A stretch of 64,000 nucleotides of DNA from NCBI GenBank assembly GCA_000146465.1, contig CP001951.1; one strand, 5' to 3'. Below, in pieces: positions 1 through 64,000 of this stretch. Position 1 is the first letter of the stretch, and each line of letters opens with the position of its first letter. The notes below the pieces were generated by a model. That model saw only the letters and a list, made by a program, of their open reading frames with translations. It did no database searches and was not told the origin of the DNA. A program made the position numbers and the translations under genes.

Positions 1-390
1 TCGTCCAAGTCTCTTATGTCTTTCTTCAGTCCAATAAGAAAGAACTGGGACGAGGGGCAATAGTTCTTTATTTCCATCAGCCATTTTCTTGATATGTTTG
101 GAATCTTCTTCTTGTTTTCTATTGTGTAGCATAACAATACAAGGTCTGTCTCCTTATATGAAAGAGGTCTGATTGTGTCATAATCCTCTTGCCCTGCCGT
201 GTCCCACAATGCTAAGGAAACATACTTGTCGTCCGAAATTTTTACTTCTTTAACAAAGTTATCAACAACAGTGGGAATGTATGTTTCGGGGAACTGGTTT
301 CTTCTAAATACCTCGAGTAAACATGTCTTTCCACAGGCCCCGTCTCCCACAACGACAACTTTTCCAGACTTGTGCGTCTTGTTATTCATT
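1..390 (-). CDS. Rho-family small GTPase (RHO1/CDC42-like), partial: the C-terminus runs off the window start
   Basis: Reverse-complement translation from the ATG at 390-388 gives MNNKTHKSGKVVVVGDGACGKTCLLEVF...ALWDTAGQEDYDTIRPLSY. This contains the P-loop GDGACGKT and the Rho signature WDTAGQEDYD. It is absent from the ORF track because there is no stop codon inside the window. Confidence 0.85.
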
Positions 391-613
391 ATTTAGTTTT
401 TTTACTTCTTTCTTTTTATGTGAAGCTTAAAGGAGATTTTCCATTTGTTAGGCCTCCATTTTTACATTTCCTACATCATTGGTTATCTGGAGGTCTGCAA
501 TTGGTTTGTCTTCTTCAAACAATTAACCTGATAACACAGCAATTAAATGAGGGAATAGGGGAAGCTTCATCAACCTTAGCAACAACAAATAAGACTGTGG
601 ATTTTGGAACTAA

Positions 614-940
614 CTACCTCTTTTTTCTTTTTTTCTTAGATATTCCCATAAATTCCAGTCTTTCTCTCTCTGCAATTGCACTTGCTTTTTTTGTTTCTAT
701 TCTTTGAATTATACGGTTAAGTGGGACGGTATATTTCTTTACATGTCCGCCAAGCCTTTCCATTTTTTTTCTCTTTAGAGTAATTCTTTCTTTGGGTGTT
801 TTACTATTCTCTATGACCTTCTCGATTTCTTTTATGCATTCTTGAAGCTCCGCTTGTACTTTTCTCGGCATGGAGGGTATGCTTATGTGAGTCTTAAGTC
901 TCTGTGAGCGGGGAGTTTTGTCATTAATCTCTATAAACAT
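614..940 (-). CDS. small lysine/arginine-rich protein, function unknown (possibly ribosome-associated)
   Basis: 108-aa ORF with a KKKRKKR C-terminus. An ATG start and TAG stop are seen in the sequence. It sits in a 12-bp divergent arrangement with the cofilin gene. I found no confident family match. Confidence 0.45.
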   Translation of the reverse strand: MFIEINDKTPRSQRLKTHISIPSMPRKVQAELQECIKEIEKVIENSKTPKERITLKRKKMERLGGHVKKYTVPLNRIIQRIETKKASAIAERERLEFMGISKKKRKKR

Positions 941-952
941 TAACCCCTAGAA

Positions 953-1420
953 ATGAGCTTGACGATACCTGGGCTAGATCTTATAAGAAACGAGATTGAG
1001 GAGATCAAAAGTGGAAATCTTCGATATACAATCGCCAATCTGTCGATCAAAGAGCCTATATCATTATCTGTCCTCCGAAACGGAGGAAGGGTCAAAGACT
1101 TTGATTACAAGAGAAAGTACACCATAAAAGAGCTTCAGGGGATATTTGAGGAATTTTCGGAAAGTGTCAATGAGCAGGATCCCTGTCTTGTAGTATATGA
1201 CTTCATACACTTCGACGATGATGGAATTCAAAAAAACACCCTGTGTTTGATCTCCTACATTCCCGAGCATCTTGTACCACTTAAGAAGGTTGCATATTCT
1301 ACCAATGCCTTAAACCTTAAGGAACTACTGGATATTTCCGTTCATATCTCCATAAAAAAGAAATCTGACCTCATCTTCGATAACATTGCCGAGAAGTGTG
1401 CAGCGTCACGGATGAAATAA
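953..1420 (+). CDS. COF1: cofilin / actin-depolymerizing factor (ADF-H domain)
   Basis: The 155-aa product aligns with yeast cofilin over the C-terminal half: DPCLVVYDFIHFDDDG matches DCLYAIYDFEYE, and LISYIPEHLVPLKKVAYSTNALNLKEL matches [28 protein letters not shown]. ATG start and TAA stop are present. Confidence 0.7.
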   Translation: MSLTIPGLDLIRNEIEEIKSGNLRYTIANLSIKEPISLSVLRNGGRVKDFDYKRKYTIKELQGIFEEFSESVNEQDPCLVVYDFIHFDDDGIQKNTLCLISYIPEHLVPLKKVAYSTNALNLKELLDISVHISIKKKSDLIFDNIAEKCAASRMK

Positions 1421-1897
1421 ATGTTTTATTATTATGCCATTTATATTCATCCTACTGATGTGCCAATCTTAAATATTTCCATTCAAGATACCAAAGAGAT
1501 GGGTCTTGGAATAAACACAAAATCTGTTAGAGGACTAAGAAGATTTACAAGAAGTAAGACCCAAGTTATTTTCTTCGATAATTCCCGTTCTCCAAAGACA
1601 AGTAAGAACACACAGAAGCACCAGGAATGCAGGGAAGACCAGCCTGCTGAAAATATTCCACAAGTGAGTAATGTTTTGAAGGCCGAGGAGAGAATGTTTC
1701 CTTTTGAGAAGCTCCTAGAAACCTTTACCAACTTGGAAAAAAAGAAGATACAGAAAACCTTAAGGCCCTGCGATGGCATCAATCCCATGAAGACTTTGAG
1801 GAAAGATTCATTTGCAGAAAGGTATTTTGACTCTCCTTCTGGGACCTTCCTTGGAAAAGAGAGACATATATCTTCATCTTCTCAAGAGCGTACATAA
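1421..1897 (+). CDS. hypothetical protein
   Basis: 158-aa ORF whose ATG directly follows the cofilin stop codon. The real start may be the internal Met in EMGLG. It is basic and Ser/Thr/Lys-rich with no recognisable domain, and a 101-aa antisense ORF overlaps it. Confidence 0.3.
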   Translation: MFYYYAIYIHPTDVPILNISIQDTKEMGLGINTKSVRGLRRFTRSKTQVIFFDNSRSPKTSKNTQKHQECREDQPAENIPQVSNVLKAEERMFPFEKLLETFTNLEKKKIQKTLRPCDGINPMKTLRKDSFAERYFDSPSGTFLGKERHISSSSQERT

Positions 1898-1978
1898 GAT
1901 TGATTTGGAAACCAGGGAGATCTAAGATGGAGTAAGAGTACAGATGGTTTTAAAAACTTTTTGCGAAGAGGCCAAGCC

Positions 1979-2839
1979 ATGGAAAATAAAAAAGAAGAAA
2001 TCAGAAGGCACTATAACAACATTAGGGAAAAAGGAAAAGAAGGCCGACAGAAGAGTAAGGCCATAAATATCAGGAATACAAACAATTTCATCAAATCTTG
2101 TCTTATAAGGCTATACACAAAGAAAGGAGACAGTGTTTTAGATCTTGGATGTGGCAAGGGAGGAGACTTGTTGAAATACGAGAATGCGAACATTAGCGAG
2201 TATTATGGAATTGATATTGCAGAGGTGTCAATAAATGACGCACGGATAAGAGCAAAGAACATGAAGAGGAGGTTCAAGGCTTCATTCAAGGCTCAGGATG
2301 CATACGGCCAGGAGATAGATCTCGGGAAACAATTTGACGTAGTGTCTTCCCAGTTTAGCTTCCATTATGCCTTTTCTAGCAGTGAGACTCTAAGTATATC
2401 GGTAGGAAATGTTGCACGGCATCTGAAGCCAGGTGGGTATTTTATTATGACCATTCCATCCAGGGATGTTATTCTTAGAAGATATGAACAGGATAGAATG
2501 TCTAATGAATTCTATAAGATCGAAATCGATAGGAAAGAGTCCATTCCAAAGGAAGACATCAAGGAATATCGATTCACCCTGGTGGACTCGGTAAATAACT
2601 GTATTGAGTATTTCGTTGATTTCCCTACCATGGTAAGTGAATTCAAGAAGTTAGGAGTTGTGTTGGTGGAAAGAAAAGGGTTCATTGATTTCCTTGAAGA
2701 GGAAAGTAAAAAGAACCTTGAGCTATTTAGGAGAATGAAAGTTAAATGTCTAGAAAAAGGAGAATTAGAAGTTGTTGGGATTTATGAAGTTATCGTTTTC
2801 CAAAAGCTAAGCCCGAAGGAAGAGTCAAGTGTTCAATAA
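1979..2839 (+). CDS. ABD1: mRNA cap guanine-N7 methyltransferase (Ecm1/ABD1 type)
   Basis: Contains the SAM-binding motif [15 protein letters not shown] and the upstream NNFIKSCLI motif typical of cap N7-methyltransferases. Its length of about 286 aa matches microsporidian Ecm1. The track start at 1961 is a TTG codon, and the first ATG is at 1979. Confidence 0.9.
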
Positions 2840-4369
2840 AAATCCAAATTGATCTCCAATCTCATCTACTTTCTTCCGGAGGTCATTGGACAACCTTGGT
2901 GGCTCAAACGCAAGAATATTAGACAAGTAGTACATAACTATGGAATGCCCTTCTACCAATGGTTTTATACGCCTTAAGATCCTTAGATGCTCCATCGGCA
3001 TCTCTTCTATAATTCTTACAATCTCCATCAGAATCTGTACGTCCGATGCTTTTTGCTCAATCATTCCTTTCACTATTCCTATTATTTTTGTGGCATGGCC
3101 CTCCATGTATTTGTTTATCATCTTGTACAAGTCTTTAACATCTTCCGAGTCTGGAGGTCCCAGCAAATGCTTCGTTTCGTAGATGTCCTTTATTACAGAT
3201 TCGAGATCAGAGAACTTTTTTAGCTCCACCGACTCATAGCATTTATCTATATATTCCAGTACCTTATTTTTTAGATGTCTTTTCTCTTCTTTGGAAACAA
3301 CATCAATAAAAAGATTGAAAACATCCTCCATGTGTGCCATTGCATCTTTAAATGTCTCAACTGTTACAGAAGGTATCTTTCTAAACCCATCGTCAATCAC
3401 TTTGGTCTTGACCCTCTTAAGATGAGAAAAGTAAACCATTTTGGCATCTGATGAAAGCTCGACCACCTTTGTGTTTTCTTTTAGTTTTCTTATCCACACC
3501 TTGATGAAAAGTAGTTCCTTGTTGTACAAAATCTTTTCAATACATTCAAAATAGTGATCCGTTGCTAGGATTTGGATCTTTCCATCAACCCTCCCCATAA
3601 TCTTCAGATAGTGTCTTGTAATTTCTTTCAGACACTCTTCCTCATCTAGATAAGATAGTTCTAAACTCTTTGTACTATTTTCCTTGAAGTTGACTAATAG
3701 AGTATTCATAATTTTATGTTCGGACTTGTGCTCGCAAACCTTAAAATACAAATCAAAGTAGTAAAGTGCCTCATGGAAGGTGCATCCAGGCCTCTGAATA
3801 TTCCTGTAGATGATTTCTAGGAATTCGCATCTTTCATCGTGGATGGAATTCCAAACCTTCTGTATATACACAGAGTTCTTCAGTTCCAAATACATCTCCA
3901 TGGCGCCTTTGTATATGTCAACAAACCTCTCGAGATTATGGAGATTTCTTCGAAGATAAAACTTGACATTGAACAATAAAGAATATTTCTTCATGTAGTA
4001 CTCCCTTCTTCCTCCCTCTATCTTCCCTTCCACATCATCAGATATTCCTGAGGTCATCTTCCTGAACTTTTCTTCAACCACTTTAATGTTGTTTTCAAGA
4101 TCTGTGGTGAATTCCTTATCATATCCTTTCTGCTTGATATCTACCCAAATCTCTTCTAAAACTGTTCTACACTGCACAAACTTTCCAAAGTGCTGCTTCA
4201 CAAGCTGCTTATTTCTAACCTTTGTTCTATTTATCACCTTTGTCAAGAATATCAACGCATCATTCAGATCATACTCGGTAGCATTTGCATATGTCTTGTT
4301 TATCACATCCACTGCATTGAACTCTTTGCCGGGGTTGCCTGGCTCCTGGCTCTCCGCATCCATAGCCAT
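2825..4369 (-). CDS. hypothetical protein, possibly a tethering-complex subunit (CATCHR/Sec5-like motif [10 protein letters not shown])
   Basis: Long ORF; the track start at 4426 is a GTG codon. The first ATG at 4369 lies just downstream of a C-rich motif and gives 514 aa. Predicted helical, with only weak similarity to the FxxFVxCxxTI motif of exocyst Sec5 or Vps51. Confidence 0.55.
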
Positions 4370-4426
4370 AGACAATAGAAAAATTTTATCACCTTGTATT
4401 AGAAAAAAACAAATGGAATCACCCAC

Positions 4427-4849
4427 ATGCCAGGGCTATTTGCTGCCAACAATCTGATAAAGAGCAGAAAGGCCAAGAGACTAGCCGATACTACTTACAG
4501 AAAGCGAGCCCTTGGGACAAAGTACAAGCATAGTGTGCTTGGAAGAGCCCCACAAGCAAAGGCCATCGTTCTGGAAAAGATTGGAGTGGAAGCCAAACAA
4601 CCAAACTCTGCTATAAGAAAGGCTGTTAGGTGCCAACTGATTGCCACTGGAAAGAAGATAACGGCATTCGTGCCCTATGACGGATCGGTTACATACATCG
4701 AAAGCAATGATGAGGTAACCGTAGAAGGATTTGGTAAAAAGGGAAGAAGTTTTGGAGATATTCCTGGAATTCGGTTCAAAGTCTGCAAAGTACAGAATGT
4801 GTCTTTGCATGCAATATTTACAGGAAAGAAGGAAAAGCCTTCAAGATAA
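4427..4849 (+). CDS. RPS23: 40S ribosomal protein S23 (uS12)
   Basis: Aligns almost end to end with eukaryotic RPS23: [98 protein letters not shown] at 4427 is preceded by the C-rich motif cacccac. Confidence 0.95.
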
Positions 4850-4891
4850 TATTAAAGTTCAGTTAACTGTTTGTATTTTAACGAAAAATCT

Positions 4892-5518
4892 TTACTTTTG
4901 TTGTTTTTTTTGCTCTTCAAGAGACAATCGGATGGCTTCTGCCAACTCGGGATCATCCTCTTCAACCAGATCATTCCCGCTTATAAACGGTAGAACCCGG
5001 TCAATAAACTCTTCGTTGGTTTTAACCTCTATGCAAGAAAAGTTTGTGAAGTCGATCTTTTTGAAGGCTTCTACCATTTCTACTGCTTCTCCGAAAAAAA
5101 CCATTTTGATTCCAATGCCAAATGTCAAGAGCTGGTATATCCTTGCAAATAGCTCATCCTTCTCCGACTCTTGGAGCTCTGAAGCCAGAAAGACCACTAG
5201 TATACATCCAGGAGAATCTCTCTGATTGAAGATGTGAAGGGATTGAGAAAGACATCTCATAATGTCTCCTTCCTTATTCAACTTTATGTCATTAAGAAAG
5301 GTTTTTATGTGTGATCTCTGCTTTGTAGGTGTAATTATATCATTGGATTGTACTTGCACCAAAGGAATGATTCCTATTGTATTTTCTTGGTTATCCTCAA
5401 ACTTCCTAGATATCAGAGATTCTACTGTTTCCTTCTGTACAATGAATCTACTAGGAAGATAGTCTTGGTTTTGAGAAGCCATTCCATTATCAAACAATAC
5501 AACAATAGTTTCAGGCAT
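4892..5518 (-). CDS. RPN10: 26S proteasome regulatory subunit RPN10 (VWA domain plus UIM)
   Basis: The N-terminus MPETIVVLFDNGMASQNQDYLPSRFIVQKETV matches the RPN10 VWA domain. The C-terminus carries a ubiquitin-interacting motif EEDDPELAEAIRLSLEE. ATG is verified. Confidence 0.9.
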   Translation of the reverse strand: MPETIVVLFDNGMASQNQDYLPSRFIVQKETVESLISRKFEDNQENTIGIIPLVQVQSNDIITPTKQRSHIKTFLNDIKLNKEGDIMRCLSQSLHIFNQRDSPGCILVVFLASELQESEKDELFARIYQLLTFGIGIKMVFFGEAVEMVEAFKKIDFTNFSCIEVKTNEEFIDRVLPFISGNDLVEEDDPELAEAIRLSLEEQKKQQK

Positions 5519-5645
5519 CTAGGGGTGGCCTATTCTACAAATTTAGAAGAAAAACTTCTGGAAAGAGCCTCCTAGAACAACTCTACCCAAAGAGGCCATC
5601 CAGCTGGTATGGAAACTATCAAGTATGATTTATTAAGGATTTATC

Positions 5646-7256
5646 TTAGCATTCAGTCAATTCCACATTGATAAAGTCATTTTTCTCAATGGATTCCTTG
5701 TATTTTTTGTTTATGTAAAGGACAGACCTGACCCACATTATACAAAATATCCCTACAAACACAGTGGATATAGAAACCATGTTTCTAACATCTCGAACAT
5801 CAAACACCACCGTTATAAGAGTGCAGTACACAGACCCTATTGTTTTTCCAATGTTTATCCCTAGCCCATCGTGTATTCCCCTGAAGGAATGGCGATGAGA
5901 AGGGGGGACTCTTATAGAGGCTGCTTCCTTTGCAACGTCAAAAAAACAATACTTGGATATTTTTATGATCGTATTCAAAAACATCCCGGTATAGTTTTCC
6001 AAAACAAAGCTCCCCAGGTACCCCTCCCGGGGTGTGATGACTTCATCTTCAGAAATGTTGTTGAAGAAAACCATGGGAAAAAACAAAACCAATGTGATTA
6101 TAGCGATAGCAGGTGCTGTTATGGCCACTAAAAACCATCCCTTTCTCTCTATAAGATGAGTTGCAGGCCTGAAGAACATTACAATCAAAAAGGCGGAAGT
6201 TATTATCTGTGCCATGGCATTAAGTTTGTTGATATAAGAAGATCCAGACAAAGAAGCCTGAACAGCTCCCAATACTACTCCTCCTCTATAGGTTGCTTCG
6301 AATATGTTTGAGCACACGGAAGTAGCTATTACAGACTCGGTCATTGCCATGAGAAACCTAGACTTCCTCATTATTCTTAACGACTTAGTAAACCCCATTT
6401 TGTGGTCCTTATACTCCTTCTTACTTCCATACTCTCGATCGTCTTTTGGTGTAAATTTGTCGGTGAAATAGCTTGTTATTGCTGATACAGCTGTCAAAAT
6501 GGATGTTACAACAAATACCTGAGAGAACAGACTTTCCTTTTTGCTATATGGTAGGGTGTCCCTATAACTGTTTAGGCTTCTTGTAAGCAAACCAGAGGAA
6601 AGCAAGACCATTCCTGATATCAAGGATACCACCGGTAAGAACTTCTTTAGCTGGGCTTCTGTGCTCTGATGAATTGCTCTTGAGAAGAACATAAAGGAAA
6701 TTATAAGAGACCCCCACAACTCTGCCACAAGATATAACACAGTAGAAGCCCATTCGTTAAAGACAAGAAATATGGGAAAGAAAAAGTCCAAATGTCTTAT
6801 CTTCATTTTTCCATCGCTGAATATATCTCTTGACCAAAAGAAGTCTGGCTGAAGCTTCTTAGAACAGGGCCAGATTACCAACCCAAATAGCAAGAAGAAC
6901 ACAGATAAAATTATAAGGACAACTTCGAGAATTCTTGGCTGGCTAAGAAATTTCAGCCCTTTCTGTACAATAACGATGAAAAAGAAAGTCACCGGTAAGA
7001 CTAACACAGACTTTATGAACAATATCGAGCTAGGGATTTGAGTGTTCATCATCACCATATCGCCTAGAATGTACAAAAATGCGTCAATGTACGAAAGTAA
7101 AGCATAAAGTAAGCTAAAAAGAAGAGTTGCCTTGGTGTCGTTGCTGATATCATTAATTCTCTGGAGGGTTCTGCTATATATGGAAGCACAATGTCTTTCT
7201 TTTCCAAGTATCTTGTCTTCGCAGCCGGCTAAATCAGTGCATTCATTTTCTAGCAT
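5646..7256 (-). CDS. NTT: plastidic/bacterial-type ATP/ADP nucleotide transporter (NTT, TLC family), paralog A
   Basis: 536-aa polytopic membrane protein with the TLC-family core FLVFNEWASTVLYLVAELWGSLIISFMFFSRA and SRDIFSDGKM. It is homologous to the two other NTT ORFs in this window. ATG is verified. Confidence 0.9.
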   Translation of the reverse strand: MLENECTDLAGCEDKILGKERHCASIYSRTLQRINDISNDTKATLLFSLLYALLSYIDAFLYILGDMVMMNTQIPSSILFIKSVLVLPVTFFFIVIVQKGLKFLSQPRILEVVLIILSVFFLLFGLVIWPCSKKLQPDFFWSRDIFSDGKMKIRHLDFFFPIFLVFNEWASTVLYLVAELWGSLIISFMFFSRAIHQSTEAQLKKFLPVVSLISGMVLLSSGLLTRSLNSYRDTLPYSKKESLFSQVFVVTSILTAVSAITSYFTDKFTPKDDREYGSKKEYKDHKMGFTKSLRIMRKSRFLMAMTESVIATSVCSNIFEATYRGGVVLGAVQASLSGSSYINKLNAMAQIITSAFLIVMFFRPATHLIERKGWFLVAITAPAIAIITLVLFFPMVFFNNISEDEVITPREGYLGSFVLENYTGMFLNTIIKISKYCFFDVAKEAASIRVPPSHRHSFRGIHDGLGINIGKTIGSVYCTLITVVFDVRDVRNMVSISTVFVGIFCIMWVRSVLYINKKYKESIEKNDFINVELTEC

Positions 7257-7415
7257 TTAGGGTATTATCTTAAGAAAATTAAATTGGTTTGTTATTTAAG
7301 ACTTTGATTCTTTTGTATGACATGTTTATATTAAACCGGAGAGCCGAGTCGAGAACTAGACCTCATAGCGAAGATAATCAAAAGAGAATTGATTTCTCCC
7401 TCGCAATCCCAAGTA

Positions 7416-7838
7416 ATGGATGATAATTGGAAAGCCTTCAACTTGAAAATCGAGCATGGATTAGGACACAAAAGGACTCTTGAATGGGAAAGGATTGTAA
7501 AGCATCGCATAAGACAAAATTCGCTAAATTTAGCAAGTGAAAATGAAATTGAGCGGTATTCCGATAAGTACTTTAAAAGTCTTCTTTCAGAGGACATGAT
7601 AAAGGAGATAGTAAGTGTGGAACTGATGCCACCCGAGATCTCAAGGACATTTGGAGAAAAGAAAGAGAAGAATATGGAGGACATTGAAGGAATTGAAAGC
7701 TCAGCTTCGGAGGAGTATGATGGGTCGGATGAAACTGAGAATAGTAATGATGTTGAAAACGACTATGAAGAGAACTTCTATGAAAATGAAGAGGATGATG
7801 AGCTTACTGAAGAAAAAGATGAAGAAGGATTCTTCTGA
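7416..7838 (+). CDS. hypothetical protein with a strongly acidic C-terminal tail
   Basis: The track ORF starts at a TTG codon at 7389. The first ATG at 7416 is preceded by ctccctcgcaatccc. The product MDDNWKAFNLKIEH... ends in a 60-aa Glu/Asp-rich tail. A 117-aa antisense ORF overlaps it. Confidence 0.45.
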   Translation: MDDNWKAFNLKIEHGLGHKRTLEWERIVKHRIRQNSLNLASENEIERYSDKYFKSLLSEDMIKEIVSVELMPPEISRTFGEKKEKNMEDIEGIESSASEEYDGSDETENSNDVENDYEENFYENEEDDELTEEKDEEGFF

Positions 7839-7923
7839 TATAAGCCGAGGTGGACGGGATAGATCTTCGTTTGTCTAAATATAAAATTTTTGTAAACTCA
7901 ATAGCCTTGGTTTGGATTTTAGA

Positions 7924-9126
7924 ATGGAATTCGATGAACTAAATATTGATGATTCTTTGGTACAAGCATGCCAAAGAAATGGAATTACTAGGCCTACGGA
8001 AATTCAGAAGCAGGTAATTCCTATGGTACTTGGAGGAAACGACATTATAGCTGTTTCGCAGACGGGGTCGGGAAAGACCCTTGCATTTGTTCTTCCAATA
8101 GTGTCACGCCTTCTGCTGAAGAACAGATCTTTTTTCTGTCTAGTGGTTGCTCCAACAAGGGAATTGTCTTCGCAAATTGCCGAATGCTTTAATATGTTTG
8201 GATCCACAGGCCTGAGGGTTTGCTTACTTGTTGGAGGGACTAATTTTAATCTTCAGGCCAATCAGCTTTCCAAGCATCCTCATATTGTTGTTGGGACACC
8301 GGGAAGAATAGCTGAACATATTCTAAAGACCAAGTCATTCAAAGCAGAAAGAATAAGGAAACTTGTGCTTGATGAGGCAGATCGATTCTTCGAACAAGAC
8401 TTTGTAGAGGATTTGGAAACCATTATCCGAAGCTTGAGAGAGAAGAGACAGACACTCCTCTTTACGGCGACAATGTCTAATGAAATATCCAAGTTGTCCA
8501 GTTCGATACTTATAAAGCCCAAGACCATTCGTGTAGTAGAAGGATATGAAACGGTTTCTGCTTTGAAAGAATACTATTTCTTCACAGCAATGAAATGGAA
8601 GAGTTCTGCCTTGGTTGAATTCCTTGAGATGAATCCAGGTGCATCTACTATTGTATTTGTATCAATGTGCATAACTGCTCGAGTAATGTCTCTGGCGCTG
8701 AGTAAGCTTGGATTCCATTCGGAAGCACTCTATGGGGAATTGAGCCAGGAAAAAAGAGAAGAAACCATGAGGATGTTCAAGGAGAATAAGTTCAGCGTCC
8801 TTGTTTGCACCGATGTTGGGAGCAGAGGATTGGATATAAGCCATGTAGACTTGGTGATAAACTTCGATGTTCCAAAGAGTGGAAAGGACTATGTTCACCG
8901 TGTTGGAAGAACTGCTAGAGCAGGAAGGGCAGGAACAGCTATTACGCTCGTGACTCAATACGATGTTGAACAACTTCAGAGAGTGGAATTTGTGCTGAAG
9001 AAGAGTCTAGAAGAATTTAAACCGGTAAAGAAGAACTTCGAATCAATACGCGAGAAGGTTGAAGAAACTATCCAAGAAGCCCAGGAGATTCTCAAGGGGG
9101 AAAGAAAAAGAAATAGAAGACATTGA
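7924..9126 (+). CDS. DBP8: DEAD-box ATP-dependent RNA helicase, DBP8/DDX49-like
   Basis: Helicase motifs Q (TEIQ), I (GSGKTLAF), Ia (PTRELSSQI), II (DEAD), III (TAT) and VI (HRVGRTARAGR). The closest pattern is DBP8: QANQLSKHPHIVVGTPGRIAEHI and RQTLLFTAT. The track start at 7912 is a TTG, and the first ATG is at 7924. Confidence 0.85.
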   Translation: MEFDELNIDDSLVQACQRNGITRPTEIQKQVIPMVLGGNDIIAVSQTGSGKTLAFVLPIVSRLLLKNRSFFCLVVAPTRELSSQIAECFNMFGSTGLRVCLLVGGTNFNLQANQLSKHPHIVVGTPGRIAEHILKTKSFKAERIRKLVLDEADRFFEQDFVEDLETIIRSLREKRQTLLFTATMSNEISKLSSSILIKPKTIRVVEGYETVSALKEYYFFTAMKWKSSALVEFLEMNPGASTIVFVSMCITARVMSLALSKLGFHSEALYGELSQEKREETMRMFKENKFSVLVCTDVGSRGLDISHVDLVINFDVPKSGKDYVHRVGRTARAGRAGTAITLVTQYDVEQLQRVEFVLKKSLEEFKPVKKNFESIREKVEETIQEAQEILKGERKRNRRH

Positions 9127-9347
9127 TGCATAGGACTATCAATAAAGATAAGTATTTACATTCTCATAGAATGAAGAATAAATTAGATATCCGCTTAGGT
9201 TTTATTTTGAGTTTTCTAATCTATGTTCCATCTTTTTAAGTGAATAGAAGGTTAAAACAGAGATGAAACCACATCGGACACAAGTATCAACATGTTAGAG
9301 CTTGAAGGATTATTGAAAGTATTTACTTTCCTTGGAGTTCCACATCA

Positions 9348-11225
9348 ATGCCGCCCGAAGGTACTGATCCAGAAAGAGAAGTACCAGAAGAAAAGATAAA
9401 AGAGGAGGAAAATAAGGAGGGGCCTGGAAAAGAGGAAGAAGGAGAGAAAAAGAAGGAAGAAAAAAAAGATGATGGAGTAATAGACGATATCATTGCCAAC
9501 AACGCTGTTGATGCACCTCCTGTTGAGCCGGAAAATGAAATAATATTCACAAAGGCCAAGGTGTTTGAAGAGGAAGAGCTTTCTTTCTGGAATATAGACA
9601 GCTATTTGCACAGTAAGTTCTCCTATATCCCCGAGGTCATTAGAAGACTAATAGAAATTACCATTGTGGTATTTCTATTCATGGTTTTTCCTCTAGTTCT
9701 TTCGTTTTTGGAAGATGGAAAGGAAGTATTATACCTCCCGAAACAGGTATTTCAGAACACCGGACAAGGCCCAACATACTTATTTTTTCGGATCAACCTT
9801 TTCATATCAATGTGTTATGTGATTTACGTGGTGGTCTCTCTGTTTGCAAGTAACATACTCTATATCATGGTTGGGGTTCTAAACTTCTTTAACTACGATC
9901 TTGACGAGTACACCATAGAGATCATTCAAGTGATAAACTCGACGTCGTGGTGCTGGAAGCAATCCCTAATAGCTGCTCTGATTTTTTTGGCTGCATCAAT
10001 CACCTCCCAGCCGTATGATTTTGGAAAAAATGATGGAAGTTATAAGTACAAAGTCGTCACCATGATACTTATGTACTCTGTCTTTATATTTGTTGTGTTT
10101 CTTGAGAAATTCTTTATGTGCTTTATGATTTCAGAGATAAGAAGAAAGGAATACAGAAACAGAATATGGGATATCAATTACAAGACATTTGTGTTCAAGA
10201 AGCTTGCAGCAATTTCCGAGGTTTCTTCGTCCGAAAGGAAGGAGCTTGCAGAAACCATCCAGCCAGACTTCGATCCAGGGTTTTATTTAAAATATAACGA
10301 CTTAAAACTGAACTCGGTGGAAGCTGCAGAAATGGTTGCCGAGTCGATATTTGGATTCCTGGAAGTTCAAACGATTATATACGAAGATTTAGAGAAGTTC
10401 TTTCCCGACAATCACAAAGAAGTGTATACATACCTGGCAGACAACTCGGAAGTTAAAGATAAAGACAATCCTCCAATAACGTTTGAGGACCTTAAAGCCA
10501 AGGCAATAGCCTTGTATAAGGAGAGGACAGACATATCAAGAACTCTTCAGTCTAGAGACATTATCATAAACAAGTTAGATATAATACTGGTTGGAATTGC
10601 AATGTACTTCGGGGTTATATTAGTGATGATTCTCTTAGGAATCAACTACGAAGGGATGCTTGCGGCCATTGTTCCATCAATAGTTACCTTCAGTTGGATA
10701 TTCTCCGATACTGTCAAGGAGATATATAATTGCTTTATATTTCTTCTAGTCAACCATCCCTACGATTGTGGAGATAGGGTTGTAATCGATGGGGAAGAAC
10801 TTTATGTGTCCTCTGTTGATCTCCTATCATCCACATTCACTGGAGTGAATGGGAGACAAGTACTCATACCGACATCTACTCTGTTCAGAGCAAAGATCCA
10901 TAACATAAGAAGATCAGGAAAGCAATTTTCTGAGGTCAGCATCCTAGTAAGTAGGAAAACTTCATTTGATGCAGCACTCAGGCTTAAGGATGGAATTGCA
11001 AAAACATTTTCTGAGTCTACGAAGTCATTTTCGGGGGAGATTTATATCCGAGACTTCAGGACTGAAGGAGAAAATGTCAAGATAATTTTTGCAATACAAC
11101 ATCAGTCTAACTTCCAGGATGTTAAGAAGAAATACAGCAGAAGGGCTGAAATTGTAAATATACTAGAAAAGGAAATGAGAAGCCAGGGAATAGAGTACTT
11201 AAACTCATACAGATTCAGTGATTAG
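9348..11225 (+). CDS. MscS-like mechanosensitive ion channel with a charged N-terminal extension
   Basis: 625 aa. The Lys/Glu-rich N-terminus is followed by transmembrane segments. The MscS-family beta-domain region reads NHPYDCGDRVVIDGEELYVSSVDLLSSTFTGVNGRQVLIPTSTLFRAKIHNIRRS. ATG is verified. Confidence 0.75.
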   Translation: MPPEGTDPEREVPEEKIKEEENKEGPGKEEEGEKKKEEKKDDGVIDDIIANNAVDAPPVEPENEIIFTKAKVFEEEELSFWNIDSYLHSKFSYIPEVIRRLIEITIVVFLFMVFPLVLSFLEDGKEVLYLPKQVFQNTGQGPTYLFFRINLFISMCYVIYVVVSLFASNILYIMVGVLNFFNYDLDEYTIEIIQVINSTSWCWKQSLIAALIFLAASITSQPYDFGKNDGSYKYKVVTMILMYSVFIFVVFLEKFFMCFMISEIRRKEYRNRIWDINYKTFVFKKLAAISEVSSSERKELAETIQPDFDPGFYLKYNDLKLNSVEAAEMVAESIFGFLEVQTIIYEDLEKFFPDNHKEVYTYLADNSEVKDKDNPPITFEDLKAKAIALYKERTDISRTLQSRDIIINKLDIILVGIAMYFGVILVMILLGINYEGMLAAIVPSIVTFSWIFSDTVKEIYNCFIFLLVNHPYDCGDRVVIDGEELYVSSVDLLSSTFTGVNGRQVLIPTSTLFRAKIHNIRRSGKQFSEVSILVSRKTSFDAALRLKDGIAKTFSESTKSFSGEIYIRDFRTEGENVKIIFAIQHQSNFQDVKKKYSRRAEIVNILEKEMRSQGIEYLNSYRFSD

Positions 11226-11310
11226 TTCTAAAAATAAAATACTTTTATTAGAACAGATGAAGCGTTTTGAGTGAAGATGGATTTGGGAGGGATCGAGGAC
11301 ACAGGTGGAA

Positions 11311-11381
11311 GGCGCCATGGTCCAGTGGTACGATACGTGCTTCGGGTGCACGCGACCCGAGTTCGATTCTCGGTGGCGCCC
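11311..11381 (+). tRNA. tRNA-Pro (anticodon CGG)
   Basis: Cloverleaf folded by hand. Acceptor stem GGCGCCA pairs with TGGCGCC. Anticodon stem CGTGC/GCACG flanks a loop TTCGGGT with U33, anticodon CGG and G37. T-arm is CCGAG-TTCGATT-CTCGG. The 3-bp D-stem includes one G-U pair, and the variable loop is 4 nt. No CCA is encoded. Confidence 0.75.
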
Positions 11382-11470
11382 GAGGCTTTTTCATTTTCTT
11401 AGAATCGTATGCTTTTCGCCCGCAACAATACCTAAATGAATACTAGTTCGGTGGGAAGTCACCCCTATAA

Positions 11471-11938
11471 ATGGAGTTTGGAGACAAAGTAATTCCCTAC
11501 GATCATGTCATCATAAAGACAATGCATTCGTTTATATTCACAAACCTCAGGCCTTTTCTTCCCCTTCACATACTTGTATCTCCCATATCTAAAAAGCAGA
11601 GGATATATGAGTTAACGAATGAGGAAACATCCGACCTATTCAACACAGTAAGAGTTGCGATGTTAGGTCTCAAAGACCTATGCGATGGATTTACATTAGG
11701 TGTCCAAGATGGTTCCTGTGCTGGGCAGACGGTGTTTCATGTTCATGTCCATATAGTTCCCAGGGTAGTTAAAGATCTTGAAAGAAACGATGATATATAC
11801 GAAAAAGGCGCTTTGGATTCTGCCGACAGGCCGGCAAGGGAATACGATGAGATGAAGAAGGAAGCTGCAAAGCTTAGAAAAATCATAGGGAGAGCCTTTG
11901 ACTCTGAAGGATTATATTATCAGAACAGCTTTGAATGA
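11471..11938 (+). CDS. HNT2: FHIT/HNT2-type histidine triad dinucleoside triphosphate hydrolase
   Basis: Histidine triad HVHVHIVPR. Global resemblance to human FHIT: FGDKVIPYDHVIIKT...NLRPFLPLHILVSP, GQTVFHVHVHIVPR, RNDDIYE and EMKKEAAKLR. ATG is preceded by cacccct. Confidence 0.9.
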   Translation: MEFGDKVIPYDHVIIKTMHSFIFTNLRPFLPLHILVSPISKKQRIYELTNEETSDLFNTVRVAMLGLKDLCDGFTLGVQDGSCAGQTVFHVHVHIVPRVVKDLERNDDIYEKGALDSADRPAREYDEMKKEAAKLRKIIGRAFDSEGLYYQNSFE

Positions 11939-11987
11939 TTCTCCCATTGCTTTCTACAATAAAGTAGATTTTTATTAGGGCCCACGC

Positions 11988-12767
11988 ATGTTGGAGCTTC
12001 CCCCAGATACCAGAAAAGGCTTTTTATATCTGGTCGATAGAGAAGTCTTCTCCAAGTTCAAGGGATATGTAGATCTTGACTTCCTGTATGAAGAAGACCA
12101 TGGTGAAGTAAAAGTAGCCTCTGTCAGTGTATTAGAAGATAGTTTTATGTGGTCTGAGGGAAATGAGGAGAAGTCTGCTCTCCCAAGTGAATTTAGATGT
12201 TCCCATGGAAACGAGATAACTCATAAATCATTGAATCTTCTTCCCCAGGAGGGATGGGAAGAGTTGATAGACTGCTGGTCATGCCACAACTGCGAGTTCA
12301 GAACCATGCTAGATCTCAAACTTCGGCCTAGAGAAGGGGGTCTGCTTCTTTCCGATTTCTTTTTCCTTGTAAATGATCGAGATCTCCCAGAATGCTGTAG
12401 AAAAAATGATTCTTCTGTAAGAAAGCTGTTCTACAACGAAATTGAGCAAGAGGAATTCACCCACAGAGCTCTAATCTACTCATATATGAACCTTCATTTT
12501 CGAAACAAGAATGTTCTTTTACTTGAAGTAAACGAAAAGAAATACGAGATTAGGTACTTTTATAAGACAATGTTGGTATCTGCAAATGGGAAGAGTTTGG
12601 AGAAAAAGGAGGCAATGAAGGTAGGAATCAAAGAAACGGACAAGCTTCTGGAAGAAAATAAGAACATAAACAATTTCTATTCTAAGCTTATATGGGATGC
12701 AGTAACATTAGGCGCAGTTGGAATAACTGCCCTAGGATATGGAATTTCATTTGTAACAGAAAAGTAA
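11988..12767 (+). CDS. hypothetical tail-anchored protein with a Cys/His motif (DCWSCHNCEF)
   Basis: 259 aa. A single C-terminal transmembrane helix (AVTLGAVGITALGYGISFV) suggests a tail-anchored topology. A conserved-looking cluster CSHGNEITH...DCWSCHNCEF is present. No confident family assignment. ATG is preceded by gggcccacgc. Confidence 0.5.
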   Translation: MLELPPDTRKGFLYLVDREVFSKFKGYVDLDFLYEEDHGEVKVASVSVLEDSFMWSEGNEEKSALPSEFRCSHGNEITHKSLNLLPQEGWEELIDCWSCHNCEFRTMLDLKLRPREGGLLLSDFFFLVNDRDLPECCRKNDSSVRKLFYNEIEQEEFTHRALIYSYMNLHFRNKNVLLLEVNEKKYEIRYFYKTMLVSANGKSLEKKEAMKVGIKETDKLLEENKNINNFYSKLIWDAVTLGAVGITALGYGISFVTEK

Positions 12768-12835
12768 AATTGCTGTTAATTTATTGATTTTTGGAATCTT
12801 ACTTGGGAATAGCCCAAGACGATACTTAACGGTGC

Positions 12836-15800
12836 CTACAGCTGAAGAAGCTGATACCCGCTCTTGTTATGTTTTCTTTCGATTATACTAAGTAGTTTTC
12901 TAGCTGCACTTGAAATCTCTTTTCGGGTGCTATCCACGACAAGTGCAAAGTACGGAGAGCTTTTGACAAGGCATTTCTTGAAGTGATAGACCTTTTGGTA
13001 TAGAACTTGAAGTAATTTCAGAATAATAACTGTCTTGTCTCCTTTCATACTGTTGAGTATTAGATCGTTGGCATCCTCGATTTCTTTTGGATTGTGTCTA
13101 AGGATGCTACCAATACACCTTGCATACAGAACATCCGGATCATCACAGTAAAACAAAAAGAGAATTTCAAACATCTTTCTGTGAGGAAGACCATACTCCG
13201 AATCCCAGTATAGATAATCGGTTATAAATGATATCGCATCTTTATCCTTCTCTTCGACCAGCTTAACCATGACATCTGCATATGGCTTGAAGATTTTAAA
13301 GCAAAGAGAAAAAGATGCCTGGGATACTTGGAAGAAAACGCATCTATTTCTTTCGTAGATGATCCTTAGAAGAGATTGGATCTCTTCGTCTGCCTCAGGG
13401 TTTACCTTTAGATAAACCTCAAAGAACTTCGTAAGAAGCTTGCCTTTCAACTTCGAGACATTTGAGCCAAGGAACTTCACAACCTTTATGAGTACAGACG
13501 GTGAAACCGAAAGTCCCGAGGTATCAAGTACCTTGTGCATGAAGTCAAGATGATGTTCGTCTGGAGCGTCTACGTATGCCTTTATTGCTCCTGTCAGGAG
13601 GTATCGTGAATCAATTTCGAGCATGCAATCTTGCAGCTCAGGAAATTTCTGGAGAATGTCTTTAACGTAAGGTCCCATGATGTTTTTATGCTTCTCAAAG
13701 AGTATTCTGACAGACTCCTTCTTATGTTCTATCATGCAGGGTGCAATCATAGGTACAAACTGCAAGGAATCGAATGGAAGTTTCCTCAGAAGAATATCAA
13801 AAAGGCTACTTCGGAAACTATAATCCGAATTCTTGGCTACATCCATGAGTTTTTGGTAGTCTATGGAGGCTTCATCTTCCACAATTGTCTCGAAGAGATC
13901 GAGATCACCTTTGAAATCAGAAAAGTTGCCAAGAAAGTAGTCAAAGCAGAATTGCCGGTACTTATCATATTGCAGAACTAGTTCGGAAACAATGACCTTT
14001 ATAACATTCCATTCTCTTATCGTAGTGCATTTGATAAGATGAGGAATGTACTTACTTTGAAATAGTGCTTTGACTATTCTTTCTCCTCCAAACTCGACCA
14101 GAGAAGAAGAATATCGGATAAAATCCTCCTCATCTTTAGGAAGCAAGTTTTGTTTGGATGTTGTTTCAATGAAGTCTACCACATGTTCATTCCTTCTATT
14201 TCCAAGAATCTTACAAAACCCGTACTTTCTACACAGAGATAAAAGAGCATCATGGTGTCTTTCCACAAGACACTCGTCAATCACCTCTTCTTTATATCTG
14301 TATAGTCTATCAACCACATCGTAATTGTCTTTTGAAAATCCTTTTGTGCTCAGAATCTTTTCGCAGTTTTCTTTACTCACAACCTCAAGATGAATCCTCA
14401 GTCCTGAGTAAAAAGCCGGATAAAACCACATCTTATCTATCAACCATCCGAAGACATCGTTTATGAGTTCTTCATCCTTCACCTGCTGTAAATACCCACA
14501 CAGTGCATCCATATGTGCCTTAGATGAGAACTCCATGGCCTTCTTCAGTAGTCTTCTGCTCATCTCTACTTCAAAACCTCTGGCCTTTTCAGAGAGATAG
14601 TTCAGATAGGCCGGGTTGGTGTAAAATTCCTTTTGGATAATTATAGTTGCCAGATCTATGTTCATGAGCTTGGCTGTGTCGATGATGTTTTTCACAAAGA
14701 CATTTTCTTGGCATTCGTCCATCAATGAAAAAAGTACTTTCTCATCAAGGTAGTCCACAAAGACATTTCCATCATATTTCACATACTTCAAGCAGGTTTT
14801 CATAATCTTCATCAGATCATTCTCTACCATCTTCCGGGGCATGTTCATCACAACTATGCTGTAATTTCCTTCGGTTATAAGACTTTCCCATAACCACGGA
14901 GACTGTTCTGAAAGATATGCTTTGTCGGCATCTCCCATGTGCGGAATAAGTGTTGAGACATTCTTAGGAAACCTCTGACTAAGAAGCTTGACAAGACCCT
15001 TCTTGTCTTCCAACTCCCTAAACAGATTGATATAGTCAAAGATTTCCCCATCGAGATTCTTTTCTTCAATTCCACAAAGAGTCTTCAGAGCTCCGATCTC
15101 TATCTCATTGATCGACTTCAAAGATAGTTCTTCTCTATGGAGCCACATCACATAGTCTTTATATCTGCTGCTGTCTCTCAGAATCTGTCTGTCGTTCCCA
15201 CTATCATATATCTTCCTAAAAAGTGCACTTTCTTCATGGGGAATATCCTCTTTATGACTTACCTCTTCAAGCTTTCTTGACATCAGATATTCCTTGGCAA
15301 AATAGGGCTCCAACAACTCAACAAACTCATCAAGAACTCCCTCGACATGGTCTCTTATTTCGAAGAAAATCTTGACTGCTGCATCACTTTCTCCAGACTT
15401 GGTGAGATGGGATATCATCTCATAGAACTGCATGGAAAAGTCTTTGTCTGTATTCTTAATCCCTGAAACTATATATCCAGTTACATCAAGACAAAAGTCT
15501 TGGATATACTTGAAATGCTCAAAATATCCTACAAAGAAATCAAAAAAGTGCTTCTCTCTCAAACAAAGATTCCCAATAAACTGATACGAATAGGTTGGTT
15601 GAATTGAGAAGTAGTTGAAATCAGATCTCTGACTTATGCATAAAACCTGGCCATAGTACTTCTTAAATGGAAGAAGAAAGAAAATCATCTCCTTTGGGTT
15701 GAAAGTGTCACACATATATCTTCGGACAAGATATTCAAACAAATATTCGATATCCTTTACATTCCCATATCTGACCAATTCTTTCAAAAACTCCGAAAAT

Positions 15801-16054
15801 CCCCTGTTAAACTTTCTCTCCTCCTCCTCTGTCTGCCTCTGTCGGTCAAAAAATAGGCTTTTGGTTTTTGTGTATGGTGTTTGGATTGGAATCAGTTCAA
15901 GAATTGTTTCTTCGTCCATGTCCTCTGTATCTCCAAATCTCACTCTTCCCTTCATCTCAGAGTGAGCAGCTCTTCTGCATTTCTTCAGCCTCAGCAACTG
16001 ATCTTTTAGCGACATGAGGGCTTTTGGTATAAAATAATAACATCCTTTGAGCAT
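12836..16054 (-). CDS. large hypothetical protein (about 1070 aa), lineage-specific or highly diverged
   Basis: Uninterrupted 3.2-kb ORF with a predicted helical-repeat character. No motif that I can assign. The track start at 16060 is a TTG, and the first ATG is at 16054. Confidence 0.65.
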   Translation of the reverse strand: MLKGCYYFIPKALMSLKDQLLRLKKCRRAAHSEMKGRVRFGDTEDMDEETILELIPIQTPYTKTKSLFFDRQRQTEEEERKFNRGFSEFLKELVRYGNVKDIEYLFEYLVRRYMCDTFNPKEMIFFLLPFKKYYGQVLCISQRSDFNYFSIQPTYSYQFIGNLCLREKHFFDFFVGYFEHFKYIQDFCLDVTGYIVSGIKNTDKDFSMQFYEMISHLTKSGESDAAVKIFFEIRDHVEGVLDEFVELLEPYFAKEYLMSRKLEEVSHKEDIPHEESALFRKIYDSGNDRQILRDSSRYKDYVMWLHREELSLKSINEIEIGALKTLCGIEEKNLDGEIFDYINLFRELEDKKGLVKLLSQRFPKNVSTLIPHMGDADKAYLSEQSPWLWESLITEGNYSIVVMNMPRKMVENDLMKIMKTCLKYVKYDGNVFVDYLDEKVLFSLMDECQENVFVKNIIDTAKLMNIDLATIIIQKEFYTNPAYLNYLSEKARGFEVEMSRRLLKKAMEFSSKAHMDALCGYLQQVKDEELINDVFGWLIDKMWFYPAFYSGLRIHLEVVSKENCEKILSTKGFSKDNYDVVDRLYRYKEEVIDECLVERHHDALLSLCRKYGFCKILGNRRNEHVVDFIETTSKQNLLPKDEEDFIRYSSSLVEFGGERIVKALFQSKYIPHLIKCTTIREWNVIKVIVSELVLQYDKYRQFCFDYFLGNFSDFKGDLDLFETIVEDEASIDYQKLMDVAKNSDYSFRSSLFDILLRKLPFDSLQFVPMIAPCMIEHKKESVRILFEKHKNIMGPYVKDILQKFPELQDCMLEIDSRYLLTGAIKAYVDAPDEHHLDFMHKVLDTSGLSVSPSVLIKVVKFLGSNVSKLKGKLLTKFFEVYLKVNPEADEEIQSLLRIIYERNRCVFFQVSQASFSLCFKIFKPYADVMVKLVEEKDKDAISFITDYLYWDSEYGLPHRKMFEILFLFYCDDPDVLYARCIGSILRHNPKEIEDANDLILNSMKGDKTVIILKLLQVLYQKVYHFKKCLVKSSPYFALVVDSTRKEISSAARKLLSIIERKHNKSGYQLLQL

Positions 16055-16070
16055 ATCCAAGATAGGGAAT

Positions 16071-17216
16071 TTATTCCATCAAACATTCATAATGTCTCTC
16101 AAACGAGGAAATTCTCTTCAAATAGTATCCGGGCAATGATACTCCTTCCCGGGGCTCATAGTTGTCTTGTGGCACCGGCTCCTCAACAAGTTTCACAAAC
16201 TCCGGGTACAATATTTTTCTTCTTTCTAATAATCTTTTTTCAAATCCCGTGACAATACATCCCTGGGAGATTCTTTCCAAGCAAAACATCGAGCTGCATG
16301 TTCCAGATCCATAGGAGAACATTAAAATCTTCTCCCCAATCTTTCCATCGTGTCCGTCAAGCAAAGAGATTAACGAAAGATACAAAGAAGCCGAATATGC
16401 GTTTCCGTTCTTTCTGGATGCTTCCAAGGATTTTAGAAACTTCTTTCTATCTATGTGGTTTGCAACACACATCTTTTCAGGGAGTCTTGTGTATGGAGAG
16501 TGGAGTACAATATAATCAAAGGTTTCATCCCCCATCTTCTCCCTAAACTTCCCATAGCACACCTCAAATGCAGTCCTATAGTTCTCTATTGATTCCTTTC
16601 CCTTAACAACTGGAAATGGATGCGTCTTCCTAGGCTTCATAAAGTCAAATTGGTTTGTAAAGTAGTGAATGATGCTTGATGGAACGATTCTGTAGATGCT
16701 ATTTGGCCCCACCAGGATTGCAACTGCCCCTGCCCCTCCTGTAGGCTGGCAACGTTTATCTTTATACATGGCTACATCGGTAGCAACAACTATTGCAAGC
16801 CTTCCATCCCATAAGGATGATTCCATCCATGAAACTGCATTTAATAGTGCATTTGTTGCACTGTAGCAGGCATGTACACTATCACAACCGCATATCGATG
16901 TGTTTCCCGGGAATAGGTCTGTAAGGTACGACTTGATGGACTTGGATCCATCCGGATTGCTTTCGGTTCCGACTTCAAGTCTCCCAACGCTTTGGGGACT
17001 CAGTTTATACTTTTTCATGAGTTTACTCACTGCATTCAGAGCAAGAGAAATGGAATCTTCCCTTCTAGATGGAACCCCCATCTGTTCCAATCCTAGCCCT
17101 ATTTTGATTTTGTCAACTTCGAAGTCAATGTTATTAGCAACCTCCTCCTGGTCGATGTAGAGAGAAGGAAGTTGGTATTCAAGTCCTACAATCCCAAACA
17201 TATTCTTTGCCGGCAT
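16071..17216 (-). CDS. ERG13: hydroxymethylglutaryl-CoA synthase
   Basis: Matches HMGCS across the active-site region: GRLEVGTESNPDGSKSIKS, NTSICGCDSVHACYSATNALLNAVSWMESSLWDGRLAIVVATDVAMY and PTGGAGAVAILVGPN. ATG is preceded by ggccctacccc. Confidence 0.9.
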   Translation of the reverse strand: MPAKNMFGIVGLEYQLPSLYIDQEEVANNIDFEVDKIKIGLGLEQMGVPSRREDSISLALNAVSKLMKKYKLSPQSVGRLEVGTESNPDGSKSIKSYLTDLFPGNTSICGCDSVHACYSATNALLNAVSWMESSLWDGRLAIVVATDVAMYKDKRCQPTGGAGAVAILVGPNSIYRIVPSSIIHYFTNQFDFMKPRKTHPFPVVKGKESIENYRTAFEVCYGKFREKMGDETFDYIVLHSPYTRLPEKMCVANHIDRKKFLKSLEASRKNGNAYSASLYLSLISLLDGHDGKIGEKILMFSYGSGTCSSMFCLERISQGCIVTGFEKRLLERRKILYPEFVKLVEEPVPQDNYEPREGVSLPGYYLKRISSFERHYECLME

Positions 17217-17433
17217 CTTCGGGGTAGGGCCATTCTGTATTTCAATAAGGTCTTCATTTACGGTTTTACGGTGGAATTAAAATGAGAAAGGCTTTTGAAG
17301 AGGCAAGAGAAATACTTGTTTGCTATAATAATGTTTTTAGTAAAAGTTGTGGAACGTCCTTCGTATTTGTATGCTGCCATTTTCTGTTTATATTCTATGA
17401 ATATAAATACAACTGGAAGCATATCATACACTT

Positions 17434-19065
17434 CTAGAACTCGTCTAACTCAATGTAGGTATTTTTCTCAACCGACGTCTGAAACTTTCCGTTCAGGTAT
17501 TTCACGATGAAACACCAAATCACAATTATGATTCCAACCAGTAATCCCAACACACCCGAGACAATACGGATGTCGGTTATATCCCATATCCCCGTCATGA
17601 CAGTGCACATTACAGATCCCAAGGACTTTCCAAGTTTTCCACAAAGTCCATCGTAAATGGCCTTGTACTTTGCCCTGTATAGAGGATCTATTTGCATTGA
17701 GATCGCCTCCTTCGAAACATCTGCTCCAAGGTACTTCCCTATCTTTAAAGATGCATTTGTTATAAGTCCAAGGGTGTTTTCAAGAAAAAATACAGGTTGC
17801 TTTCCTTTGAAAAAGGACTTAAATAGTCCACTCTTCCCCGAATACACTCCTACGTTGTAGAAGGCAATAAGAAACACAGAAAAGAACGAGAACACAACCA
17901 CAGCTATGGGAATCGAAGCCACATACTTCCAATACCCCATCTTAATCAAAGCAGAATAGGGGGTGTTGATGACAATAAGAAGAGTCATCGCAATAATTAT
18001 CTGCTCCGAACCATTATAGAAGTTTGAGAATGTTTCCTTCGAGTTGTTTGTATATTTTGCTCCTGCTGCCAATCCACTTTTGAATGTTGCTTCTATTAGT
18101 GTAGAAGACACTCCATAAAGAAGCACGTTTAAGGATATAGCTACAAGTAACTTTGATTTGGATAAGCTCTTCCCAGCTTCTTTTAGTTTGAGTTCCTTTT
18201 GTTTCACGGGCGTCTCTTTTATTTCCTTAATAAGAAACACAGGCACAGGGAGGATTTTCTTTTCTATGTACTTCTTCAATACAAGAACCCCAATCACTCC
18301 AAAAGCCAGCAGTAAAATTAGTATTTCAAATCCTAGCTCCTTCGTCTCAAACACAACGCTATCTCTCCACCTGTTGAATATCAATGTAAAAACAGCAGAC
18401 AGAAAGATCGAAATTGCATTTGATATGTTATAGACTGTTATGTATCTCTGGGATTGCCTTCTTGTTGAAATCTCGTTTGTAAAGACGTTGAAGAAGTACG
18501 ACACCACAAGAGCTCCCCACATTTCCGAACACAGAAAGAGAAATGAAGATGTCCATTCGTTGAAAACTAAAAACACAGGATATAAGAAGTGAATTCTTAA
18601 AGACTCCATTTTTCCGTCTCCGAAGATGTCTCTTGACCAGTAAAAGTCTTTTTGTATATATGCTTTAAATGGCCACATGACCAGTCCAAAGAAAAAATAG
18701 CACCCGGAGAAGAGAATCAGAGTGATATCGAACATTTTGGATGGGTTGAAGAAGTTCAGCCCAAAGTGAATGGCCCAGACAAAAATCAGAGAACAAGGAG
18801 GAAGAAAAATCGACTTGATGAAAAACATGGACATGGGATCTTGTCTTCCCATAAGGACCATTTCTCTTAAGTTTCCCATTATCGTATGCACCATTGTTAT
18901 AACTCCGAATAGAAGTGACAAGTAGAGAACCCTGGGCCACTCGTTTCTTGCTATTCTTATGTGTTTGAAGAACCCTGTCTTCTTGTAGACCTCCTCTTCC
19001 AGCTCCTCTTCTGTTCTAAAGAGGCAAGAGTTCTTAGGAGATGTTGATGGCTGAATATAGCTCAT
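17434..19065 (-). CDS. NTT: ATP/ADP nucleotide transporter (NTT, TLC family), paralog B
   Basis: 543 aa with the core FLVFNEWTSSFLFLCSEMWGALVVSYFF and SRDIFGDGKM. It sits beside HMGCS, in the position of E. cuniculi NTT3 (from memory). ATG is verified. Confidence 0.9.
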   Translation of the reverse strand: MSYIQPSTSPKNSCLFRTEEELEEEVYKKTGFFKHIRIARNEWPRVLYLSLLFGVITMVHTIMGNLREMVLMGRQDPMSMFFIKSIFLPPCSLIFVWAIHFGLNFFNPSKMFDITLILFSGCYFFFGLVMWPFKAYIQKDFYWSRDIFGDGKMESLRIHFLYPVFLVFNEWTSSFLFLCSEMWGALVVSYFFNVFTNEISTRRQSQRYITVYNISNAISIFLSAVFTLIFNRWRDSVVFETKELGFEILILLLAFGVIGVLVLKKYIEKKILPVPVFLIKEIKETPVKQKELKLKEAGKSLSKSKLLVAISLNVLLYGVSSTLIEATFKSGLAAGAKYTNNSKETFSNFYNGSEQIIIAMTLLIVINTPYSALIKMGYWKYVASIPIAVVVFSFFSVFLIAFYNVGVYSGKSGLFKSFFKGKQPVFFLENTLGLITNASLKIGKYLGADVSKEAISMQIDPLYRAKYKAIYDGLCGKLGKSLGSVMCTVMTGIWDITDIRIVSGVLGLLVGIIIVIWCFIVKYLNGKFQTSVEKNTYIELDEF

Positions 19066-19384
19066 TTAGGGTTGTGCAAGCCGTTAATAAAAATTGATTA
19101 AAAATCGAAAGATTCTCTGGATGGGCTTGAATTTGGACAAGGGCCGCTTATCTTGGGATTGGAGAGCCTCCAATTTAATTTGTTCTTTCAAATAAAGTAA
19201 TTGCTTTATATGGCTACTTAATAATAGTCTTTGGCACTTGCTTCTAGAGTTTCCGATAGTAGTGCAATGGAAAATTTCTTGTAGTCTCAAGAAACAAAGA
19301 TTTTAACGTTACCCAGGTGCTGGGTATAAGACCATCTATCTATGTTCAGGATATTTTAATCCGAGAAATGTCCATCCTGATAAA

Positions 19385-20296
19385 ATGAAGACGGAACAAG
19401 AAAAAGAAGAAGGACATGTATGCTTTAGCCGGGACTTGGGAAAAGTAGATGTGCGCAATGAGAAGGTTTTTGAAGGGAGTTCCCCTCTTTCATCAGGAAA
19501 AGGTAGTCTTGGAAAGAGACAGTTGAGCCTGGACGATATGTTTTCCAAAAGAAAGACAACAGCTTCGGAAATTAGTAGCGGCCGGAAAGTAGACTGGGTT
19601 TGTGAGGGATGCATCAATCCATGCGAGTATTGTAAGTTAGAGGAGAAGATCGACCCAAAATGGAGAGTATATCTGAAGTCCGAGTTTGGAAAAGACTACT
19701 TTAGAGGAATCAAGAGGTTTCTTCATAAAAACAAAAACCACCTGCCTCCTATCGACAAGATATTCACATTTTCGAAGTTTTTTCCACTGGAAAACACAAA
19801 GGTTGTTATAATGGGGCAGGATCCTTACCATAACGACCAACAAGCAATGGGGCTGTCCTTTTCTGTCCCCCTTGGGGTTTCCATTCCCCCCAGTCTCAGG
19901 AACATATATTTAGAGGCCAGCACTGACATTGAAGGATTCGAGATTCCCTCTCATGGAGATTTGACAAAATGGGCAGAGAATGGGGTTCTCCTGCTGAACG
20001 ATGTTCTTACAGTCACCAAAAACCAGGCAAATTCGCATGCAGGAATCGGGTGGCGGGAGTTTACAAGTAGGATACTCCAGATTATAAACGAGAAATGCAC
20101 CAATGTCGTGTTTATGTTATGGGGACGCCATGCACAGGCAAAGGGAAAATTCATTAATAAGAATAAGCATCTAGTGCTATGCTGTGGGCACCCAAGCCCT
20201 CTTAGCTCCAACCACTTCTTTGGCTGCAAGCATTTCTCTAAAGCCAACAAATATCTTAGGGAGCATGGAAAGTCCCCCATCAAGTGGCAGATATAG
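19385..20296 (+). CDS. UNG1: uracil-DNA glycosylase
   Basis: UDG family-1 motifs: GQDPYH (water-activating loop), LLLNDVLTV and HPSPLS, with the catalytic His. ATG is verified. Confidence 0.95.
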   Translation: MKTEQEKEEGHVCFSRDLGKVDVRNEKVFEGSSPLSSGKGSLGKRQLSLDDMFSKRKTTASEISSGRKVDWVCEGCINPCEYCKLEEKIDPKWRVYLKSEFGKDYFRGIKRFLHKNKNHLPPIDKIFTFSKFFPLENTKVVIMGQDPYHNDQQAMGLSFSVPLGVSIPPSLRNIYLEASTDIEGFEIPSHGDLTKWAENGVLLLNDVLTVTKNQANSHAGIGWREFTSRILQIINEKCTNVVFMLWGRHAQAKGKFINKNKHLVLCCGHPSPLSSNHFFGCKHFSKANKYLREHGKSPIKWQI

Positions 20297-20399
20297 AAGC
20301 AAAGACTTCTTAACCCAAATTAAAATAAGGTTCCCTATCCGTTTTCTACAGAAGAACACAAAAACAACACTGGGACTAATGGACTGGACTGATTTAATT

Positions 20400-22058
20400 T
20401 TATTCGAGATCCTTCTTCCCAGAGAAAAGATCAAGATCAATTGGAGACGAAGTCTGAATAGATTGGTTGTACTTTCTATTCAGATATAGAACCGAGTATA
20501 CCCAGACAGGAGATATTATCAGCCAAATACCAAGAGTAATCGGTGCTGCAGCTCTTACGTCATTGTATCCCATCAATGACCAAAACATAGCATAGAGAGA
20601 TCCTATTGATTTCCCAAGCTTACCACAAAGTCCATCATAAACAGCCTTCAGCTTAGGTCTGTATATAGGATCGATTTGAAGCGAAATAGCCTCTTTTGAA
20701 ATGTCGTAGAAGGCATACTTGGCAATCTTCATTCCACTTACACAGTAAATACCCATGTTGCATTCCAAGAAGAAGTTTGGTTGATATCCTTTGACTAGAG
20801 AAGAGAGGATCACTCCTTCTCTTCCACTTGGATAGTTTGGATAGTTGAAGTATGCTGATCCAAATATCACCATAGAAGATACTAGTGTAACTAGTGGTGG
20901 AACAATAGCCATTGTTATCCATCCATGTGTCTGGACAAGGGTGGATATGGGTGTCAGTAATATTATTGCAACCAAGGCTCCAACAACCCTCTGCTCTCCA
21001 GACACAATAGAGGCAGAATATGCTCTCTTTTCCATGTTCTTTGCATCTGCTGCAACACTTATACCGTTCTTCCATGAAGACTCAATGAGATTGGTTCCTG
21101 CATAATAAAAAAGGGCGTTAAGAACCATTGCAACTAGGAACTTCGATTGTGCCATAAGCTTTATACTTTCTGAAAAGCTAGTTGTAGGCTTTCGTCCTTT
21201 CTTTTTAATTCCCTCTGTTCGGATAAACAGTTGTTTCTTAAGAATTCTGTTTTCTGCATATTTCTTCATAAGATATGTAATTGCTATCAGAACTCCAAAT
21301 ATGACAAAGAATGAATTTGTTACTAAGCATGTTGTCTTGTAGTCCCACATCTTGACTCTTCTTGAGTAGAGAGCTGTCGATTCTGACGACAGAAGAAGCA
21401 GGATGTTTGAAACCACATAGAACAATGGCATCATCCTGGTCGATTGGCGGATGGTCAGAGCCTCATTTGCAAACGAGAGGAACATAAACTGCACTATCAA
21501 TGATCCAAACAGTTCTGCACATACATAGACAAAGCTTGTGGTCCATTCATTGAATATCAAAAAGATTGCAAAAAGAAACTCAAATCCTTTGTATAACATT
21601 TTGTCGTCTGCAAAGATATCTCGAGACAAATAGAATCCCGGTTGAATCTTACTGGCAAAAGGAAGAAGAACTGTTCCTATAAGAGTATACAGAAATGCAA
21701 ACGCAATCAAAGTATAATCGAATACTTTCGAAATTGTGCGCGTCACTAGAAGCTTCTGAACAACCCCAGTAGCAATAACCGACATGGGAAGAACAAAACA
21801 TGTCTTAAGAAATGAAATAGCAACAGGCAGTTGGCGTGATAGAACGAACGAATCCTTCATCACCCTTGAAAATGAATAAATATAAGCTGCAGATCCAAAG
21901 ATAAATGCTAAAGTACTCCAAAGCTTCCATTCGCATCTTGCTATTCTAATTCTACTCAGAGGCCATGTTGTTGATGACAGTGCTTGTGCCTCAACCTCGT
22001 CTTCCGTCAAGAGAGGTCTGTGTTCATCTACCGGAGCAGAAAATCCGATTTCACTCAT
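20400..22058 (-). CDS. NTT: ATP/ADP nucleotide transporter (NTT, TLC family), paralog C
   Basis: 552 aa with the core [34 protein letters not shown] and [13 protein letters not shown] is verified. Confidence 0.9.
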
Positions 22059-22326
22059 TCCTTTGGGGCTTATTTTTTCTTTTTTTATATAGGAGATGTA
22101 AAAATTTGCTTGATCTCAGACTTTTCAAGACCAGGGGGAACCAAAAAAATCCGTTGAGCCTTGCATATTCTTCTCCTTCCCCATATTCCGTGCCATTCTA
22201 ATTCCTATTTCCATCTCCCAGATGTTTAAATTCAATCCTCTTTACCCTACCATCTCATATGCTATACCGGGCTTATATGTACTTCCCAATCAAATAGGAG
22301 GAACTTGAATATTACAAGAAATGATT

Positions 22327-23031
22327 TTATTTCTCTGCTATGTCCTGGAGGATCTTATCAATATCTTTTCCAGATAGATGGCATAGATCCTGCCCTGCCC
22401 TTAGATAAGCCACTTCAATTTCCGAGTATCCAGAGTCGGTTCCAATCGACTCCAGCAGAGCTCCAATTGCTAGCTCGAAAAGTTCTTTGTCCTCCATATC
22501 TCCATGATGGTTTTTCTCAATGAACTTGGTCATCTTTCCGTGTTTCTCTCCAGCTGCAGTGGCATAGCAGGGATACGAAATCCCAGACATGTCTGTCTGG
22601 TATATCATAGGCTTTTTCCCGTCAAATCCAAATATAGATGCATTGAATGCTGGAGATCTTTCTTCCGAGCTCTGGATCAACTGCTGAATCTTATCAGCAA
22701 AGCACCTGCATAGGATATCCGGTGTCACTTCCATTCCAAACGAAAACGTCTTTTGGTTTGCAACCATCTTAATCCTTTTTATAACATAATCGACGTCTCC
22801 AGAAAGCCCGGTAATCCCCACATAACATTTCCCGGAGACTCTGAAGAAGCTTGAAGACTCAGACTCCTCGAGCTTGTCTCGTGGGATCTTTTTCGAAGCA
22901 CAAACTATCATGCTCTTGGATTTAGCTGTGACAATAGGTAAGGAGTTATTCACAGCCTCAAGACCATATTCGATTTGCAATAACTTCCCATCACTATTAA
23001 AGATGTTTGAGATCTCTTCCTGTGTTGTCAT
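22327..23031 (-). CDS. 20S proteasome alpha-type subunit
   Basis: N-terminal alpha-subunit signature NIFNSDGKLLQIEYGLEAV, corresponding to the consensus FSPDGRLFQVEYAxEAV. 234 aa. ATG is verified. I could not assign the specific subunit. Confidence 0.85.
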   Translation of the reverse strand: MTTQEEISNIFNSDGKLLQIEYGLEAVNNSLPIVTAKSKSMIVCASKKIPRDKLEESESSSFFRVSGKCYVGITGLSGDVDYVIKRIKMVANQKTFSFGMEVTPDILCRCFADKIQQLIQSSEERSPAFNASIFGFDGKKPMIYQTDMSGISYPCYATAAGEKHGKMTKFIEKNHHGDMEDKELFELAIGALLESIGTDSGYSEIEVAYLRAGQDLCHLSGKDIDKILQDIAEK

Positions 23032-23074
23032 TTAGGGATGTCATATATTTTTAATAATTCTAAACAACCTTTCT

Positions 23075-23785
23075 ATGGGAAAAATAAACCTTGAAGGAAA
23101 AACTGTCTGTGTCACTGGAGGAAGTAGAGGACTTGGATTGGAAATCACAAAGGAGCTTGCAAAGAAGGGATGCTATGTCCATGTATTTGGGAGGTCTCCT
23201 CAGCCTTTTTCCCACAAAAACGTAAAGTATTATCAGATGGACCTACTGAAGGAAAGACCCGCCATTGCAATTCCGTTTGATATCGTAATATCAAACCTTG
23301 GGACAAGTGTGGGCAATAAAGGGTTTGATGAAATGGAATACAAAGAAGTCACAGATATGCTAAAGTTGAATGTGGAGCTACATCTATGGCTTCTGAAAAA
23401 CATTAGCTACAAGAAGTTTGTTTTTGTTAATTCTATATTGTCACAACAAGGACTTCCGGGATATTCCATGTATTGTGCTTCTAAGTCGTTCATTCACACA
23501 CTGAATCAGTCGTTGAGGAGAGAAGGAAAAGACACTATAATCATCTACCCTTACAAGATAAATACCTCGTTGTTCAGCGAGATCAAAGACATATGGACGC
23601 TTGATGCAAATTATGTAGCTCAAAGACTTCTGAGAGACATAGAGAATGGTACAAGAGAAGATTTCATCCTCTGGATATTCAAGCCCATCACTTTACTATC
23701 AAAAATGATCCCTATGTTTCTTCAAGACATCCTTTCCAGGTTTCTGGAAAGGGTTTTCTACATAACCAAAAGAAAGAGCGAATAA
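23075..23785 (+). CDS. short-chain dehydrogenase/reductase (SDR), possibly 3-ketosphinganine reductase-like
   Basis: Rossmann motif TGGSRGLG and the catalytic YxxxK (YCASK), with Ser upstream. 236 aa. Confidence 0.8.
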   Translation: MGKINLEGKTVCVTGGSRGLGLEITKELAKKGCYVHVFGRSPQPFSHKNVKYYQMDLLKERPAIAIPFDIVISNLGTSVGNKGFDEMEYKEVTDMLKLNVELHLWLLKNISYKKFVFVNSILSQQGLPGYSMYCASKSFIHTLNQSLRREGKDTIIIYPYKINTSLFSEIKDIWTLDANYVAQRLLRDIENGTREDFILWIFKPITLLSKMIPMFLQDILSRFLERVFYITKRKSE

Positions 23786-23839
23786 ACCTTATCTTTCGCA
23801 TTTCCATCGGATGTTACAGAAAGTCAATCAAGAACCCCA

Positions 23840-24850
23840 TCAAATGTAGCCATATCTCCATATCTTTCTATAGACCTCTGAAGAATATATGGTTCCATAT
23901 CCTCTGAACGTCTGGCCATATCCGTTTTTTTGATCAGGGAGATAATCAGTTGTATAGAGGATTCTGAGATTTGCAGGCCTTGAGAAACATTCTTTCCTTG
24001 CGATGTTGAACAGAAATGGAGGTTTGGACTTTTTCTGAAAAACTTCTTGCCATTCTATCCCCTCGAAGAAAGGATGTTTTCTGATAGCCATACAATCTCT
24101 CTCCCTATATCCAAGTCTGTCCTTGGGAGAAACAACAAGAAGCTTCGATACTAAGTCCCGGGCATTCTTATCAAAAAATTCCGGAAACTTAATTCTATTC
24201 TTCCTGATTCTTTCAACTGTCGAGGCCATATCAGGTGCTGCAAATGGCGTAGTTCCAGAAAGCATGTGGTATAGTACCATTCCCATCGACCAGTAGTCGG
24301 ACACAGGGCCGATTTCCCCACTCTCTACATAATCTAGGGATGCGTACTCTACGTTCTGCTCAAGATCCCCTATTCCACAATCTATTCTGTTCAAAAAATC
24401 GTATTTCAGCTTCACATGCCCGTCGTCACCTATCATCATACTCCTTGGAGACAGAAACCCATATGAAAGCCCTTTAGAATGTAAGTACTGAACCGCTAGA
24501 AGAATCTCTGCCATATAAAACCTGGATACTTTTGGTGAAAGTCTTTCCTCGGAACTGATCAAATTGACAAGATAGTTCTGTGACTGTTCTGAAAGTAGAA
24601 ACAAATGTTCGTAATCTTGAAATCCACATATTGTGTTGATGAGAAATGGATGCCGTATCCTCGATCGAACGTAATATTCATCTTGTACCATCTCTTGCTC
24701 TCCATATCCTATTATTTTTTTCTTCTTCATAACCCGAAGGCCATAAAGCCCTCCAACCACTTCTCCAACGTCTATAAACACAAGAAACTCTTCCCAAAAC
24801 GGCCCAAGCCCCGTTTTCTCAATACACATTATGTCTTTCTTTCCTATCAT
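23840..24850 (-). CDS. AGC-family protein kinase-like protein, predicted catalytically inactive (pseudokinase)
   Basis: Kinase fold with an AGC tail HPFFEGIEW and subdomain IX DYWSMGMVLYHMLSGTTPF. However, the Gly-loop reads TGLGPFW, the VAIK lysine is R (LRVMKK), HRDLKPEN reads YGFLSPRS, and DFG reads YDF. Confidence 0.7.
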   Translation of the reverse strand: MIGKKDIMCIEKTGLGPFWEEFLVFIDVGEVVGGLYGLRVMKKKKIIGYGEQEMVQDEYYVRSRIRHPFLINTICGFQDYEHLFLLSEQSQNYLVNLISSEERLSPKVSRFYMAEILLAVQYLHSKGLSYGFLSPRSMMIGDDGHVKLKYDFLNRIDCGIGDLEQNVEYASLDYVESGEIGPVSDYWSMGMVLYHMLSGTTPFAAPDMASTVERIRKNRIKFPEFFDKNARDLVSKLLVVSPKDRLGYRERDCMAIRKHPFFEGIEWQEVFQKKSKPPFLFNIARKECFSRPANLRILYTTDYLPDQKNGYGQTFRGYGTIYSSEVYRKIWRYGYI

Positions 24851-24942
24851 TTCGATGGGTATTTCCCTATTGATTTTGAAGGATCTGGCTCCGGGGAAAG
24901 AAACTAAATTTATAAAAATAGTTTATTCCTATTTTGAGTCCG

Positions 24943-25872
24943 TTAGATAAGTAGTTTGATAACCAAATCGAATAGGTTACCCAAAACAGAACTTTGCTCT
25001 TCCACACCTCTCTTTTGGAGATCTGCATCCATGGTCTTTTTTGCTTTTTCAAAGTCCTTCATTCTTTTCTCATTGATTTCCTTGATTCTGCTTCTGTATC
25101 TTTTTTCCACATCCCAGGAAAACAGATTTCTCTGTACAAATATGCCTTTCTGGACCCTTTCAAAAGCACTGTAGAAGTTCTTTCCTAGGTATGATTTTAG
25201 TGTGCCCCGAAAATCACTTATCCCAGTGAAGTGAAGATTGTGAAGAAAGTTCAGAAGATCCAGAAGCCCGTATTCAGGGCCTCCTCGCCATTTTTCAAGT
25301 CTTAGAAGGTTTTCATCAAAGTCCTTGTGATATTCGTTTTCTTTTGTTGAAATAACCACAACCTTTTCCAGTGGTCTATTTAGATGCTCGCTGCCAAACA
25401 TCTTTTTGTCTTTACAATACACCTTATAAGAAATGCAGCCGTAGGGATCAATTCTATTCAACAGAAACCTGCTAAATCCCACAGACGACTCCGAAACATG
25501 GACCAGCTCATATATATGAGCACTATGGAAAAGAAAAAGATCTGTAAATGCCCTCTTGGTGACTAGGAAGTCAAGGTTGAAAAACGAGAACCTCTTCTTT
25601 ATAAGAAAATCCTTACAATCAAATATAACTGTAGGTTTAGGTCGTTCTTGGGGAGGTAAGACAGGAGTTTTTGGCTCTGGATCTTGGAGAAACCTGCATG
25701 CCTTCTCTTTTGCCCGTTTAATGTATCCCATAATGCTTTTGTCTTTGGCCCCATTTGGTCTTCCAAGGATAGCAATCCCAACTCCTAGAGACAACATTGA
25801 TGATGTTATAAAGGGAAACCTTTTCTCCTCCATTCTGCTCCGGAACGCCCCTAGAAGCTTTTCCAGATCCAT
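24943..25872 (-). CDS. TIM50: TIM50-like mitosomal import protein (NIF/FCP1-homology domain lacking the catalytic DxDx motif)
   Basis: The segment TVIFDCKDFLI...YELVHVSESSVGFSRFLLNRIDPYGCISYKVYCKDKKMF...EKVVVISTKENEY...LEKWRGGPEYGLLDLLNFLHNL is collinear with yeast Tim50 (TLVITLEDFLV...YEIVLFSSN...KLDP...SYNLF...KVIIIDTDPNSY...EPWNGEADDKL..IPFLEYL). The track start at 25875 is a TTG, and the first ATG is at 25872. Confidence 0.55.
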   Translation of the reverse strand: MDLEKLLGAFRSRMEEKRFPFITSSMLSLGVGIAILGRPNGAKDKSIMGYIKRAKEKACRFLQDPEPKTPVLPPQERPKPTVIFDCKDFLIKKRFSFFNLDFLVTKRAFTDLFLFHSAHIYELVHVSESSVGFSRFLLNRIDPYGCISYKVYCKDKKMFGSEHLNRPLEKVVVISTKENEYHKDFDENLLRLEKWRGGPEYGLLDLLNFLHNLHFTGISDFRGTLKSYLGKNFYSAFERVQKGIFVQRNLFSWDVEKRYRSRIKEINEKRMKDFEKAKKTMDADLQKRGVEEQSSVLGNLFDLVIKLLI

Positions 25873-25900
25873 CAAGGGTTATATCCACACAGTCTGTAAT

Positions 25901-27232
25901 CTATCTTCTCAAGAACATTCCCACTCTATTCACAAGATGCATTATAGATGTTTTAAAGCTCCCTACTGCGTCCTTAACCTCCCTTTCAAAGAGTTCTAAC
26001 GCCCTTTGCTCGGTTACCTCCATCTTCAATCTTCCTCTTGCAAATGTAATAATCTCTTCTAAGTCAAACCGGAAGATTTTGTTCTGGAGCAATACACACC
26101 ATAGAACAAAGATCTTTTGGCAGGACCTCCTTATCTGGAGAAACACCTCCCCTGACTTTATAATAAAATCCTGGTAGATAAGTTCGTCGTTTACTAGATA
26201 GTCGCATATGGGCCTGGCAATTGTTATCCTTGGAGAGATGAGCTTTGGATCATTCCCAAACACATAGCTAAAATCCACATGAAAAAATCTTCCATCCCTC
26301 GATACCATCATATTCCCTGGATTTCTATCTCCAACCCCCATCATATAGCAAGCAACCGAGTATCCACAGAGAGTATCTACAAATGTTCTTTTCTTCTGAG
26401 CATTCTGCATCCATCTTGGGTCATTTTCTCCTTCAATATACCTTTCTAAGTCTTCTCTCCCCTTTATTTGAGTAAAGTCTACCCCGTCCACAACTTCCAC
26501 AATCCCTTCTTCTCTGCTCAATGGAATCACCTTGTATGCTACCAGATCCATCTCCACCAACTCCGATATGTATCTTATAGTCTCAAGAACAAACAGATCC
26601 TTTGTCAGGTCGTCTCCCTTCTTGTATATGATCCTGGAGATGCCTTTATCTGTATTCAAAGGAACAAGAATTGGAAATGTAGATGAGGGAAATATCTTGA
26701 TCTCTCGAAGAATCATTTCCTTTACTACTGTATCTGGATTGAACAGAGAGGTACAGTGCCTAATACTTCCCATCCTTGGATGGAGGCATAACGCTCCATG
26801 TAATTTGTACTCTCTTATCTTTGTCTTCCTAGGCGATCCTTGGCAAGTTATGCTGTAGATTCCTCTAACTTCGTTGATCAAGGCCATTTGCCCTTCCAGT
26901 TTCTCCAATATTCCATACTTGGAGTCCAGTGCTAGAAAGCTATTTACAGCATCTCTATATTTCGACTCGTTGCACTCCTCATGAAGCTCAAACCTAATCT
27001 TCCAGAACCTGTTTATTTGGTGCTCAGCAGATAGGTTGTCTCCCGGGTCCTTCCCTCCCAACGAGGGGAAGTATATATACAGACTGCCCACTTTTTGAAC
27101 GCATAAATACTCTGCAATCATCTTCTCGGCATCCTCACTTCTGCTTAAAAGCCTGGAAACACTTCTAGCAAGCTCAGAAATGTCTTCTTTCTCTATCTTG
27201 CATTCAAAAGCACTTCCGCTTAGTTGATCCAT
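25901..27232 (-). CDS. VPS34: phosphatidylinositol 3-kinase catalytic-domain protein (VPS34-like, N-terminally reduced)
   Basis: PI3K/PI4K catalytic motifs GDDLTKD (ATP-binding), GVGDRNPGNMMV (catalytic loop, DRH to DRN) and HVDFSYVFG (activation loop, DFG to DFS). Only 443 aa, so the C2 domain and most of the helical domain are absent. Confidence 0.75.
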   Translation of the reverse strand: MDQLSGSAFECKIEKEDISELARSVSRLLSRSEDAEKMIAEYLCVQKVGSLYIYFPSLGGKDPGDNLSAEHQINRFWKIRFELHEECNESKYRDAVNSFLALDSKYGILEKLEGQMALINEVRGIYSITCQGSPRKTKIREYKLHGALCLHPRMGSIRHCTSLFNPDTVVKEMILREIKIFPSSTFPILVPLNTDKGISRIIYKKGDDLTKDLFVLETIRYISELVEMDLVAYKVIPLSREEGIVEVVDGVDFTQIKGREDLERYIEGENDPRWMQNAQKKRTFVDTLCGYSVACYMMGVGDRNPGNMMVSRDGRFFHVDFSYVFGNDPKLISPRITIARPICDYLVNDELIYQDFIIKSGEVFLQIRRSCQKIFVLWCVLLQNKIFRFDLEEIITFARGRLKMEVTEQRALELFEREVKDAVGSFKTSIMHLVNRVGMFLRR

Positions 27233-27329
27233 GATCTATTTCTCAAGTGTTTTGGTACCATTAGTATATATCAGCATCTGAAACAATGGTCGTTGGCATA
27301 AGTATTTCAATTACAGAGACAAGTCCCCC

Positions 27330-29048
27330 ATGAAACTTGAGCCAGGAACGGTTGAAGCCCTCTATAACAGCCAGACTACCAATCCTTTGTATAAGAACCC
27401 CATTCTCCAGATTACATCGCTAGGAAAGCTCTCGGTTGCCATTGGGGACAAGCAGAGATACCGAGTCAATCTCTCCGACGGTGTACACTACATGAAAGGA
27501 ATCTTCTCCAGTGAGCTTACAGCCCATTTTGAGAAAGGGCTTGTGAGTAGATATAGTCTCATCAGGCCTGGAAGGTTCAGTGTAAGGTCTAAGGACGGAA
27601 GTGTGTATATATATATCCAGGAGATCCAGGAGTACGAGGACTGCAATGTCGAGATCGGAAAGCCTGTGAACATAAGCACAGGAAATGCGTCTTTCAACGA
27701 CAACCAGCTGAGCCCAGGAATCCAAAAACGTGTAGATGGAGGGAACCAGCATGGTAAAGCATTGGACGAGGAAGACAAAAAAAGAGTGAAAAAAGACATT
27801 AAGGACGAAGGAGAGTTTACAGCCATAAACATGTTGAATCCATTTCACAACAAATGGATGATCAAGGGGAGAGTGGTGTTGAAAGGAGATATAAGAAGAT
27901 TCAGTAATCAGAAGGGAGAGGGAAAGGTCTTTAACTTTGAGATTTCCGACGGAACTGCGCAAGTGAAGATAATATGCTTTTCCGACTGCGTAGATATATT
28001 CTTTCCGATAGTTGAAGTTGGGAAAGTTTATTCTGTTTCAAAAGGTACTGTTAAGATGGCCAACAAGCAGTACTCTACAAATCCATTTGACTACGAGATC
28101 ATTCTGGATAAGAATTCTGAAGTTCGGTGTACTGTCGACGATGGATCACCTCGATACTTCTTCAACTTCATCAAGCTTTCAGATCTATCGCTTGGAAATG
28201 CATACTGCGATGTGATTGGAGTTGTCAGAGAAGTATATGCACCTTCAACCGTAATGGTTAGAAGCACCCAGAACGAGCTCCTCAAAAGAGATATAATCCT
28301 TGTCGATGAAAGTGGAAGCGTAAGACTAACTCTGTGGGGGCCAAAGGCAGAGCTGGATATTGAAGGGGGAGTAGTTCTTGGGCTGAAATCTGTAAAGGTT
28401 AGTGAGTTTAACGGAATTTCAATATCAACTACAGGAGGCTCCCAGGTTGTGATCAACCCAGATATTCCGGAAGCACATGAGCTTGCAGGTTGGTACCAGT
28501 CGACCGGTAAGGACATGCAAGTTGCTCTCCCTCGAAAAGAGGAAAAAAGAAGACTAATACAGGAAGTCAAGGAGAATGAGCTGGCATATTCAACCATTCA
28601 AGGAACGGTGATGTTTTTGAAAGAAGATGCGCTTTGGTATACATCATGCAAGGGGGAGGGATGCAACAAAAAGGTTGTGATGGAGGACAGTGGAAACTAC
28701 AGATGCGAAAGATGCAATATGACATATGAAGACTGTAACTACAGATACATGGTCACTATGCATCTCGGAGACTTTACTGGACAAGTATGGCTGAGTCTCT
28801 TTGACGAAGCTGCAGCCAGCTTTTTTGGAATACCTGCTCAGGAGATGAAGAGGATGAGCGAGGAGTCCCCAGCAGAGCTTCAAGCATTGATCAAAGGAAT
28901 GTATTTCAAGGAATACCTCTTTAGAATCAAGTCAAAGCAGGACAGCTACAATGATGAGATTAGGATGAGATACAGTGGGCTGAGTTCAAGCCCCCTGGAC
29001 ATCCGAAAAGAATCTAAACGACTTCTTGATGCGATTGAAAAGGCTTAG
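27330..29048 (+). CDS. RFA1: replication protein A large subunit (RPA1/RFA1)
   Basis: 572 aa with OB-fold DNA-binding domains and the RPA70 C4 zinc ribbon CKGEGCNKKV...YRCERCN followed by YRYMVTMHLGDFTGQVWLSLFDEAA. ATG is preceded by tccccc. Confidence 0.9.
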   Translation: MKLEPGTVEALYNSQTTNPLYKNPILQITSLGKLSVAIGDKQRYRVNLSDGVHYMKGIFSSELTAHFEKGLVSRYSLIRPGRFSVRSKDGSVYIYIQEIQEYEDCNVEIGKPVNISTGNASFNDNQLSPGIQKRVDGGNQHGKALDEEDKKRVKKDIKDEGEFTAINMLNPFHNKWMIKGRVVLKGDIRRFSNQKGEGKVFNFEISDGTAQVKIICFSDCVDIFFPIVEVGKVYSVSKGTVKMANKQYSTNPFDYEIILDKNSEVRCTVDDGSPRYFFNFIKLSDLSLGNAYCDVIGVVREVYAPSTVMVRSTQNELLKRDIILVDESGSVRLTLWGPKAELDIEGGVVLGLKSVKVSEFNGISISTTGGSQVVINPDIPEAHELAGWYQSTGKDMQVALPRKEEKRRLIQEVKENELAYSTIQGTVMFLKEDALWYTSCKGEGCNKKVVMEDSGNYRCERCNMTYEDCNYRYMVTMHLGDFTGQVWLSLFDEAAASFFGIPAQEMKRMSEESPAELQALIKGMYFKEYLFRIKSKQDSYNDEIRMRYSGLSSSPLDIRKESKRLLDAIEKA

Positions 29049-29098
29049 GAGAATAAATCTTGTGGGCTAAGGATATTTTGGTTTGTCTATGTCTTCCC

Positions 29099-29593
29099 AT
29101 GCAGTACAAAGGGATCAACAGAATGACAAGGGAAAAGATACTTGCATCTGAGGAATTCAAGAAGATGAGGTCCCTTACACAATCAGATGTGATTCGGAGC
29201 ATCCAGTCTTTGGATTCTATAGGAGGTCTGGTCAGAGATACACCCCATCGATTTCTATGTCTTGTTCAGAAAATGGGAGCTATCTCCTTGGATGAAGATG
29301 TTATTGCTGCCAATCTGGGGGATTTCAGGCCTGAAGAGCCCCTACTCTCAAACTCCTCAATGGAAATGTTTCGCGGGAACGTCTGTTTCATAGCGGCTTC
29401 TCTCTTATATCTAAGACTTTCAAAGAGGTTCCATAAATACGAGTCCTTGGTTAGGTCGTTTCTGATGGACTTCAGGAAGGTACCCATGGTTGATGGAGAA
29501 AATAATAAGACGTTTATATACCTCGATGTACTCGCAGACGATTTGCTTAACAGGACCAGGGTGTTCAATGTCCATTTGAAGAAAACCTTCTAA
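29099..29593 (+). CDS. PRP38: pre-mRNA splicing factor PRP38-like
   Basis: The track start at 29060 is a TTG, and the first ATG is at 29099 after a C-rich run. The product aligns with the PRP38 core: IGGLVRDTPHRFLCLVQKM versus VGGVYGGNIKPTPFLCLTLKMLQ, and KTFIYLDVLADDLL...VFNVHL versus EFELMHVDEFIDELL...DIILPRL. Confidence 0.5.
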   Translation: MQYKGINRMTREKILASEEFKKMRSLTQSDVIRSIQSLDSIGGLVRDTPHRFLCLVQKMGAISLDEDVIAANLGDFRPEEPLLSNSSMEMFRGNVCFIAASLLYLRLSKRFHKYESLVRSFLMDFRKVPMVDGENNKTFIYLDVLADDLLNRTRVFNVHLKKTF

Positions 29594-29652
29594 AGCCCGG
29601 TGGTTAAAGGCAAACACAGCCAAAATAGACAGAATAAACGGTCTTTAATACT

Positions 29653-32472
29653 TCATATTTTCTGCACAACTCTTTCTCCATTCAGAACTGCAGAGATTGA
29701 TTCCTTTTGATGGCTAGTCATTTCTGCAATGACTTTCTCAGCATAAGACCCGACTACTGGAGAAGAAAGTATCGAAGAGATGTATCCAAAAGGCTCAAAG
29801 TGGTCCAGGGCAGTCTCGAAGTAAATATCCTCTTCTAAGATATCCATTCCGCTGATGTCGCTTGCATCGAGATCTTCCTCATCTTCCGAGTCTACAGAAG
29901 ATGCTACAGCATCCTCATCATCCTTCATCTGGTTTCTTAGCCTTATGGCTGCAGGAAGCGAGGTAACAGTTGCTACAAGAGCCTTACCGAGGTTTCTAAC
30001 ATCAAGCTCAGGAAGATCCCCACTCTGGAGCCTACAGATTGTACCTATAAATAGGATGCATATCTTCTTGTCATGGACCCTCTTGAATTTGCTTTTCTGG
30101 CTGAAGAGCTTTTCAAAGAACTCCTGGAGATACTTCTGCTCTCGAAGAATCTGAATGGTCTCTCTCGGTCTTAGGATGAAGCAGTTCATTATCAACTCAA
30201 GCACATAAACCATTGCAGGGCCGTTTTCATCAATCATCTTCTCCCCAGACACCGCAACTGAAATGAAGAAGGGCAGTCTCGAAGGGTCCTTGCAAAGAAC
30301 TTCATTTCCTATGTTCAGAATAATCGATTCGATAATCCTGCATCCTCCTATGAAGTCGTCGTCAAAGAAGTTCTCTTCGTTGCACAAGCAAAGCTTTGAA
30401 ACCACAGAATAGATGCTTCCTAGTATGTTTGCATCCATTATGGTTGCTTTTCCATATGTTATGAAGTTATCAATTAGATCGGCAATTTCCGACGAGTATA
30501 CTGTGATTTCATCGATCGGGAGGTTCAGAATCATCTGGAAAAGACCCCACATCGATCCCTCTATTTCCTTGATCATAAACACATAGCCGTTGAGTATGTC
30601 CAAGGCCTCCTGGTAGAAGTCTGCCTTTTCCTCCTTCAAAATGAAGGATATCACATCATAGGAGTTGATATAGGAATGCCTGAGAGCCGGGGACCTTTGG
30701 TTAAGAGATAGAATGAGATTTTCCATACTTCGAAGAAATCCAGAAACCACCATCAGCTTGTTATCACCAGAGTCATTCTCATTCATAAGATGCGACAGTG
30801 TAATCCTGGATATCGATCCAACGAGTTCCGGTGCATATTTGGATATCTCCTCAGGATAGTACTCAATTATTGAGTCAAGCAGTATTGTCAGGGGCTCCAG
30901 ATCATATGTATTCGAAAGATTCAGTATCGACTCCACCGTCTCTGGAATCAGCTCCTTGAACTTCTCAGAGGCTGTCTCGTTGAACAGGAAAAACGACATT
31001 GCAAGTGTCCCCTCTACCTCCAGGACTTTGTGATTTGATTTCATGAGTTTGTGCACGTTAGTCATAGCCTCAAACACCAAGTCTCCCATGGGAAGATCCT
31101 CTTCTATTGTTGATAGAAAATAGCAAGCTTGGGACTTCAGAACCAACGAGCTTCCTTGGAGAGCTGGAATTACGTGGTTGGCTATAATGTATTCGAGAGC
31201 ACTTCTTGCTTTCTTCATCAGAGTTGATTTTATGTTTGCTAACAGAAAGAACGATCCATATGCCATTCTTATATTTTCCCTGCTAGGGCTTTCTTTGTAT
31301 GCTCCAAGGATGGAAACAAGGTAATTAACAATTCCCTGGAAGGCTTCCTGTTTCTGCTTTATCTTTGCCACAATCTCACAGAACAAAGTGTTTAGACTGT
31401 TTCTTAGATCATTACCAAAGAAGTTGTACTTTTCCCTTAAGTATTTGTCTGGGTCGTTTTCAAAGTCATCTTCCTCTGAATCTGACAGAGAATAAAGCGG
31501 CAGAATATATCCCGAGATAAAATACGAAAGATTCGGCTCCATGTAACGGAAAAACTCAGAATCCGATGTCAGCAACACAAAAAAGTCTATGGCATAGAGC
31601 TCGATGTCAACTGTATGTTCCGATCTCTCCTGAATGATCTTCAGGAATGTCCCATACACCATCTGGAACCTGTTCACATCTGTAACATATTCAGAAAGCT
31701 CGTTATTCTTGTAGAACTTCTTGACTCCTTTGCTGCAAGCCTTGTACATAAAGTATGCAGCCCATTTCTTACTTTCAAGCAGATTCTCGTCTGTACCTCT
31801 TAGATTTAGAATTCTAAGAGAGAGATTGAATACATATGAGAAAGTACTTATGGCAGAGAGAAAGTCTGGAATGGAGTAATAGCCGTAGGACTTGGTTAGC
31901 ACAATCATTCCTGTCTTCACCATGCTATAATTCCCTGATTCCAGGAACCCGTACACTTTTTCCAGAACATCTTTTCCGGCAGTATCAAACAGAAGCCCAA
32001 GAACTTGCTCAAGATTGTACTTTATCTTCTCTGCATCAAATATCTTTTCGTACATGTTCAATGCGGTAAACATGTGGTTCGTGTCCGAGGATTTCATGAA
32101 GCTCGATGCCTTCTGGAACAGTCCATTCAAGTCGTTCAACTTCTCGTTATTGAATATATTCACAAGAATCGCATCGTATGCCATTCTAGTTATCTCGTCT
32201 CCATACAAAAACAGATCCAATACATTCTCCACAAGATACTTTCGAACTTCGGAATACTCATCGCTTCCCCATTGCTTTATTATTGCATTCTTGAAGTAGA
32301 TGGTTGCAACCCTCTTTATTGTTGCATCGGAATCCTTCATGCATGTATCTGGGAGAGACATCACAAAGCTTGGCTGCTTCTCCAAGTTCATCAGCATCGA
32401 CTCTGCTGCACTCCTCTTTCCAGAATCCGGATCAATGGTCTGCAGAAATATTTGGCGTGTTTCTTCTCTCAT
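29653..32472 (-). CDS. importin-beta family nuclear transport receptor (CSE1/importin-7-like)
   Basis: 939 aa. The importin-N domain at the N-terminus reads TIDPDSGKRSAAESMLMNLEKQPSFVMSL...ATIYFKNAIIKQW. The remainder is predicted HEAT-like helical repeats. ATG is verified. Confidence 0.75.
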   Translation of the reverse strand: MREETRQIFLQTIDPDSGKRSAAESMLMNLEKQPSFVMSLPDTCMKDSDATIKRVATIYFKNAIIKQWGSDEYSEVRKYLVENVLDLFLYGDEITRMAYDAILVNIFNNEKLNDLNGLFQKASSFMKSSDTNHMFTALNMYEKIFDAEKIKYNLEQVLGLLFDTAGKDVLEKVYGFLESGNYSMVKTGMIVLTKSYGYYSIPDFLSAISTFSYVFNLSLRILNLRGTDENLLESKKWAAYFMYKACSKGVKKFYKNNELSEYVTDVNRFQMVYGTFLKIIQERSEHTVDIELYAIDFFVLLTSDSEFFRYMEPNLSYFISGYILPLYSLSDSEEDDFENDPDKYLREKYNFFGNDLRNSLNTLFCEIVAKIKQKQEAFQGIVNYLVSILGAYKESPSRENIRMAYGSFFLLANIKSTLMKKARSALEYIIANHVIPALQGSSLVLKSQACYFLSTIEEDLPMGDLVFEAMTNVHKLMKSNHKVLEVEGTLAMSFFLFNETASEKFKELIPETVESILNLSNTYDLEPLTILLDSIIEYYPEEISKYAPELVGSISRITLSHLMNENDSGDNKLMVVSGFLRSMENLILSLNQRSPALRHSYINSYDVISFILKEEKADFYQEALDILNGYVFMIKEIEGSMWGLFQMILNLPIDEITVYSSEIADLIDNFITYGKATIMDANILGSIYSVVSKLCLCNEENFFDDDFIGGCRIIESIILNIGNEVLCKDPSRLPFFISVAVSGEKMIDENGPAMVYVLELIMNCFILRPRETIQILREQKYLQEFFEKLFSQKSKFKRVHDKKICILFIGTICRLQSGDLPELDVRNLGKALVATVTSLPAAIRLRNQMKDDEDAVASSVDSEDEEDLDASDISGMDILEEDIYFETALDHFEPFGYISSILSSPVVGSYAEKVIAEMTSHQKESISAVLNGERVVQKI

Positions 32473-32564
32473 GAGGGCACCTCAGATATTTTTTGAAAAA
32501 TTTTTGGGATATCCTTTCCGGCTCCCTAGGCGGAAAAAGAAAACTTCAACTGTTCGAGATGGTT

Positions 32565-34100
32565 TTATTGGCTCTTCTCGGCCATGATGGTCGAGTCAAT
32601 CATAATGATAGAGGCTACACCATTGAAGGATGCTTTGATCATGTTCTTCTTGACCTCAAGGGCCTCATATATCCCAAGGGCCTTCATATCTTGAACCCCT
32701 TTGATACTGACTCCTTCATAGAGACTTCCGCTAGCATGTCTTTTTCGGAGGTCCTGAATTGTGCTTATTGTATCAAACCCAAAGTTCCTGGCTAGAAGAA
32801 GAGGAATTTTTTCAAATGCCTGGCCTATGGCCTTTGCAACAAACACCTTCTTATTACCGTATTCCATCGACTTCTCTCGAATCACTTTGGACAACTCCAT
32901 CTCCATGGATCCTCCTCCTGTGACCACTTTTCCTGTCTTCAGGGCACTTCTAACAACACACATTGCATCATGTACTGCTCTTCCAATCTCTTCGAGAACT
33001 TCCTGGCCAGGTCCCCTGAGTATCATCGTGCATGCATTCATTCCTCCTCCCTCAAAGTAATTGTATCTGAACTTTCCCAACTGTCTCTCTTCAAAGAGTC
33101 CGCACGACCCCAAGCTTTCCTCTAGATAGTCTGTCGATCCCAGGATCCTTCCTCCGCACGACCCAATCACCCTATTAAGATCTTCCTTGGAAACTCTTCC
33201 TGCACAGAATATCCCATGCTTTGCAAAGTACTGTGTGGCGTAGTCTCCTATCGATAATGAACTTAGAACCACTTTTGCCCCGCTGTCTATTATCTCATCC
33301 AGCTTCCTACGGATTATTTCCCACTCTGCATCAACAACTTTCTGATACTCTTCGACTCCCCCAACCCTTATCTCGGCATTGTCCCTCTCGCTCTTCCACT
33401 CGAGCTCCACATTCAAGCAGAGGATTTTTGGATTTAAGATCTTCTTCGGCTGCTGCTCATATCCTGCATAAGTAAAGCACTTCTCAAATGCAACCCCGTT
33501 TACAACAGTCGAATCCCCAATACTTCCTCCCTGCACTTTCTTCACTCCAATCGAGTCTACATCATCTATACTTGCCTGTCTTATTGCATCAACAACCATT
33601 TGAGAAAAATGCTTCTTTTCATGCCTTATGTTCTTGGAGGTAACACACGTCTCAGCCAGCTTGTAGAGCATTTCATCATTCAGATCCATGCTCATCTTTT
33701 CTAGATGTTCGATACACACCATCCGGAGCTCACTAAGGCATTCTCTGATGGATTCAAGATCAAAATTGTCCTTAATCAACGGCTTCAAGCAACTTAATAT
33801 TTCCGTGGTTAGAATTATCACACTGGTTGTTCCGTCTCCAACTTCATTGTCTTGGGACTCAGACAGCGCCACCAGAAGTTTTCCCACAGGATGATTAACT
33901 TTCATGTGCTTGAGTATAGTTGCCCCATCGTTAGTTACCACTATTTCCTTTCCAGCAAATAGCTTGTCCATTCCGTAAGGTCCTAGAGTGCTCTCCAGGA
34001 ATTCAGCCATCTTCATGCACACATCTATGTTTGATATAACCTGGAGCTTTCCTTCTCGAGGGTCTGCTATCTTCTCTGTCTGTACAAAAAGTTGATTCAT
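32565..34100 (-). CDS. CCT7: T-complex protein 1 (CCT) chaperonin subunit, eta-like
   Basis: TCP-1 signatures: NDGATILKHMKVNHPVGKLLVALSESQDNEVGDGTTSVIILTTEIL, the equatorial GDGTTS and the GGGSMEMEL ATP-binding loop. The N-terminus SNIDVCMKMAEFLESTLGPYGMDKL resembles CCT-eta [25 protein letters not shown]. The track start at 34154 is a GTG, and the first ATG is at 34100. Confidence 0.85.
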   Translation of the reverse strand: MNQLFVQTEKIADPREGKLQVISNIDVCMKMAEFLESTLGPYGMDKLFAGKEIVVTNDGATILKHMKVNHPVGKLLVALSESQDNEVGDGTTSVIILTTEILSCLKPLIKDNFDLESIRECLSELRMVCIEHLEKMSMDLNDEMLYKLAETCVTSKNIRHEKKHFSQMVVDAIRQASIDDVDSIGVKKVQGGSIGDSTVVNGVAFEKCFTYAGYEQQPKKILNPKILCLNVELEWKSERDNAEIRVGGVEEYQKVVDAEWEIIRRKLDEIIDSGAKVVLSSLSIGDYATQYFAKHGIFCAGRVSKEDLNRVIGSCGGRILGSTDYLEESLGSCGLFEERQLGKFRYNYFEGGGMNACTMILRGPGQEVLEEIGRAVHDAMCVVRSALKTGKVVTGGGSMEMELSKVIREKSMEYGNKKVFVAKAIGQAFEKIPLLLARNFGFDTISTIQDLRKRHASGSLYEGVSIKGVQDMKALGIYEALEVKKNMIKASFNGVASIIMIDSTIMAEKSQ

Positions 34101-34348
34101 GTCTGGGCCTAAAATTTTTATGCTCGATAAAGGCTCTAAGGAAAAGCTCCTCACCAGTTACGAGCCAAGGACATACCTAAGAAGACCTAGGAAGAAAGAG
34201 GATGAACAGATGTCCCAGACGCCCCTCAGAAGACACGGCTCTCTCTTTAGAGTCGATCTTTCAAGAGTGATAAAAGAAAAGGAGCATTTTGTATTTTCAA
34301 GGTTTCTTAATAGATTCATCAGATAAAGCCAAGATTTATTACACAGAT

Positions 34349-37300
34349 TTACACATCAAGCCTACTTCCGTACACAATAGTCTTCAAGTATTCCCTGTCG
34401 CAGTGCCCCATGTTCTCGGCACAGAGCATAAGATCTTTTAGGCCGAATTGGCTATTCCTGTTGGACATTTCCACATGGAATTTCACCAGATCTTCATCTC
34501 CTCCAGAAAAAGATGCAATGGCAGTCCCCTCCTGTGTTCCATAGCCTTTACAATAAACAACCTTGGTATCCTCCATCAAAGAGTGTTTTTTCCCTTCCTC
34601 AATCGTGAGTATCAGCCTGCTATTTCCAGATTTCTTACAGCTTCCCAGGAAATGTATGTTTTTTATCAAGTAGGTTCTGTCTTCCTGAGACTCCTCTTCC
34701 AACATCCTGTAGATCTTCTCATTGTTTTCCTTGGGCCCTGCCGATATCACAGCCGTTATCGCCATCTTTTCTTCGATAATGTGTGTTGCGATATCGCAAG
34801 CAATTATAAGAGTGTAGTCAAACGGATGCCTTGACATTTCATGAATTAAGCCTTCATATTCATCTTTGGTGTCTGGAAATGTGCTTGAGTAAAAGGAATC
34901 TACACTCCTCGAAATCACATCTCTTACCAAGTTCATATCCGCATCTACCATACCAGCCCACATATTCTCGAAGTTGTCCCTGCACAATCTACTTTCAAGA
35001 ATGGGATATATCACGTTCTCCACATACTCCCTATAAATCCTGAAAGAAAGATGTACTCCATACGCTTCAAAGAAGATTTTACTCTTTCTACCAAACACTA
35101 GATTAAGAATTTCATATACCTCTCTCTTTTTGCTATGCTGTTTGCTGATGCTTCTTTCCTTCTCCAATTTCTTTTTATGCTCGTAGACTTCATTGAGCGG
35201 TGCATGTTCAACTATCAGTTCAAGAAGTCTCTCCTCCAACCGCTCTAGATTCCCTGACTCCTCTGTCTCAAATCTCTCTACAAAACTACAGTTGTATGTA
35301 TATTCCTTGTAAGGATTTGTCTTTGTGCTCGATACCAGTATAATAGAGTATTGTGGATTGTCCATCTGCCGTTTGAGAGCTCTATACACGTCCTTGTCAA
35401 ACCGATCGCATCCATAAACAATGACATCGTTCCCATAGTAGCTGCAGTTGGACAATACCTGCTTGTAGTTTTTATCTTCAAGGCTGGTCGAGATAAACCT
35501 TCTTGCCCTGGTAAGAGCCGAAATGCCACTGCTATGAACAAATCCGTTTCTTTTGCAATGAAGAACCCAGTCGGTGCTCGAGAGAATATACTTTATAGGA
35601 CACAAGTATTTCATTCTTCTCCATTTCTCCACCTCATCAGATAGCTCTCTTACAATCTTATCCATCAGGAGAGCTCTTTCATCTGCCGACTTGATTTCCT
35701 TCTTTATAGACTCAAGCTTAAGAACCGATGCATTATATTCGTCTTTCATTGCCTCAATTTTCTTTTCAATCTGTAAAAGCTTCTTTTCCTCCTCCTCTAT
35801 TTCCTTCCTGCTCTTTTCAACCTCCTTCCCAAGCACTGCTATCTCTTGATCCAGAGGAGAAATCTCCTCCATAGTCTTGGCATATTTATATCTCGCCATC
35901 ACCCACATAAAGAGTGGCCCGCAAGCACTACTTGCCTTCTGTGCCTTTTCATAGCTGAACAGAGGATTCGATATCATATTCTCGAGAACATCAGGTACTT
36001 TTGTACTCCTGCAGTTCAGAACCTTAGAAACAAAATCCTCTCTTTTCATAAACTGGATCAATTGTTTCCATTCAATGCTCCCTCCCTTTGTCTCTCCTTC
36101 CACAATCCAATACACTGCCTCTACAGTGTTTCTAACTATTTCAGGCGGGTTGATCATCACTCTGATCTCCGACAAGCTACTCTTCGGCAGTTCCTCTATA
36201 CTTCTTCTAGACTCAGATAGTAATGTCTTTGCCACTCTAAGCCTTTTGTCTATCACCTCCTGTTTCTTCTGATTCATCATCAACGCTCCTTCTATTTCTC
36301 TCTTCCTGTTTCCGATTGCTCCTTTCTCCCTTTCTAACTGTTTCTGGGTATTGATGATCTTTTCGAGCTGCCCGTCTAGCCTGTCCGTGAGCTTTTCCAG
36401 ATCCTTTTTCTTTCGAGAAGATTCAAGCCCTAGGGCTAGTGCCTCCTTTCCGAAGTCCTCAATCTTCTGCAGCCCCCCTATCAGGAATTTCCTTCTTCTA
36501 GATTCCTTTTCCTTGAACTCTCTTGCAATCCTTGCAAAGCTCATTCCGAACCCAATTGCTTTACAGAGGAAACCAGTTGTCACCACATTGGGATGCTGGC
36601 ATTCCCATGGATGTCCATCTTCCTCGACTCCCATTGCCAAGGAAGATGTTTCCGAAGGAATCCCTTCATTTTCCAAGTCAATGTTGATACCAACATTTGT
36701 TGTAAAGCATTCTTTTACCATATCCAGATCGGATATGTCTTTGCTTCTCACCATATTATAGATCTTAAGTAGGTCCAGAGAATAATAAGCTGTTCTCTTC
36801 AGCTTGAAAATCATACATTGGTTGGATATATCTTTCCTTAGAGAAGACACATCCTCTACAAGAAAAGCAGTTTGCCCATCAATCTTCTTTTCGTCCTCAT
36901 TACTAACTATCCTTACATTTTCCTTCATCTGTCTCATACACTCTCTCACCACCCAATGCTTTCCTGACATCCTACCTCCTTCAATCACAAGATTGTACCC
37001 TCTGTGGAAAATAGACCCTACGTAGGAAATATCGCTGCATCTCTTTGCCCTTCTGAACCTTCTAGTCTCAAGATTAAACTCAATCTCTTCAGGACGTCTT
37101 CCAAAAGCCCTTTGCATCTCTTCTTCCAAATCCTTTGATTCTCCAAAGTAAATCTTTGCTTCAAAGTACATCAGATCAACCAAATCTCCCTCCTCCATAC
37201 ACAGATCCCCTAGTGTCCTGATAAAGCTGGTGATTTCCTTCAGGTTGACTTTGAAGTTTTTGTAGATAAACTCCACCACCTGTAAGACCCTTTTGTAGTC

Positions 37301-40300
37301 CTGGAAATGCTTCGTTGCTTCAAATCTTTTTCTGATTTCCGACTCAAAAAGAAGTTCCGTATCTCTCGGCTCTTCCACAAATATAGACTTTATCTTTCTT
37401 CTCAGTCTTTCTGCTGCCGTGTTCCGAATTGCATCATTCCCTTTCTTTTCATTGATTCCACATATTAAAACCATGTTCTTTACCTCTATCTCTCCAATTC
37501 TTCCACACTCGTTATATTCCCTAACTGCCTCCACCAGACTTACATTCCTACAGTCAAAACCCTCAATGTAAACCACCGATCTTAAATCATATATCTTCTC
37601 TTCTCCTACTCTCTTTATCTTGTCTTCCCCAAGACTTTGAGCGATCATCGAGGTCTCAAATCCGTTTCCCTCAATCACAACAACCTTCTCCTTAAAAACC
37701 TCTTCAACCAACGACCTCTTCCCAACTCCTACTTCTCCTCGCATGAAAAAGACTTTTGAACCGTCTTTTACTAGTGCTTCCATTGCCCTTGCATAAAAGC
37801 TCTGTTCTTCTGTTACCACCAAACCTCTAAATGGGAACACAGGTACCTTTCTTCCATCGTATCTTATGTCCATACCAGTCCCAACAGTGTTTTGGAGATT
37901 CCCTATCTGGTAAAGATCGTCCTCTTCCATGTGAACAAGAAACACCCTGGTTAGGGTGGCAGGTGTTATATTCTCCATAGACGTGCTTTCAAACACAAAC
38001 CTATAGTGGTCTGGAATCCTAATTCTTTCTCCGGAACTCAGGCATAGTAACTTATTTTCGTCTAATATAGAGTTGAAATCTTCAATCCAGAAGGACTCTG
38101 CAATCCCATCAAATACAAACCAGCATTCCTTGCTACTGTCCATGTTCCTTCTTAGATCTCGAACAAACTTGCTATCTTTCCACTCTCCAGTAACCTTGTC
38201 TTGGAATCCAAATATCTTCCCTATATTTCTCGGGTTGTAGTAAAAGCACATCGCTCCTCTGGACTCTCTTGCTAATTTTATCAATGTACTCTTCCCAGCC
38301 CCATTCCCTCCTATGACAAGAGCTCCTCTCCTGTTCTCCAACCCATATAGTAGCATGTCTTTGTGTGCTAGGTTCTGCTCCACTTTCCTTTCAAAAATCT
38401 TCTCAAATTCTTTAACAAATATAGCTTTGTCTTCCCGCCCAAGACAGGCCATATAAAAGTAGATTGCCGATCTCATAATCTCCGCCTCTTCTCTTCCCTT
38501 TGTGATCGTTCTTACTGCTCTTAACCCAAAATCATAATGATCCTGCTTACTTGCCTTGGACTCCACTTCCCTCATTAGCCTGTAGATCTTTTCCGAACTT
38601 TCTTTACAATAGTAGTCTATAATGTCTTTTATGTCTGGTGCATCTATTCTTGTTTCCCCGAGTATGGCTCTTAGGCTTCTAGGCATCCTGTACCGACCCT
38701 TATATCCTATGTTCATCGTAAGGAAGAACTTTGTCTTATTTTTGTTAAGGAGAATCAGCTCAGTCGCCCCACTCATTATCTCTTCACTCAGTCGATTGAA
38801 CTCGTCAAAACATAAGTAAGACCCTGTAAGAACTGCCCCCGAAATAACATTTCTTAAGGTTTCAAGCTCACACCCTTCGTTGCAGCAAAAAACAAAAACA
38901 GGCTTTCCAATAAGCCTACAGTAGTATTTCACCGACTCTGTCTTTCCTGTTCCGCTTCTTCCATACAGAATCACCCCACATAAACTTTTTAGCGAAATGG
39001 CTATACTTGAAAGTACCCTACATACTAAGGGTGTAAATACAATGTCTACCGGTGGGTAGTATTCAAAACCATACTCTATCTCTTCAGTGGAATCCATAAA
39101 GAGCTCCCCACTCTTCAGTACAGGTTTTGGATATAGCCTTATCACTCCATTCGGATGCTTCTCAATCTCCCTTTCTAGTACTCTAAGCTTTGGAGTCATT
39201 TCAAAATCTCTTTTGTTGAAGTACTTAAACTCGGAAATCAAATCGGAAATAATTGACGGACATCCCTCTTTGAGACTCTCCAGACCATCGTGGAACCAGG
39301 ATTTGAGGGTTCTCTTGACCTCTTCTTCAAATGTATCCATAAACCCTCCAATATCTTGGTCAATCTGTACCTTCTGGCGAAGCATCACTGTCTCCCCGTT
39401 ACCTTCAAATCCCAAAATACTGCCGTTTTCGACAATAACACCATCTATGTTGAACATCATTCCCAACATCTCCACATAATAGGATCTACTATTCAGCCCC
39501 CGTATAAGATCGATGTCCGAAACAAGATAAAGCCTAGGTGTTCTTTCCCTACATCTCCTAAGGAATACTTTGAGACCTTTCGATATATCGTCAAAGTCTT
39601 TCTTCATACCGAGAAACTCATCTTTATGAGGTAAAAGAGCCCCAAGCTTAACCTCCCATCCACTGGAAGAACTTGGAGTGCTAAATCTATTCAAGACGTC
39701 CAGGAATCTTTTTTTTATCATGGAGTATTTCTTAGCTTCAAAGTCTAATCCATCAGTGGAAAAAACATTTGCGAACTCCCTTATTCCTCTCTGGACCTCT
39801 TCAAGACAAGCCAGAAAGCTGAGACAATCGTCCATGCGCTCCTTAATCCCATTAAGCTCCTCTATAAAGAAGTTCTTTTCATTGAACCTCGATATTGAGT
39901 CATGCTCCACAAGAAGCTTATTAACTCTCTCCTCAACTTGGCTCAAGTCTGGTATAACTACTTCCTCCTTCCGAAGATGCCTCACCTTCAAACTCACTAA
40001 GAATATTTCAGCCCTAGCCCTCTCTATATACCTTTCAACCTCATACTCCATCCTTGAATCGGCTAGCCTCTTTTCTACCTCATCTTTATCCTGTAGAAGA
40101 AAAAATTCCTTTGTCTCCATCTCTGTGTCAAAGTACTTCTTTTTTACATAGGGACTTTTTGTATGCTGTAGACAATCCAACCCAGATATATAGTATTTTA
40201 TCTTACTCTGAAACTCCTTATAATATTCTGCATGGAATAGAGATACATCAATGGACTTTAGAAAAGAGGAAAGTTGCTCCACATCTACATCACATACTTT

Positions 40301-42292
40301 TTGGGACTCATACTTCTTGAGGATAGTCTCAAACCTACTAAAGGTGGCCCACTCAGCATCCAATCCTCCTATTCTTTCTTGTAAGGAACTGCAAATCAAA
40401 GGATAATCCACAATACCAAGAATCTTGTTGAATCTTTTGATTTTCTCTTCAAGCTCTTCGTATCTTGTCTTAAGAGATTTAAACATAGGCCAAAACATTA
40501 GTCCGTCTCTTTCCTTGGCTGCATTGTCTATCTTTTCCCCAAAATCTCGAATCTCAGAGACCAAGGCCTCTCGTCTTGACTTTATGATGCCAAACGGAAT
40601 ATCATTTAGAAATAAGTTCAAGGCTTCCCTGTTTGCTTCTAGAGCACTATCCCTTTCACTCCGGACAGTCTCAATGGCCACGCTTGGTCTTTCCAGTCCA
40701 TACTCAATGACGGCCCCATTCAACTCTTCAAGAATTCGAAATTCCTCGGACCGGAGATATTCATCAACCAGTATGGAATTGGATATTCCCTCAAGCAGAT
40801 CTCTTCTCTCCATACTGCTTTCTTGGGATCCAGAATCTCCCATGCCCCCAACCATATCCTTCCTTGCAGCTAGCATATCGTAGACTCTGGAGTTTTCTGC
40901 ACTTACAAACCTGCAAACTTCATCGCATACCGTCTCAAACAACCTCGCTTGTTCTGAAGCATCCATAGTATGTTCAAAGGTAAAAAATGGAATTGTATTC
41001 TTAACAAACATCTCGACACTTCTTTGCGAATCCCGGACTCTCAGAAACCTTTCGTAAAGCCCCAAAGGAAGGTCCCAAGTCGGAATCAACTCCAATATTC
41101 TTGTGCAGGTTTCATAATTTGCCACAACCATTCCAATTATTTTTTCCACTTTAGACCTTATTTCCTGGCCTGGCCTGAGCCTTTGAAGAACCTTTTCAAA
41201 GAAATATCCTTCTCCTTCCGAAGGAAATATCTTCTCCAAAATCTTAAAGTACTCAGAAAGAGGAGGTTCAAAACAATGCTCCACACCATTCCCACATCCT
41301 TCGATCTTTACAATTTCTTTCTTAAGCCTATGTTTTGAGGAAAACAGACTGCTGTCTCCTGCTTCTAAGGCCTCCAGTACAGATTCAAGATATTGTAGGA
41401 ACACTCTGCTCATAGACCTATTTATCCCTCGCACTACAATGCTCTTTTCGTAAAACTTAAAAAACTCCAAGTAAGTCTCGCTGTCGAGAGAAAACAGCAT
41501 CTGCTTCTGGATTTGTTTGGAAAATATTGCTTTCATTTCCTCCTTGGCTATCTTTTTTAAAAGGAATCTGTAGGTGTAAACCCTGTTCTCAAGCTCCCGA
41601 ACTCTGTCGTCGATCTCTTCTATGTCTTGGAAGTCCTTTGCATCCTTCCATCGCAGCATCAAGATCTTTTCCATTGATCCAAACACCAAATCTATCTCCT
41701 TGTGAAACAGATCTAGGTCTTCACGCACATCCTCCAATATCCTGTTGATTCTCCTGCATCCATCATCAATTCTTGTGTAAATAGATCTAGCCTCTAATGC
41801 TAAAGCCATTGTCTCATGGATAGGTTGAGAAATCCGAGACCTAACACCCTCCAGAGATACAATAGTCATGTACTCATCCAGCCTCTTTAGAATGGTAGGC
41901 TCAGGTGACACCTTGAACTTCCTGTTTCCATCGGCTTCCCTACTAATGCTCACTATTCTTCCCCAGGAAAATCCATCAGAAAGCACGGAATTTTCCCACT
42001 CATATATTGTGTCACTTACCTGTCTTTCTATGCTCTTTTTCATCCTTCGGATCTCCCACAGCTGCACTATCCCGTCATAATCCTGCCCAAAAAATAGATC
42101 TAGAATCTTCCAGACTTCTCCAAACATGTCGTGAAACATGAACAGTCTAGATAGCTTATTACAGAAATTGTCATCCAGAGATGGAGGACATGACTTTACA
42201 ATAGAGTCTAGGTATCTGACAATCATCATCCTATTGTTAACTGTTTTTCTTGCGAAAATCTCGAACAGGTTGAAGATGGAGAACATTTTCAT
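34349..42292 (-). CDS. DYN1: cytoplasmic dynein heavy chain (compact form, about 2650 aa)
   Basis: The AAA1 P-loop region GRSGTGKTESVKYYCRLIGKPVFVFCCNEG...CFDEFNRL matches the dynein consensus GPAGTGKTESVKALG...VFNCDE...CFDEFNRI. Further P-loops are GGNGAGKST (AAA2) and GEVGVGKRS (AAA3), followed by a coiled-coil stalk and microtubule-binding region and a linker-like N-terminus. The track start at 42337 is a TTG, and the first ATG is at 42292. Confidence 0.85.
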   Translation of the reverse strand: MKMFSIFNLFEIFARKTVNNRMMIVRYLDSIVKSCPPSLDDNFCNKLSRLFMFHDMFGEVWKILDLFFGQDYDGIVQLWEIRRMKKSIERQVSDTIYEWENSVLSDGFSWGRIVSISREADGNRKFKVSPEPTILKRLDEYMTIVSLEGVRSRISQPIHETMALALEARSIYTRIDDGCRRINRILEDVREDLDLFHKEIDLVFGSMEKILMLRWKDAKDFQDIEEIDDRVRELENRVYTYRFLLKKIAKEEMKAIFSKQIQKQMLFSLDSETYLEFFKFYEKSIVVRGINRSMSRVFLQYLESVLEALEAGDSSLFSSKHRLKKEIVKIEGCGNGVEHCFEPPLSEYFKILEKIFPSEGEGYFFEKVLQRLRPGQEIRSKVEKIIGMVVANYETCTRILELIPTWDLPLGLYERFLRVRDSQRSVEMFVKNTIPFFTFEHTMDASEQARLFETVCDEVCRFVSAENSRVYDMLAARKDMVGGMGDSGSQESSMERRDLLEGISNSILVDEYLRSEEFRILEELNGAVIEYGLERPSVAIETVRSERDSALEANREALNLFLNDIPFGIIKSRREALVSEIRDFGEKIDNAAKERDGLMFWPMFKSLKTRYEELEEKIKRFNKILGIVDYPLICSSLQERIGGLDAEWATFSRFETILKKYESQKVCDVDVEQLSSFLKSIDVSLFHAEYYKEFQSKIKYYISGLDCLQHTKSPYVKKKYFDTEMETKEFFLLQDKDEVEKRLADSRMEYEVERYIERARAEIFLVSLKVRHLRKEEVVIPDLSQVEERVNKLLVEHDSISRFNEKNFFIEELNGIKERMDDCLSFLACLEEVQRGIREFANVFSTDGLDFEAKKYSMIKKRFLDVLNRFSTPSSSSGWEVKLGALLPHKDEFLGMKKDFDDISKGLKVFLRRCRERTPRLYLVSDIDLIRGLNSRSYYVEMLGMMFNIDGVIVENGSILGFEGNGETVMLRQKVQIDQDIGGFMDTFEEEVKRTLKSWFHDGLESLKEGCPSIISDLISEFKYFNKRDFEMTPKLRVLEREIEKHPNGVIRLYPKPVLKSGELFMDSTEEIEYGFEYYPPVDIVFTPLVCRVLSSIAISLKSLCGVILYGRSGTGKTESVKYYCRLIGKPVFVFCCNEGCELETLRNVISGAVLTGSYLCFDEFNRLSEEIMSGATELILLNKNKTKFFLTMNIGYKGRYRMPRSLRAILGETRIDAPDIKDIIDYYCKESSEKIYRLMREVESKASKQDHYDFGLRAVRTITKGREEAEIMRSAIYFYMACLGREDKAIFVKEFEKIFERKVEQNLAHKDMLLYGLENRRGALVIGGNGAGKSTLIKLARESRGAMCFYYNPRNIGKIFGFQDKVTGEWKDSKFVRDLRRNMDSSKECWFVFDGIAESFWIEDFNSILDENKLLCLSSGERIRIPDHYRFVFESTSMENITPATLTRVFLVHMEEDDLYQIGNLQNTVGTGMDIRYDGRKVPVFPFRGLVVTEEQSFYARAMEALVKDGSKVFFMRGEVGVGKRSLVEEVFKEKVVVIEGNGFETSMIAQSLGEDKIKRVGEEKIYDLRSVVYIEGFDCRNVSLVEAVREYNECGRIGEIEVKNMVLICGINEKKGNDAIRNTAAERLRRKIKSIFVEEPRDTELLFESEIRKRFEATKHFQDYKRVLQVVEFIYKNFKVNLKEITSFIRTLGDLCMEEGDLVDLMYFEAKIYFGESKDLEEEMQRAFGRRPEEIEFNLETRRFRRAKRCSDISYVGSIFHRGYNLVIEGGRMSGKHWVVRECMRQMKENVRIVSNEDEKKIDGQTAFLVEDVSSLRKDISNQCMIFKLKRTAYYSLDLLKIYNMVRSKDISDLDMVKECFTTNVGINIDLENEGIPSETSSLAMGVEEDGHPWECQHPNVVTTGFLCKAIGFGMSFARIAREFKEKESRRRKFLIGGLQKIEDFGKEALALGLESSRKKKDLEKLTDRLDGQLEKIINTQKQLEREKGAIGNRKREIEGALMMNQKKQEVIDKRLRVAKTLLSESRRSIEELPKSSLSEIRVMINPPEIVRNTVEAVYWIVEGETKGGSIEWKQLIQFMKREDFVSKVLNCRSTKVPDVLENMISNPLFSYEKAQKASSACGPLFMWVMARYKYAKTMEEISPLDQEIAVLGKEVEKSRKEIEEEEKKLLQIEKKIEAMKDEYNASVLKLESIKKEIKSADERALLMDKIVRELSDEVEKWRRMKYLCPIKYILSSTDWVLHCKRNGFVHSSGISALTRARRFISTSLEDKNYKQVLSNCSYYGNDVIVYGCDRFDKDVYRALKRQMDNPQYSIILVSSTKTNPYKEYTYNCSFVERFETEESGNLERLEERLLELIVEHAPLNEVYEHKKKLEKERSISKQHSKKREVYEILNLVFGRKSKIFFEAYGVHLSFRIYREYVENVIYPILESRLCRDNFENMWAGMVDADMNLVRDVISRSVDSFYSSTFPDTKDEYEGLIHEMSRHPFDYTLIIACDIATHIIEEKMAITAVISAGPKENNEKIYRMLEEESQEDRTYLIKNIHFLGSCKKSGNSRLILTIEEGKKHSLMEDTKVVYCKGYGTQEGTAIASFSGGDEDLVKFHVEMSNRNSQFGLKDLMLCAENMGHCDREYLKTIVYGSRLDV

Positions 42293-42314
42293 GACCTTGC
42301 ATAGCTTGTGAAAC

Positions 42315-43781
42315 TTATCTCCATCCTCCTGTGGCAATAATACCCCCAGAACTTCGGTTTCTTTCTTTCTCGCCTTCCTCCAGGATATCAGAGTCTATGT
42401 CGCAAATCCTTTCGAAAGCCTCGTTGAAAACATCGGAGACAAACCCCTCCTGTTGGTCAAATACAACTTCTAGTCTAGCCTTAATGTTGAAGAGATCTTT
42501 CTTCATCCATCCTACCACAGGCCTCAAGTCAGGATCTCCAATCTCAGATATCATTTCTTGTAGCAGGCTTCTGTATCTTATTTCATGGGCAGCCTTTTCT
42601 GGAGAACTCTTCAGTAACTTAGGAACAACTGCTCCAAGTCCCTTGAACGACCAAGAAAAGAGAAGGATTTTCTTGATGTCTTTGAATTCGGAGTGAAATT
42701 TGGCCAACTCCTCTCCTCCCCTGAATTCATAGAACAATGACGACTCTAAGGACATGGCCTCAGATTCCTCGCCCTCCCTAGAAACAGTAAGTGAGCACAT
42801 ACTCTCTATAGAGCATAAAAGTAGTTCTTCACAACACTTAAGCCACCCAATCGATAGGTTCTCATGCACCTTGTCGATTATTAGCCAAACTAGTCTATCC
42901 ATCTGGGAAAGAATCAGTTTTCGAGCCATCTTCGACTGTCTTCCAATTCTTCTGCCGATTTCCTTTATAGCACTAACTGTAGAGTCCTTGAACTCGTCCA
43001 AGCTCCTTGGAAAATAAACTCCCTTAAAGTCCATGCCCTCATAGAAGCCATGAAGCCCTCTTCCAAGTTCGAAGTACTTGTTTGATAACATCAAGCTCTC
43101 TAGGGTTGCTGCAGAAACAAACCTTTTACTCCTCTTCAAAACATCATGAACAAATCCAAATACTTCGGACTTTCCGAATTCTCTTATATAGCACATCTCC
43201 ATATAGAATTTGCTCCAGAAGGTCTTTTCCTCATGAAACCCACTTCTTTTGAATCCTACGGACTCATGAAGTCCTCTTATGCAGCTGGTCCACTGTTCCA
43301 CATTCCTATGAATAAGCTCCAGCTCACCACTAGAAAGAAACCTTTCGGGGTCAAGCCCATTCTGAAGCTCCTCACCATGCTTCCTATAAAGCCGATCCAT
43401 TTCCTGGGTTTCCATGCTAAGATAGATCTTTTCTTTCTTATCTTCTTCACTTACGGCTTTGCTGAGATGCAGGGCATGATGCTCTAACAACCGGAGAGCC
43501 TTCTCTACAGCCACAGATACACCCTTCTTTTTAATCCTAGACATGGTGGCTGGTATTACGAAGTTCGACATTGCATCTACCATGAATTCACATGAGCCTT
43601 TGAGTATGAGAAGCCCATCCTTCCTGTGATTGACTATACAGTCTGCTCCGACCTGGGATTTCTCTTTACATTCATAGGAATGTCCATTACTATCCGAGAT
43701 ACATTTATGAAAATCCGTAGTAGACTTCAATTTGTCCACAATTCTGTCTATCTCATCGCAAAGTGTATTGTTTGTGTCCAT
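42315..43781 (-). CDS. hypothetical protein, possibly an N-terminal (tail) portion of the dynein heavy chain separated by a frameshift
   Basis: 501-aa ORF on the same strand. Its stop lies 22 nt upstream of the dynein ATG. The track start is a TTG, and the first ATG is near 43781. Predicted helical, with no assignable motif. See the dynein finding. Confidence 0.45.
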   Translation of the reverse strand: MDTNNTLCDEIDRIVDKLKSTTDFHKCISDSNGHSYECKEKSQVGADCIVNHRKDGLLILKGSCEFMVDAMSNFVIPATMSRIKKKGVSVAVEKALRLLEHHALHLSKAVSEEDKKEKIYLSMETQEMDRLYRKHGEELQNGLDPERFLSSGELELIHRNVEQWTSCIRGLHESVGFKRSGFHEEKTFWSKFYMEMCYIREFGKSEVFGFVHDVLKRSKRFVSAATLESLMLSNKYFELGRGLHGFYEGMDFKGVYFPRSLDEFKDSTVSAIKEIGRRIGRQSKMARKLILSQMDRLVWLIIDKVHENLSIGWLKCCEELLLCSIESMCSLTVSREGEESEAMSLESSLFYEFRGGEELAKFHSEFKDIKKILLFSWSFKGLGAVVPKLLKSSPEKAAHEIRYRSLLQEMISEIGDPDLRPVVGWMKKDLFNIKARLEVVFDQQEGFVSDVFNEAFERICDIDSDILEEGEKERNRSSGGIIATGGWR

Positions 43782-43804
43782 TGGAGGGTCAGAAGAGCAA
43801 AGAT

Positions 43805-44725
43805 ATGAGAACCTTAACAATTGATGGAAGAGCCCTAGTTATGGACATCCACATGCTAAGAAAGGAAAGAGAAAACTGCATCAATGAAAGAGATCGGCTC
43901 ATTTCTGAAATGGACTCTTTCATCGTAGGGTCGATGGGGGAAATAAGAGAAGCATTGACCATTCCCGAAACTACTGTCTGGGAAATCTCTCAGGAGGATC
44001 TCTTGCTATTTGTCTCCTGGAGGATATCCAAGCTGATTTCTCTAACAAGAGATAAAAAGATAGAAATTCTCAGCAAGCTCGTTTGGGAAAAGGTGAACTA
44101 CAAAGACTTGGAGAACATCCTAGTCGCCGAGTATTGCTACAAAAAAGTGTTGGCAAACGACTTTTCGGAAAGTTCTGCCTGGGATACCGATGTTTACATT
44201 GACATAGGAAATGGGGATGTGGACATAAAAAGCGATTCTGTGGAAAGAATAACAACTGGTTCGGATGGGGTCTTTTACAGATCACTGAATGGTCTATTTT
44301 CGAAGAGGTTCCATGTGAGGGTTAGCAAGGAGCTAATGAGGTCTTATGCCCTGAATATAAAGGTGGAGATGGGCCTGGAGATCTTCAAAAGCCTCTATGA
44401 GAAGGATGAGGAAGACCTGAAAAGGCTGTCATCATACAAACACTACAAGGAGAAAGGGCTTCCCACACTCGTTATGAGCGGTGAAATGACAAGTAATCTG
44501 ATGGAAGACATAAGAGCAAGAGTTTCCCAGGAAGTTACTGGAATAATTGCTGCAGAAATGCCAGACAGAAAAAAGGCGCTTCTCATCACCTACCTCCTTG
44601 TGATGTTTGGAGGAATCGGGTCGGATCTTGACTTAAGCTATTTCAATGGGAAGAAAGAATTATACATGCTGGAATGGACAAAATCCAAAGAAAATATTTT
44701 TATCAAAATACAACTCGAGAGCTAA
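43805..44725 (+). CDS. hypothetical protein
   Basis: The track start at 43763 is a GTG, and the first ATG is near 43805 (MRTLTIDGRALV...). About 306 aa with no recognisable domain. Divergent from the 501-aa ORF, with about 23 bp between their first ATGs. Confidence 0.45.
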   Translation: MRTLTIDGRALVMDIHMLRKERENCINERDRLISEMDSFIVGSMGEIREALTIPETTVWEISQEDLLLFVSWRISKLISLTRDKKIEILSKLVWEKVNYKDLENILVAEYCYKKVLANDFSESSAWDTDVYIDIGNGDVDIKSDSVERITTGSDGVFYRSLNGLFSKRFHVRVSKELMRSYALNIKVEMGLEIFKSLYEKDEEDLKRLSSYKHYKEKGLPTLVMSGEMTSNLMEDIRARVSQEVTGIIAAEMPDRKKALLITYLLVMFGGIGSDLDLSYFNGKKELYMLEWTKSKENIFIKIQLES

Positions 44726-44729
44726 CACC

Positions 44730-45863
44730 TTAATACAGTTTAAGCAGGGATCCTTTTACACATCGGTCCCTGGACCTCTGAGCTTTCTGCAACTGCTTTT
44801 CGCTGTATGTGAAAATAAATTCGTTTCCACTTATTCTCAACATCTTGTATGCAGAAAGAGTACCTACTATGTCGTCCTCAGATATGTGAGTTTCTTTGGA
44901 TATCTCGTTGATGCTTGCTTTGTCGTGTCTTGAAAGATACTCTACAACAACCTCCATCCAATATGCTCTGTAGCTAAGAAGCCCAAGATCACTCAGAGGC
45001 TTTTCAGGCCCGGAAATCACATTTTCTCTTTTGCTGAGTAGGTATGAGAAGTCGATCAGGACTCTCCCATATCCCTTTCTTTGCTCAAAAGGAAGGGTCA
45101 AGATGCATGCAAGATTGTATCCCTGCTCAGACACCTTTTCCTTTGAGAAGTATCCCACTATCTGGTATCCGTTGTCTTCCAGCCTGCAGAGCACATAAAA
45201 CATAAATACATCTATATCGTAATAGAGCGACTTGTGATCCAAAAACAGCTTTGAAAGTAGAGATAAGTTCCTACAGTAGTTTTTCTGTATGTGCCCGTCG
45301 CATTCAAAAAAACTTAAGTCTCCGTCCCGGTATATCTCTCTTCCGGGAGGATGGCGAAGCTTGCATTGCCTTGCATGCTGAGTCAGGCTGTCCATTGTCC
45401 CAAAATAGTAAAGACAGAACTCGCATATGTAAACCACGTCGTTCTCGGCTATTGCCTTTGGATATGGCGAGAAATACCATGCATCCACAAGATAATTCCG
45501 AAGCATGATCTTCTTGACGTTCTTCATCTTGAACTCTTCATCCTGAGGCGGCTTCTCCAGCTTAGGCTCTTCATCCCCTCCTCCATCCTCCTTTTCCGAG
45601 TCTCTTCTCGACTTCTCGGTCTTTGTCTTTTCCGACTTCTTTTTCTTAGGAATCTCCACCTGAGAAGGGTCGCTGAGGTCAACCATCGACGAGTCTATCC
45701 ACTCATCAAGCCTTCTGTTCAGCTCCACATAATGGACATAGAACTCAAGCCTGGAGTTGGTTGTTCTTGTCCCAAGAACCTCTGCTTTGAATACTTCTTC
45801 GGCCCCATCCACAATCTTCTTGACTGGAACTTTGAATCCTATACAAACATCCTCGAGCTTCAT
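44730..45863 (-). CDS. ESA1: MYST-family histone acetyltransferase (Esa1-like), with chromo-barrel, C2HC zinc finger and HAT domain
   Basis: Chromo barrel FYVHYVELNRRLDEWI matches Esa1 FYVHYVNYNKRLDEWI. The zinc finger reads YICEFCLYYFGTMDSLTQHARQCKLRHPPGREIYRDGDLSFFE. The acetyl-CoA site reads NLACILTLPFEQRKGYGRVLIDFSYLLSK. The track start at 45884 is a TTG, and the first ATG is about 45863. Confidence 0.9.
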   Translation of the reverse strand: MKLEDVCIGFKVPVKKIVDGAEEVFKAEVLGTRTTNSRLEFYVHYVELNRRLDEWIDSSMVDLSDPSQVEIPKKKKSEKTKTEKSRRDSEKEDGGGDEEPKLEKPPQDEEFKMKNVKKIMLRNYLVDAWYFSPYPKAIAENDVVYICEFCLYYFGTMDSLTQHARQCKLRHPPGREIYRDGDLSFFECDGHIQKNYCRNLSLLSKLFLDHKSLYYDIDVFMFYVLCRLEDNGYQIVGYFSKEKVSEQGYNLACILTLPFEQRKGYGRVLIDFSYLLSKRENVISGPEKPLSDLGLLSYRAYWMEVVVEYLSRHDKASINEISKETHISEDDIVGTLSAYKMLRISGNEFIFTYSEKQLQKAQRSRDRCVKGSLLKLY

Positions 45864-45913
45864 AGGCTGGTGGCTTCCATGCAAATTTTTAGGAAATCAA
45901 CTCTTCCCTCCAG

Positions 45914-46444
45914 ATGAGGGATTTAAAACAGGAAGAGGAGGAGAAGGTCCTCAAGAAGCTTAAGTTTTTCATTGGCGACAATGTCAACAGGATTCTTTCT
46001 GGAGAAGAAAAGCTCTTTTTGCACAACCAGCGTGTCATGCTCCTTTCGGAAAAGATGAAAGCGGCAACATCTATGATATCCAGGAAAAATCTCATCATGG
46101 CAGGGACGGTGATAGGGAAGTTTACCAAGAATGGGAACTTCCGGCTGGGAATATCGTCTTTGAACCTTCTCTCCAAGTGGGCCATACACAAGGTCTGGAT
46201 CAAGAGCAGTGCAGAAATGAATTATGTGTATGGAAACAACTCTCTGAAATCTCATATATTCCGGAGCTCTGAGGGAATTCCCATCAATGCAGGAGTCTTT
46301 GTATTCAATCAGCATGATGTTCCTCTTGGGTTTGGGATTACTTCCTTGACGCCTCAGGCTTACTCTGCAGCAAAGGGACATGCACTTGTCCTTCTAAGAC
46401 AGTCGGATACAGGAGAGTATGTCCGTAACGAAGAAAAAATATAA
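45914..46444 (+). CDS. NIP7: 60S ribosome subunit biogenesis protein NIP7 (PUA domain)
   Basis: Collinear with yeast Nip7 along its whole length: GKFTKNGNFRLGISSLNLLSKWAIHKVWIKSSAEMNYVYGNNSLKSHI and NAGVFVFNQHDVPLGFGIT. ATG is preceded by cttccctcc. Confidence 0.95.
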   Translation: MRDLKQEEEEKVLKKLKFFIGDNVNRILSGEEKLFLHNQRVMLLSEKMKAATSMISRKNLIMAGTVIGKFTKNGNFRLGISSLNLLSKWAIHKVWIKSSAEMNYVYGNNSLKSHIFRSSEGIPINAGVFVFNQHDVPLGFGITSLTPQAYSAAKGHALVLLRQSDTGEYVRNEEKI

Positions 46445-46538
46445 TCATATAAACGTTTCTTTTACTGAATTCCTCTGAGGAAATGCATATGTCTGTTTTT
46501 ACGATTATTTCTCCCTGGACGGAATAGTCCCGAGTGTT

Positions 46539-48923
46539 ATGTCTGGAAAGAAGGAGAGACTTCTGAAAAAGTATTTGGAAAAGAAAAAGAGGCAGAGGAA
46601 TAGAGATGAGCTGTATGCACAGATAGCTGCATTATGTAGGCCTGAGGAGGATAGAAAGGAACAAGAAAAGTCTGAAAAGAGGAAGCTGGAAGAGGTCCGG
46701 AGTGATTCTGAAGACATCTCGTTGTCAGTCTCAGAAGACTCTCCATCTTCCTCAGAAAATGAGGTAGGCCATTCTTTACAAACCAAGGCGATGGATGTTG
46801 GATGTGAAACCATGAAAGACTCGAATGAGGAGGAGGCAATGGATATGTATTTGTGGGATACCCACGCAAGAAACATCCAAGAAGAAGCCAAGAATGCCAT
46901 GGTATTTTCCGAGGATAAAGAGTCTTCGGAGTGTGAAGACGGCACTGGAGATTCTGTTTCTGAAGACAGAAATACCTACATTTCTGAAGAGACAGGAAAA
47001 GATGTATCCAAAGAGTATGAGACAAAGACTCTTGAAAACCGACGGGAAGACATCGAAGAGTACAGAAAGACATTGCCGATTTACTACGAGAAGGCGGAAA
47101 TCATATTTACAGTCCGGAACTCCTCGATAGTATTTATTACGGGAGCAACTGGATGCGGGAAGACAACCCAAATTCCACAGTTTCTCTATGAAGGGGGGTT
47201 GGGGACATATGGAATGATAGGTGTTACACAGCCAAGAAGAATATCGGCAGTCTCGATATCCGGAAGGATCAACGAAGAAGCTAATGAGGATATTTGTGGA
47301 TACAAAATCCGGTACGAGTCGTCGGTTACTTCTGAAACCAAGATCAAAGTAATGACGGACGGAGTACTACTAAGAGAAATACAAGAGGATTTTCTCTTGT
47401 CAAAGTATTCTGTCATCATCATTGATGAGGTTCATGAAAGAAGCACTAACATCGACCTCCTAGTCTCTATGATTCCTCGGATCATGAAGATAAGAAAGGA
47501 AAGAGGAAATGAGCTTAAGCTAGTTCTGATGAGTGCCACCGGAGATGTGGATGAATTCAAAGCATTCCTTGGAGACATTACTGTCTTTAGATGTCCTGAG
47601 AAGGGATTCCAGGTGAACACGTTCTATGAGGAAAGGACCGAAATGGACTATCTGAATGCAGCATATGAAAGAATAAGAAAGATAATTCTTTCTGGATCCG
47701 ACTCTGGAAAGAGAAGAAAGATGAATGGAGAAAGGTCGGATGTGATTGGCTCTGCCGTTTCCAACGACAAGTCTGCTTCAATTCTTGTTTTTCTTAGCAG
47801 CAAGCAAGAGATATATCAGCTCAAGAGTAGGCTGGAAGGTTCTGGAATGGATTTGACTGCTCTCCCTCTCCATTCATCTCTCTCTCGAGCGGAGCAGGAG
47901 CTTGTGTTTAAAAAAACTCCGAATAGGAAGGTAATACTTGCCACCAATGTTGCAGAAACCAGTATTACAATACCAGACATTGTCTTTGTGGTTGATTCGG
48001 GGAAAGTCAAGAACCGGATGGTTGACTCCGAGGGAATTACAAGATACTCTGTCGACTTTATTACGAAGTCAAGCGCAACCCAAAGAATGGGAAGAGCTGG
48101 GAGAACCGGGCCTGGAATATGCTACCGACTGTATTCTGGAAAGGCTTATGAGAAGTTCTTTGAGTGTATGGAGCCGCAGATTTTGAGAGAACCTCTTGAT
48201 GGAGTAGTGCTCGGCCTTCTGTCTCTGGGAATTGGAAATGTTTATGGATTTCCGTTTCTCTCCAGGCCTGAAAAGAAATCCATAGCTAGTGCCACTATGC
48301 GCCTCCAAGCACTGGGTGCAATTGATGGAAACCTAAGGTTAACAGAGCTGGGGAAGAAGATGTCGATGTATCCTGTAGAACCTAGGCTGGCAAGACTGCT
48401 TTGCGCACAGGGATTTGAGGATATATTTACTGAAATCCTTGTTCTTGTCAGCTTGATTTCCTTGGGTATCGAAGTGAGGAGGAACCACAGCAACGGAAAG
48501 TATTTTGAAGGCTCCAAAAGCGATCTTCTAGTTCTTCTGGGAATCTACAATGATTTCTTGAAGAGTAGAAATAGAAAGTCGTTTTGCACAGAAATGGGCC
48601 TGGGCTATACAACAGCAGTTGAGGCGATGAAGATGATAACACACCTGGCAAAAATCACTGGTGGTACAGTGGACAAAGTTGGGTCCCTAAACTTGACTCC
48701 GGACACATGTTCCCGAATAAGAAACATAATATATCGAGGATTTGCAGATCACCTAGCCATGCCTTTATCCGGCACTCATTTCTTTCAAAAAGAAGAAGTC
48801 TCTCCATCGAGGGATAGCGTCTCGGTTGAAAGCGGGGACTTTGTTGTCTTTGGGAGCCTGGTTTCTAGCAAAGGGAAGCTATATATGAAAAACATCACCA
48901 TTGTCGAGGAAAGCTGGTTTTAA
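46539..48923 (+). CDS. DHR1: DEAH-box ATP-dependent RNA helicase, DHR1/DHX37-like
   Basis: The acidic N-terminus is followed by GATGCGKTTQIPQFLYEGGLGTYGMIGVTQPRRISAVS, KIKVMTDGVLLRE, DEVHERS, SAT, TNVAETSITIPDIVFVVDSGKVK and QRMGRAGRTGPGICYRLYS. The closest pattern is yeast Dhr1/Ecm16. ATG is preceded by tctccctgg. Confidence 0.9.
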   Translation: MSGKKERLLKKYLEKKKRQRNRDELYAQIAALCRPEEDRKEQEKSEKRKLEEVRSDSEDISLSVSEDSPSSSENEVGHSLQTKAMDVGCETMKDSNEEEAMDMYLWDTHARNIQEEAKNAMVFSEDKESSECEDGTGDSVSEDRNTYISEETGKDVSKEYETKTLENRREDIEEYRKTLPIYYEKAEIIFTVRNSSIVFITGATGCGKTTQIPQFLYEGGLGTYGMIGVTQPRRISAVSISGRINEEANEDICGYKIRYESSVTSETKIKVMTDGVLLREIQEDFLLSKYSVIIIDEVHERSTNIDLLVSMIPRIMKIRKERGNELKLVLMSATGDVDEFKAFLGDITVFRCPEKGFQVNTFYEERTEMDYLNAAYERIRKIILSGSDSGKRRKMNGERSDVIGSAVSNDKSASILVFLSSKQEIYQLKSRLEGSGMDLTALPLHSSLSRAEQELVFKKTPNRKVILATNVAETSITIPDIVFVVDSGKVKNRMVDSEGITRYSVDFITKSSATQRMGRAGRTGPGICYRLYSGKAYEKFFECMEPQILREPLDGVVLGLLSLGIGNVYGFPFLSRPEKKSIASATMRLQALGAIDGNLRLTELGKKMSMYPVEPRLARLLCAQGFEDIFTEILVLVSLISLGIEVRRNHSNGKYFEGSKSDLLVLLGIYNDFLKSRNRKSFCTEMGLGYTTAVEAMKMITHLAKITGGTVDKVGSLNLTPDTCSRIRNIIYRGFADHLAMPLSGTHFFQKEEVSPSRDSVSVESGDFVVFGSLVSSKGKLYMKNITIVEESWF

Positions 48924-48957
48924 AATCCAAAGTTTTCTTCTTTAAACCTCTGCTTTA

Positions 48958-50331
48958 TTACTTTTTTCTGATCCTTTTTTTAGGTTTAGTCCCCTTTCTC
49001 TCGGTTTTTTCAGGCTTAACAAACTTTTCAAACTTGACGTTCTTCAGCTCTGCCATTCCAGGTATTTTCTCCAGAAAGAAAAGCTCGGCCAAAGAGTTGA
49101 AGTCCAAGCCCTTGTAGTCCAAGATGTAAGACACAAAGTGCTCCTTGTATGACCTTATGTAGGACACAAAGGCCTTAACAGAAAGGTTTAGGAGATCAGA
49201 ATCAATCTTGCTCTTTATGTCGCTATAGGAAGTCGAAGGCTTTATCTTGTAACTGCTCTCTGCCACGGGAATCCCCTTCAGCTTTAGAAACTCGGTATAT
49301 GCTTTCTCATTCGGCATCACAAAGAGGATGGACTCCCCTTTGCATCCATTTCTGGCCGTTCGTCCACTTCTGTGGACTATACTGCTGTATTCCTTTGGGA
49401 TGTCAAAATGCACTACCAAATCCACATCCTGAAAGTCGATTCCCCTTGCCGCCACGTCTGTGCAGAAAAGAAGGCTGTTTCCCTTGAAAAACTCTCTGTA
49501 GACCCTATTTCGCTCATCTTGGGGGATCTTCCCATGTATCTTGCAGATGTTTTGCAGCCCAGCTCTCGAAAGCAGACTAGAAAAGAAGTCCACCTCGTTG
49601 CAAGTTGCAAAGAAAACAATACATCTTCGCCCAGGGACAATATCAACTAGAGCAAATAGCTTGTCCATAGGACTTAGAACAATATATTCGAGAGCGACAG
49701 GCATTGCGTTGTTCCCTACATTGATGCTAACAGGATTCCTTAGAGAAGACATCGAGAGCTTGCTCACAGAGTCGTTGATTGTTGCGGAAAATAGGCCTGT
49801 AACTCTGTTTTTTGGAAGCTTTGCAAGTAGTTGCAGGAGCTTTTCCTCAAACCCAAAGCCCAGTAGCTTATCTGCTTCATCAAGTATAGCATGTCTGACC
49901 CGTGAAAATTTCTTTGTGTCTCTACCGACAATCTCCAAGAGTCTTCCCGGCGTTCCAACAACAATGGGAAATTCCTTCTTCATTCTTTCGTAGTCATCTT
50001 CAATGTTCATTCCGCCGATAAAGCATTCGCATCCCACCCCAAACAGATCGGCTACGTCCTTGATCTGCAAGGCAAGCTCTCTAGTCGGTGTGATAATCAT
50101 CGCTACAATTCCCTTCTCTTCTCTCCTGTCGTATATCGCACTAAGTATTGGTGCAAGAAACGCCATGGTCTTTCCTGTACCTGTTGGAGACTGGACCACC
50201 ACATCCTTTCCCTTCAGCATTTCCGGAACACACATCTGTTGAACATCAGTCATCTTCCCAAACCCGTTCGCTTCTATTTCCTTCTTCAAAATGCTGTTTA
50301 TAGGAATATCTTCAATTCCCCTGGGACGCAT
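48958..50331 (-). CDS. SPB4: DEAD-box ATP-dependent RNA helicase, SPB4/DDX55-like
   Basis: Motifs SPTGTGKTMAF, TPTRELALQI, LDEAD, RVTGLFSAT (the SPB4-type motif III), LFCTDVAARGIDFQDVDLVVHFDIP and HRSGRTARNG. ATG is verified. Confidence 0.85.
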   Translation of the reverse strand: MRPRGIEDIPINSILKKEIEANGFGKMTDVQQMCVPEMLKGKDVVVQSPTGTGKTMAFLAPILSAIYDRREEKGIVAMIITPTRELALQIKDVADLFGVGCECFIGGMNIEDDYERMKKEFPIVVGTPGRLLEIVGRDTKKFSRVRHAILDEADKLLGFGFEEKLLQLLAKLPKNRVTGLFSATINDSVSKLSMSSLRNPVSINVGNNAMPVALEYIVLSPMDKLFALVDIVPGRRCIVFFATCNEVDFFSSLLSRAGLQNICKIHGKIPQDERNRVYREFFKGNSLLFCTDVAARGIDFQDVDLVVHFDIPKEYSSIVHRSGRTARNGCKGESILFVMPNEKAYTEFLKLKGIPVAESSYKIKPSTSYSDIKSKIDSDLLNLSVKAFVSYIRSYKEHFVSYILDYKGLDFNSLAELFFLEKIPGMAELKNVKFEKFVKPEKTERKGTKPKKRIRKK

Positions 50332-50408
50332 TAAAACCGGGACACATCCTAGTTGATCTAAAAATACAAAATTCCGTAAAACTTATAGCTCTCTCTAAAC
50401 TTTTATTC

Positions 50409-52076
50409 TCAGCTTCCAGAAGGTAGAACCCATGTCTTTAGTATCGAGTTGTATCTTTTGAAAACAGAGCGCGAGATGATTCCGTCCTCAACCAATAAAT
50501 AGCCGTACTTGAAGACCACGTTCATCTTGATGTCAGGTGGGCACTCCCCGAGCCCCTGTATGATGAGATCCATAAGCATCTCCTGCTTCTCTATTTCTCT
50601 CATGTGTCCGTCGAGAATAGAGAAGAACATGGAGGCCTTGATCGTTGATCCATCTATGTCGTTAAAGTCTATCATTTCCACTAAGAACATCGAAAATGCT
50701 TCTATCAGATCGAGAGAGGAAGCGTTCCTCACTATTCTCAGGAGAGTTATTTGCTTGACAACATCGTCCATGTCCACTCTGTCCAGATCCTCCCGCTCAA
50801 CCACAGAAAGCAGATACAGCACAACATCGTCAAAAAAAGATGTTCCTCTTCGGGGCTCCTTCTCCTCGAAAACAGCCTCCTCAGCCTCATCCTCCAAGTA
50901 GTTGTAGTGAATAACTCTTCCCTCAGAAAAGACTATGTGGTCCATAAAGTCCTCCTTTACCGAAATATCATCCCATATAATGCATCTGTCTATGTTTCCC
51001 CCGATAAAGCATCCATGCCCAACCACCGAGTTCTTGATGAAATGATTCATCTTAAACTTCAAGTCGCATCCGATAACAGTATTTGATATCGGTTCATGGA
51101 ACTCCACATCCGGGATGTCGAAGAAAAAGTTGCTTTCCACCTGTACAAAGCTCCGAAAATCCCCAGAGTTATGGCATTTAAATCTCAGTAGGTCCACAGC
51201 TTTTCCCTCCCTGACATCTTCGTTGAACTTAAAGTAGTCGTACAATGTGACAATCTCCCTGCTGTAAAATCTATTTCTTCTTTCAATGCTGAGTTGCTCT
51301 ATGTTTCCATTTACATCCATCATATCTCCCTGTCTGCAGCACATTATCTTGAAGTTATATGCGTTGAACCCAAGAATCCCTCCAACCAGATCCCCAAGAG
51401 TTTTGAAGTCGAAGTTCTCTGTGAAGAGTGGAAAAATTGCCGATGACACAACTGCTATTGTCGGGGAGGATAGATTTGCAGTGAATTCGATCGTCCCATC
51501 GCTTTCTACTGCCTCTCTAACCTTCTCACTGTTACACTTCTCATTGATACATTTGTTGTAGAAGATAACCTCATTGTCCCGGAACCCATATAAGTGCGAC
51601 ACCCTACTGTTGCTTTCGTTAGGGTGCAAAAACAGAGTCATCACAAAGCTTTTGTCTTCTCTATGCCTATTGATAATACTTCTAAGAGGATAGTTCGTAT
51701 AGTGATTTGCATATATGACCAGAAGATCGTCGAACTCAAGTCCGTTGTCATCGATGTGTCTCATCAGATCTCCCAACGATTTCCCATCGCATCCAAGCGA
51801 TATGATATTCATCCTCCCCCCAAGTTCTGTTTTCTTGACATGTTTTATCACCTCTTCGCAATCACTCCCTGCAAGAACCACATTGAAGAATTTCTGATCA
51901 CAAAGGCTCGATAGAATATACTCTATCATGGGTATATTTGCCACAGGAAACAGAGACAAATTTTTCCGGAGGCTGGTCATCTCCGCAGGGATCTGCTTTG
52001 TCTCATAGAAGTCACAAATCAAAAGGATTATCTCTCTGTTTTCCCTTATAAAGTTTTTAATGTCCCTGATTTCCAT
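50409..52076 (-). CDS. GCD6: translation initiation factor eIF2B epsilon subunit (GCD6-like)
   Basis: The N-terminal nucleotidyltransferase-like domain reads ILLICDFYETKQIPAE...LFPVANIPMIEYIL. The left-handed beta-helix hexapeptide region reads IKNSVVGHGCFIGGNIDRCIIWDD, matching Gcd6 IENSVIGRNCQIGENIRIKNSFIWDD. A C-terminal W2-like domain is present. The track start at 52079 is a TTG, and the first ATG is at 52076. Confidence 0.8.
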   Translation of the reverse strand: MEIRDIKNFIRENREIILLICDFYETKQIPAEMTSLRKNLSLFPVANIPMIEYILSSLCDQKFFNVVLAGSDCEEVIKHVKKTELGGRMNIISLGCDGKSLGDLMRHIDDNGLEFDDLLVIYANHYTNYPLRSIINRHREDKSFVMTLFLHPNESNSRVSHLYGFRDNEVIFYNKCINEKCNSEKVREAVESDGTIEFTANLSSPTIAVVSSAIFPLFTENFDFKTLGDLVGGILGFNAYNFKIMCCRQGDMMDVNGNIEQLSIERRNRFYSREIVTLYDYFKFNEDVREGKAVDLLRFKCHNSGDFRSFVQVESNFFFDIPDVEFHEPISNTVIGCDLKFKMNHFIKNSVVGHGCFIGGNIDRCIIWDDISVKEDFMDHIVFSEGRVIHYNYLEDEAEEAVFEEKEPRRGTSFFDDVVLYLLSVVEREDLDRVDMDDVVKQITLLRIVRNASSLDLIEAFSMFLVEMIDFNDIDGSTIKASMFFSILDGHMREIEKQEMLMDLIIQGLGECPPDIKMNVVFKYGYLLVEDGIISRSVFKRYNSILKTWVLPSGS

Positions 52077-52261
52077 CAATTGAAGGGTATTTAGATTTAT
52101 TTTTGTTTATCGCCTAGACACTATTGATACATCCCAATCAAAACGGCCACACGTTCAGGTATCCTATTTGTGTTCCCCATCTCAAGCACCATGGCCATCA
52201 AGTTCCTCTACAGTGTTTCAGGCCTGCCTGCCTAACATGCAAACTATTTCATAATCAAAAT

Positions 52262-55039
52262 TTAATTTTCATAAATATTACTTGCCTCTCCTCGCCCTGC
52301 CGATCTTTGCAGTGTTTCCTTTATCCTTTCAGCCCTTTCAACAATTTCTTCCGGAACCCCTGCCATTCTTGCAACATACAACCCATGGGAGTCCCAGGAC
52401 GTCCCATCCATGAGCTTGTACAAAAACACAATGTCCTTTCCCTTAACCGTCGAATTCATATATCCATTACTGACTCCTTCAACCTCTCTGATGATCCTGT
52501 GATAATGGGTTGAAAACAGAACATGGCATCCTCTCTCCTTAAGGTAGTCCAGAACGGCCCTGGCAATGCACTCTCCGTCTCGGGTCGAAGTCCCTCGTCC
52601 AAGTTCGTCCATCATCACAAGGGAGTTTCTTGTTGAGTGCTTCAGGATGCTTGCCGTTTCCCCTAGCTCAACCATAAACGTCGATTCTCCCTTTACCAGG
52701 TCATCCCGTGCCCCTATCCTGGTAAATATCCTGTCAAAGAGAGGCGTCTCCATCTTCTCACAGCACACATCCATTCCTGCCTGGCTGAGAATTACATTGA
52801 AGCACAAAGTCCTTAATAAGGTCGACTTTCCCCCCATGTTGGCACCAGTAAGCACAAGAATTCTCTTTTGTGCATTGTAGTCATTTGCTACAAAGGTAGG
52901 ATATATTGGATTCGACATTCCACAGATGCGAAGCCCTTCCGAAAAGGTGGGGGTTGTTGCTCTGTTCCTTTGCGAAAAGGTAGTAAACGAAAGATAACAA
53001 TCTACATTTGCAAGTTCCCAGAACATCTGGCGGAAGAAAACAACATGTGGAAGAAGTACATCTATGGCTCGCCTAAGCAACGACCCCTTGGATTGGAATA
53101 TCTTCTCTTCGCACTCAACATATCTTTCAACAAGATTTTTCAAATCTCTTGTGTAGTACCTATTGGTTCCCTTGGTGGAAGACATTATGAAGTAGTCTGA
53201 TGGAACTTTCGTCTCCTTTGCTACCTCCATTTGGAATATGTCCTTTCCTACGTCTTTGAACTTTATCGATTGACATTTTAGCCTGGCCTTTTGTTCCCGT
53301 AAATATTCATTCAGGCCTTCCTCAATTTCTCTCCTTTCTTTCATCAACTGGCACAGTTCATCTCCATCCTCCTCTCCAGGAGATATTTCTGTCTCGCTCA
53401 CATCATAGATTTTACGGTGCCATTCAAGCACTTTGCTTATTTCCCGGCTGAATTCTTCTGCCTTTGCAACCATAGATTCTGCGCTATCACTTTTCTGGCC
53501 CTTCAGTGTCTGTACCAAGACATCTCCTGCCTCTCTACAGGCATCCAGACACCTAATGAATTTGTTTAGGTCCTTAGTACCCGGGTTTCCATTGAAGAGC
53601 CTTGTCAAAAGCCTCTCCCCATCCCCTATCCTCGCCAAGGCATTCTTTAGGTTAGAAACCTCCACCTCTTTGAACATACGTGCTGTTTCTTGTCTCTTTG
53701 CAATGTCCTCCCTCCTTACAAGTGGTGCTGCTATCCATCTTCTAAGGAGCCTTTGTCCAAAGGGTGTGCTAGAGAAGTCAATTGCCTTGAAGAGAGTCTT
53801 CTCCCCTGTTCCATTGTAATTGTTCTTGAATATCTCCATATTCCGGAGAGTGGCGTCATCAACAACCATGGTTCTTGCCTCGTCCTGAAGCTTCGAGATC
53901 TTTACATTCTTCAAAGCATCACTTCTCCGAAGCTTCTCCATATACTTTGCCAAATACTGGAAACATACATACTCTCTGGAGTTTGAAAACTCATACTTCT
54001 TGCTTGACACATATCCCGTCTTATCAGGCACAACCCGTGGAATCCCTGGGATGGTGAAGTCTGCAATCATCTCCCGGACATCGTGTTGGGACAGAATTGT
54101 CTTGATTCCATGTCTTGCTCTGTCATCACAGAAAGACGAAAAATACACTTCTCCAATGCTTGCATCATACAGCAAAACAGATGTATGAATCTCTCCATTG
54201 CACTTCTCTGCATAACAAATCTCATCTGTCGCCACACTCATCAAATACATAGGAATTGACGACTTCATGTAGTCTATATTGTATATCGTCCCCTGTGTAA
54301 TAATCTCCTTAAGCTCTCGCCGTATTATTTTGTCCTTGGCCATCCTGCCCTCCACTCCCTTGCTCAGCTCGTCTCTTTCTCGTATCTGCTTTCCAATCAT
54401 GTTTTCGCTTTGGTCTACTCTAGCAATCTTGTATCCGTTCTCCAGAAACTTTCTGGTCCAGTAGTCAAGACTACTCTCAGGGAACCCGGACATCTTCATG
54501 TTTACTCTATCTGTAATTCTCAGATCAAATAGTTTTGCTCCGATAAGTGCATCGTTCTCGTATAGCTCGTAGAACTTTCCCTTCTTAAAGAACACAATCG
54601 TATCAAAATGATCCTTCTTTATGTCCCAAAATTGCTTTTCAAAGGGTGTAAATCTATTGTACTCGCTCTTCGGTATCAAGAGCGTTGAGGGATCATATCC
54701 TTCTTCTCCCACTCTTCTCCCGTTTCTGTCCCTAATATCTTCCAGAAATTTATATCTCTCCTCTGTCTTCTTCTCTTCTTTTTCTTCTTTTCCTAATCCC
54801 TTGTTGCTTCTATAAGATGGCTCCACATCCGAGGGTACTATAGGTTTGGAACCATCTGCTGCCTCTTCTCTTTCCTCGGGACTTGGAGCCTTACAAATTC
54901 TCTTGTGCTCCTTGAGATCCAAAATACCAGTGGAGTTTCTGCTGTTCTCCAAATCAACCATCCGGTCCAATGTCTCCCCAGAATCCTCCTTTTTCTTCGG
55001 AGCTTTAAAGTAGTCAAATAGTGTCTTTCTTTCTTTCAT
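52262..55039 (-). CDS. MSH6: DNA mismatch repair protein MutS homolog, MSH6-like
   Basis: The MutS ATPase domain reads LTGANMGGKSTLLRTLCFNVILSQAGMDVCCEKME...STFMVELGETASIL...MMDELGRGTSTRDG...THYH. The N-terminal mismatch-binding domain carries the MSH6-type Phe-x-Glu in MSGFPESSLDYWTRKFLENGYKIARVDQSE. The track start at 55057 is a GTG, and the first ATG is at 55039. Confidence 0.85.
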   Translation of the reverse strand: MKERKTLFDYFKAPKKKEDSGETLDRMVDLENSRNSTGILDLKEHKRICKAPSPEEREEAADGSKPIVPSDVEPSYRSNKGLGKEEKEEKKTEERYKFLEDIRDRNGRRVGEEGYDPSTLLIPKSEYNRFTPFEKQFWDIKKDHFDTIVFFKKGKFYELYENDALIGAKLFDLRITDRVNMKMSGFPESSLDYWTRKFLENGYKIARVDQSENMIGKQIRERDELSKGVEGRMAKDKIIRRELKEIITQGTIYNIDYMKSSIPMYLMSVATDEICYAEKCNGEIHTSVLLYDASIGEVYFSSFCDDRARHGIKTILSQHDVREMIADFTIPGIPRVVPDKTGYVSSKKYEFSNSREYVCFQYLAKYMEKLRRSDALKNVKISKLQDEARTMVVDDATLRNMEIFKNNYNGTGEKTLFKAIDFSSTPFGQRLLRRWIAAPLVRREDIAKRQETARMFKEVEVSNLKNALARIGDGERLLTRLFNGNPGTKDLNKFIRCLDACREAGDVLVQTLKGQKSDSAESMVAKAEEFSREISKVLEWHRKIYDVSETEISPGEEDGDELCQLMKERREIEEGLNEYLREQKARLKCQSIKFKDVGKDIFQMEVAKETKVPSDYFIMSSTKGTNRYYTRDLKNLVERYVECEEKIFQSKGSLLRRAIDVLLPHVVFFRQMFWELANVDCYLSFTTFSQRNRATTPTFSEGLRICGMSNPIYPTFVANDYNAQKRILVLTGANMGGKSTLLRTLCFNVILSQAGMDVCCEKMETPLFDRIFTRIGARDDLVKGESTFMVELGETASILKHSTRNSLVMMDELGRGTSTRDGECIARAVLDYLKERGCHVLFSTHYHRIIREVEGVSNGYMNSTVKGKDIVFLYKLMDGTSWDSHGLYVARMAGVPEEIVERAERIKETLQRSAGRGEASNIYEN

Positions 55040-55064
55040 TTCCTGGCCTCTTACCACCGAAAAT

Positions 55065-56165
55065 TTATACAGGCCTGGGGCTTTTTACAGATGCACTTGC
55101 AACTAGAACAAGCACAACAAAGGCTGCTACAGACATCAGCTCCAAGCTTACATCTGGAGTCCGCCCAGACAGAAGCACGCCCATAGTTACTGTGAGTGTG
55201 GAGAGAAGATGCCTCTGGAACAGCTTCATGGAGTCTTTGCTGACACATTTGTTTATGCAGGGACAATGATGATCAAACCCAAGCACACATCTCTCGCAGA
55301 TAGAGCAATGTTTGGTTCCACCAGCTTTCCGTACTAGGCACGTGTAGCAGAAATGCTCCATTGTGTATTCGTCTTGTTCTATCATCGTAGACACCAACTC
55401 CCTTGCCTCTTGGTATGTACCCACAGGACCGAACCTTGGTCTGGTCAAGAACAAACAAACCAGATTGAAGAAATACTCAAGTGTGTGGGTTGTATGCTCA
55501 AAGTCTTCTCCAAGCACCTTGTAGCTAATGTAGAAAGAATAAAACAGATTGAGATACACAGGAAGTCTTGTGCGTGCCACTCTTCCCCAGAAGATCAGAA
55601 AAACAGCAACAACTCCAACTTGCCATGCCTTCCCTAAGAAAAAAGATCCCCAGTGCATCCCTATCGATATTCCTTCTATCATCCAGATCTTATACCTGTC
55701 CGTAACTCGATTTGCTTCCAGAAACCTCTCCACATTCCTAGCACGCTTTCCCCTTGCATATACACGCAGCGTTCTTCCCTTGAAGTCTTCGACACCCGCG
55801 TCTGCACCATAGCTCAAGAGAAGAACCATTCCTAGCACATCGTCAAATCTGGCACACGTATGCAACAGCCCCATTCCACTTTTGTTCACATAGGTGATGT
55901 CTGCACCGTTTTCTATCAGGAGTTTCATAACCTTATAGTTTGAGTTGTAAAGTGCATAGTATAGGGGCGAGCTATCAAGAGCTCCTCCAACACTGTTAAC
56001 AATCCCAGGATCCTTCACCAGTCTATGGCAGACGTCCAGGTTGTTGTACATCGACGCCCAATGAATAAGACCGGTTCCATCGGAAAAACTGTAGCTGTTT
56101 GGAACCGAATCCAGAAATACTGAGCTATTTGCCATTAAGGCTGCCTTTATTTCCTCATCGTCCAT
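55065..56165 (-). CDS. AKR1: ankyrin-repeat DHHC-type palmitoyltransferase (AKR1-like)
   Basis: N-terminal ankyrin repeats (GLIHWASMYNNLDVCHRLV, SPLYYALYNSNYKVMKLLIENGAD). Transmembrane segments are followed by the DHHC-CRD CYTCLVRKAGGTKHCSICERCVLGFDHHCPCINKCV. ATG is verified. Confidence 0.9.
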   Translation of the reverse strand: MDDEEIKAALMANSSVFLDSVPNSYSFSDGTGLIHWASMYNNLDVCHRLVKDPGIVNSVGGALDSSPLYYALYNSNYKVMKLLIENGADITYVNKSGMGLLHTCARFDDVLGMVLLLSYGADAGVEDFKGRTLRVYARGKRARNVERFLEANRVTDRYKIWMIEGISIGMHWGSFFLGKAWQVGVVAVFLIFWGRVARTRLPVYLNLFYSFYISYKVLGEDFEHTTHTLEYFFNLVCLFLTRPRFGPVGTYQEARELVSTMIEQDEYTMEHFCYTCLVRKAGGTKHCSICERCVLGFDHHCPCINKCVSKDSMKLFQRHLLSTLTVTMGVLLSGRTPDVSLELMSVAAFVVLVLVASASVKSPRPV

Positions 56166-56268
56166 CCGATAAACAAAATAGATAAATATAAGGTTGACAG
56201 GAGGCAGGAGAAAATGAACTCCTGGAGCATCTGGGAAGGATCTAATAAAAACATATTCGGAAGACCCT

Positions 56269-57069
56269 ATGATTCATGACGAAAAGATGCTTCTGAAGTC
56301 TCTGGAACACAAAAATATAGAGGAAAAAGAGATCTTCCCCTCAATATGCTCTGTTCTTGGCCTTCAGTACTTCTCGGAGGAGAACGGAGCCCTGGCACAT
56401 ACGCTTGCAAGTCCTTCATTCATCATAGACATATCTGGATTGAGTGCAAAGCTGACTTTTGTTGACGAAAGCTTTTCAAGGTATTTTAAATATGTCGAGT
56501 TCTACTTGTGCCAACATCTTGAGAAGAGGAACATGCGGGACTTCTACTTCTACCTTAGGATGTTTGTGCGGATGGAGACGGGAAACGAGGGGCTTGAGGA
56601 AAAGGACTCGGGAGACATTTGCCAATGTGTCTTTAATGGAGGCTACTGCATAAATCCGTCTTTCAGGGATGTGGCTAAAAGTAGTACCGATGGGATTTAC
56701 GACATATACAGGCACAGATTTGAATATCACATGTACACGAAAAGATTTATCTTCCCCATTCCTGTGAATGATCCTGTAGAAGATGAGGACTCTGGCTTCT
56801 TGGTGGCCGAGGGTGTGAATGGAAAGCAAATGAATGCAAAGGTAAGCCTGAACCTGTCCAGATACTTTGGGCCCAAAGCCTTTGACCGTGAGGTGCTCAG
56901 GATACTTCCCCATATAGGCTTTTATTGGAAAGGAATGGTGGATCATGAGGAAGTGGTTGTTCGGAAGGACCTTGGTGTATATGTCAACGGAGAGCTACGT
57001 AGAGATGCAGCCTTTCTCATGAAGCTTGGGAAGAACTTGCATCTTTCTCTTAACTTCCTCAGGGACTAG
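56269..57069 (+). CDS. hypothetical protein
   Basis: 266-aa ORF with an ATG preceded by gaagaccct. No recognisable domain. A 156-aa antisense ORF overlaps it. Confidence 0.5.
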   Translation: MIHDEKMLLKSLEHKNIEEKEIFPSICSVLGLQYFSEENGALAHTLASPSFIIDISGLSAKLTFVDESFSRYFKYVEFYLCQHLEKRNMRDFYFYLRMFVRMETGNEGLEEKDSGDICQCVFNGGYCINPSFRDVAKSSTDGIYDIYRHRFEYHMYTKRFIFPIPVNDPVEDEDSGFLVAEGVNGKQMNAKVSLNLSRYFGPKAFDREVLRILPHIGFYWKGMVDHEEVVVRKDLGVYVNGELRRDAAFLMKLGKNLHLSLNFLRD

Positions 57070-57141
57070 TCTCCCATGGCCAAGACTCTTCTTATCGCAC
57101 CCTGTACTTGAAAGTTCACAGGAGACAACCCTCCTCTCATA

Positions 57142-57645
57142 ATGCTGGTTGTGAACGGGACTGGTCTAAGAAGAAACTCAATTATAGAGTTATGTGTGTT
57201 TCCGGACATGAATGTTCATAGAATGATGGTTGAGCTGAGCAAACAGACAGACAATCCTGTATTCTTCGACACCGTTGGAAACCTAAGAGTAGTAGCAGAT
57301 GCCTCGTTTATCCTGAGCTATAGAAAACTTGTGAAGGCACTTCTGTCCCTGAAATCTAGAAGAGGATTTGTGCTGTTCATTGATTCCATTTCATTTCTTG
57401 CAGATAAATCTGTGGCAAATCTCCAGAGGTTTTACAACATTCTGTGGATGCTGATATACGAGAACGATGCCACTATTGTTGTATCGAACCACTACAGGAT
57501 CGTTAGAAATCGAGGAGCTCTTGACTTTGCACTTGAGTTGGGACAGAGGTGGAAAATGATGGTAAGCTACAGGATTATGTATAAATATGTTGGGGACAAG
57601 GTTGTTGCAAAGATCTATAGCGACGAGTTATTTGAGAAAGTTTGA
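57142..57645 (+). CDS. small RecA-fold protein, Rad51-paralog-like with a degenerate Walker A
   Basis: 167 aa. A Walker B-like GFVLFIDSISFL is followed by LWMLIYENDATIVVSNH (compare RecA/Rad51 LxxLAxExxxAVVxTNQ) and ALELGQRWKMMVSYRIMYK. The N-terminal GTGLRRNS replaces a GxxxxGKT P-loop. ATG is preceded by aaccctcctctc. Confidence 0.45.
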   Translation: MLVVNGTGLRRNSIIELCVFPDMNVHRMMVELSKQTDNPVFFDTVGNLRVVADASFILSYRKLVKALLSLKSRRGFVLFIDSISFLADKSVANLQRFYNILWMLIYENDATIVVSNHYRIVRNRGALDFALELGQRWKMMVSYRIMYKYVGDKVVAKIYSDELFEKV

Positions 57646-57710
57646 ATACATGAAAGTTTATAAAACCAATTCACACAACCCCTGTCTTAGATGTTTTATT
57701 CTAAAGCGAC

Positions 57711-57810
57711 TGCCGATGATGAGAGCTCTTGGCTTAGGCTTGCTAGTAGGGATTAAACCCACCCTCTGCAATATCCATATGATGAGAGCAACAAAGAGTC
57801 TCTGAGGCCT
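57711..57810 (+). ncRNA. candidate box C/D small nucleolar RNA
   Basis: Located in the 244-bp convergent spacer. The 5-prime part reads gcc-g-AUGAUGA (C box, 57716-57722). An internal C-prime box AUGAUGA lies at 57779-57785. The D box CUGA at 57802-57805 is followed by ggc, which can pair with the 5-prime gcc to form a terminal stem. A 16-nt putative guide gagcaacaaagagtct lies between C-prime and D. The 11-mer ATGATGAGAGC occurs twice. Confidence 0.3.
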
Positions 57811-57889
57811 TCAAATTAATGTTTATTCCATCTTCCCCCATCGCTTTCCAGAAAGGTCATTGAGGCCAAGCATCATGCATCAAACTGCT

Positions 57890-58990
<1,101 letters not shown>

Positions 58991-59110
58991 TTATCGGCTT
59001 GCCATAGCATTTCATTGGGAAACATTATTCTCTAATAACACCAACAGCCCGAACGGCCATAGGCCCCAACCTACAACCAAAGGACTTCCAAACCACATAA
59101 ACATATTAAT

Positions 59111-61759
59111 TTATTCATCGAAGAATCCATTCAGAACCCTTTCGGTTTCCAGAATCTCCTCCATCTTCTCGTTATACCTTCTCCTCCCAGCCTCCACAAT
59201 GCTGTCTGCAATCCTTGTCAGAGAATGGTCTTCTCCATTGTATTTTCTGCAGTTGCTACGCATAAGCTCCAAATCGTCCAGAAACTCGTTGAATTTCCTA
59301 TACTTGTTGTGTCTGGCCTTTGTTTTGATTGTTGTTAGGTCAATTGGGTTGTCCACAATCAAGGGATAGTCTGGAAATTTCTTGATAGACACAGGCCTAT
59401 GGAATGCAATAGAATATGGAATCTGAAAGAACTGAGCAAGAAGATCCAGCATGATCTCCTGCAGATACACTCTGGCTTTTCTTTTTTCCGCTTCAATCTT
59501 CTTCTTCGTCATCTTTGCTGCAGATGCAAACTTAGGACATGCCTTGTTCGTCTTCATATGCCCCACTTGTCCACAGCTTCCACATGTCAGCACTCCCTTC
59601 CTTTCCTCGGATATTTTCTTCTTCCGTGCCTTCAAATACGCCTTGATAACACGAGGATCAGAAATCCTTTCAGTTTCTACATAGGAAGATTCCCCCTCCC
59701 CGTAAGTACGTCTAATAGTAAGGAATGTCTCTTCAGACAGCACCGTTGTCTCACTCGCCACATCTGTATTTCTTCTTCCTTCTTTATGTCTCCGGGCAAG
59801 GAAGGAATCATTAAATGGAATCTCTTCAACAGAGCTTAGAGATGCAAGCTGCTTGTTCCATATCCTGTCGATCTCTTCCTTGTATCTTAGCTGATGCTCG
59901 TTAATGATCTTCCGGTTTTCAACCTCGTTCCCTCTCTTAAGCCTGATCTTTCTAAAGCTAAACCCTTCTCCAATCCCCGTGGGGTCTCCAGGCCCGCTCA
60001 ACTCAAGAAGACCTCTTCCGTTGCATGCATTTACAAAGTTCCGGCTGAGGCACCATGGAGGCGGAACCATCTCCTCCTCATTTTCCTCATCGTCACTTTC
60101 GACAACCATTTTGTATCCCGAGTCCTGGAGTTTTCTTTCCCCTGCCAACATGCTCTCGTATTGGCATATGTTCTCGGGAGTAACAAGCTTTCTGAGATCT
60201 TCTTCTCCAAGCAATGCAGAGCTCGGCCTCAGAACCCATACATTATCTCGTCCTTTCTTAACACAGTCTGCATACTCCTTCAGCCACTTTCTCTTGCTAC
60301 CCTCGCTGAAATAAGGAAACATTTCGTCCAGCTGCGAAATCCTCAGCTCCTTGCTTCCCCCCACCTTGCTGTTGAACAAGCGGAATGCTGCAACCTTAAG
60401 TCTGTTTTTGCAGAATATATTGAGCTTTCTAGAATGCGGTGCATAAACCTCCTCCAGTGGAAACTGCTGCCCTACACAATAGAGATTGTCAATGTTTCTG
60501 TACGTCAGGAACTCCCCATCAGCCGATGACTCCACAATGCACAAGTAGTCTCTGGAGCTGTGTTTGAAAACAGGTGCAATGAACAAGTTGTTTGTGATGG
60601 CCTGTATAGATGTCCCAGGCATGACATCTCCAAACCCAGAGAATGGAGAAGGATCCTCGGGGTCCAGAATAGTGTATTGTGACTGGTCAGGCGCATACTC
60701 GTCTCTTACATTACTCTTTCTATAATAGATATTGAGTAGACTCACCATCCCCGGATTCACAAGGAAAAACGGTTCCTCCTCAGAATATTCAAACAGCGAG
60801 AACGGGCCTCCATCCTTGATTGTTAGCTCTCCCGCTTTCTTTATGATGCTTTGCCCTTTTCCCCTGTTGCCTTCCACTGCTTTGAACCTTATACCACTGC
60901 CATTTACCATAAATCTTGGCCTATGGAAGTTCCTAAGCTCCTCCCTTGTATGATTGTTTTTGTAAAACATCGGATCTAGTCGCAACGCAGGAAGAGAATG
61001 CTGAACCCCAAACGTCCCCAGGCTGTTCTTTGTCCTCGACTCCTGTCCATAATACTTGTCAAGTGAAATATTATACTTTCCCTTCAGAGGTTTGTCCACA
61101 GAAAATACCTCTTTCTGTTTCTTCTTGGGCTTTCCTTGCTTCTTCTCGTCCACCTTTTCGAAGATTAAGTTGGGGTCCTCCAAATAGAGTGTGAGAAACG
61201 ATTTGTAGTTCTTCATGTCGTTCTCATCCACAACCACGTACTTTTCCCAGTCTTCCTCCAGAATACTGTCCACCAGCTCCATGGTAACCGTATCAGAAGT
61301 CCCCAAACTTCCAATCTTGTCGGTGTCGTAGACTACATCGTTCTCCCATTCCACCAAATCAAAAGGATACTTGATCTCCTCAACCCTCTCCAAGACATCC
61401 TTGGAAACTTTCCGCTTCAAAATCTCTTTCTCAAGCTGCTTTCTCTTGAGATACTGCTTCAGTCCCGTGCTTCTTGTGGATCCTGAAAGAGCTTGAAGTG
61501 TTGTGTTGCTATCCCTTGCATATGTCATGCTGTTTCTGAACTTGCCCTGGTCATCCACTTCATAGCTCATCGACTCGTTCGGAACCTTCCGCCCTTTATA
61601 CTTCCTAAGCTTGTATTCATAGGACTTCTCAATCACCAGCAGGTCTAGAAACCCCACATTTGCAGGCCTTGTCTCCAAAGTCTCATCCCCGTCTTCCGTA
61701 GTTCTCCTTTCTCCACCCTGTGCTACCTTCCTCGAGCAGTTGTCAAACTCAGTCTGCAT
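59111..61759 (-). CDS. TAF1: TFIID subunit TAF1-like (central TAF7-interaction domain, zinc knuckle, C-terminal bromodomain)
   Basis: Zinc knuckle CGSCGQVGHMKTNKACPKF. The C-terminal bromodomain reads FHRPVSIKKFPDYPLIVDNPIDLTTIKTKARHNKYRKFNEFLDDLELMRSNCRKYNG. The track start at 61822 is a TTG. The first ATG at 61759 is preceded by catccccc. Confidence 0.8.
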   Translation of the reverse strand: MQTEFDNCSRKVAQGGERRTTEDGDETLETRPANVGFLDLLVIEKSYEYKLRKYKGRKVPNESMSYEVDDQGKFRNSMTYARDSNTTLQALSGSTRSTGLKQYLKRKQLEKEILKRKVSKDVLERVEEIKYPFDLVEWENDVVYDTDKIGSLGTSDTVTMELVDSILEEDWEKYVVVDENDMKNYKSFLTLYLEDPNLIFEKVDEKKQGKPKKKQKEVFSVDKPLKGKYNISLDKYYGQESRTKNSLGTFGVQHSLPALRLDPMFYKNNHTREELRNFHRPRFMVNGSGIRFKAVEGNRGKGQSIIKKAGELTIKDGGPFSLFEYSEEEPFFLVNPGMVSLLNIYYRKSNVRDEYAPDQSQYTILDPEDPSPFSGFGDVMPGTSIQAITNNLFIAPVFKHSSRDYLCIVESSADGEFLTYRNIDNLYCVGQQFPLEEVYAPHSRKLNIFCKNRLKVAAFRLFNSKVGGSKELRISQLDEMFPYFSEGSKRKWLKEYADCVKKGRDNVWVLRPSSALLGEEDLRKLVTPENICQYESMLAGERKLQDSGYKMVVESDDEENEEEMVPPPWCLSRNFVNACNGRGLLELSGPGDPTGIGEGFSFRKIRLKRGNEVENRKIINEHQLRYKEEIDRIWNKQLASLSSVEEIPFNDSFLARRHKEGRRNTDVASETTVLSEETFLTIRRTYGEGESSYVETERISDPRVIKAYLKARKKKISEERKGVLTCGSCGQVGHMKTNKACPKFASAAKMTKKKIEAEKRKARVYLQEIMLDLLAQFFQIPYSIAFHRPVSIKKFPDYPLIVDNPIDLTTIKTKARHNKYRKFNEFLDDLELMRSNCRKYNGEDHSLTRIADSIVEAGRRRYNEKMEEILETERVLNGFFDE

Positions 61760-61836
61760 TCCTGGATGTTTAGGGGGATGTCTTTCAATTCCGAATCGAT
61801 GGAGAAGCAGATGTTTTTTCAAAGTAGGGGCCCCTC

Positions 61837-62382
61837 ATGAGTATCTCCGGCCCTCAAGACATTCCCCAGGAATACATAAACAACGAGAATCCTTTTGCAT
61901 ACATGAAGGAATACTTTGAAAATCCATTTTTGGATCCAGAGATCAAGCTTCGCCTCAATGCTTTGCAGCAGATGCAGCCTCGGTTTGTTCCTCTTGGAAT
62001 CAACGGTTCAGTACTCAAGGCAGAGCAGGCAGCCAAAACTAAAGCCATAGTCGAGTCCCAGATAGAGAGATTACTCCAAGAAGGAATGAGTCTAATAAAC
62101 AGCACCGATCCAGAAAGAGAGGCTGTTTTGAAGAGCAATGCCAACGACCCAAGAATCCTTGATATCTTGATTAGCATAGGTAGGCTGAAGCTCTTGAGTA
62201 ATCAGGAGAAGCTTAGAGAAAAGGTTTATTGTGCTTTGAAGAGCACGATCCCATCCGATGTGGTGGAGTCCGTTGACTATTCCTCTCCTTTGAAAGAAGA
62301 CTACCTCTTGGGTGCAATGGAGTATGGGGAACTGGAGGAGAAGTCCAATAAGACAGAGCCGTTGCCATCCCCAAACTATTAA
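61837..62382 (+). CDS. hypothetical protein
   Basis: 181-aa ORF. ATG is preceded by ggggcccctc. Divergent from TAF1. No recognisable domain. Confidence 0.5.
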   Translation: MSISGPQDIPQEYINNENPFAYMKEYFENPFLDPEIKLRLNALQQMQPRFVPLGINGSVLKAEQAAKTKAIVESQIERLLQEGMSLINSTDPEREAVLKSNANDPRILDILISIGRLKLLSNQEKLREKVYCALKSTIPSDVVESVDYSSPLKEDYLLGAMEYGELEEKSNKTEPLPSPNY

Positions 62383-62386
62383 ATCT

Positions 62387-63451
62387 TCAGATGTATCTCT
62401 TTTCGTTGAGCACACACATCGATGCTGCCACAAACCCTTCTAGATGATATATACTTTTCATTCCAAGCCTTATCCTCTCCTCATACTTCAAAGCATGGCG
62501 TGACAGGAGAAGAAACGTCTTGAAGTCCTCCCCAAGAACAAGGTTGCGCAGTAGCCCGATAAGAATGGTCCTGGGAGATATGCATGTGTTCAGAAGTGCA
62601 TACAGACTCTTTCTAATTTCAACCAGTCCTTCCGATGTCGGATTACGCTTAATGACTCCTGCCATCGACCCCACTTCTATTTCCCAATCAAGCTTCATTG
62701 CCTTACAGTTGTTCTTCGGCCTTTTTGCTTCCTTCTCGTTCATGTTAAAGCAAAACAGCTCGAGAATGCAGAGAGCCCTCCTCATGTTTCCCTCCGACTC
62801 TCTACATATCTCTTCAAGTGTTTCCTCCGGGACAGTATAGTTTTCCTTTTCCAGTATCCTACGCATGTTAGACATAATATCTTCGTCGGAAAAGCCTGGG
62901 ATTCTCAAGAAGAAGCATCTGCTTCTTATTGGCTCTATCAGCCTTGAGAGTTCGTTACACATCAATACGACACGGAGAACATTACTGTACATTTCAATTG
63001 TTCTTCTGAGGGCTGCTTGTGCCTCCAGGCTCAACTCTTCCGCAGATGTTATAACAATGAGCTTGATTGGGGTTCTTTTAGCTCTTGAAAGCATCGACAG
63101 TATAGGTTTTGTCTGCCCCATCTCCTTAATGATGTTTTGGATGACAGCCTTGTCGTGATGCCCGTACTGGGATGGAGATATCTCGACATACTCGTCAGAC
63201 TCCATGTACGACACCTCAATCTTTTTGGTTCCGCTTAGAACCTCAACCGTCCTTATCTTTGGCTCAGAGTTTCCTCCATACAAATGGTTTATCAGACACA
63301 GGAGAGTGGTTTTCTTTCCGTGCCCAGACTTCCCATGTAGTATCATGTGAGGAATTGTCTCCAGAGTATAACTTTTCAAGAGGCTCGAGATCTTGTCCCG
63401 TCCAACCACCTTATCAAACGACGTTGGCCTATACTTTTCAATCCATATCAT
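62387..63451 (-). CDS. RFC5: replication factor C small subunit (yeast RFC5 / human RFC3 type)
   Basis: RFC box II MIWIEKYRP and a degenerate P-loop LHGKSGHGKKT as in Rfc5. The SRC motif IRSRC is present, and the C-terminus FHLEGFVAASMCVL matches Rfc5 FHLEGFIAKVMCCL. The track start at 63469 is a TTG, and the first ATG is at 63451. Confidence 0.9.
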   Translation of the reverse strand: MIWIEKYRPTSFDKVVGRDKISSLLKSYTLETIPHMILHGKSGHGKKTTLLCLINHLYGGNSEPKIRTVEVLSGTKKIEVSYMESDEYVEISPSQYGHHDKAVIQNIIKEMGQTKPILSMLSRAKRTPIKLIVITSAEELSLEAQAALRRTIEMYSNVLRVVLMCNELSRLIEPIRSRCFFLRIPGFSDEDIMSNMRRILEKENYTVPEETLEEICRESEGNMRRALCILELFCFNMNEKEAKRPKNNCKAMKLDWEIEVGSMAGVIKRNPTSEGLVEIRKSLYALLNTCISPRTILIGLLRNLVLGEDFKTFLLLSRHALKYEERIRLGMKSIYHLEGFVAASMCVLNEKRYI

Positions 63452-63587
63452 CTGGGGTGCATGTTCCAAGAGACCTTTTATCTAAGTATATGGTCGGGTA
63501 CCTTCTGGATTGACTGTTCCTTTACACTCTCTTCTGACACTTCTCTAAAGACGGGCTTCAGATTTCTATGCAGTAAAATACAAGTCC

Positions 63588-64000
63588 ATGGACTTTGAGA
63601 GTAAAGACAGGAGATATGGAGATCTTCCCGGGAGACAGACAAAGATTTTCATGAAAAATGAAATTTCCGACGGAGACAGTGCAGCAATAGAAAACACAAG
63701 CAGACAAATTCCCCACAGTGAGTTCGAGGCTTTTCTTAAAGATTATTTTGCAGAAGCAGACGAGAAGAAGTTTAATCAGACTGTTTTAAGGACGCCTTTA
63801 GACGAGGAATGGCTTGAGGAGATAGTTGGGAAGGAGACTGAATGTGCAAGAGAGGCCATGATAAAGGGTCTTATGGGATGTCTTATAGACGAAGGAGATA
63901 TTCTTAATGGCTTTTCCGAAGTTCTGGAGGAGGAAGGATCTGCAGAAATGGAAGTGGAAGACTGTATTGAGGTGGAGAAGACTCTAAGATCCTTTTCCCT
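63588..64000 (+). CDS. hypothetical protein, 5-prime partial (runs off the window end)
   Basis: Open frame from the ATG at 63588 to the window end, giving MDFESKDRRYGDLPGRQTKIFMKNEISDGDSAAIENTSRQIPHSEFEAFLKDYFAEADEKKFNQ... Acidic helical segments could belong to an MA3/MIF4G/W2-type domain. It is absent from the ORF track because there is no stop codon. Confidence 0.4.
   Translation, partial: MDFESKDRRYGDLPGRQTKIFMKNEISDGDSAAIENTSRQIPHSEFEAFLKDYFAEADEKKFNQTVLRTPLDEEWLEEIVGKETECAREAMIKGLMGCLIDEGDILNGFSEVLEEEGSAEMEVEDCIEVEKTLRSFS

Follow-up and report, generated by a model that had tools for sequence, protein, structure and literature searches.

The DNA analysed here (hereafter, the window) is a 64,000-nt stretch of contig CP001951.1 from the 2010 assembly (GCA_000146465.1) of Encephalitozoon intestinalis ATCC 50506. 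On its minus strand, a 488-codon open reading frame (ORF; ATG 43781, stop 42315–42317) adjoins a 2647-codon ORF (ATG 42292) that encodes a dynein motor. The locus comprises the following features, listed from the upstream end of the coding strand.

43782..43840, minus strand: short intergenic region before the true start, common to a divergently transcribed gene, with limits set approximately from the sequence.
42371..43781, minus strand: 5′ part of the dynein heavy chain coding sequence (CDS), encoding the N terminus of the tail (residues 1–470 of 3142 aa), from identity to the intact protein.
42395..42397, minus strand: first upstream stop in the motor frame, bounding a 77-nt stretch (42318–42394) in which both frames are open, from translation.
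42358..42370, minus strand: A(GAAA)3 tract with one extra 4-nt unit, encoding residues 471–473, from alignment to CP075167.1 and JBLUPK010000028.1.
42315..42357, minus strand: out-of-frame end of the upstream ORF, running ..SSGGIIATGGWR past the tract to a premature TAA at 42315–42317, from the translations.
42293..42314, minus strand: 22 nt from the premature stop to the motor ATG, coding (..KFHKLCKV) in the intact gene and conserved, from translation and alignment.
34349..42292, minus strand: 3′ part of the CDS as deposited in 2010 (ATG 42292–42290, stop 34349–34351; 2647 codons plus stop, 2647 aa), an exact match to ADM12384.1/XP_003073744.1.

A first-pass annotation of this sequence had given the ORF coordinates, the 22-nt gap and the motor frame open up to the stop at 42395–42397, all of which were borne out on re-reading. 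The upstream ORF that it described is real, but its length of 501 aa counts from a TTG at 43820; the true start is the ATG at 43781, giving the 488 aa of ADM12385.1. The motor ORF had been thought to begin in the linker without any tail, whereas Pfam DHC_N2 begins at its residue 637, so that it starts inside the tail; its content (Pfam DHC_N2, AAA_6, AAA_5 and MT) is the remaining tail, the linker, AAA1–AAA4, the stalk and a reduced C-terminal region. The string GGCGAGAAAGAAAGAAACCGAAG is found on the coding strand at the junction, and positions 42315..42357, read in the dynein frame, encode the conserved residues (T)EVLGVLLPQEDGD, across which a seven-species alignment is continuous. Upstream of the true dynein ATG, the intergenic region measures 59 nt in the telomere-to-telomere (T2T) annotation, whose gene table places the neighbour at 9057–9941 (−) and dynein from 10001. 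A CCC motif lies a few bases 5′ of this ATG, and the region has a putative promoter role.

Exact look-up identified the motor ORF as ADM12384.1/XP_003073744.1, and comparison identified the upstream ORF as the 488-aa ADM12385.1; both were deposited under the name ‘dynein heavy chain’. Both ORFs cluster with intact 3142-aa proteins, UTX46217.1 (T2T) and KAL7344864.1, KAL7346825.1 and KAL7348772.1 (isolates ATCC 50507, 50603 and 50651), which represent the same gene at the same locus as the window. Residues 2–473 of the window product are 100% identical to the intact E. intestinalis protein and 56% identical to residues 2–473 of the E. cuniculi heavy chain. Searching the database with the motor ORF retrieved the family. 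The 487-aa upstream ORF, used by itself, gave no match, although entries 100% identical to it exist; this reflects a limit of the search and is not evidence of an orphan. The two ORFs are one gene, which encodes the only cytoplasmic dynein-1 heavy chain of E. intestinalis, a reduced protein of 3142 aa. The first-pass annotation had anticipated this in proposing that the ORFs were parts of a single heavy chain of about 3150 aa, broken by a shift of frame in the purine-rich tract. The gene itself, a reduced Encephalitozoon dynein heavy chain, was already known, and only one sequence record shows the split.

The difference between that record and the others is one extra GAAA unit in A(GAAA)3. The shorter (GAAA)2 is read in the DNA of CP075167.1, the T2T re-assembly of ATCC 50506, and of ATCC 50603 (JBLUPK010000028.1), and alignment of the window to either leaves a single 4-nt gap in the tract; ATCC 50507 and 50651 encode the identical 3142-aa protein. 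A single-base slip (+1 or −1, in an A-run) had been expected, but the lesion spans an entire 4-nt repeat unit, with (GAAA)3 at 42358–42369 as against (GAAA)2. The extra unit introduces a +1 shift with a stop 15 codons on, and removing the 4 nt in silico yields a product identical to UTX46217.1. The gene DNA of the E. intestinalis alleles is identical to that of the window save for this unit, plus two SNPs in ATCC 50603; unlike the other records of the species, the window has (GAAA)3 and thus two CDSs, ADM12385.1 (488 aa) and ADM12384.1 (2647 aa). Window positions 24349–53781 and CP075167.1 (29.4 kb, same strain) differ only by one synonymous SNP and the 4-nt indel. Comparison with ATCC 50603 and 50651 over window positions 1–21225 and 31349–64000 revealed no further indel, making the 4-nt unit the sole indel in the roughly 61 kb compared. 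At the two sites where the 2010 record departs from the T2T assembly, the other isolates with DNA covering the site side with T2T. Tandem Repeats Finder reported nothing at the junction, the 13-nt tract being too short for it, and the tract was found by direct alignment. A metagenome scan for either junction allele found no contig, and neither the frameshift nor dynein is mentioned in the main text of the 2010 genome paper, the T2T paper or the scRNA-seq paper.

In related microsporidia the heavy chain is undivided. All six orthologues compared are single proteins of 3135–3209 aa: those of E. cuniculi (M1KAL2, 3151 aa), E. hellem (3136 aa), E. romaleae (3135 aa) and Ordospora colligata (3198 aa), and two Logan proteins (3135 and 3209 aa). 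Across the seven microsporidian species the protein is conserved over its full length, with 39–63% identity to the E. intestinalis protein and a mean column identity of 66%, and the orthologue alignment crosses the junction unbroken, taking in the 22 residues that precede the annotated methionine. The repaired E. intestinalis protein has its domains in the order of the reduced microsporidian DHC1s (short tail, DHC_N2 linker, AAA1–4, stalk and short C-terminal region) and does not differ from them in kind; it is the orthologue of this species.

A profile match and the predicted fold show the upstream piece to be a true dynein-1 tail. Pfam DHC_N1 scores below threshold on the tail (11.7 bits versus 28.3), with E = 0.095 for the upstream ORF and E = 0.006 for one orthologue. 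A seven-species profile of the 473-residue fragment, searched against PDB sequences, matches the tail of yeast Dyn1 (5AFR, E = 4.4e-8) in register, aligning query residues 147–308 to chain residues 212–372; comparison of the upstream product with dynein tails, which the first-pass annotation had put forward, thus revealed homology. An AF2 model of the tail has a pLDDT of 64.5, exceeding 80 over residues 125–330. In a Foldseek search with this model the top 33 matches were all dynein tails (best E = 2.7e-5), though with low TM-scores (0.31–0.41), and the predicted fold resembles the dynein-1 tails of dynein–dynactin complexes.

Downstream, the protein has the linker followed by a hydrolytic AAA1 with a P-loop, as expected of a DHC1: the linker matches PF08393 (E = 1.3e-18, residues 1132–1494) and AAA1 matches PF12774 (E = 2.3e-35, from residue 1569), with a P-loop GxxGxGKT (G1606..T1613) invariant in the seven species. 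The stalk family PF12777 matches all seven orthologues (best E = 8.6e-10); the E. intestinalis stalk, at residues 2479–2716, scores 22.3 bits, just below the 24-bit cut-off, and in a PDB profile the stretch 2407–2722 aligns to the stalk region of human DYNC1H1 (3177–3491). For AAA5–AAA6 and the C-terminal domain (Pfam AAA_8, AAA_9 and Dynein_C), no match at E<=1 was found in any of the seven orthologues, and the sequence beyond the stalk is just some 425 residues long, which makes the protein a reduced and divergent DHC1. That the microsporidian DHC1 is reduced and divergent has been reported before (PMC3583065). In the PDB profile search, E values of about 1e-106 to 1e-107 put cytoplasmic dynein-1 heavy chains first. 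Among solved structures, the closest in sequence are thus the canonical DHC1s (S. cerevisiae Dyn1, 4092 aa; human DYNC1H1, 4646 aa), than which the E. intestinalis protein is roughly 950–1500 residues shorter.

Several other accounts of the split can be weighed against these data. That the window holds two truly separate genes, a 488-aa protein and a tail-less dynein beginning at MKMFSIF, or one gene with a short frame-bridging intron, is very improbable. GenBank and RefSeq do list two CDSs, but the 488-aa product is residues 1–473 of the orthologous heavy chains followed by 15 out-of-frame residues, and the dynein-frame residues just before MKMFSIF are conserved in all orthologues aligned, none of which begins there. 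The orthologue alignment and the intact alleles together refute separate genes, which the first-pass annotation had left open. Two GT..AG intervals of length 3n+1, the only candidates, might act as introns (42352–42319, 34 nt, and 42343–42319, 25 nt); both were rejected, as either would remove the conserved VLGVLLPQEDG and the intact allele requires none. Encephalitozoon intron donors are GTAAGT-like, and the first bases of the candidates, GTTCTGG and GTATTAT, differ. Programmed +1 ribosomal frameshifting or transcriptional slippage at the purine-rich tract, fusing the ORFs during expression, would suit the 77 nt over which both frames are open and the tract AGAAAGAAAGAAA inside that overlap, but is scarcely credible. 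The protein is encoded in one frame in the re-sequenced strain, in three other isolates and in six related microsporidia, so that the gene has no conserved frameshift; moreover, no conserved shift site or stimulatory element is definable, and the in-frame allele differs solely by the absence of 4 nt. A programmed event, also raised in the first-pass annotation, is accordingly left unsupported, the same strain having been re-sequenced without any frameshift.

The choice then lies between an error and a real allele. We consider it probable that the one gene is split by an extra GAAA that is an error of the 2010 record; we infer, and favour, a technical origin of the 4-nt difference over a real mutation of the 2010 culture. 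The 2010 assembly was built from 31-bp paired reads with Velvet (k=19) at 40x coverage, with PCR, cloning and Sanger sequencing used to polish its scaffold breaks (PMC4355639), and the other isolates were sequenced to 300–360x Illumina coverage (PMC12697097). A tract of 13 nt is smaller than one Velvet k-mer (19), so that an error of purely de Bruijn origin would be unexpected; an artefact therefore requires a contig join or a PCR/Sanger-polished break here. The cause may have been a 4-nt overlap left uncollapsed where contigs were joined, or PCR or cloning slippage while scaffold breaks were Sanger-polished. The (GAAA)3 would then have produced a +1 shift and an early stop, leading annotators to deposit two CDSs of 488 and 2647 aa; the organism’s own gene would be intact, and frameshifting, splicing and internal initiation would all be unneeded. 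It is also possible, if more tentatively held, that (GAAA)3 is a slipped-strand gain, fixed or heterozygous in the 2010 ATCC 50506 culture and absent from the later-sequenced stock, and hence a recent pseudogenising or heterozygous null mutation. The gain of exactly one tetranucleotide unit is a classic sign of in vivo replication slippage, and such errors rarely arise from Illumina reads. The indel here is exactly one unit, within one of just six tetranucleotide x3 tracts in 64 kb, which fits slippage, and its site is within an acidic linker in the tail whose length varies among orthologues by small indels. Furthermore, the ATCC 50506 assemblies differ at 2 positions per 29.4 kb, a similar order to the isolates (2 SNPs per 15.4 kb), so that some real divergence of stocks is plausible. 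A real allele is, however, at odds with a gene that is conserved full-length in seven microsporidian species and intact in four other assemblies, the same strain included. The 9.4-kb gene in the window contains no second disabling change, and any inactivation would therefore be very recent; with just a truncated 488-aa tail and a 2647-aa remainder lacking a promoter, the sole dynein motor would most likely be lost. That (GAAA)3 was truly present in the 2010 ATCC 50506 culture, fixed or as one allele of a diploid, thus seems rather unlikely, and an error of the record remains the reading that we prefer.

The biological weight of an error is small, the reduced dynein being known and the split limited to one record. 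The 2010 RefSeq assembly GCF_000146465.1 nevertheless continues to serve as a reference, as in a scRNA-seq study of 2025, and counts of genes, orthologues, pseudogenes or expression made on it will show two dynein genes, or a truncated motor that lacks its tail; the T2T assembly GCA_024399295.1 is preferable to the 2010 record. A real (GAAA)3 would amount to a natural knock-out of the sole dynein of a minimal eukaryote: a cell-cultured microsporidian would have tolerated losing, or halving, its only dynein motor, which would bear on whether shortened, dynactin-less dyneins function at all.

The dynein heavy chain gene of Encephalitozoon intestinalis is a single intact ORF; the split seen in the window belongs to the 2010 record (the 2010 assembly of strain ATCC 50506). 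The ORF list and translations place two adjoining reading frames here:

34349-42292, minus strand: motor ORF, ATG at 42292, stop at 34349-34351, 2647 aa
42315-43781, minus strand: upstream ORF, ATG at 43781, stop TAA at 42315-42317, 488 aa, in a frame other than that of the motor ORF

The same data bear out all the minus-strand coordinates of the first-pass annotation: 22 nt separate the upstream TAA from the motor ATG, the first stop 5′ of the motor ORF in its own frame lies at 42395-42397, and the 77-nt overlap in which both frames are open contains GGCGAGAAAGAAAGAAACCGAAG on the coding strand. The 501-aa upstream ORF of that annotation is present as a mechanical ORF from a TTG; the true start is ATG 43781, giving 488 aa. 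The motor ORF had also been said to start in the linker. Pfam DHC_N2, however, begins only at its residue 637, and the motor ORF thus starts within the tail.

A search with the motor-frame protein retrieved an entry of 3142 aa, ‘dynein heavy chain [Encephalitozoon intestinalis]’, that is 100% identical to it, together with single-chain orthologues from E. cuniculi (3151 aa), E. hellem (3136), E. romaleae (3135) and Ordospora colligata (3198 aa) and two Logan proteins (3135 and 3209 aa). An exact look-up identifies the motor ORF with ADM12384.1/XP_003073744.1; the upstream ORF corresponds to ADM12385.1/XP_003073745.1 (488 aa), which closes with the same out-of-frame residues as the window frame. 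In the 2010 assembly both ADM entries are located on one contig of 234,890 bp, each under the name ‘dynein heavy chain [E. intestinalis ATCC 50506]’. Their 90% cluster also includes two intact 3142-aa proteins, UTX46217.1 from the telomere-to-telomere (T2T) re-assembly of the same strain, and KAL7344864.1/KAL7346825.1/KAL7348772.1 from isolates ATCC 50507, 50603 and 50651 (PMC12697097). A 487-aa upstream query (42318-43778, minus strand) found no match in a large protein-database search despite 100% identical entries there, and this empty result is therefore not evidence for an ‘orphan’ ORF.

On sequence comparison, the upstream ORF is identified as the N-terminus of the dynein heavy chain. 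Over residues 2-473, numbered alike in all three proteins, it shares 100% identity with the intact E. intestinalis protein and 56% with the E. cuniculi one. The first-pass proposal that the two ORFs might form one heavy chain is supported by the make-up of the 3142-aa protein, a 473-residue prefix and a long suffix from the two window translations that meet at ...EEGEKE|TEVLGV..., and by continuous alignment of the orthologues. Because the seven-species alignment runs unbroken through the junction, including 22 residues (TEVLGVLLPQEDGDKFHKLCKV) encoded 5′ of the annotated motor Met, MKMFSIF is not the native start. The first-pass annotation called for a comparison with dynein tails. Pfam DHC_N1 stays below threshold; a seven-species profile of the 473 residues matches the yeast Dyn1 tail crystal structure 5AFR (E=4.4e-8) in register (query 147-308, chain 212-372). 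The AlphaFold2 model of the fragment has a mean pLDDT of 64.5, exceeding 80 at residues 125-330, and its top 33 Foldseek matches in the PDB are all dynein tails (best E-value 2.7e-5, with low TM-scores of 0.31-0.41), the top 25 being cytoplasmic dynein-1 tails in dynein–dynactin and related complexes, with axonemal heavy chains next in rank.

We aligned intact-gene DNA from T2T (CP075167.1) and ATCC 50603 (JBLUPK010000028.1) to the window. T2T and the window differ at just two sites in 29,429 bp: a synonymous SNP at 47199, and the tract A(GAAA)3 at 42358-42370, where T2T is 4 nt shorter and carries (GAAA)2; ATCC 50603 shows the same 4-nt difference. At both sites, other isolates with covering DNA agree with T2T. 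When four tract bases are removed in silico, one ORF of 3142 codons results, and its translation is the same as UTX46217.1. No further indels relative to ATCC 50603 or 50651 were found across window 1-21225 and 31349-64000. Programmed frameshifting is rejected on the strength of the in-frame gene seen on re-sequencing of the strain, in three further isolates and in six related microsporidia, and two independent genes on that of orthologue continuity across the junction. An intron is rejected as well: only two GT..AG intervals have length 3n+1, and each would remove conserved residues.

The window contains only six tetranucleotide x3 tracts in 64 kb, so that the indel is repeat-mediated and not randomly placed. 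The extra unit is probably a technical error. For the 2010 genome, Velvet was run on 31-bp paired Illumina reads (k=19, 40x coverage), and scaffold breaks were polished with PCR, cloning and Sanger sequencing (PMC4355639); either a 4-nt overlap that stayed uncollapsed where contigs were joined or slippage during PCR/cloning would give exactly a tandem GAAA duplication. It is possible, if rather doubtful, that the slippage was genuine and private to the culture sequenced in 2010, as a fixed or heterozygous mutation: a one-unit gain is also the signature of slippage in vivo, and with a tract shorter than the Velvet k-mer one would not expect a pure de Bruijn artefact.

The SNP at 47199 (T in the window, C in T2T, ATCC 50603 and ATCC 50651, plus strand) is synonymous (Leu221, TTG vs CTG) in a DEAH-box helicase gene (46539-48923, plus strand); as with the indel, the 2010 record alone carries the deviating base. 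Within the dynein CDS, ATCC 50506 and ATCC 50603 differ by two SNPs, at window 40788 and 38594 (Gly997Glu, by GGA to GAA, and a synonymous one at Ser1728), and the three non-50506 isolates have identical dynein proteins. Isolated SNPs at 58727 (in a methionine aminopeptidase gene, 57890-58966, minus strand), 13001, 18187 and 47787, where the comparison was with ATCC 50603/50651, may either distinguish the strains or be additional oddities of the 2010 record. A 4,265-bp Logan contig (ERR13302946_289839) is 100% identical to window 54838-59102, indicating E. intestinalis DNA in ENA run ERR13302946, whose reads could allow the dynein junction to be checked independently.

The gene product is the reduced cytoplasmic dynein-1 heavy chain already known from microsporidia; the best matches of the full-length profile are cytoplasmic dynein-1 heavy chains. 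The repaired protein (gene 34349-43781, minus strand) has tail, linker, AAA1 and stalk. Only about 425 residues (about 2717-3142) follow the microtubule-binding stalk, and Pfam AAA_8, AAA_9 and the dynein C-terminal domain are detectable in none of the seven Encephalitozoon/Ordospora orthologues, so the AAA5-AAA6 half of the ring seems to be heavily reduced or to have diverged. According to the literature, it is not known whether a motor of this kind works (PMC3583065).

The locus holds nothing new: the 2010 annotation already named both fragments dynein, and the T2T assembly made the intact gene public (PMC10158259). The biological significance is low; all that matters in practice is that the 2010 RefSeq assembly, which continues to serve as a reference (PMC11972355), wrongly shows one dynein gene as two.

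Follow-up and report, generated by a model that had tools for sequence, protein, structure and literature searches.

Box C/D snoRNAs have been surveyed in two microsporidian genera, Encephalitozoon and Nosema, and the snoRNA sets of microsporidia are the smallest known among eukaryotes, with about nine members plus U3 in Encephalitozoon (PMC5499648). That survey, by Belkorchia et al. (2017), was a comparison of intergenic regions in synteny among the four Encephalitozoon species that are also considered here, and it reported four new C/D snoRNAs, all of them validated by RACE in E. cuniculi (PMC5499648). These comprise LSU-targeting RNAs of the U31/snR67, U38/snR61 and U40-U46/snR63 types, together with an orphan encoded on E. 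cuniculi chromosome I. A pair of signals, a TATA-like box and a CCC motif, is known from both ncRNA and mRNA genes of Encephalitozoon (PMC5499648). Because the microsporidian sets are the smallest known, each member that is confirmed helps to define the minimum RNA machinery needed for making a eukaryotic ribosome.

The element described here occupies positions 57711-57810 (+ strand) of a 64-kb stretch of DNA, the whole of which was analysed and which we call the window. It resembles the published snoRNAs (PMC5499648) in coming from the same genus and, by our assignment, in belonging to the same RNA class. Like them, it is a conserved block in a syntenic spacer with a TATA-like box and a CCC motif upstream, and like them it has C/D boxes and a terminal stem, with weaker sequences in its centre as putative C-prime and D-prime boxes. 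With the orphan it further shares the absence of an obvious rRNA target. Since conserved boxes, covarying stems and an upstream signal are seen across nine taxa, we take the element, from sequence comparison, to be a genuine box C/D snoRNA gene of Encephalitozoon intestinalis. The reading that we favour, with a probability of about 0.7, is that of a genuine C/D snoRNA gene whose sequence-specific function lies in the invariant apex of an internal hairpin, not in the 16-nt spacer before box D.

A conserved element between convergent genes

The element lies in a convergent spacer of 244 bp between an ORF on the + strand and, on the opposite strand, the gene for methionine aminopeptidase 2 (MetAP2; Table 1). 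The first-pass annotation had called this spacer long for the genome and it does top some 25 neighbouring spacers, yet several of these reach 214-227 bp. On E. intestinalis contigs, the neighbours of MetAP2 are the same as in the window. The comparison covered nine taxa, namely E. intestinalis, E. cuniculi (two assemblies), E. hellem, E. romaleae, Ordospora colligata and four relatives represented by assemblies from public sequencing runs. MetAP2 of the four relatives is 76-82% identical to the query, and that of Ordospora 73%. In the eight other genomes MetAP2 likewise faces a convergent ORF (145-184 aa) across a spacer of 178-354 bp, and the same element of about 100 nt is found in the MetAP2-downstream spacer of all nine taxa. 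In Vairimorpha necatrix another gene lies downstream of MetAP2, and the covariance model (see below) finds no match there.

Table 1. Features of the element and its surroundings, in window coordinates
Feature	Position	Strand	Remarks
Upstream convergent ORF	57142-57645	+	167 aa
TATA-like box TTTATAAAA	57657-57665	+	Direct reading; promoter-like signal
'CCC-like' motif AACCCCTG	57677-57684	+	32 nt upstream of C box; probable start signal, by comparison with PMC5499648
Terminal stem, 5' strand GCC	57712-57714	+	Pairs with 57806-57808
Box C AUGAUGA	57716-57722	+	RUGAUGA in 9/9 taxa
Spacer 1, C to D-prime-like box, GAGCUCUUGG	57723-57732	+	10 nt, variable
D-prime-like box CUUA	57733-57736	+	Hairpin stem directly after; putative assignment from alignment columns 27-30
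Internal hairpin, 5' strand GGCUUGCUAGUAGGG	57737-57751	+	13 pairs with 57762-57775
Apical loop A-UU-AAACCCA	57752-57761	+	AAACCCA (57755-57761) invariant in 9 taxa; preceding 2-3 nt vary
Internal hairpin, 3' strand CCCUCUGCAAUAUC	57762-57775	+	Joins the loop to form invariant AAACCCACCCU, 57755-57765
C-prime box AUGAUGA	57779-57785	+	AUGA alone common to all taxa
Spacer 2, C-prime to D, GAGCAACAAAGAGUCU	57786-57801	+	Variable in sequence and length
Box D CUGA	57802-57805	+	Invariant in 9 taxa
Terminal stem, 3' strand GGC	57806-57808	+	Pairs with 57712-57714
MetAP2 ORF	57890-58966	-	358 aa; methionine aminopeptidase 2, 100% identical to Encephalitozoon intestinalis ATCC 50506

Direct reading of the DNA finds the primary motifs where they had been placed at first pass (Table 1): the C box ATGATGA and a second copy of the same heptamer, the D box CTGA, and the complementary GCC and GGC of the terminal stem. 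The 11-mer ATGATGAGAGC is likewise duplicated within the element, and the 16-nt spacer gagcaacaaagagtct (57786-57801) directly precedes the D box. The chance level of such an arrangement was assessed on both strands; the pattern required a C box followed 50-135 nt later by a D box, together with a terminal stem of 3 bp or more. The window contains four cases, against 1.5 +/- 1.2 in shuffles. This pattern alone is unremarkable; the motifs by themselves are weak evidence and it is the comparison that is decisive. With an internal UGAUGA added to the pattern, the element is the single case in the window, against 0.07 expected. The three further arrangements are all on the minus strand and all without the internal UGAUGA; they are probably chance occurrences, since their number departs from that in shuffles by no more than about two standard deviations.

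Identity over the element is 0.83 among the four Encephalitozoon species, compared with 0.57 in the upstream and 0.38 in the downstream flank. Among all nine taxa the corresponding figures are 0.74, 0.42 and 0.30. Conservation of the boxes in related species, which had been suggested as a check, is evident for box C, as RUGAUGA in every taxon, and for box D, as an invariant CUGA. A perfect C-prime AUGAUGA occurs in E. intestinalis and E. hellem only, by way of a 3-nt insertion that in E. romaleae gives AUGACGA; the other six taxa have (N)AUGAGA. The perfect C-prime and the duplicated 11-mer, both prominent in the first description, are therefore not general features, the former being confined to two of nine taxa and the latter to E. 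intestinalis. The D-prime-like box reads UUGA in five taxa, UCGA in one and CUUA in E. intestinalis, E. hellem and E. romaleae. The top of the hairpin, AGGGA-N2-3-AAACCCACCCU (57748-57765), is invariant in the nine taxa except for the variable N2-3.

A covariance model trained on the nine orthologues reaches 73-100 bits at their own sites and gives no further match with E below 0.5 in 195 kb of sequence, the rest of the window included. A search with Rfam 15 gave no family at gathering score for the element, the best E. intestinalis score being 17.4 bits for snoU25. The weak Rfam matches on the element are to C/D-box families on the + strand, with the exception of the H/ACA family snoR100. The covariance model thus detects the gene cleanly in related genomes, where Rfam yields nothing. 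Elsewhere in the window, a tRNA gene at 11311-11381 (+; 54.8 bits) is the sole Rfam match at gathering score. An ORF of 72 aa (57587-57805, +; MLGTRLLQ...) crosses the whole element and also runs over the end of the upstream gene; almost certainly it is spurious, and it should not enter a gene annotation.

All nine spacers have a CCC-rich motif ahead of the C box, as [AC]ACCCC in eight taxa and as AAGCCC in E. cuniculi, and in most orthologous spacers it is preceded by an A/T-rich, TATA-like stretch. The leader between the CCC motif and the C box is unalignable among taxa. The TATA-like and CCC signals suggest that the gene is a transcription unit in its own right and that its RNA is not cut out of the upstream mRNA; the snoRNA is probably transcribed from its own promoter. 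On the other side, most orthologous spacers have a loosely conserved motif of the type UAA(U/C)(G/A)U after the snoRNA, its versions being TTAATGTTTAT, CTAATGTCTAC, TTAACATTTAT, TTAACATCTAT, CCAACATATGT, GTAACATTTGG and ATAACATATGC. In the window it is TTAATGTTTAT at 57817-57827, 9-19 nt past the terminal stem. The motif could be a 3'-end or termination signal of the snoRNA; read on the other strand (AATAAACATTAA in the window), it could belong to the 3' end of MetAP2.

RNA structure and covariation

Analysis of the nine-taxon alignment with RNAalifold and explicit pair counts supports three helices. Over all of them, pairing is seen in 88.3% of cells; sliding the partners by 1-3 columns lowers the figure to 39.5-52.7%. 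Changes on both sides are seen in eight pairs, against 0-3 in the slid controls, and the observed covariation score was reached by none of 500 shuffles. The terminal stem has three pairs in all taxa (columns 3-5/104-106) and five in relative L033, with double changes from GCC/GGC to GUC/GAC in E. cuniculi and to GGACC/GGUCC in L033.

A C/D kink-turn requires pairing in its stem II. Here G6-A7 of box C pair with C1 of box D and the base preceding it, and stem II is lengthened by two covarying pairs between the first two bases of spacer 1 and the bases before box D. In these columns (12-15 with 97-100) 88.9% of cells are paired, pair 14/98 appearing as GC, AU and UG. The box C/D class and the + strand, as first proposed, are thus upheld by boxes conserved in nine taxa and by covariation in both the terminal stem and the kink-turn pairs.

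The internal hairpin is 13 bp long, with 94.8% of cells paired and compensatory changes at two positions. Columns 35/69 have changed from UA to CG twice, in relatives L033 and L035, and columns 38/66 from CG to UA, where the Ordospora G-to-A change in 'CUAC' is matched by C-to-U opposite. On reading the sequences, the 2-nt insertion in the hairpin of relative L034 pairs with 5'-strand bases that are bulged in other taxa. G-U pairs are frequent, as in columns 32/72 in seven of the nine taxa, and they set the RNA on the + strand.

The 5' flank of this hairpin is UUGA, UCGA or CUUA followed by GGC, mirroring the succession of box D and terminal stem (CUGA-GGC), and its 3' flank is (N)AUGA-GA. The two flanks would correspond to D-prime and C-prime boxes joined by an internal stem, a normal eukaryotic arrangement, and in eukaryotes these internal boxes are usually degenerate. 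The choice of D-prime is a matter of judgement, with CUGC (57766-57769) as an alternative candidate. Neither the D-prime-like box nor the conserved internal hairpin, the site where selection acts, had figured in the first-pass annotation.

Compared with shuffled sequence, the predicted fold has no extra stability (z = -0.05), as is usual for C/D RNAs. Such an unremarkable fold energy would also fit a DNA or mRNA element, for example a shared terminator or a 3'-UTR signal in which the boxes are coincidental, and the element does lie between convergent genes whose 3' ends must form there. Three observations speak against this. The compensatory changes and G-U pairs point to selection on RNA structure of the + strand, the C/D boxes are correctly spaced to a covarying terminal stem in nine taxa, and there is a promoter-like signal upstream. 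We consider it exceedingly improbable that the element is anything other than an RNA gene.

Candidate guides and the invariant apex

The model first put forward made 57786-57801 (AGACUCUUUGUUGCUC) the guide, directing methylation of the rRNA nucleotide paired to the fifth base from box D. The stretch is of adequate length and canonically positioned relative to C-prime and D, and a loose AAAG-N2-4-UCU is found before box D in the four Encephalitozoon species and in relative L032. Among the four Encephalitozoon species, however, its identity is only 0.58, and over nine taxa 0.54, no higher than in the flanks; it is the least conserved part of the element. Depending on the taxon it is 13 to 16 nt long, and the base at the fifth position is A, U, U, U, C and others among species. 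Scans of the rRNAs of other microsporidia with either spacer gave G-U-rich noise only, with no consistent site. Both the conserved guide and the methylation site set by its fifth base accordingly lack support, and we hold this model to be highly improbable. Spacer 1, between C and D-prime, is 10 nt long (13 in relative L035) with an identity of 0.55 over nine taxa. Neither spacer behaves as a conserved rRNA guide, since both vary and the rRNA cores of such close relatives should be near-identical.

Pairing of the two spacers with each other in a rod was also considered and rejected. Cognate duplexes average -4.0 kcal/mol, against -3.3 kcal/mol for non-cognate ones, a difference that is not significant (permutation p = 0.087). 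Examples of such pairing are AUGCAU/AUGCAU in Ordospora and CCC/GGG in relative L035.

Alternatively, AAACCCACCCU (57755-57765) may be a canonical guide, with CUGC (57766-57769) as a degenerate D-prime 9 nt before C-prime. The predicted 2'-O-methylation would then be on the U paired to A57761, in 5'-AGGGU*GGGUUU-3', the target sequence being 5'-AGGGUGGGUUU-3', and the RNA could be one of the LSU-targeting snoRNAs reported for the genus, for example that of the U38/snR61 type. Consistent with this, the 11-mer is invariant in nine taxa and is followed by CUGC, CUAC or CCGC, the short distance to C-prime is typical, and C/D guides of Encephalitozoon lie upstream of weakly conserved central D-prime boxes (PMC5499648). 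Yet CUGC is without the A of the kink-turn-forming GA dinucleotide. Most of the 11-mer, together with CUGC, constitutes the 3' strand of the stem, with compensatory changes (CUAC in Ordospora colligata), and the two extra nucleotides of L034 between 11-mer and CUGC would shift the methylated position by 2 but fit the hairpin. For these three reasons presentation of the sequence in an apical loop is preferred. In the sampled rRNAs of other microsporidia, moreover, AAACCCACCCU finds no partner site even when one mismatch is allowed. A guide role for AAACCCACCCU, the main rival of the favoured reading, is in our judgement unlikely.

Encephalitozoon rDNA is subtelomeric (PMC10158259), and the Rfam search found no rRNA in the 64-kb window. 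The rRNA sample came from scans with a 22-mer of the microsporidian SSU 5' end, which returned 21 metagenome contigs, one contig of a prokaryotic collection and no viral contigs. It represents other microsporidia, none of them Encephalitozoon, and three of the contigs have LSU parts. Duplex scans of these rRNAs gave G-rich noise only. In all, no rRNA, snRNA or tRNA target was found, the rRNAs covered being those of other microsporidia. Some candidate sites were discarded. The SSU motif CAGGAGGGUGG resembles the predicted target but offers only 9-10 bp, and for a similarity of the snoRNA reverse complement to the L1-stalk base and the U38 site the local LSU alignments were no better than shuffles.

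The organization of the rDNA could be seen in some of these contigs. In L020 (1-2900; 3168 onward) and L025 (reverse strand), G+C-rich (59-68%) metagenome contigs of microsporidian type, the next SSU is preceded by the 3' part of the LSU, an order that points to rDNA units in tandem. In L017 the SSU is followed only by long AT-rich tandem repeats, with no LSU.

Since both canonical guide positions vary and the apex is invariant, we place the sequence-specific function of the RNA in AGGGA-N2-3-AAACCCACCCU. The constraint is unusual, leaving the guide positions free to change while the internal hairpin is frozen at its apex. UGGGUUU, the complement of the loop 7-mer, is found in 61 kb of rRNA-bearing sequence at the peptidyl-transferase centre only, at E. 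coli 23S 2580-2586 and at the same site in L025. A chance 7-mer match is expected in about one rRNA set in five; a sequence of this length is too short to carry weight, so that the match is only a lead. A specific proposal built on it would be a C/D RNP that has abandoned canonical guiding, of a type specific to the Encephalitozoon/Ordospora lineage, in which the loop pairs with the universally conserved UGGGUUU of the LSU peptidyl-transferase centre. Such an RNP would help ribosome assembly as a chaperone, in the most reduced system of ribosome biogenesis among eukaryotes. This we regard as decidedly unlikely.

Under the favoured reading, with the function in the hairpin apex, the RNA would be transcribed from its own promoter, comprising the TATA-like box at 57657 and the AACCCCTG motif at 57677, and trimming would remove the variable leader as far as the terminal stem. 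The comparison shows that the RNA folds as a standard two-motif C/D RNA, with a kink-turn formed by the terminal stem and boxes C and D; the putative, degenerate internal D-prime (UUGA/CUUA) and C-prime (AUGA...) are joined by the 13-bp covarying hairpin. The C/D kink-turn recruits Snu13, Nop56/Nop58 and fibrillarin. The snoRNP would then most likely contact pre-rRNA via AAACCCA(CCCU), whose predicted partner is 5'-(AGGG)UGGGUUU-3' and which would serve for pairing of an accessory or chaperone type. That it guides methylation, with the help of a degenerate D-prime, seems less likely by comparison. The testable question raised is whether the RNA is still a methylation guide or has another role.

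Genes for the NAT10/Kre33 RNA cytidine acetyltransferase (L007) and for a Nop-domain protein (L008) lie about 20 kb or less upstream of the window start, the latter on the same chromosome as the element. Their presence means that the protein machinery for C/D-type RNAs is retained in this reduced genome.

Comparison with known snoRNAs

The method of Belkorchia et al. should have detected this conserved block, so the locus may already be catalogued in their survey (PMC5499648); the kind of gene is well known and the instance possibly published already. Their U46-type gene has no TATA-like box in E. intestinalis or E. cuniculi (PMC5499648), whereas the element has one. Unlike the U31 and U46 types, moreover, the element has no convincing guide to the universal P-loop (CUGGGGCGG; the U31 site) or to H69 (GUAACUAUGAC; the U46 site): in the real sequences the pairing runs are short, G-U-rich and scattered among taxa, as by chance, which also tells against AAACCCACCCU as a guide of either type. 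The orphan's chromosome I is presumably excluded too, the element's contig of about 238-300 kb being too large for it by the chromosome sizes of E. cuniculi; locus tags and accession order would put the locus on chromosome X. The lack of a P-loop or H69 guide, the TATA-like box and the size of the contig together leave a U38/snR61-type or an unlisted gene.

A guide of the U38/snR61 type would pair over GGUAAGCA*G such that the A faces the fifth base ahead of D-prime. GCUUGCUAGC pairs with GCUGGUAAGC of another microsporidian LSU over 10 bp, including two G-U pairs, which is chance-level by estimate; in this pairing the U38 target A is unpaired and no D-type box comes after. UCUGC could also pair with GCAGA of the yeast/human U38 site.

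Among Rfam families, the match to snoU25 (RF01298), with a gathering score of 50, rests on boxes and terminal stem. Plant snoZ278 (RF00201) scores 29.4 bits with the orthologue in relative L035, against a gathering score of 36, and 11.6 bits with the window copy. The L035 orthologue is at 3630-3725 (-) in the assembly of run DRR353006, and its snoZ278 match has E = 2e-4 in a 201-nt search. The alignment takes in both spacers (CCC..UGAUU.GAGG and AACGGG.UU.CUGAGG). Because the window copy scores so low, the likeness to snoZ278 concerns the spacers of the L035 lineage only.

Several other classes were considered. U3 gave no Rfam match at gathering score in the window, nor one at E<=10 on the element, and the leader is unalignable. 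By-eye comparison with the sequences of U14 domains A and B found no U14-like element, and an acetylation guide of the U13/snR4 type was dropped after a by-eye comparison with its motifs. A telomerase template was dropped after a by-eye check, the telomere repeat being TTAGG (PMC10158259).

Whether it adds one snoRNA or independently confirms one, the locus extends its range to Ordospora and four relatives. The order of parts (C, spacer, D-prime, stem-loop, C-prime, spacer, D) is that of typical C/D snoRNAs with a D-prime/C-prime stem, as are the terminal stem of 3-5 bp and the G-C and A-U pairs that extend kink-turn stem II. In typical guides, however, it is the spacers that are conserved and the stem-loop that is free, whereas the element shows the opposite, with variable spacers and an invariant stem-loop apex. 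Although the chaperone C/D snoRNAs U3, U14 (domain A), U8 and snR190 have no sequence similarity to the element, they share with it the C/D scaffold and, if our reading of the apex is correct, a pairing element outside the guide position.
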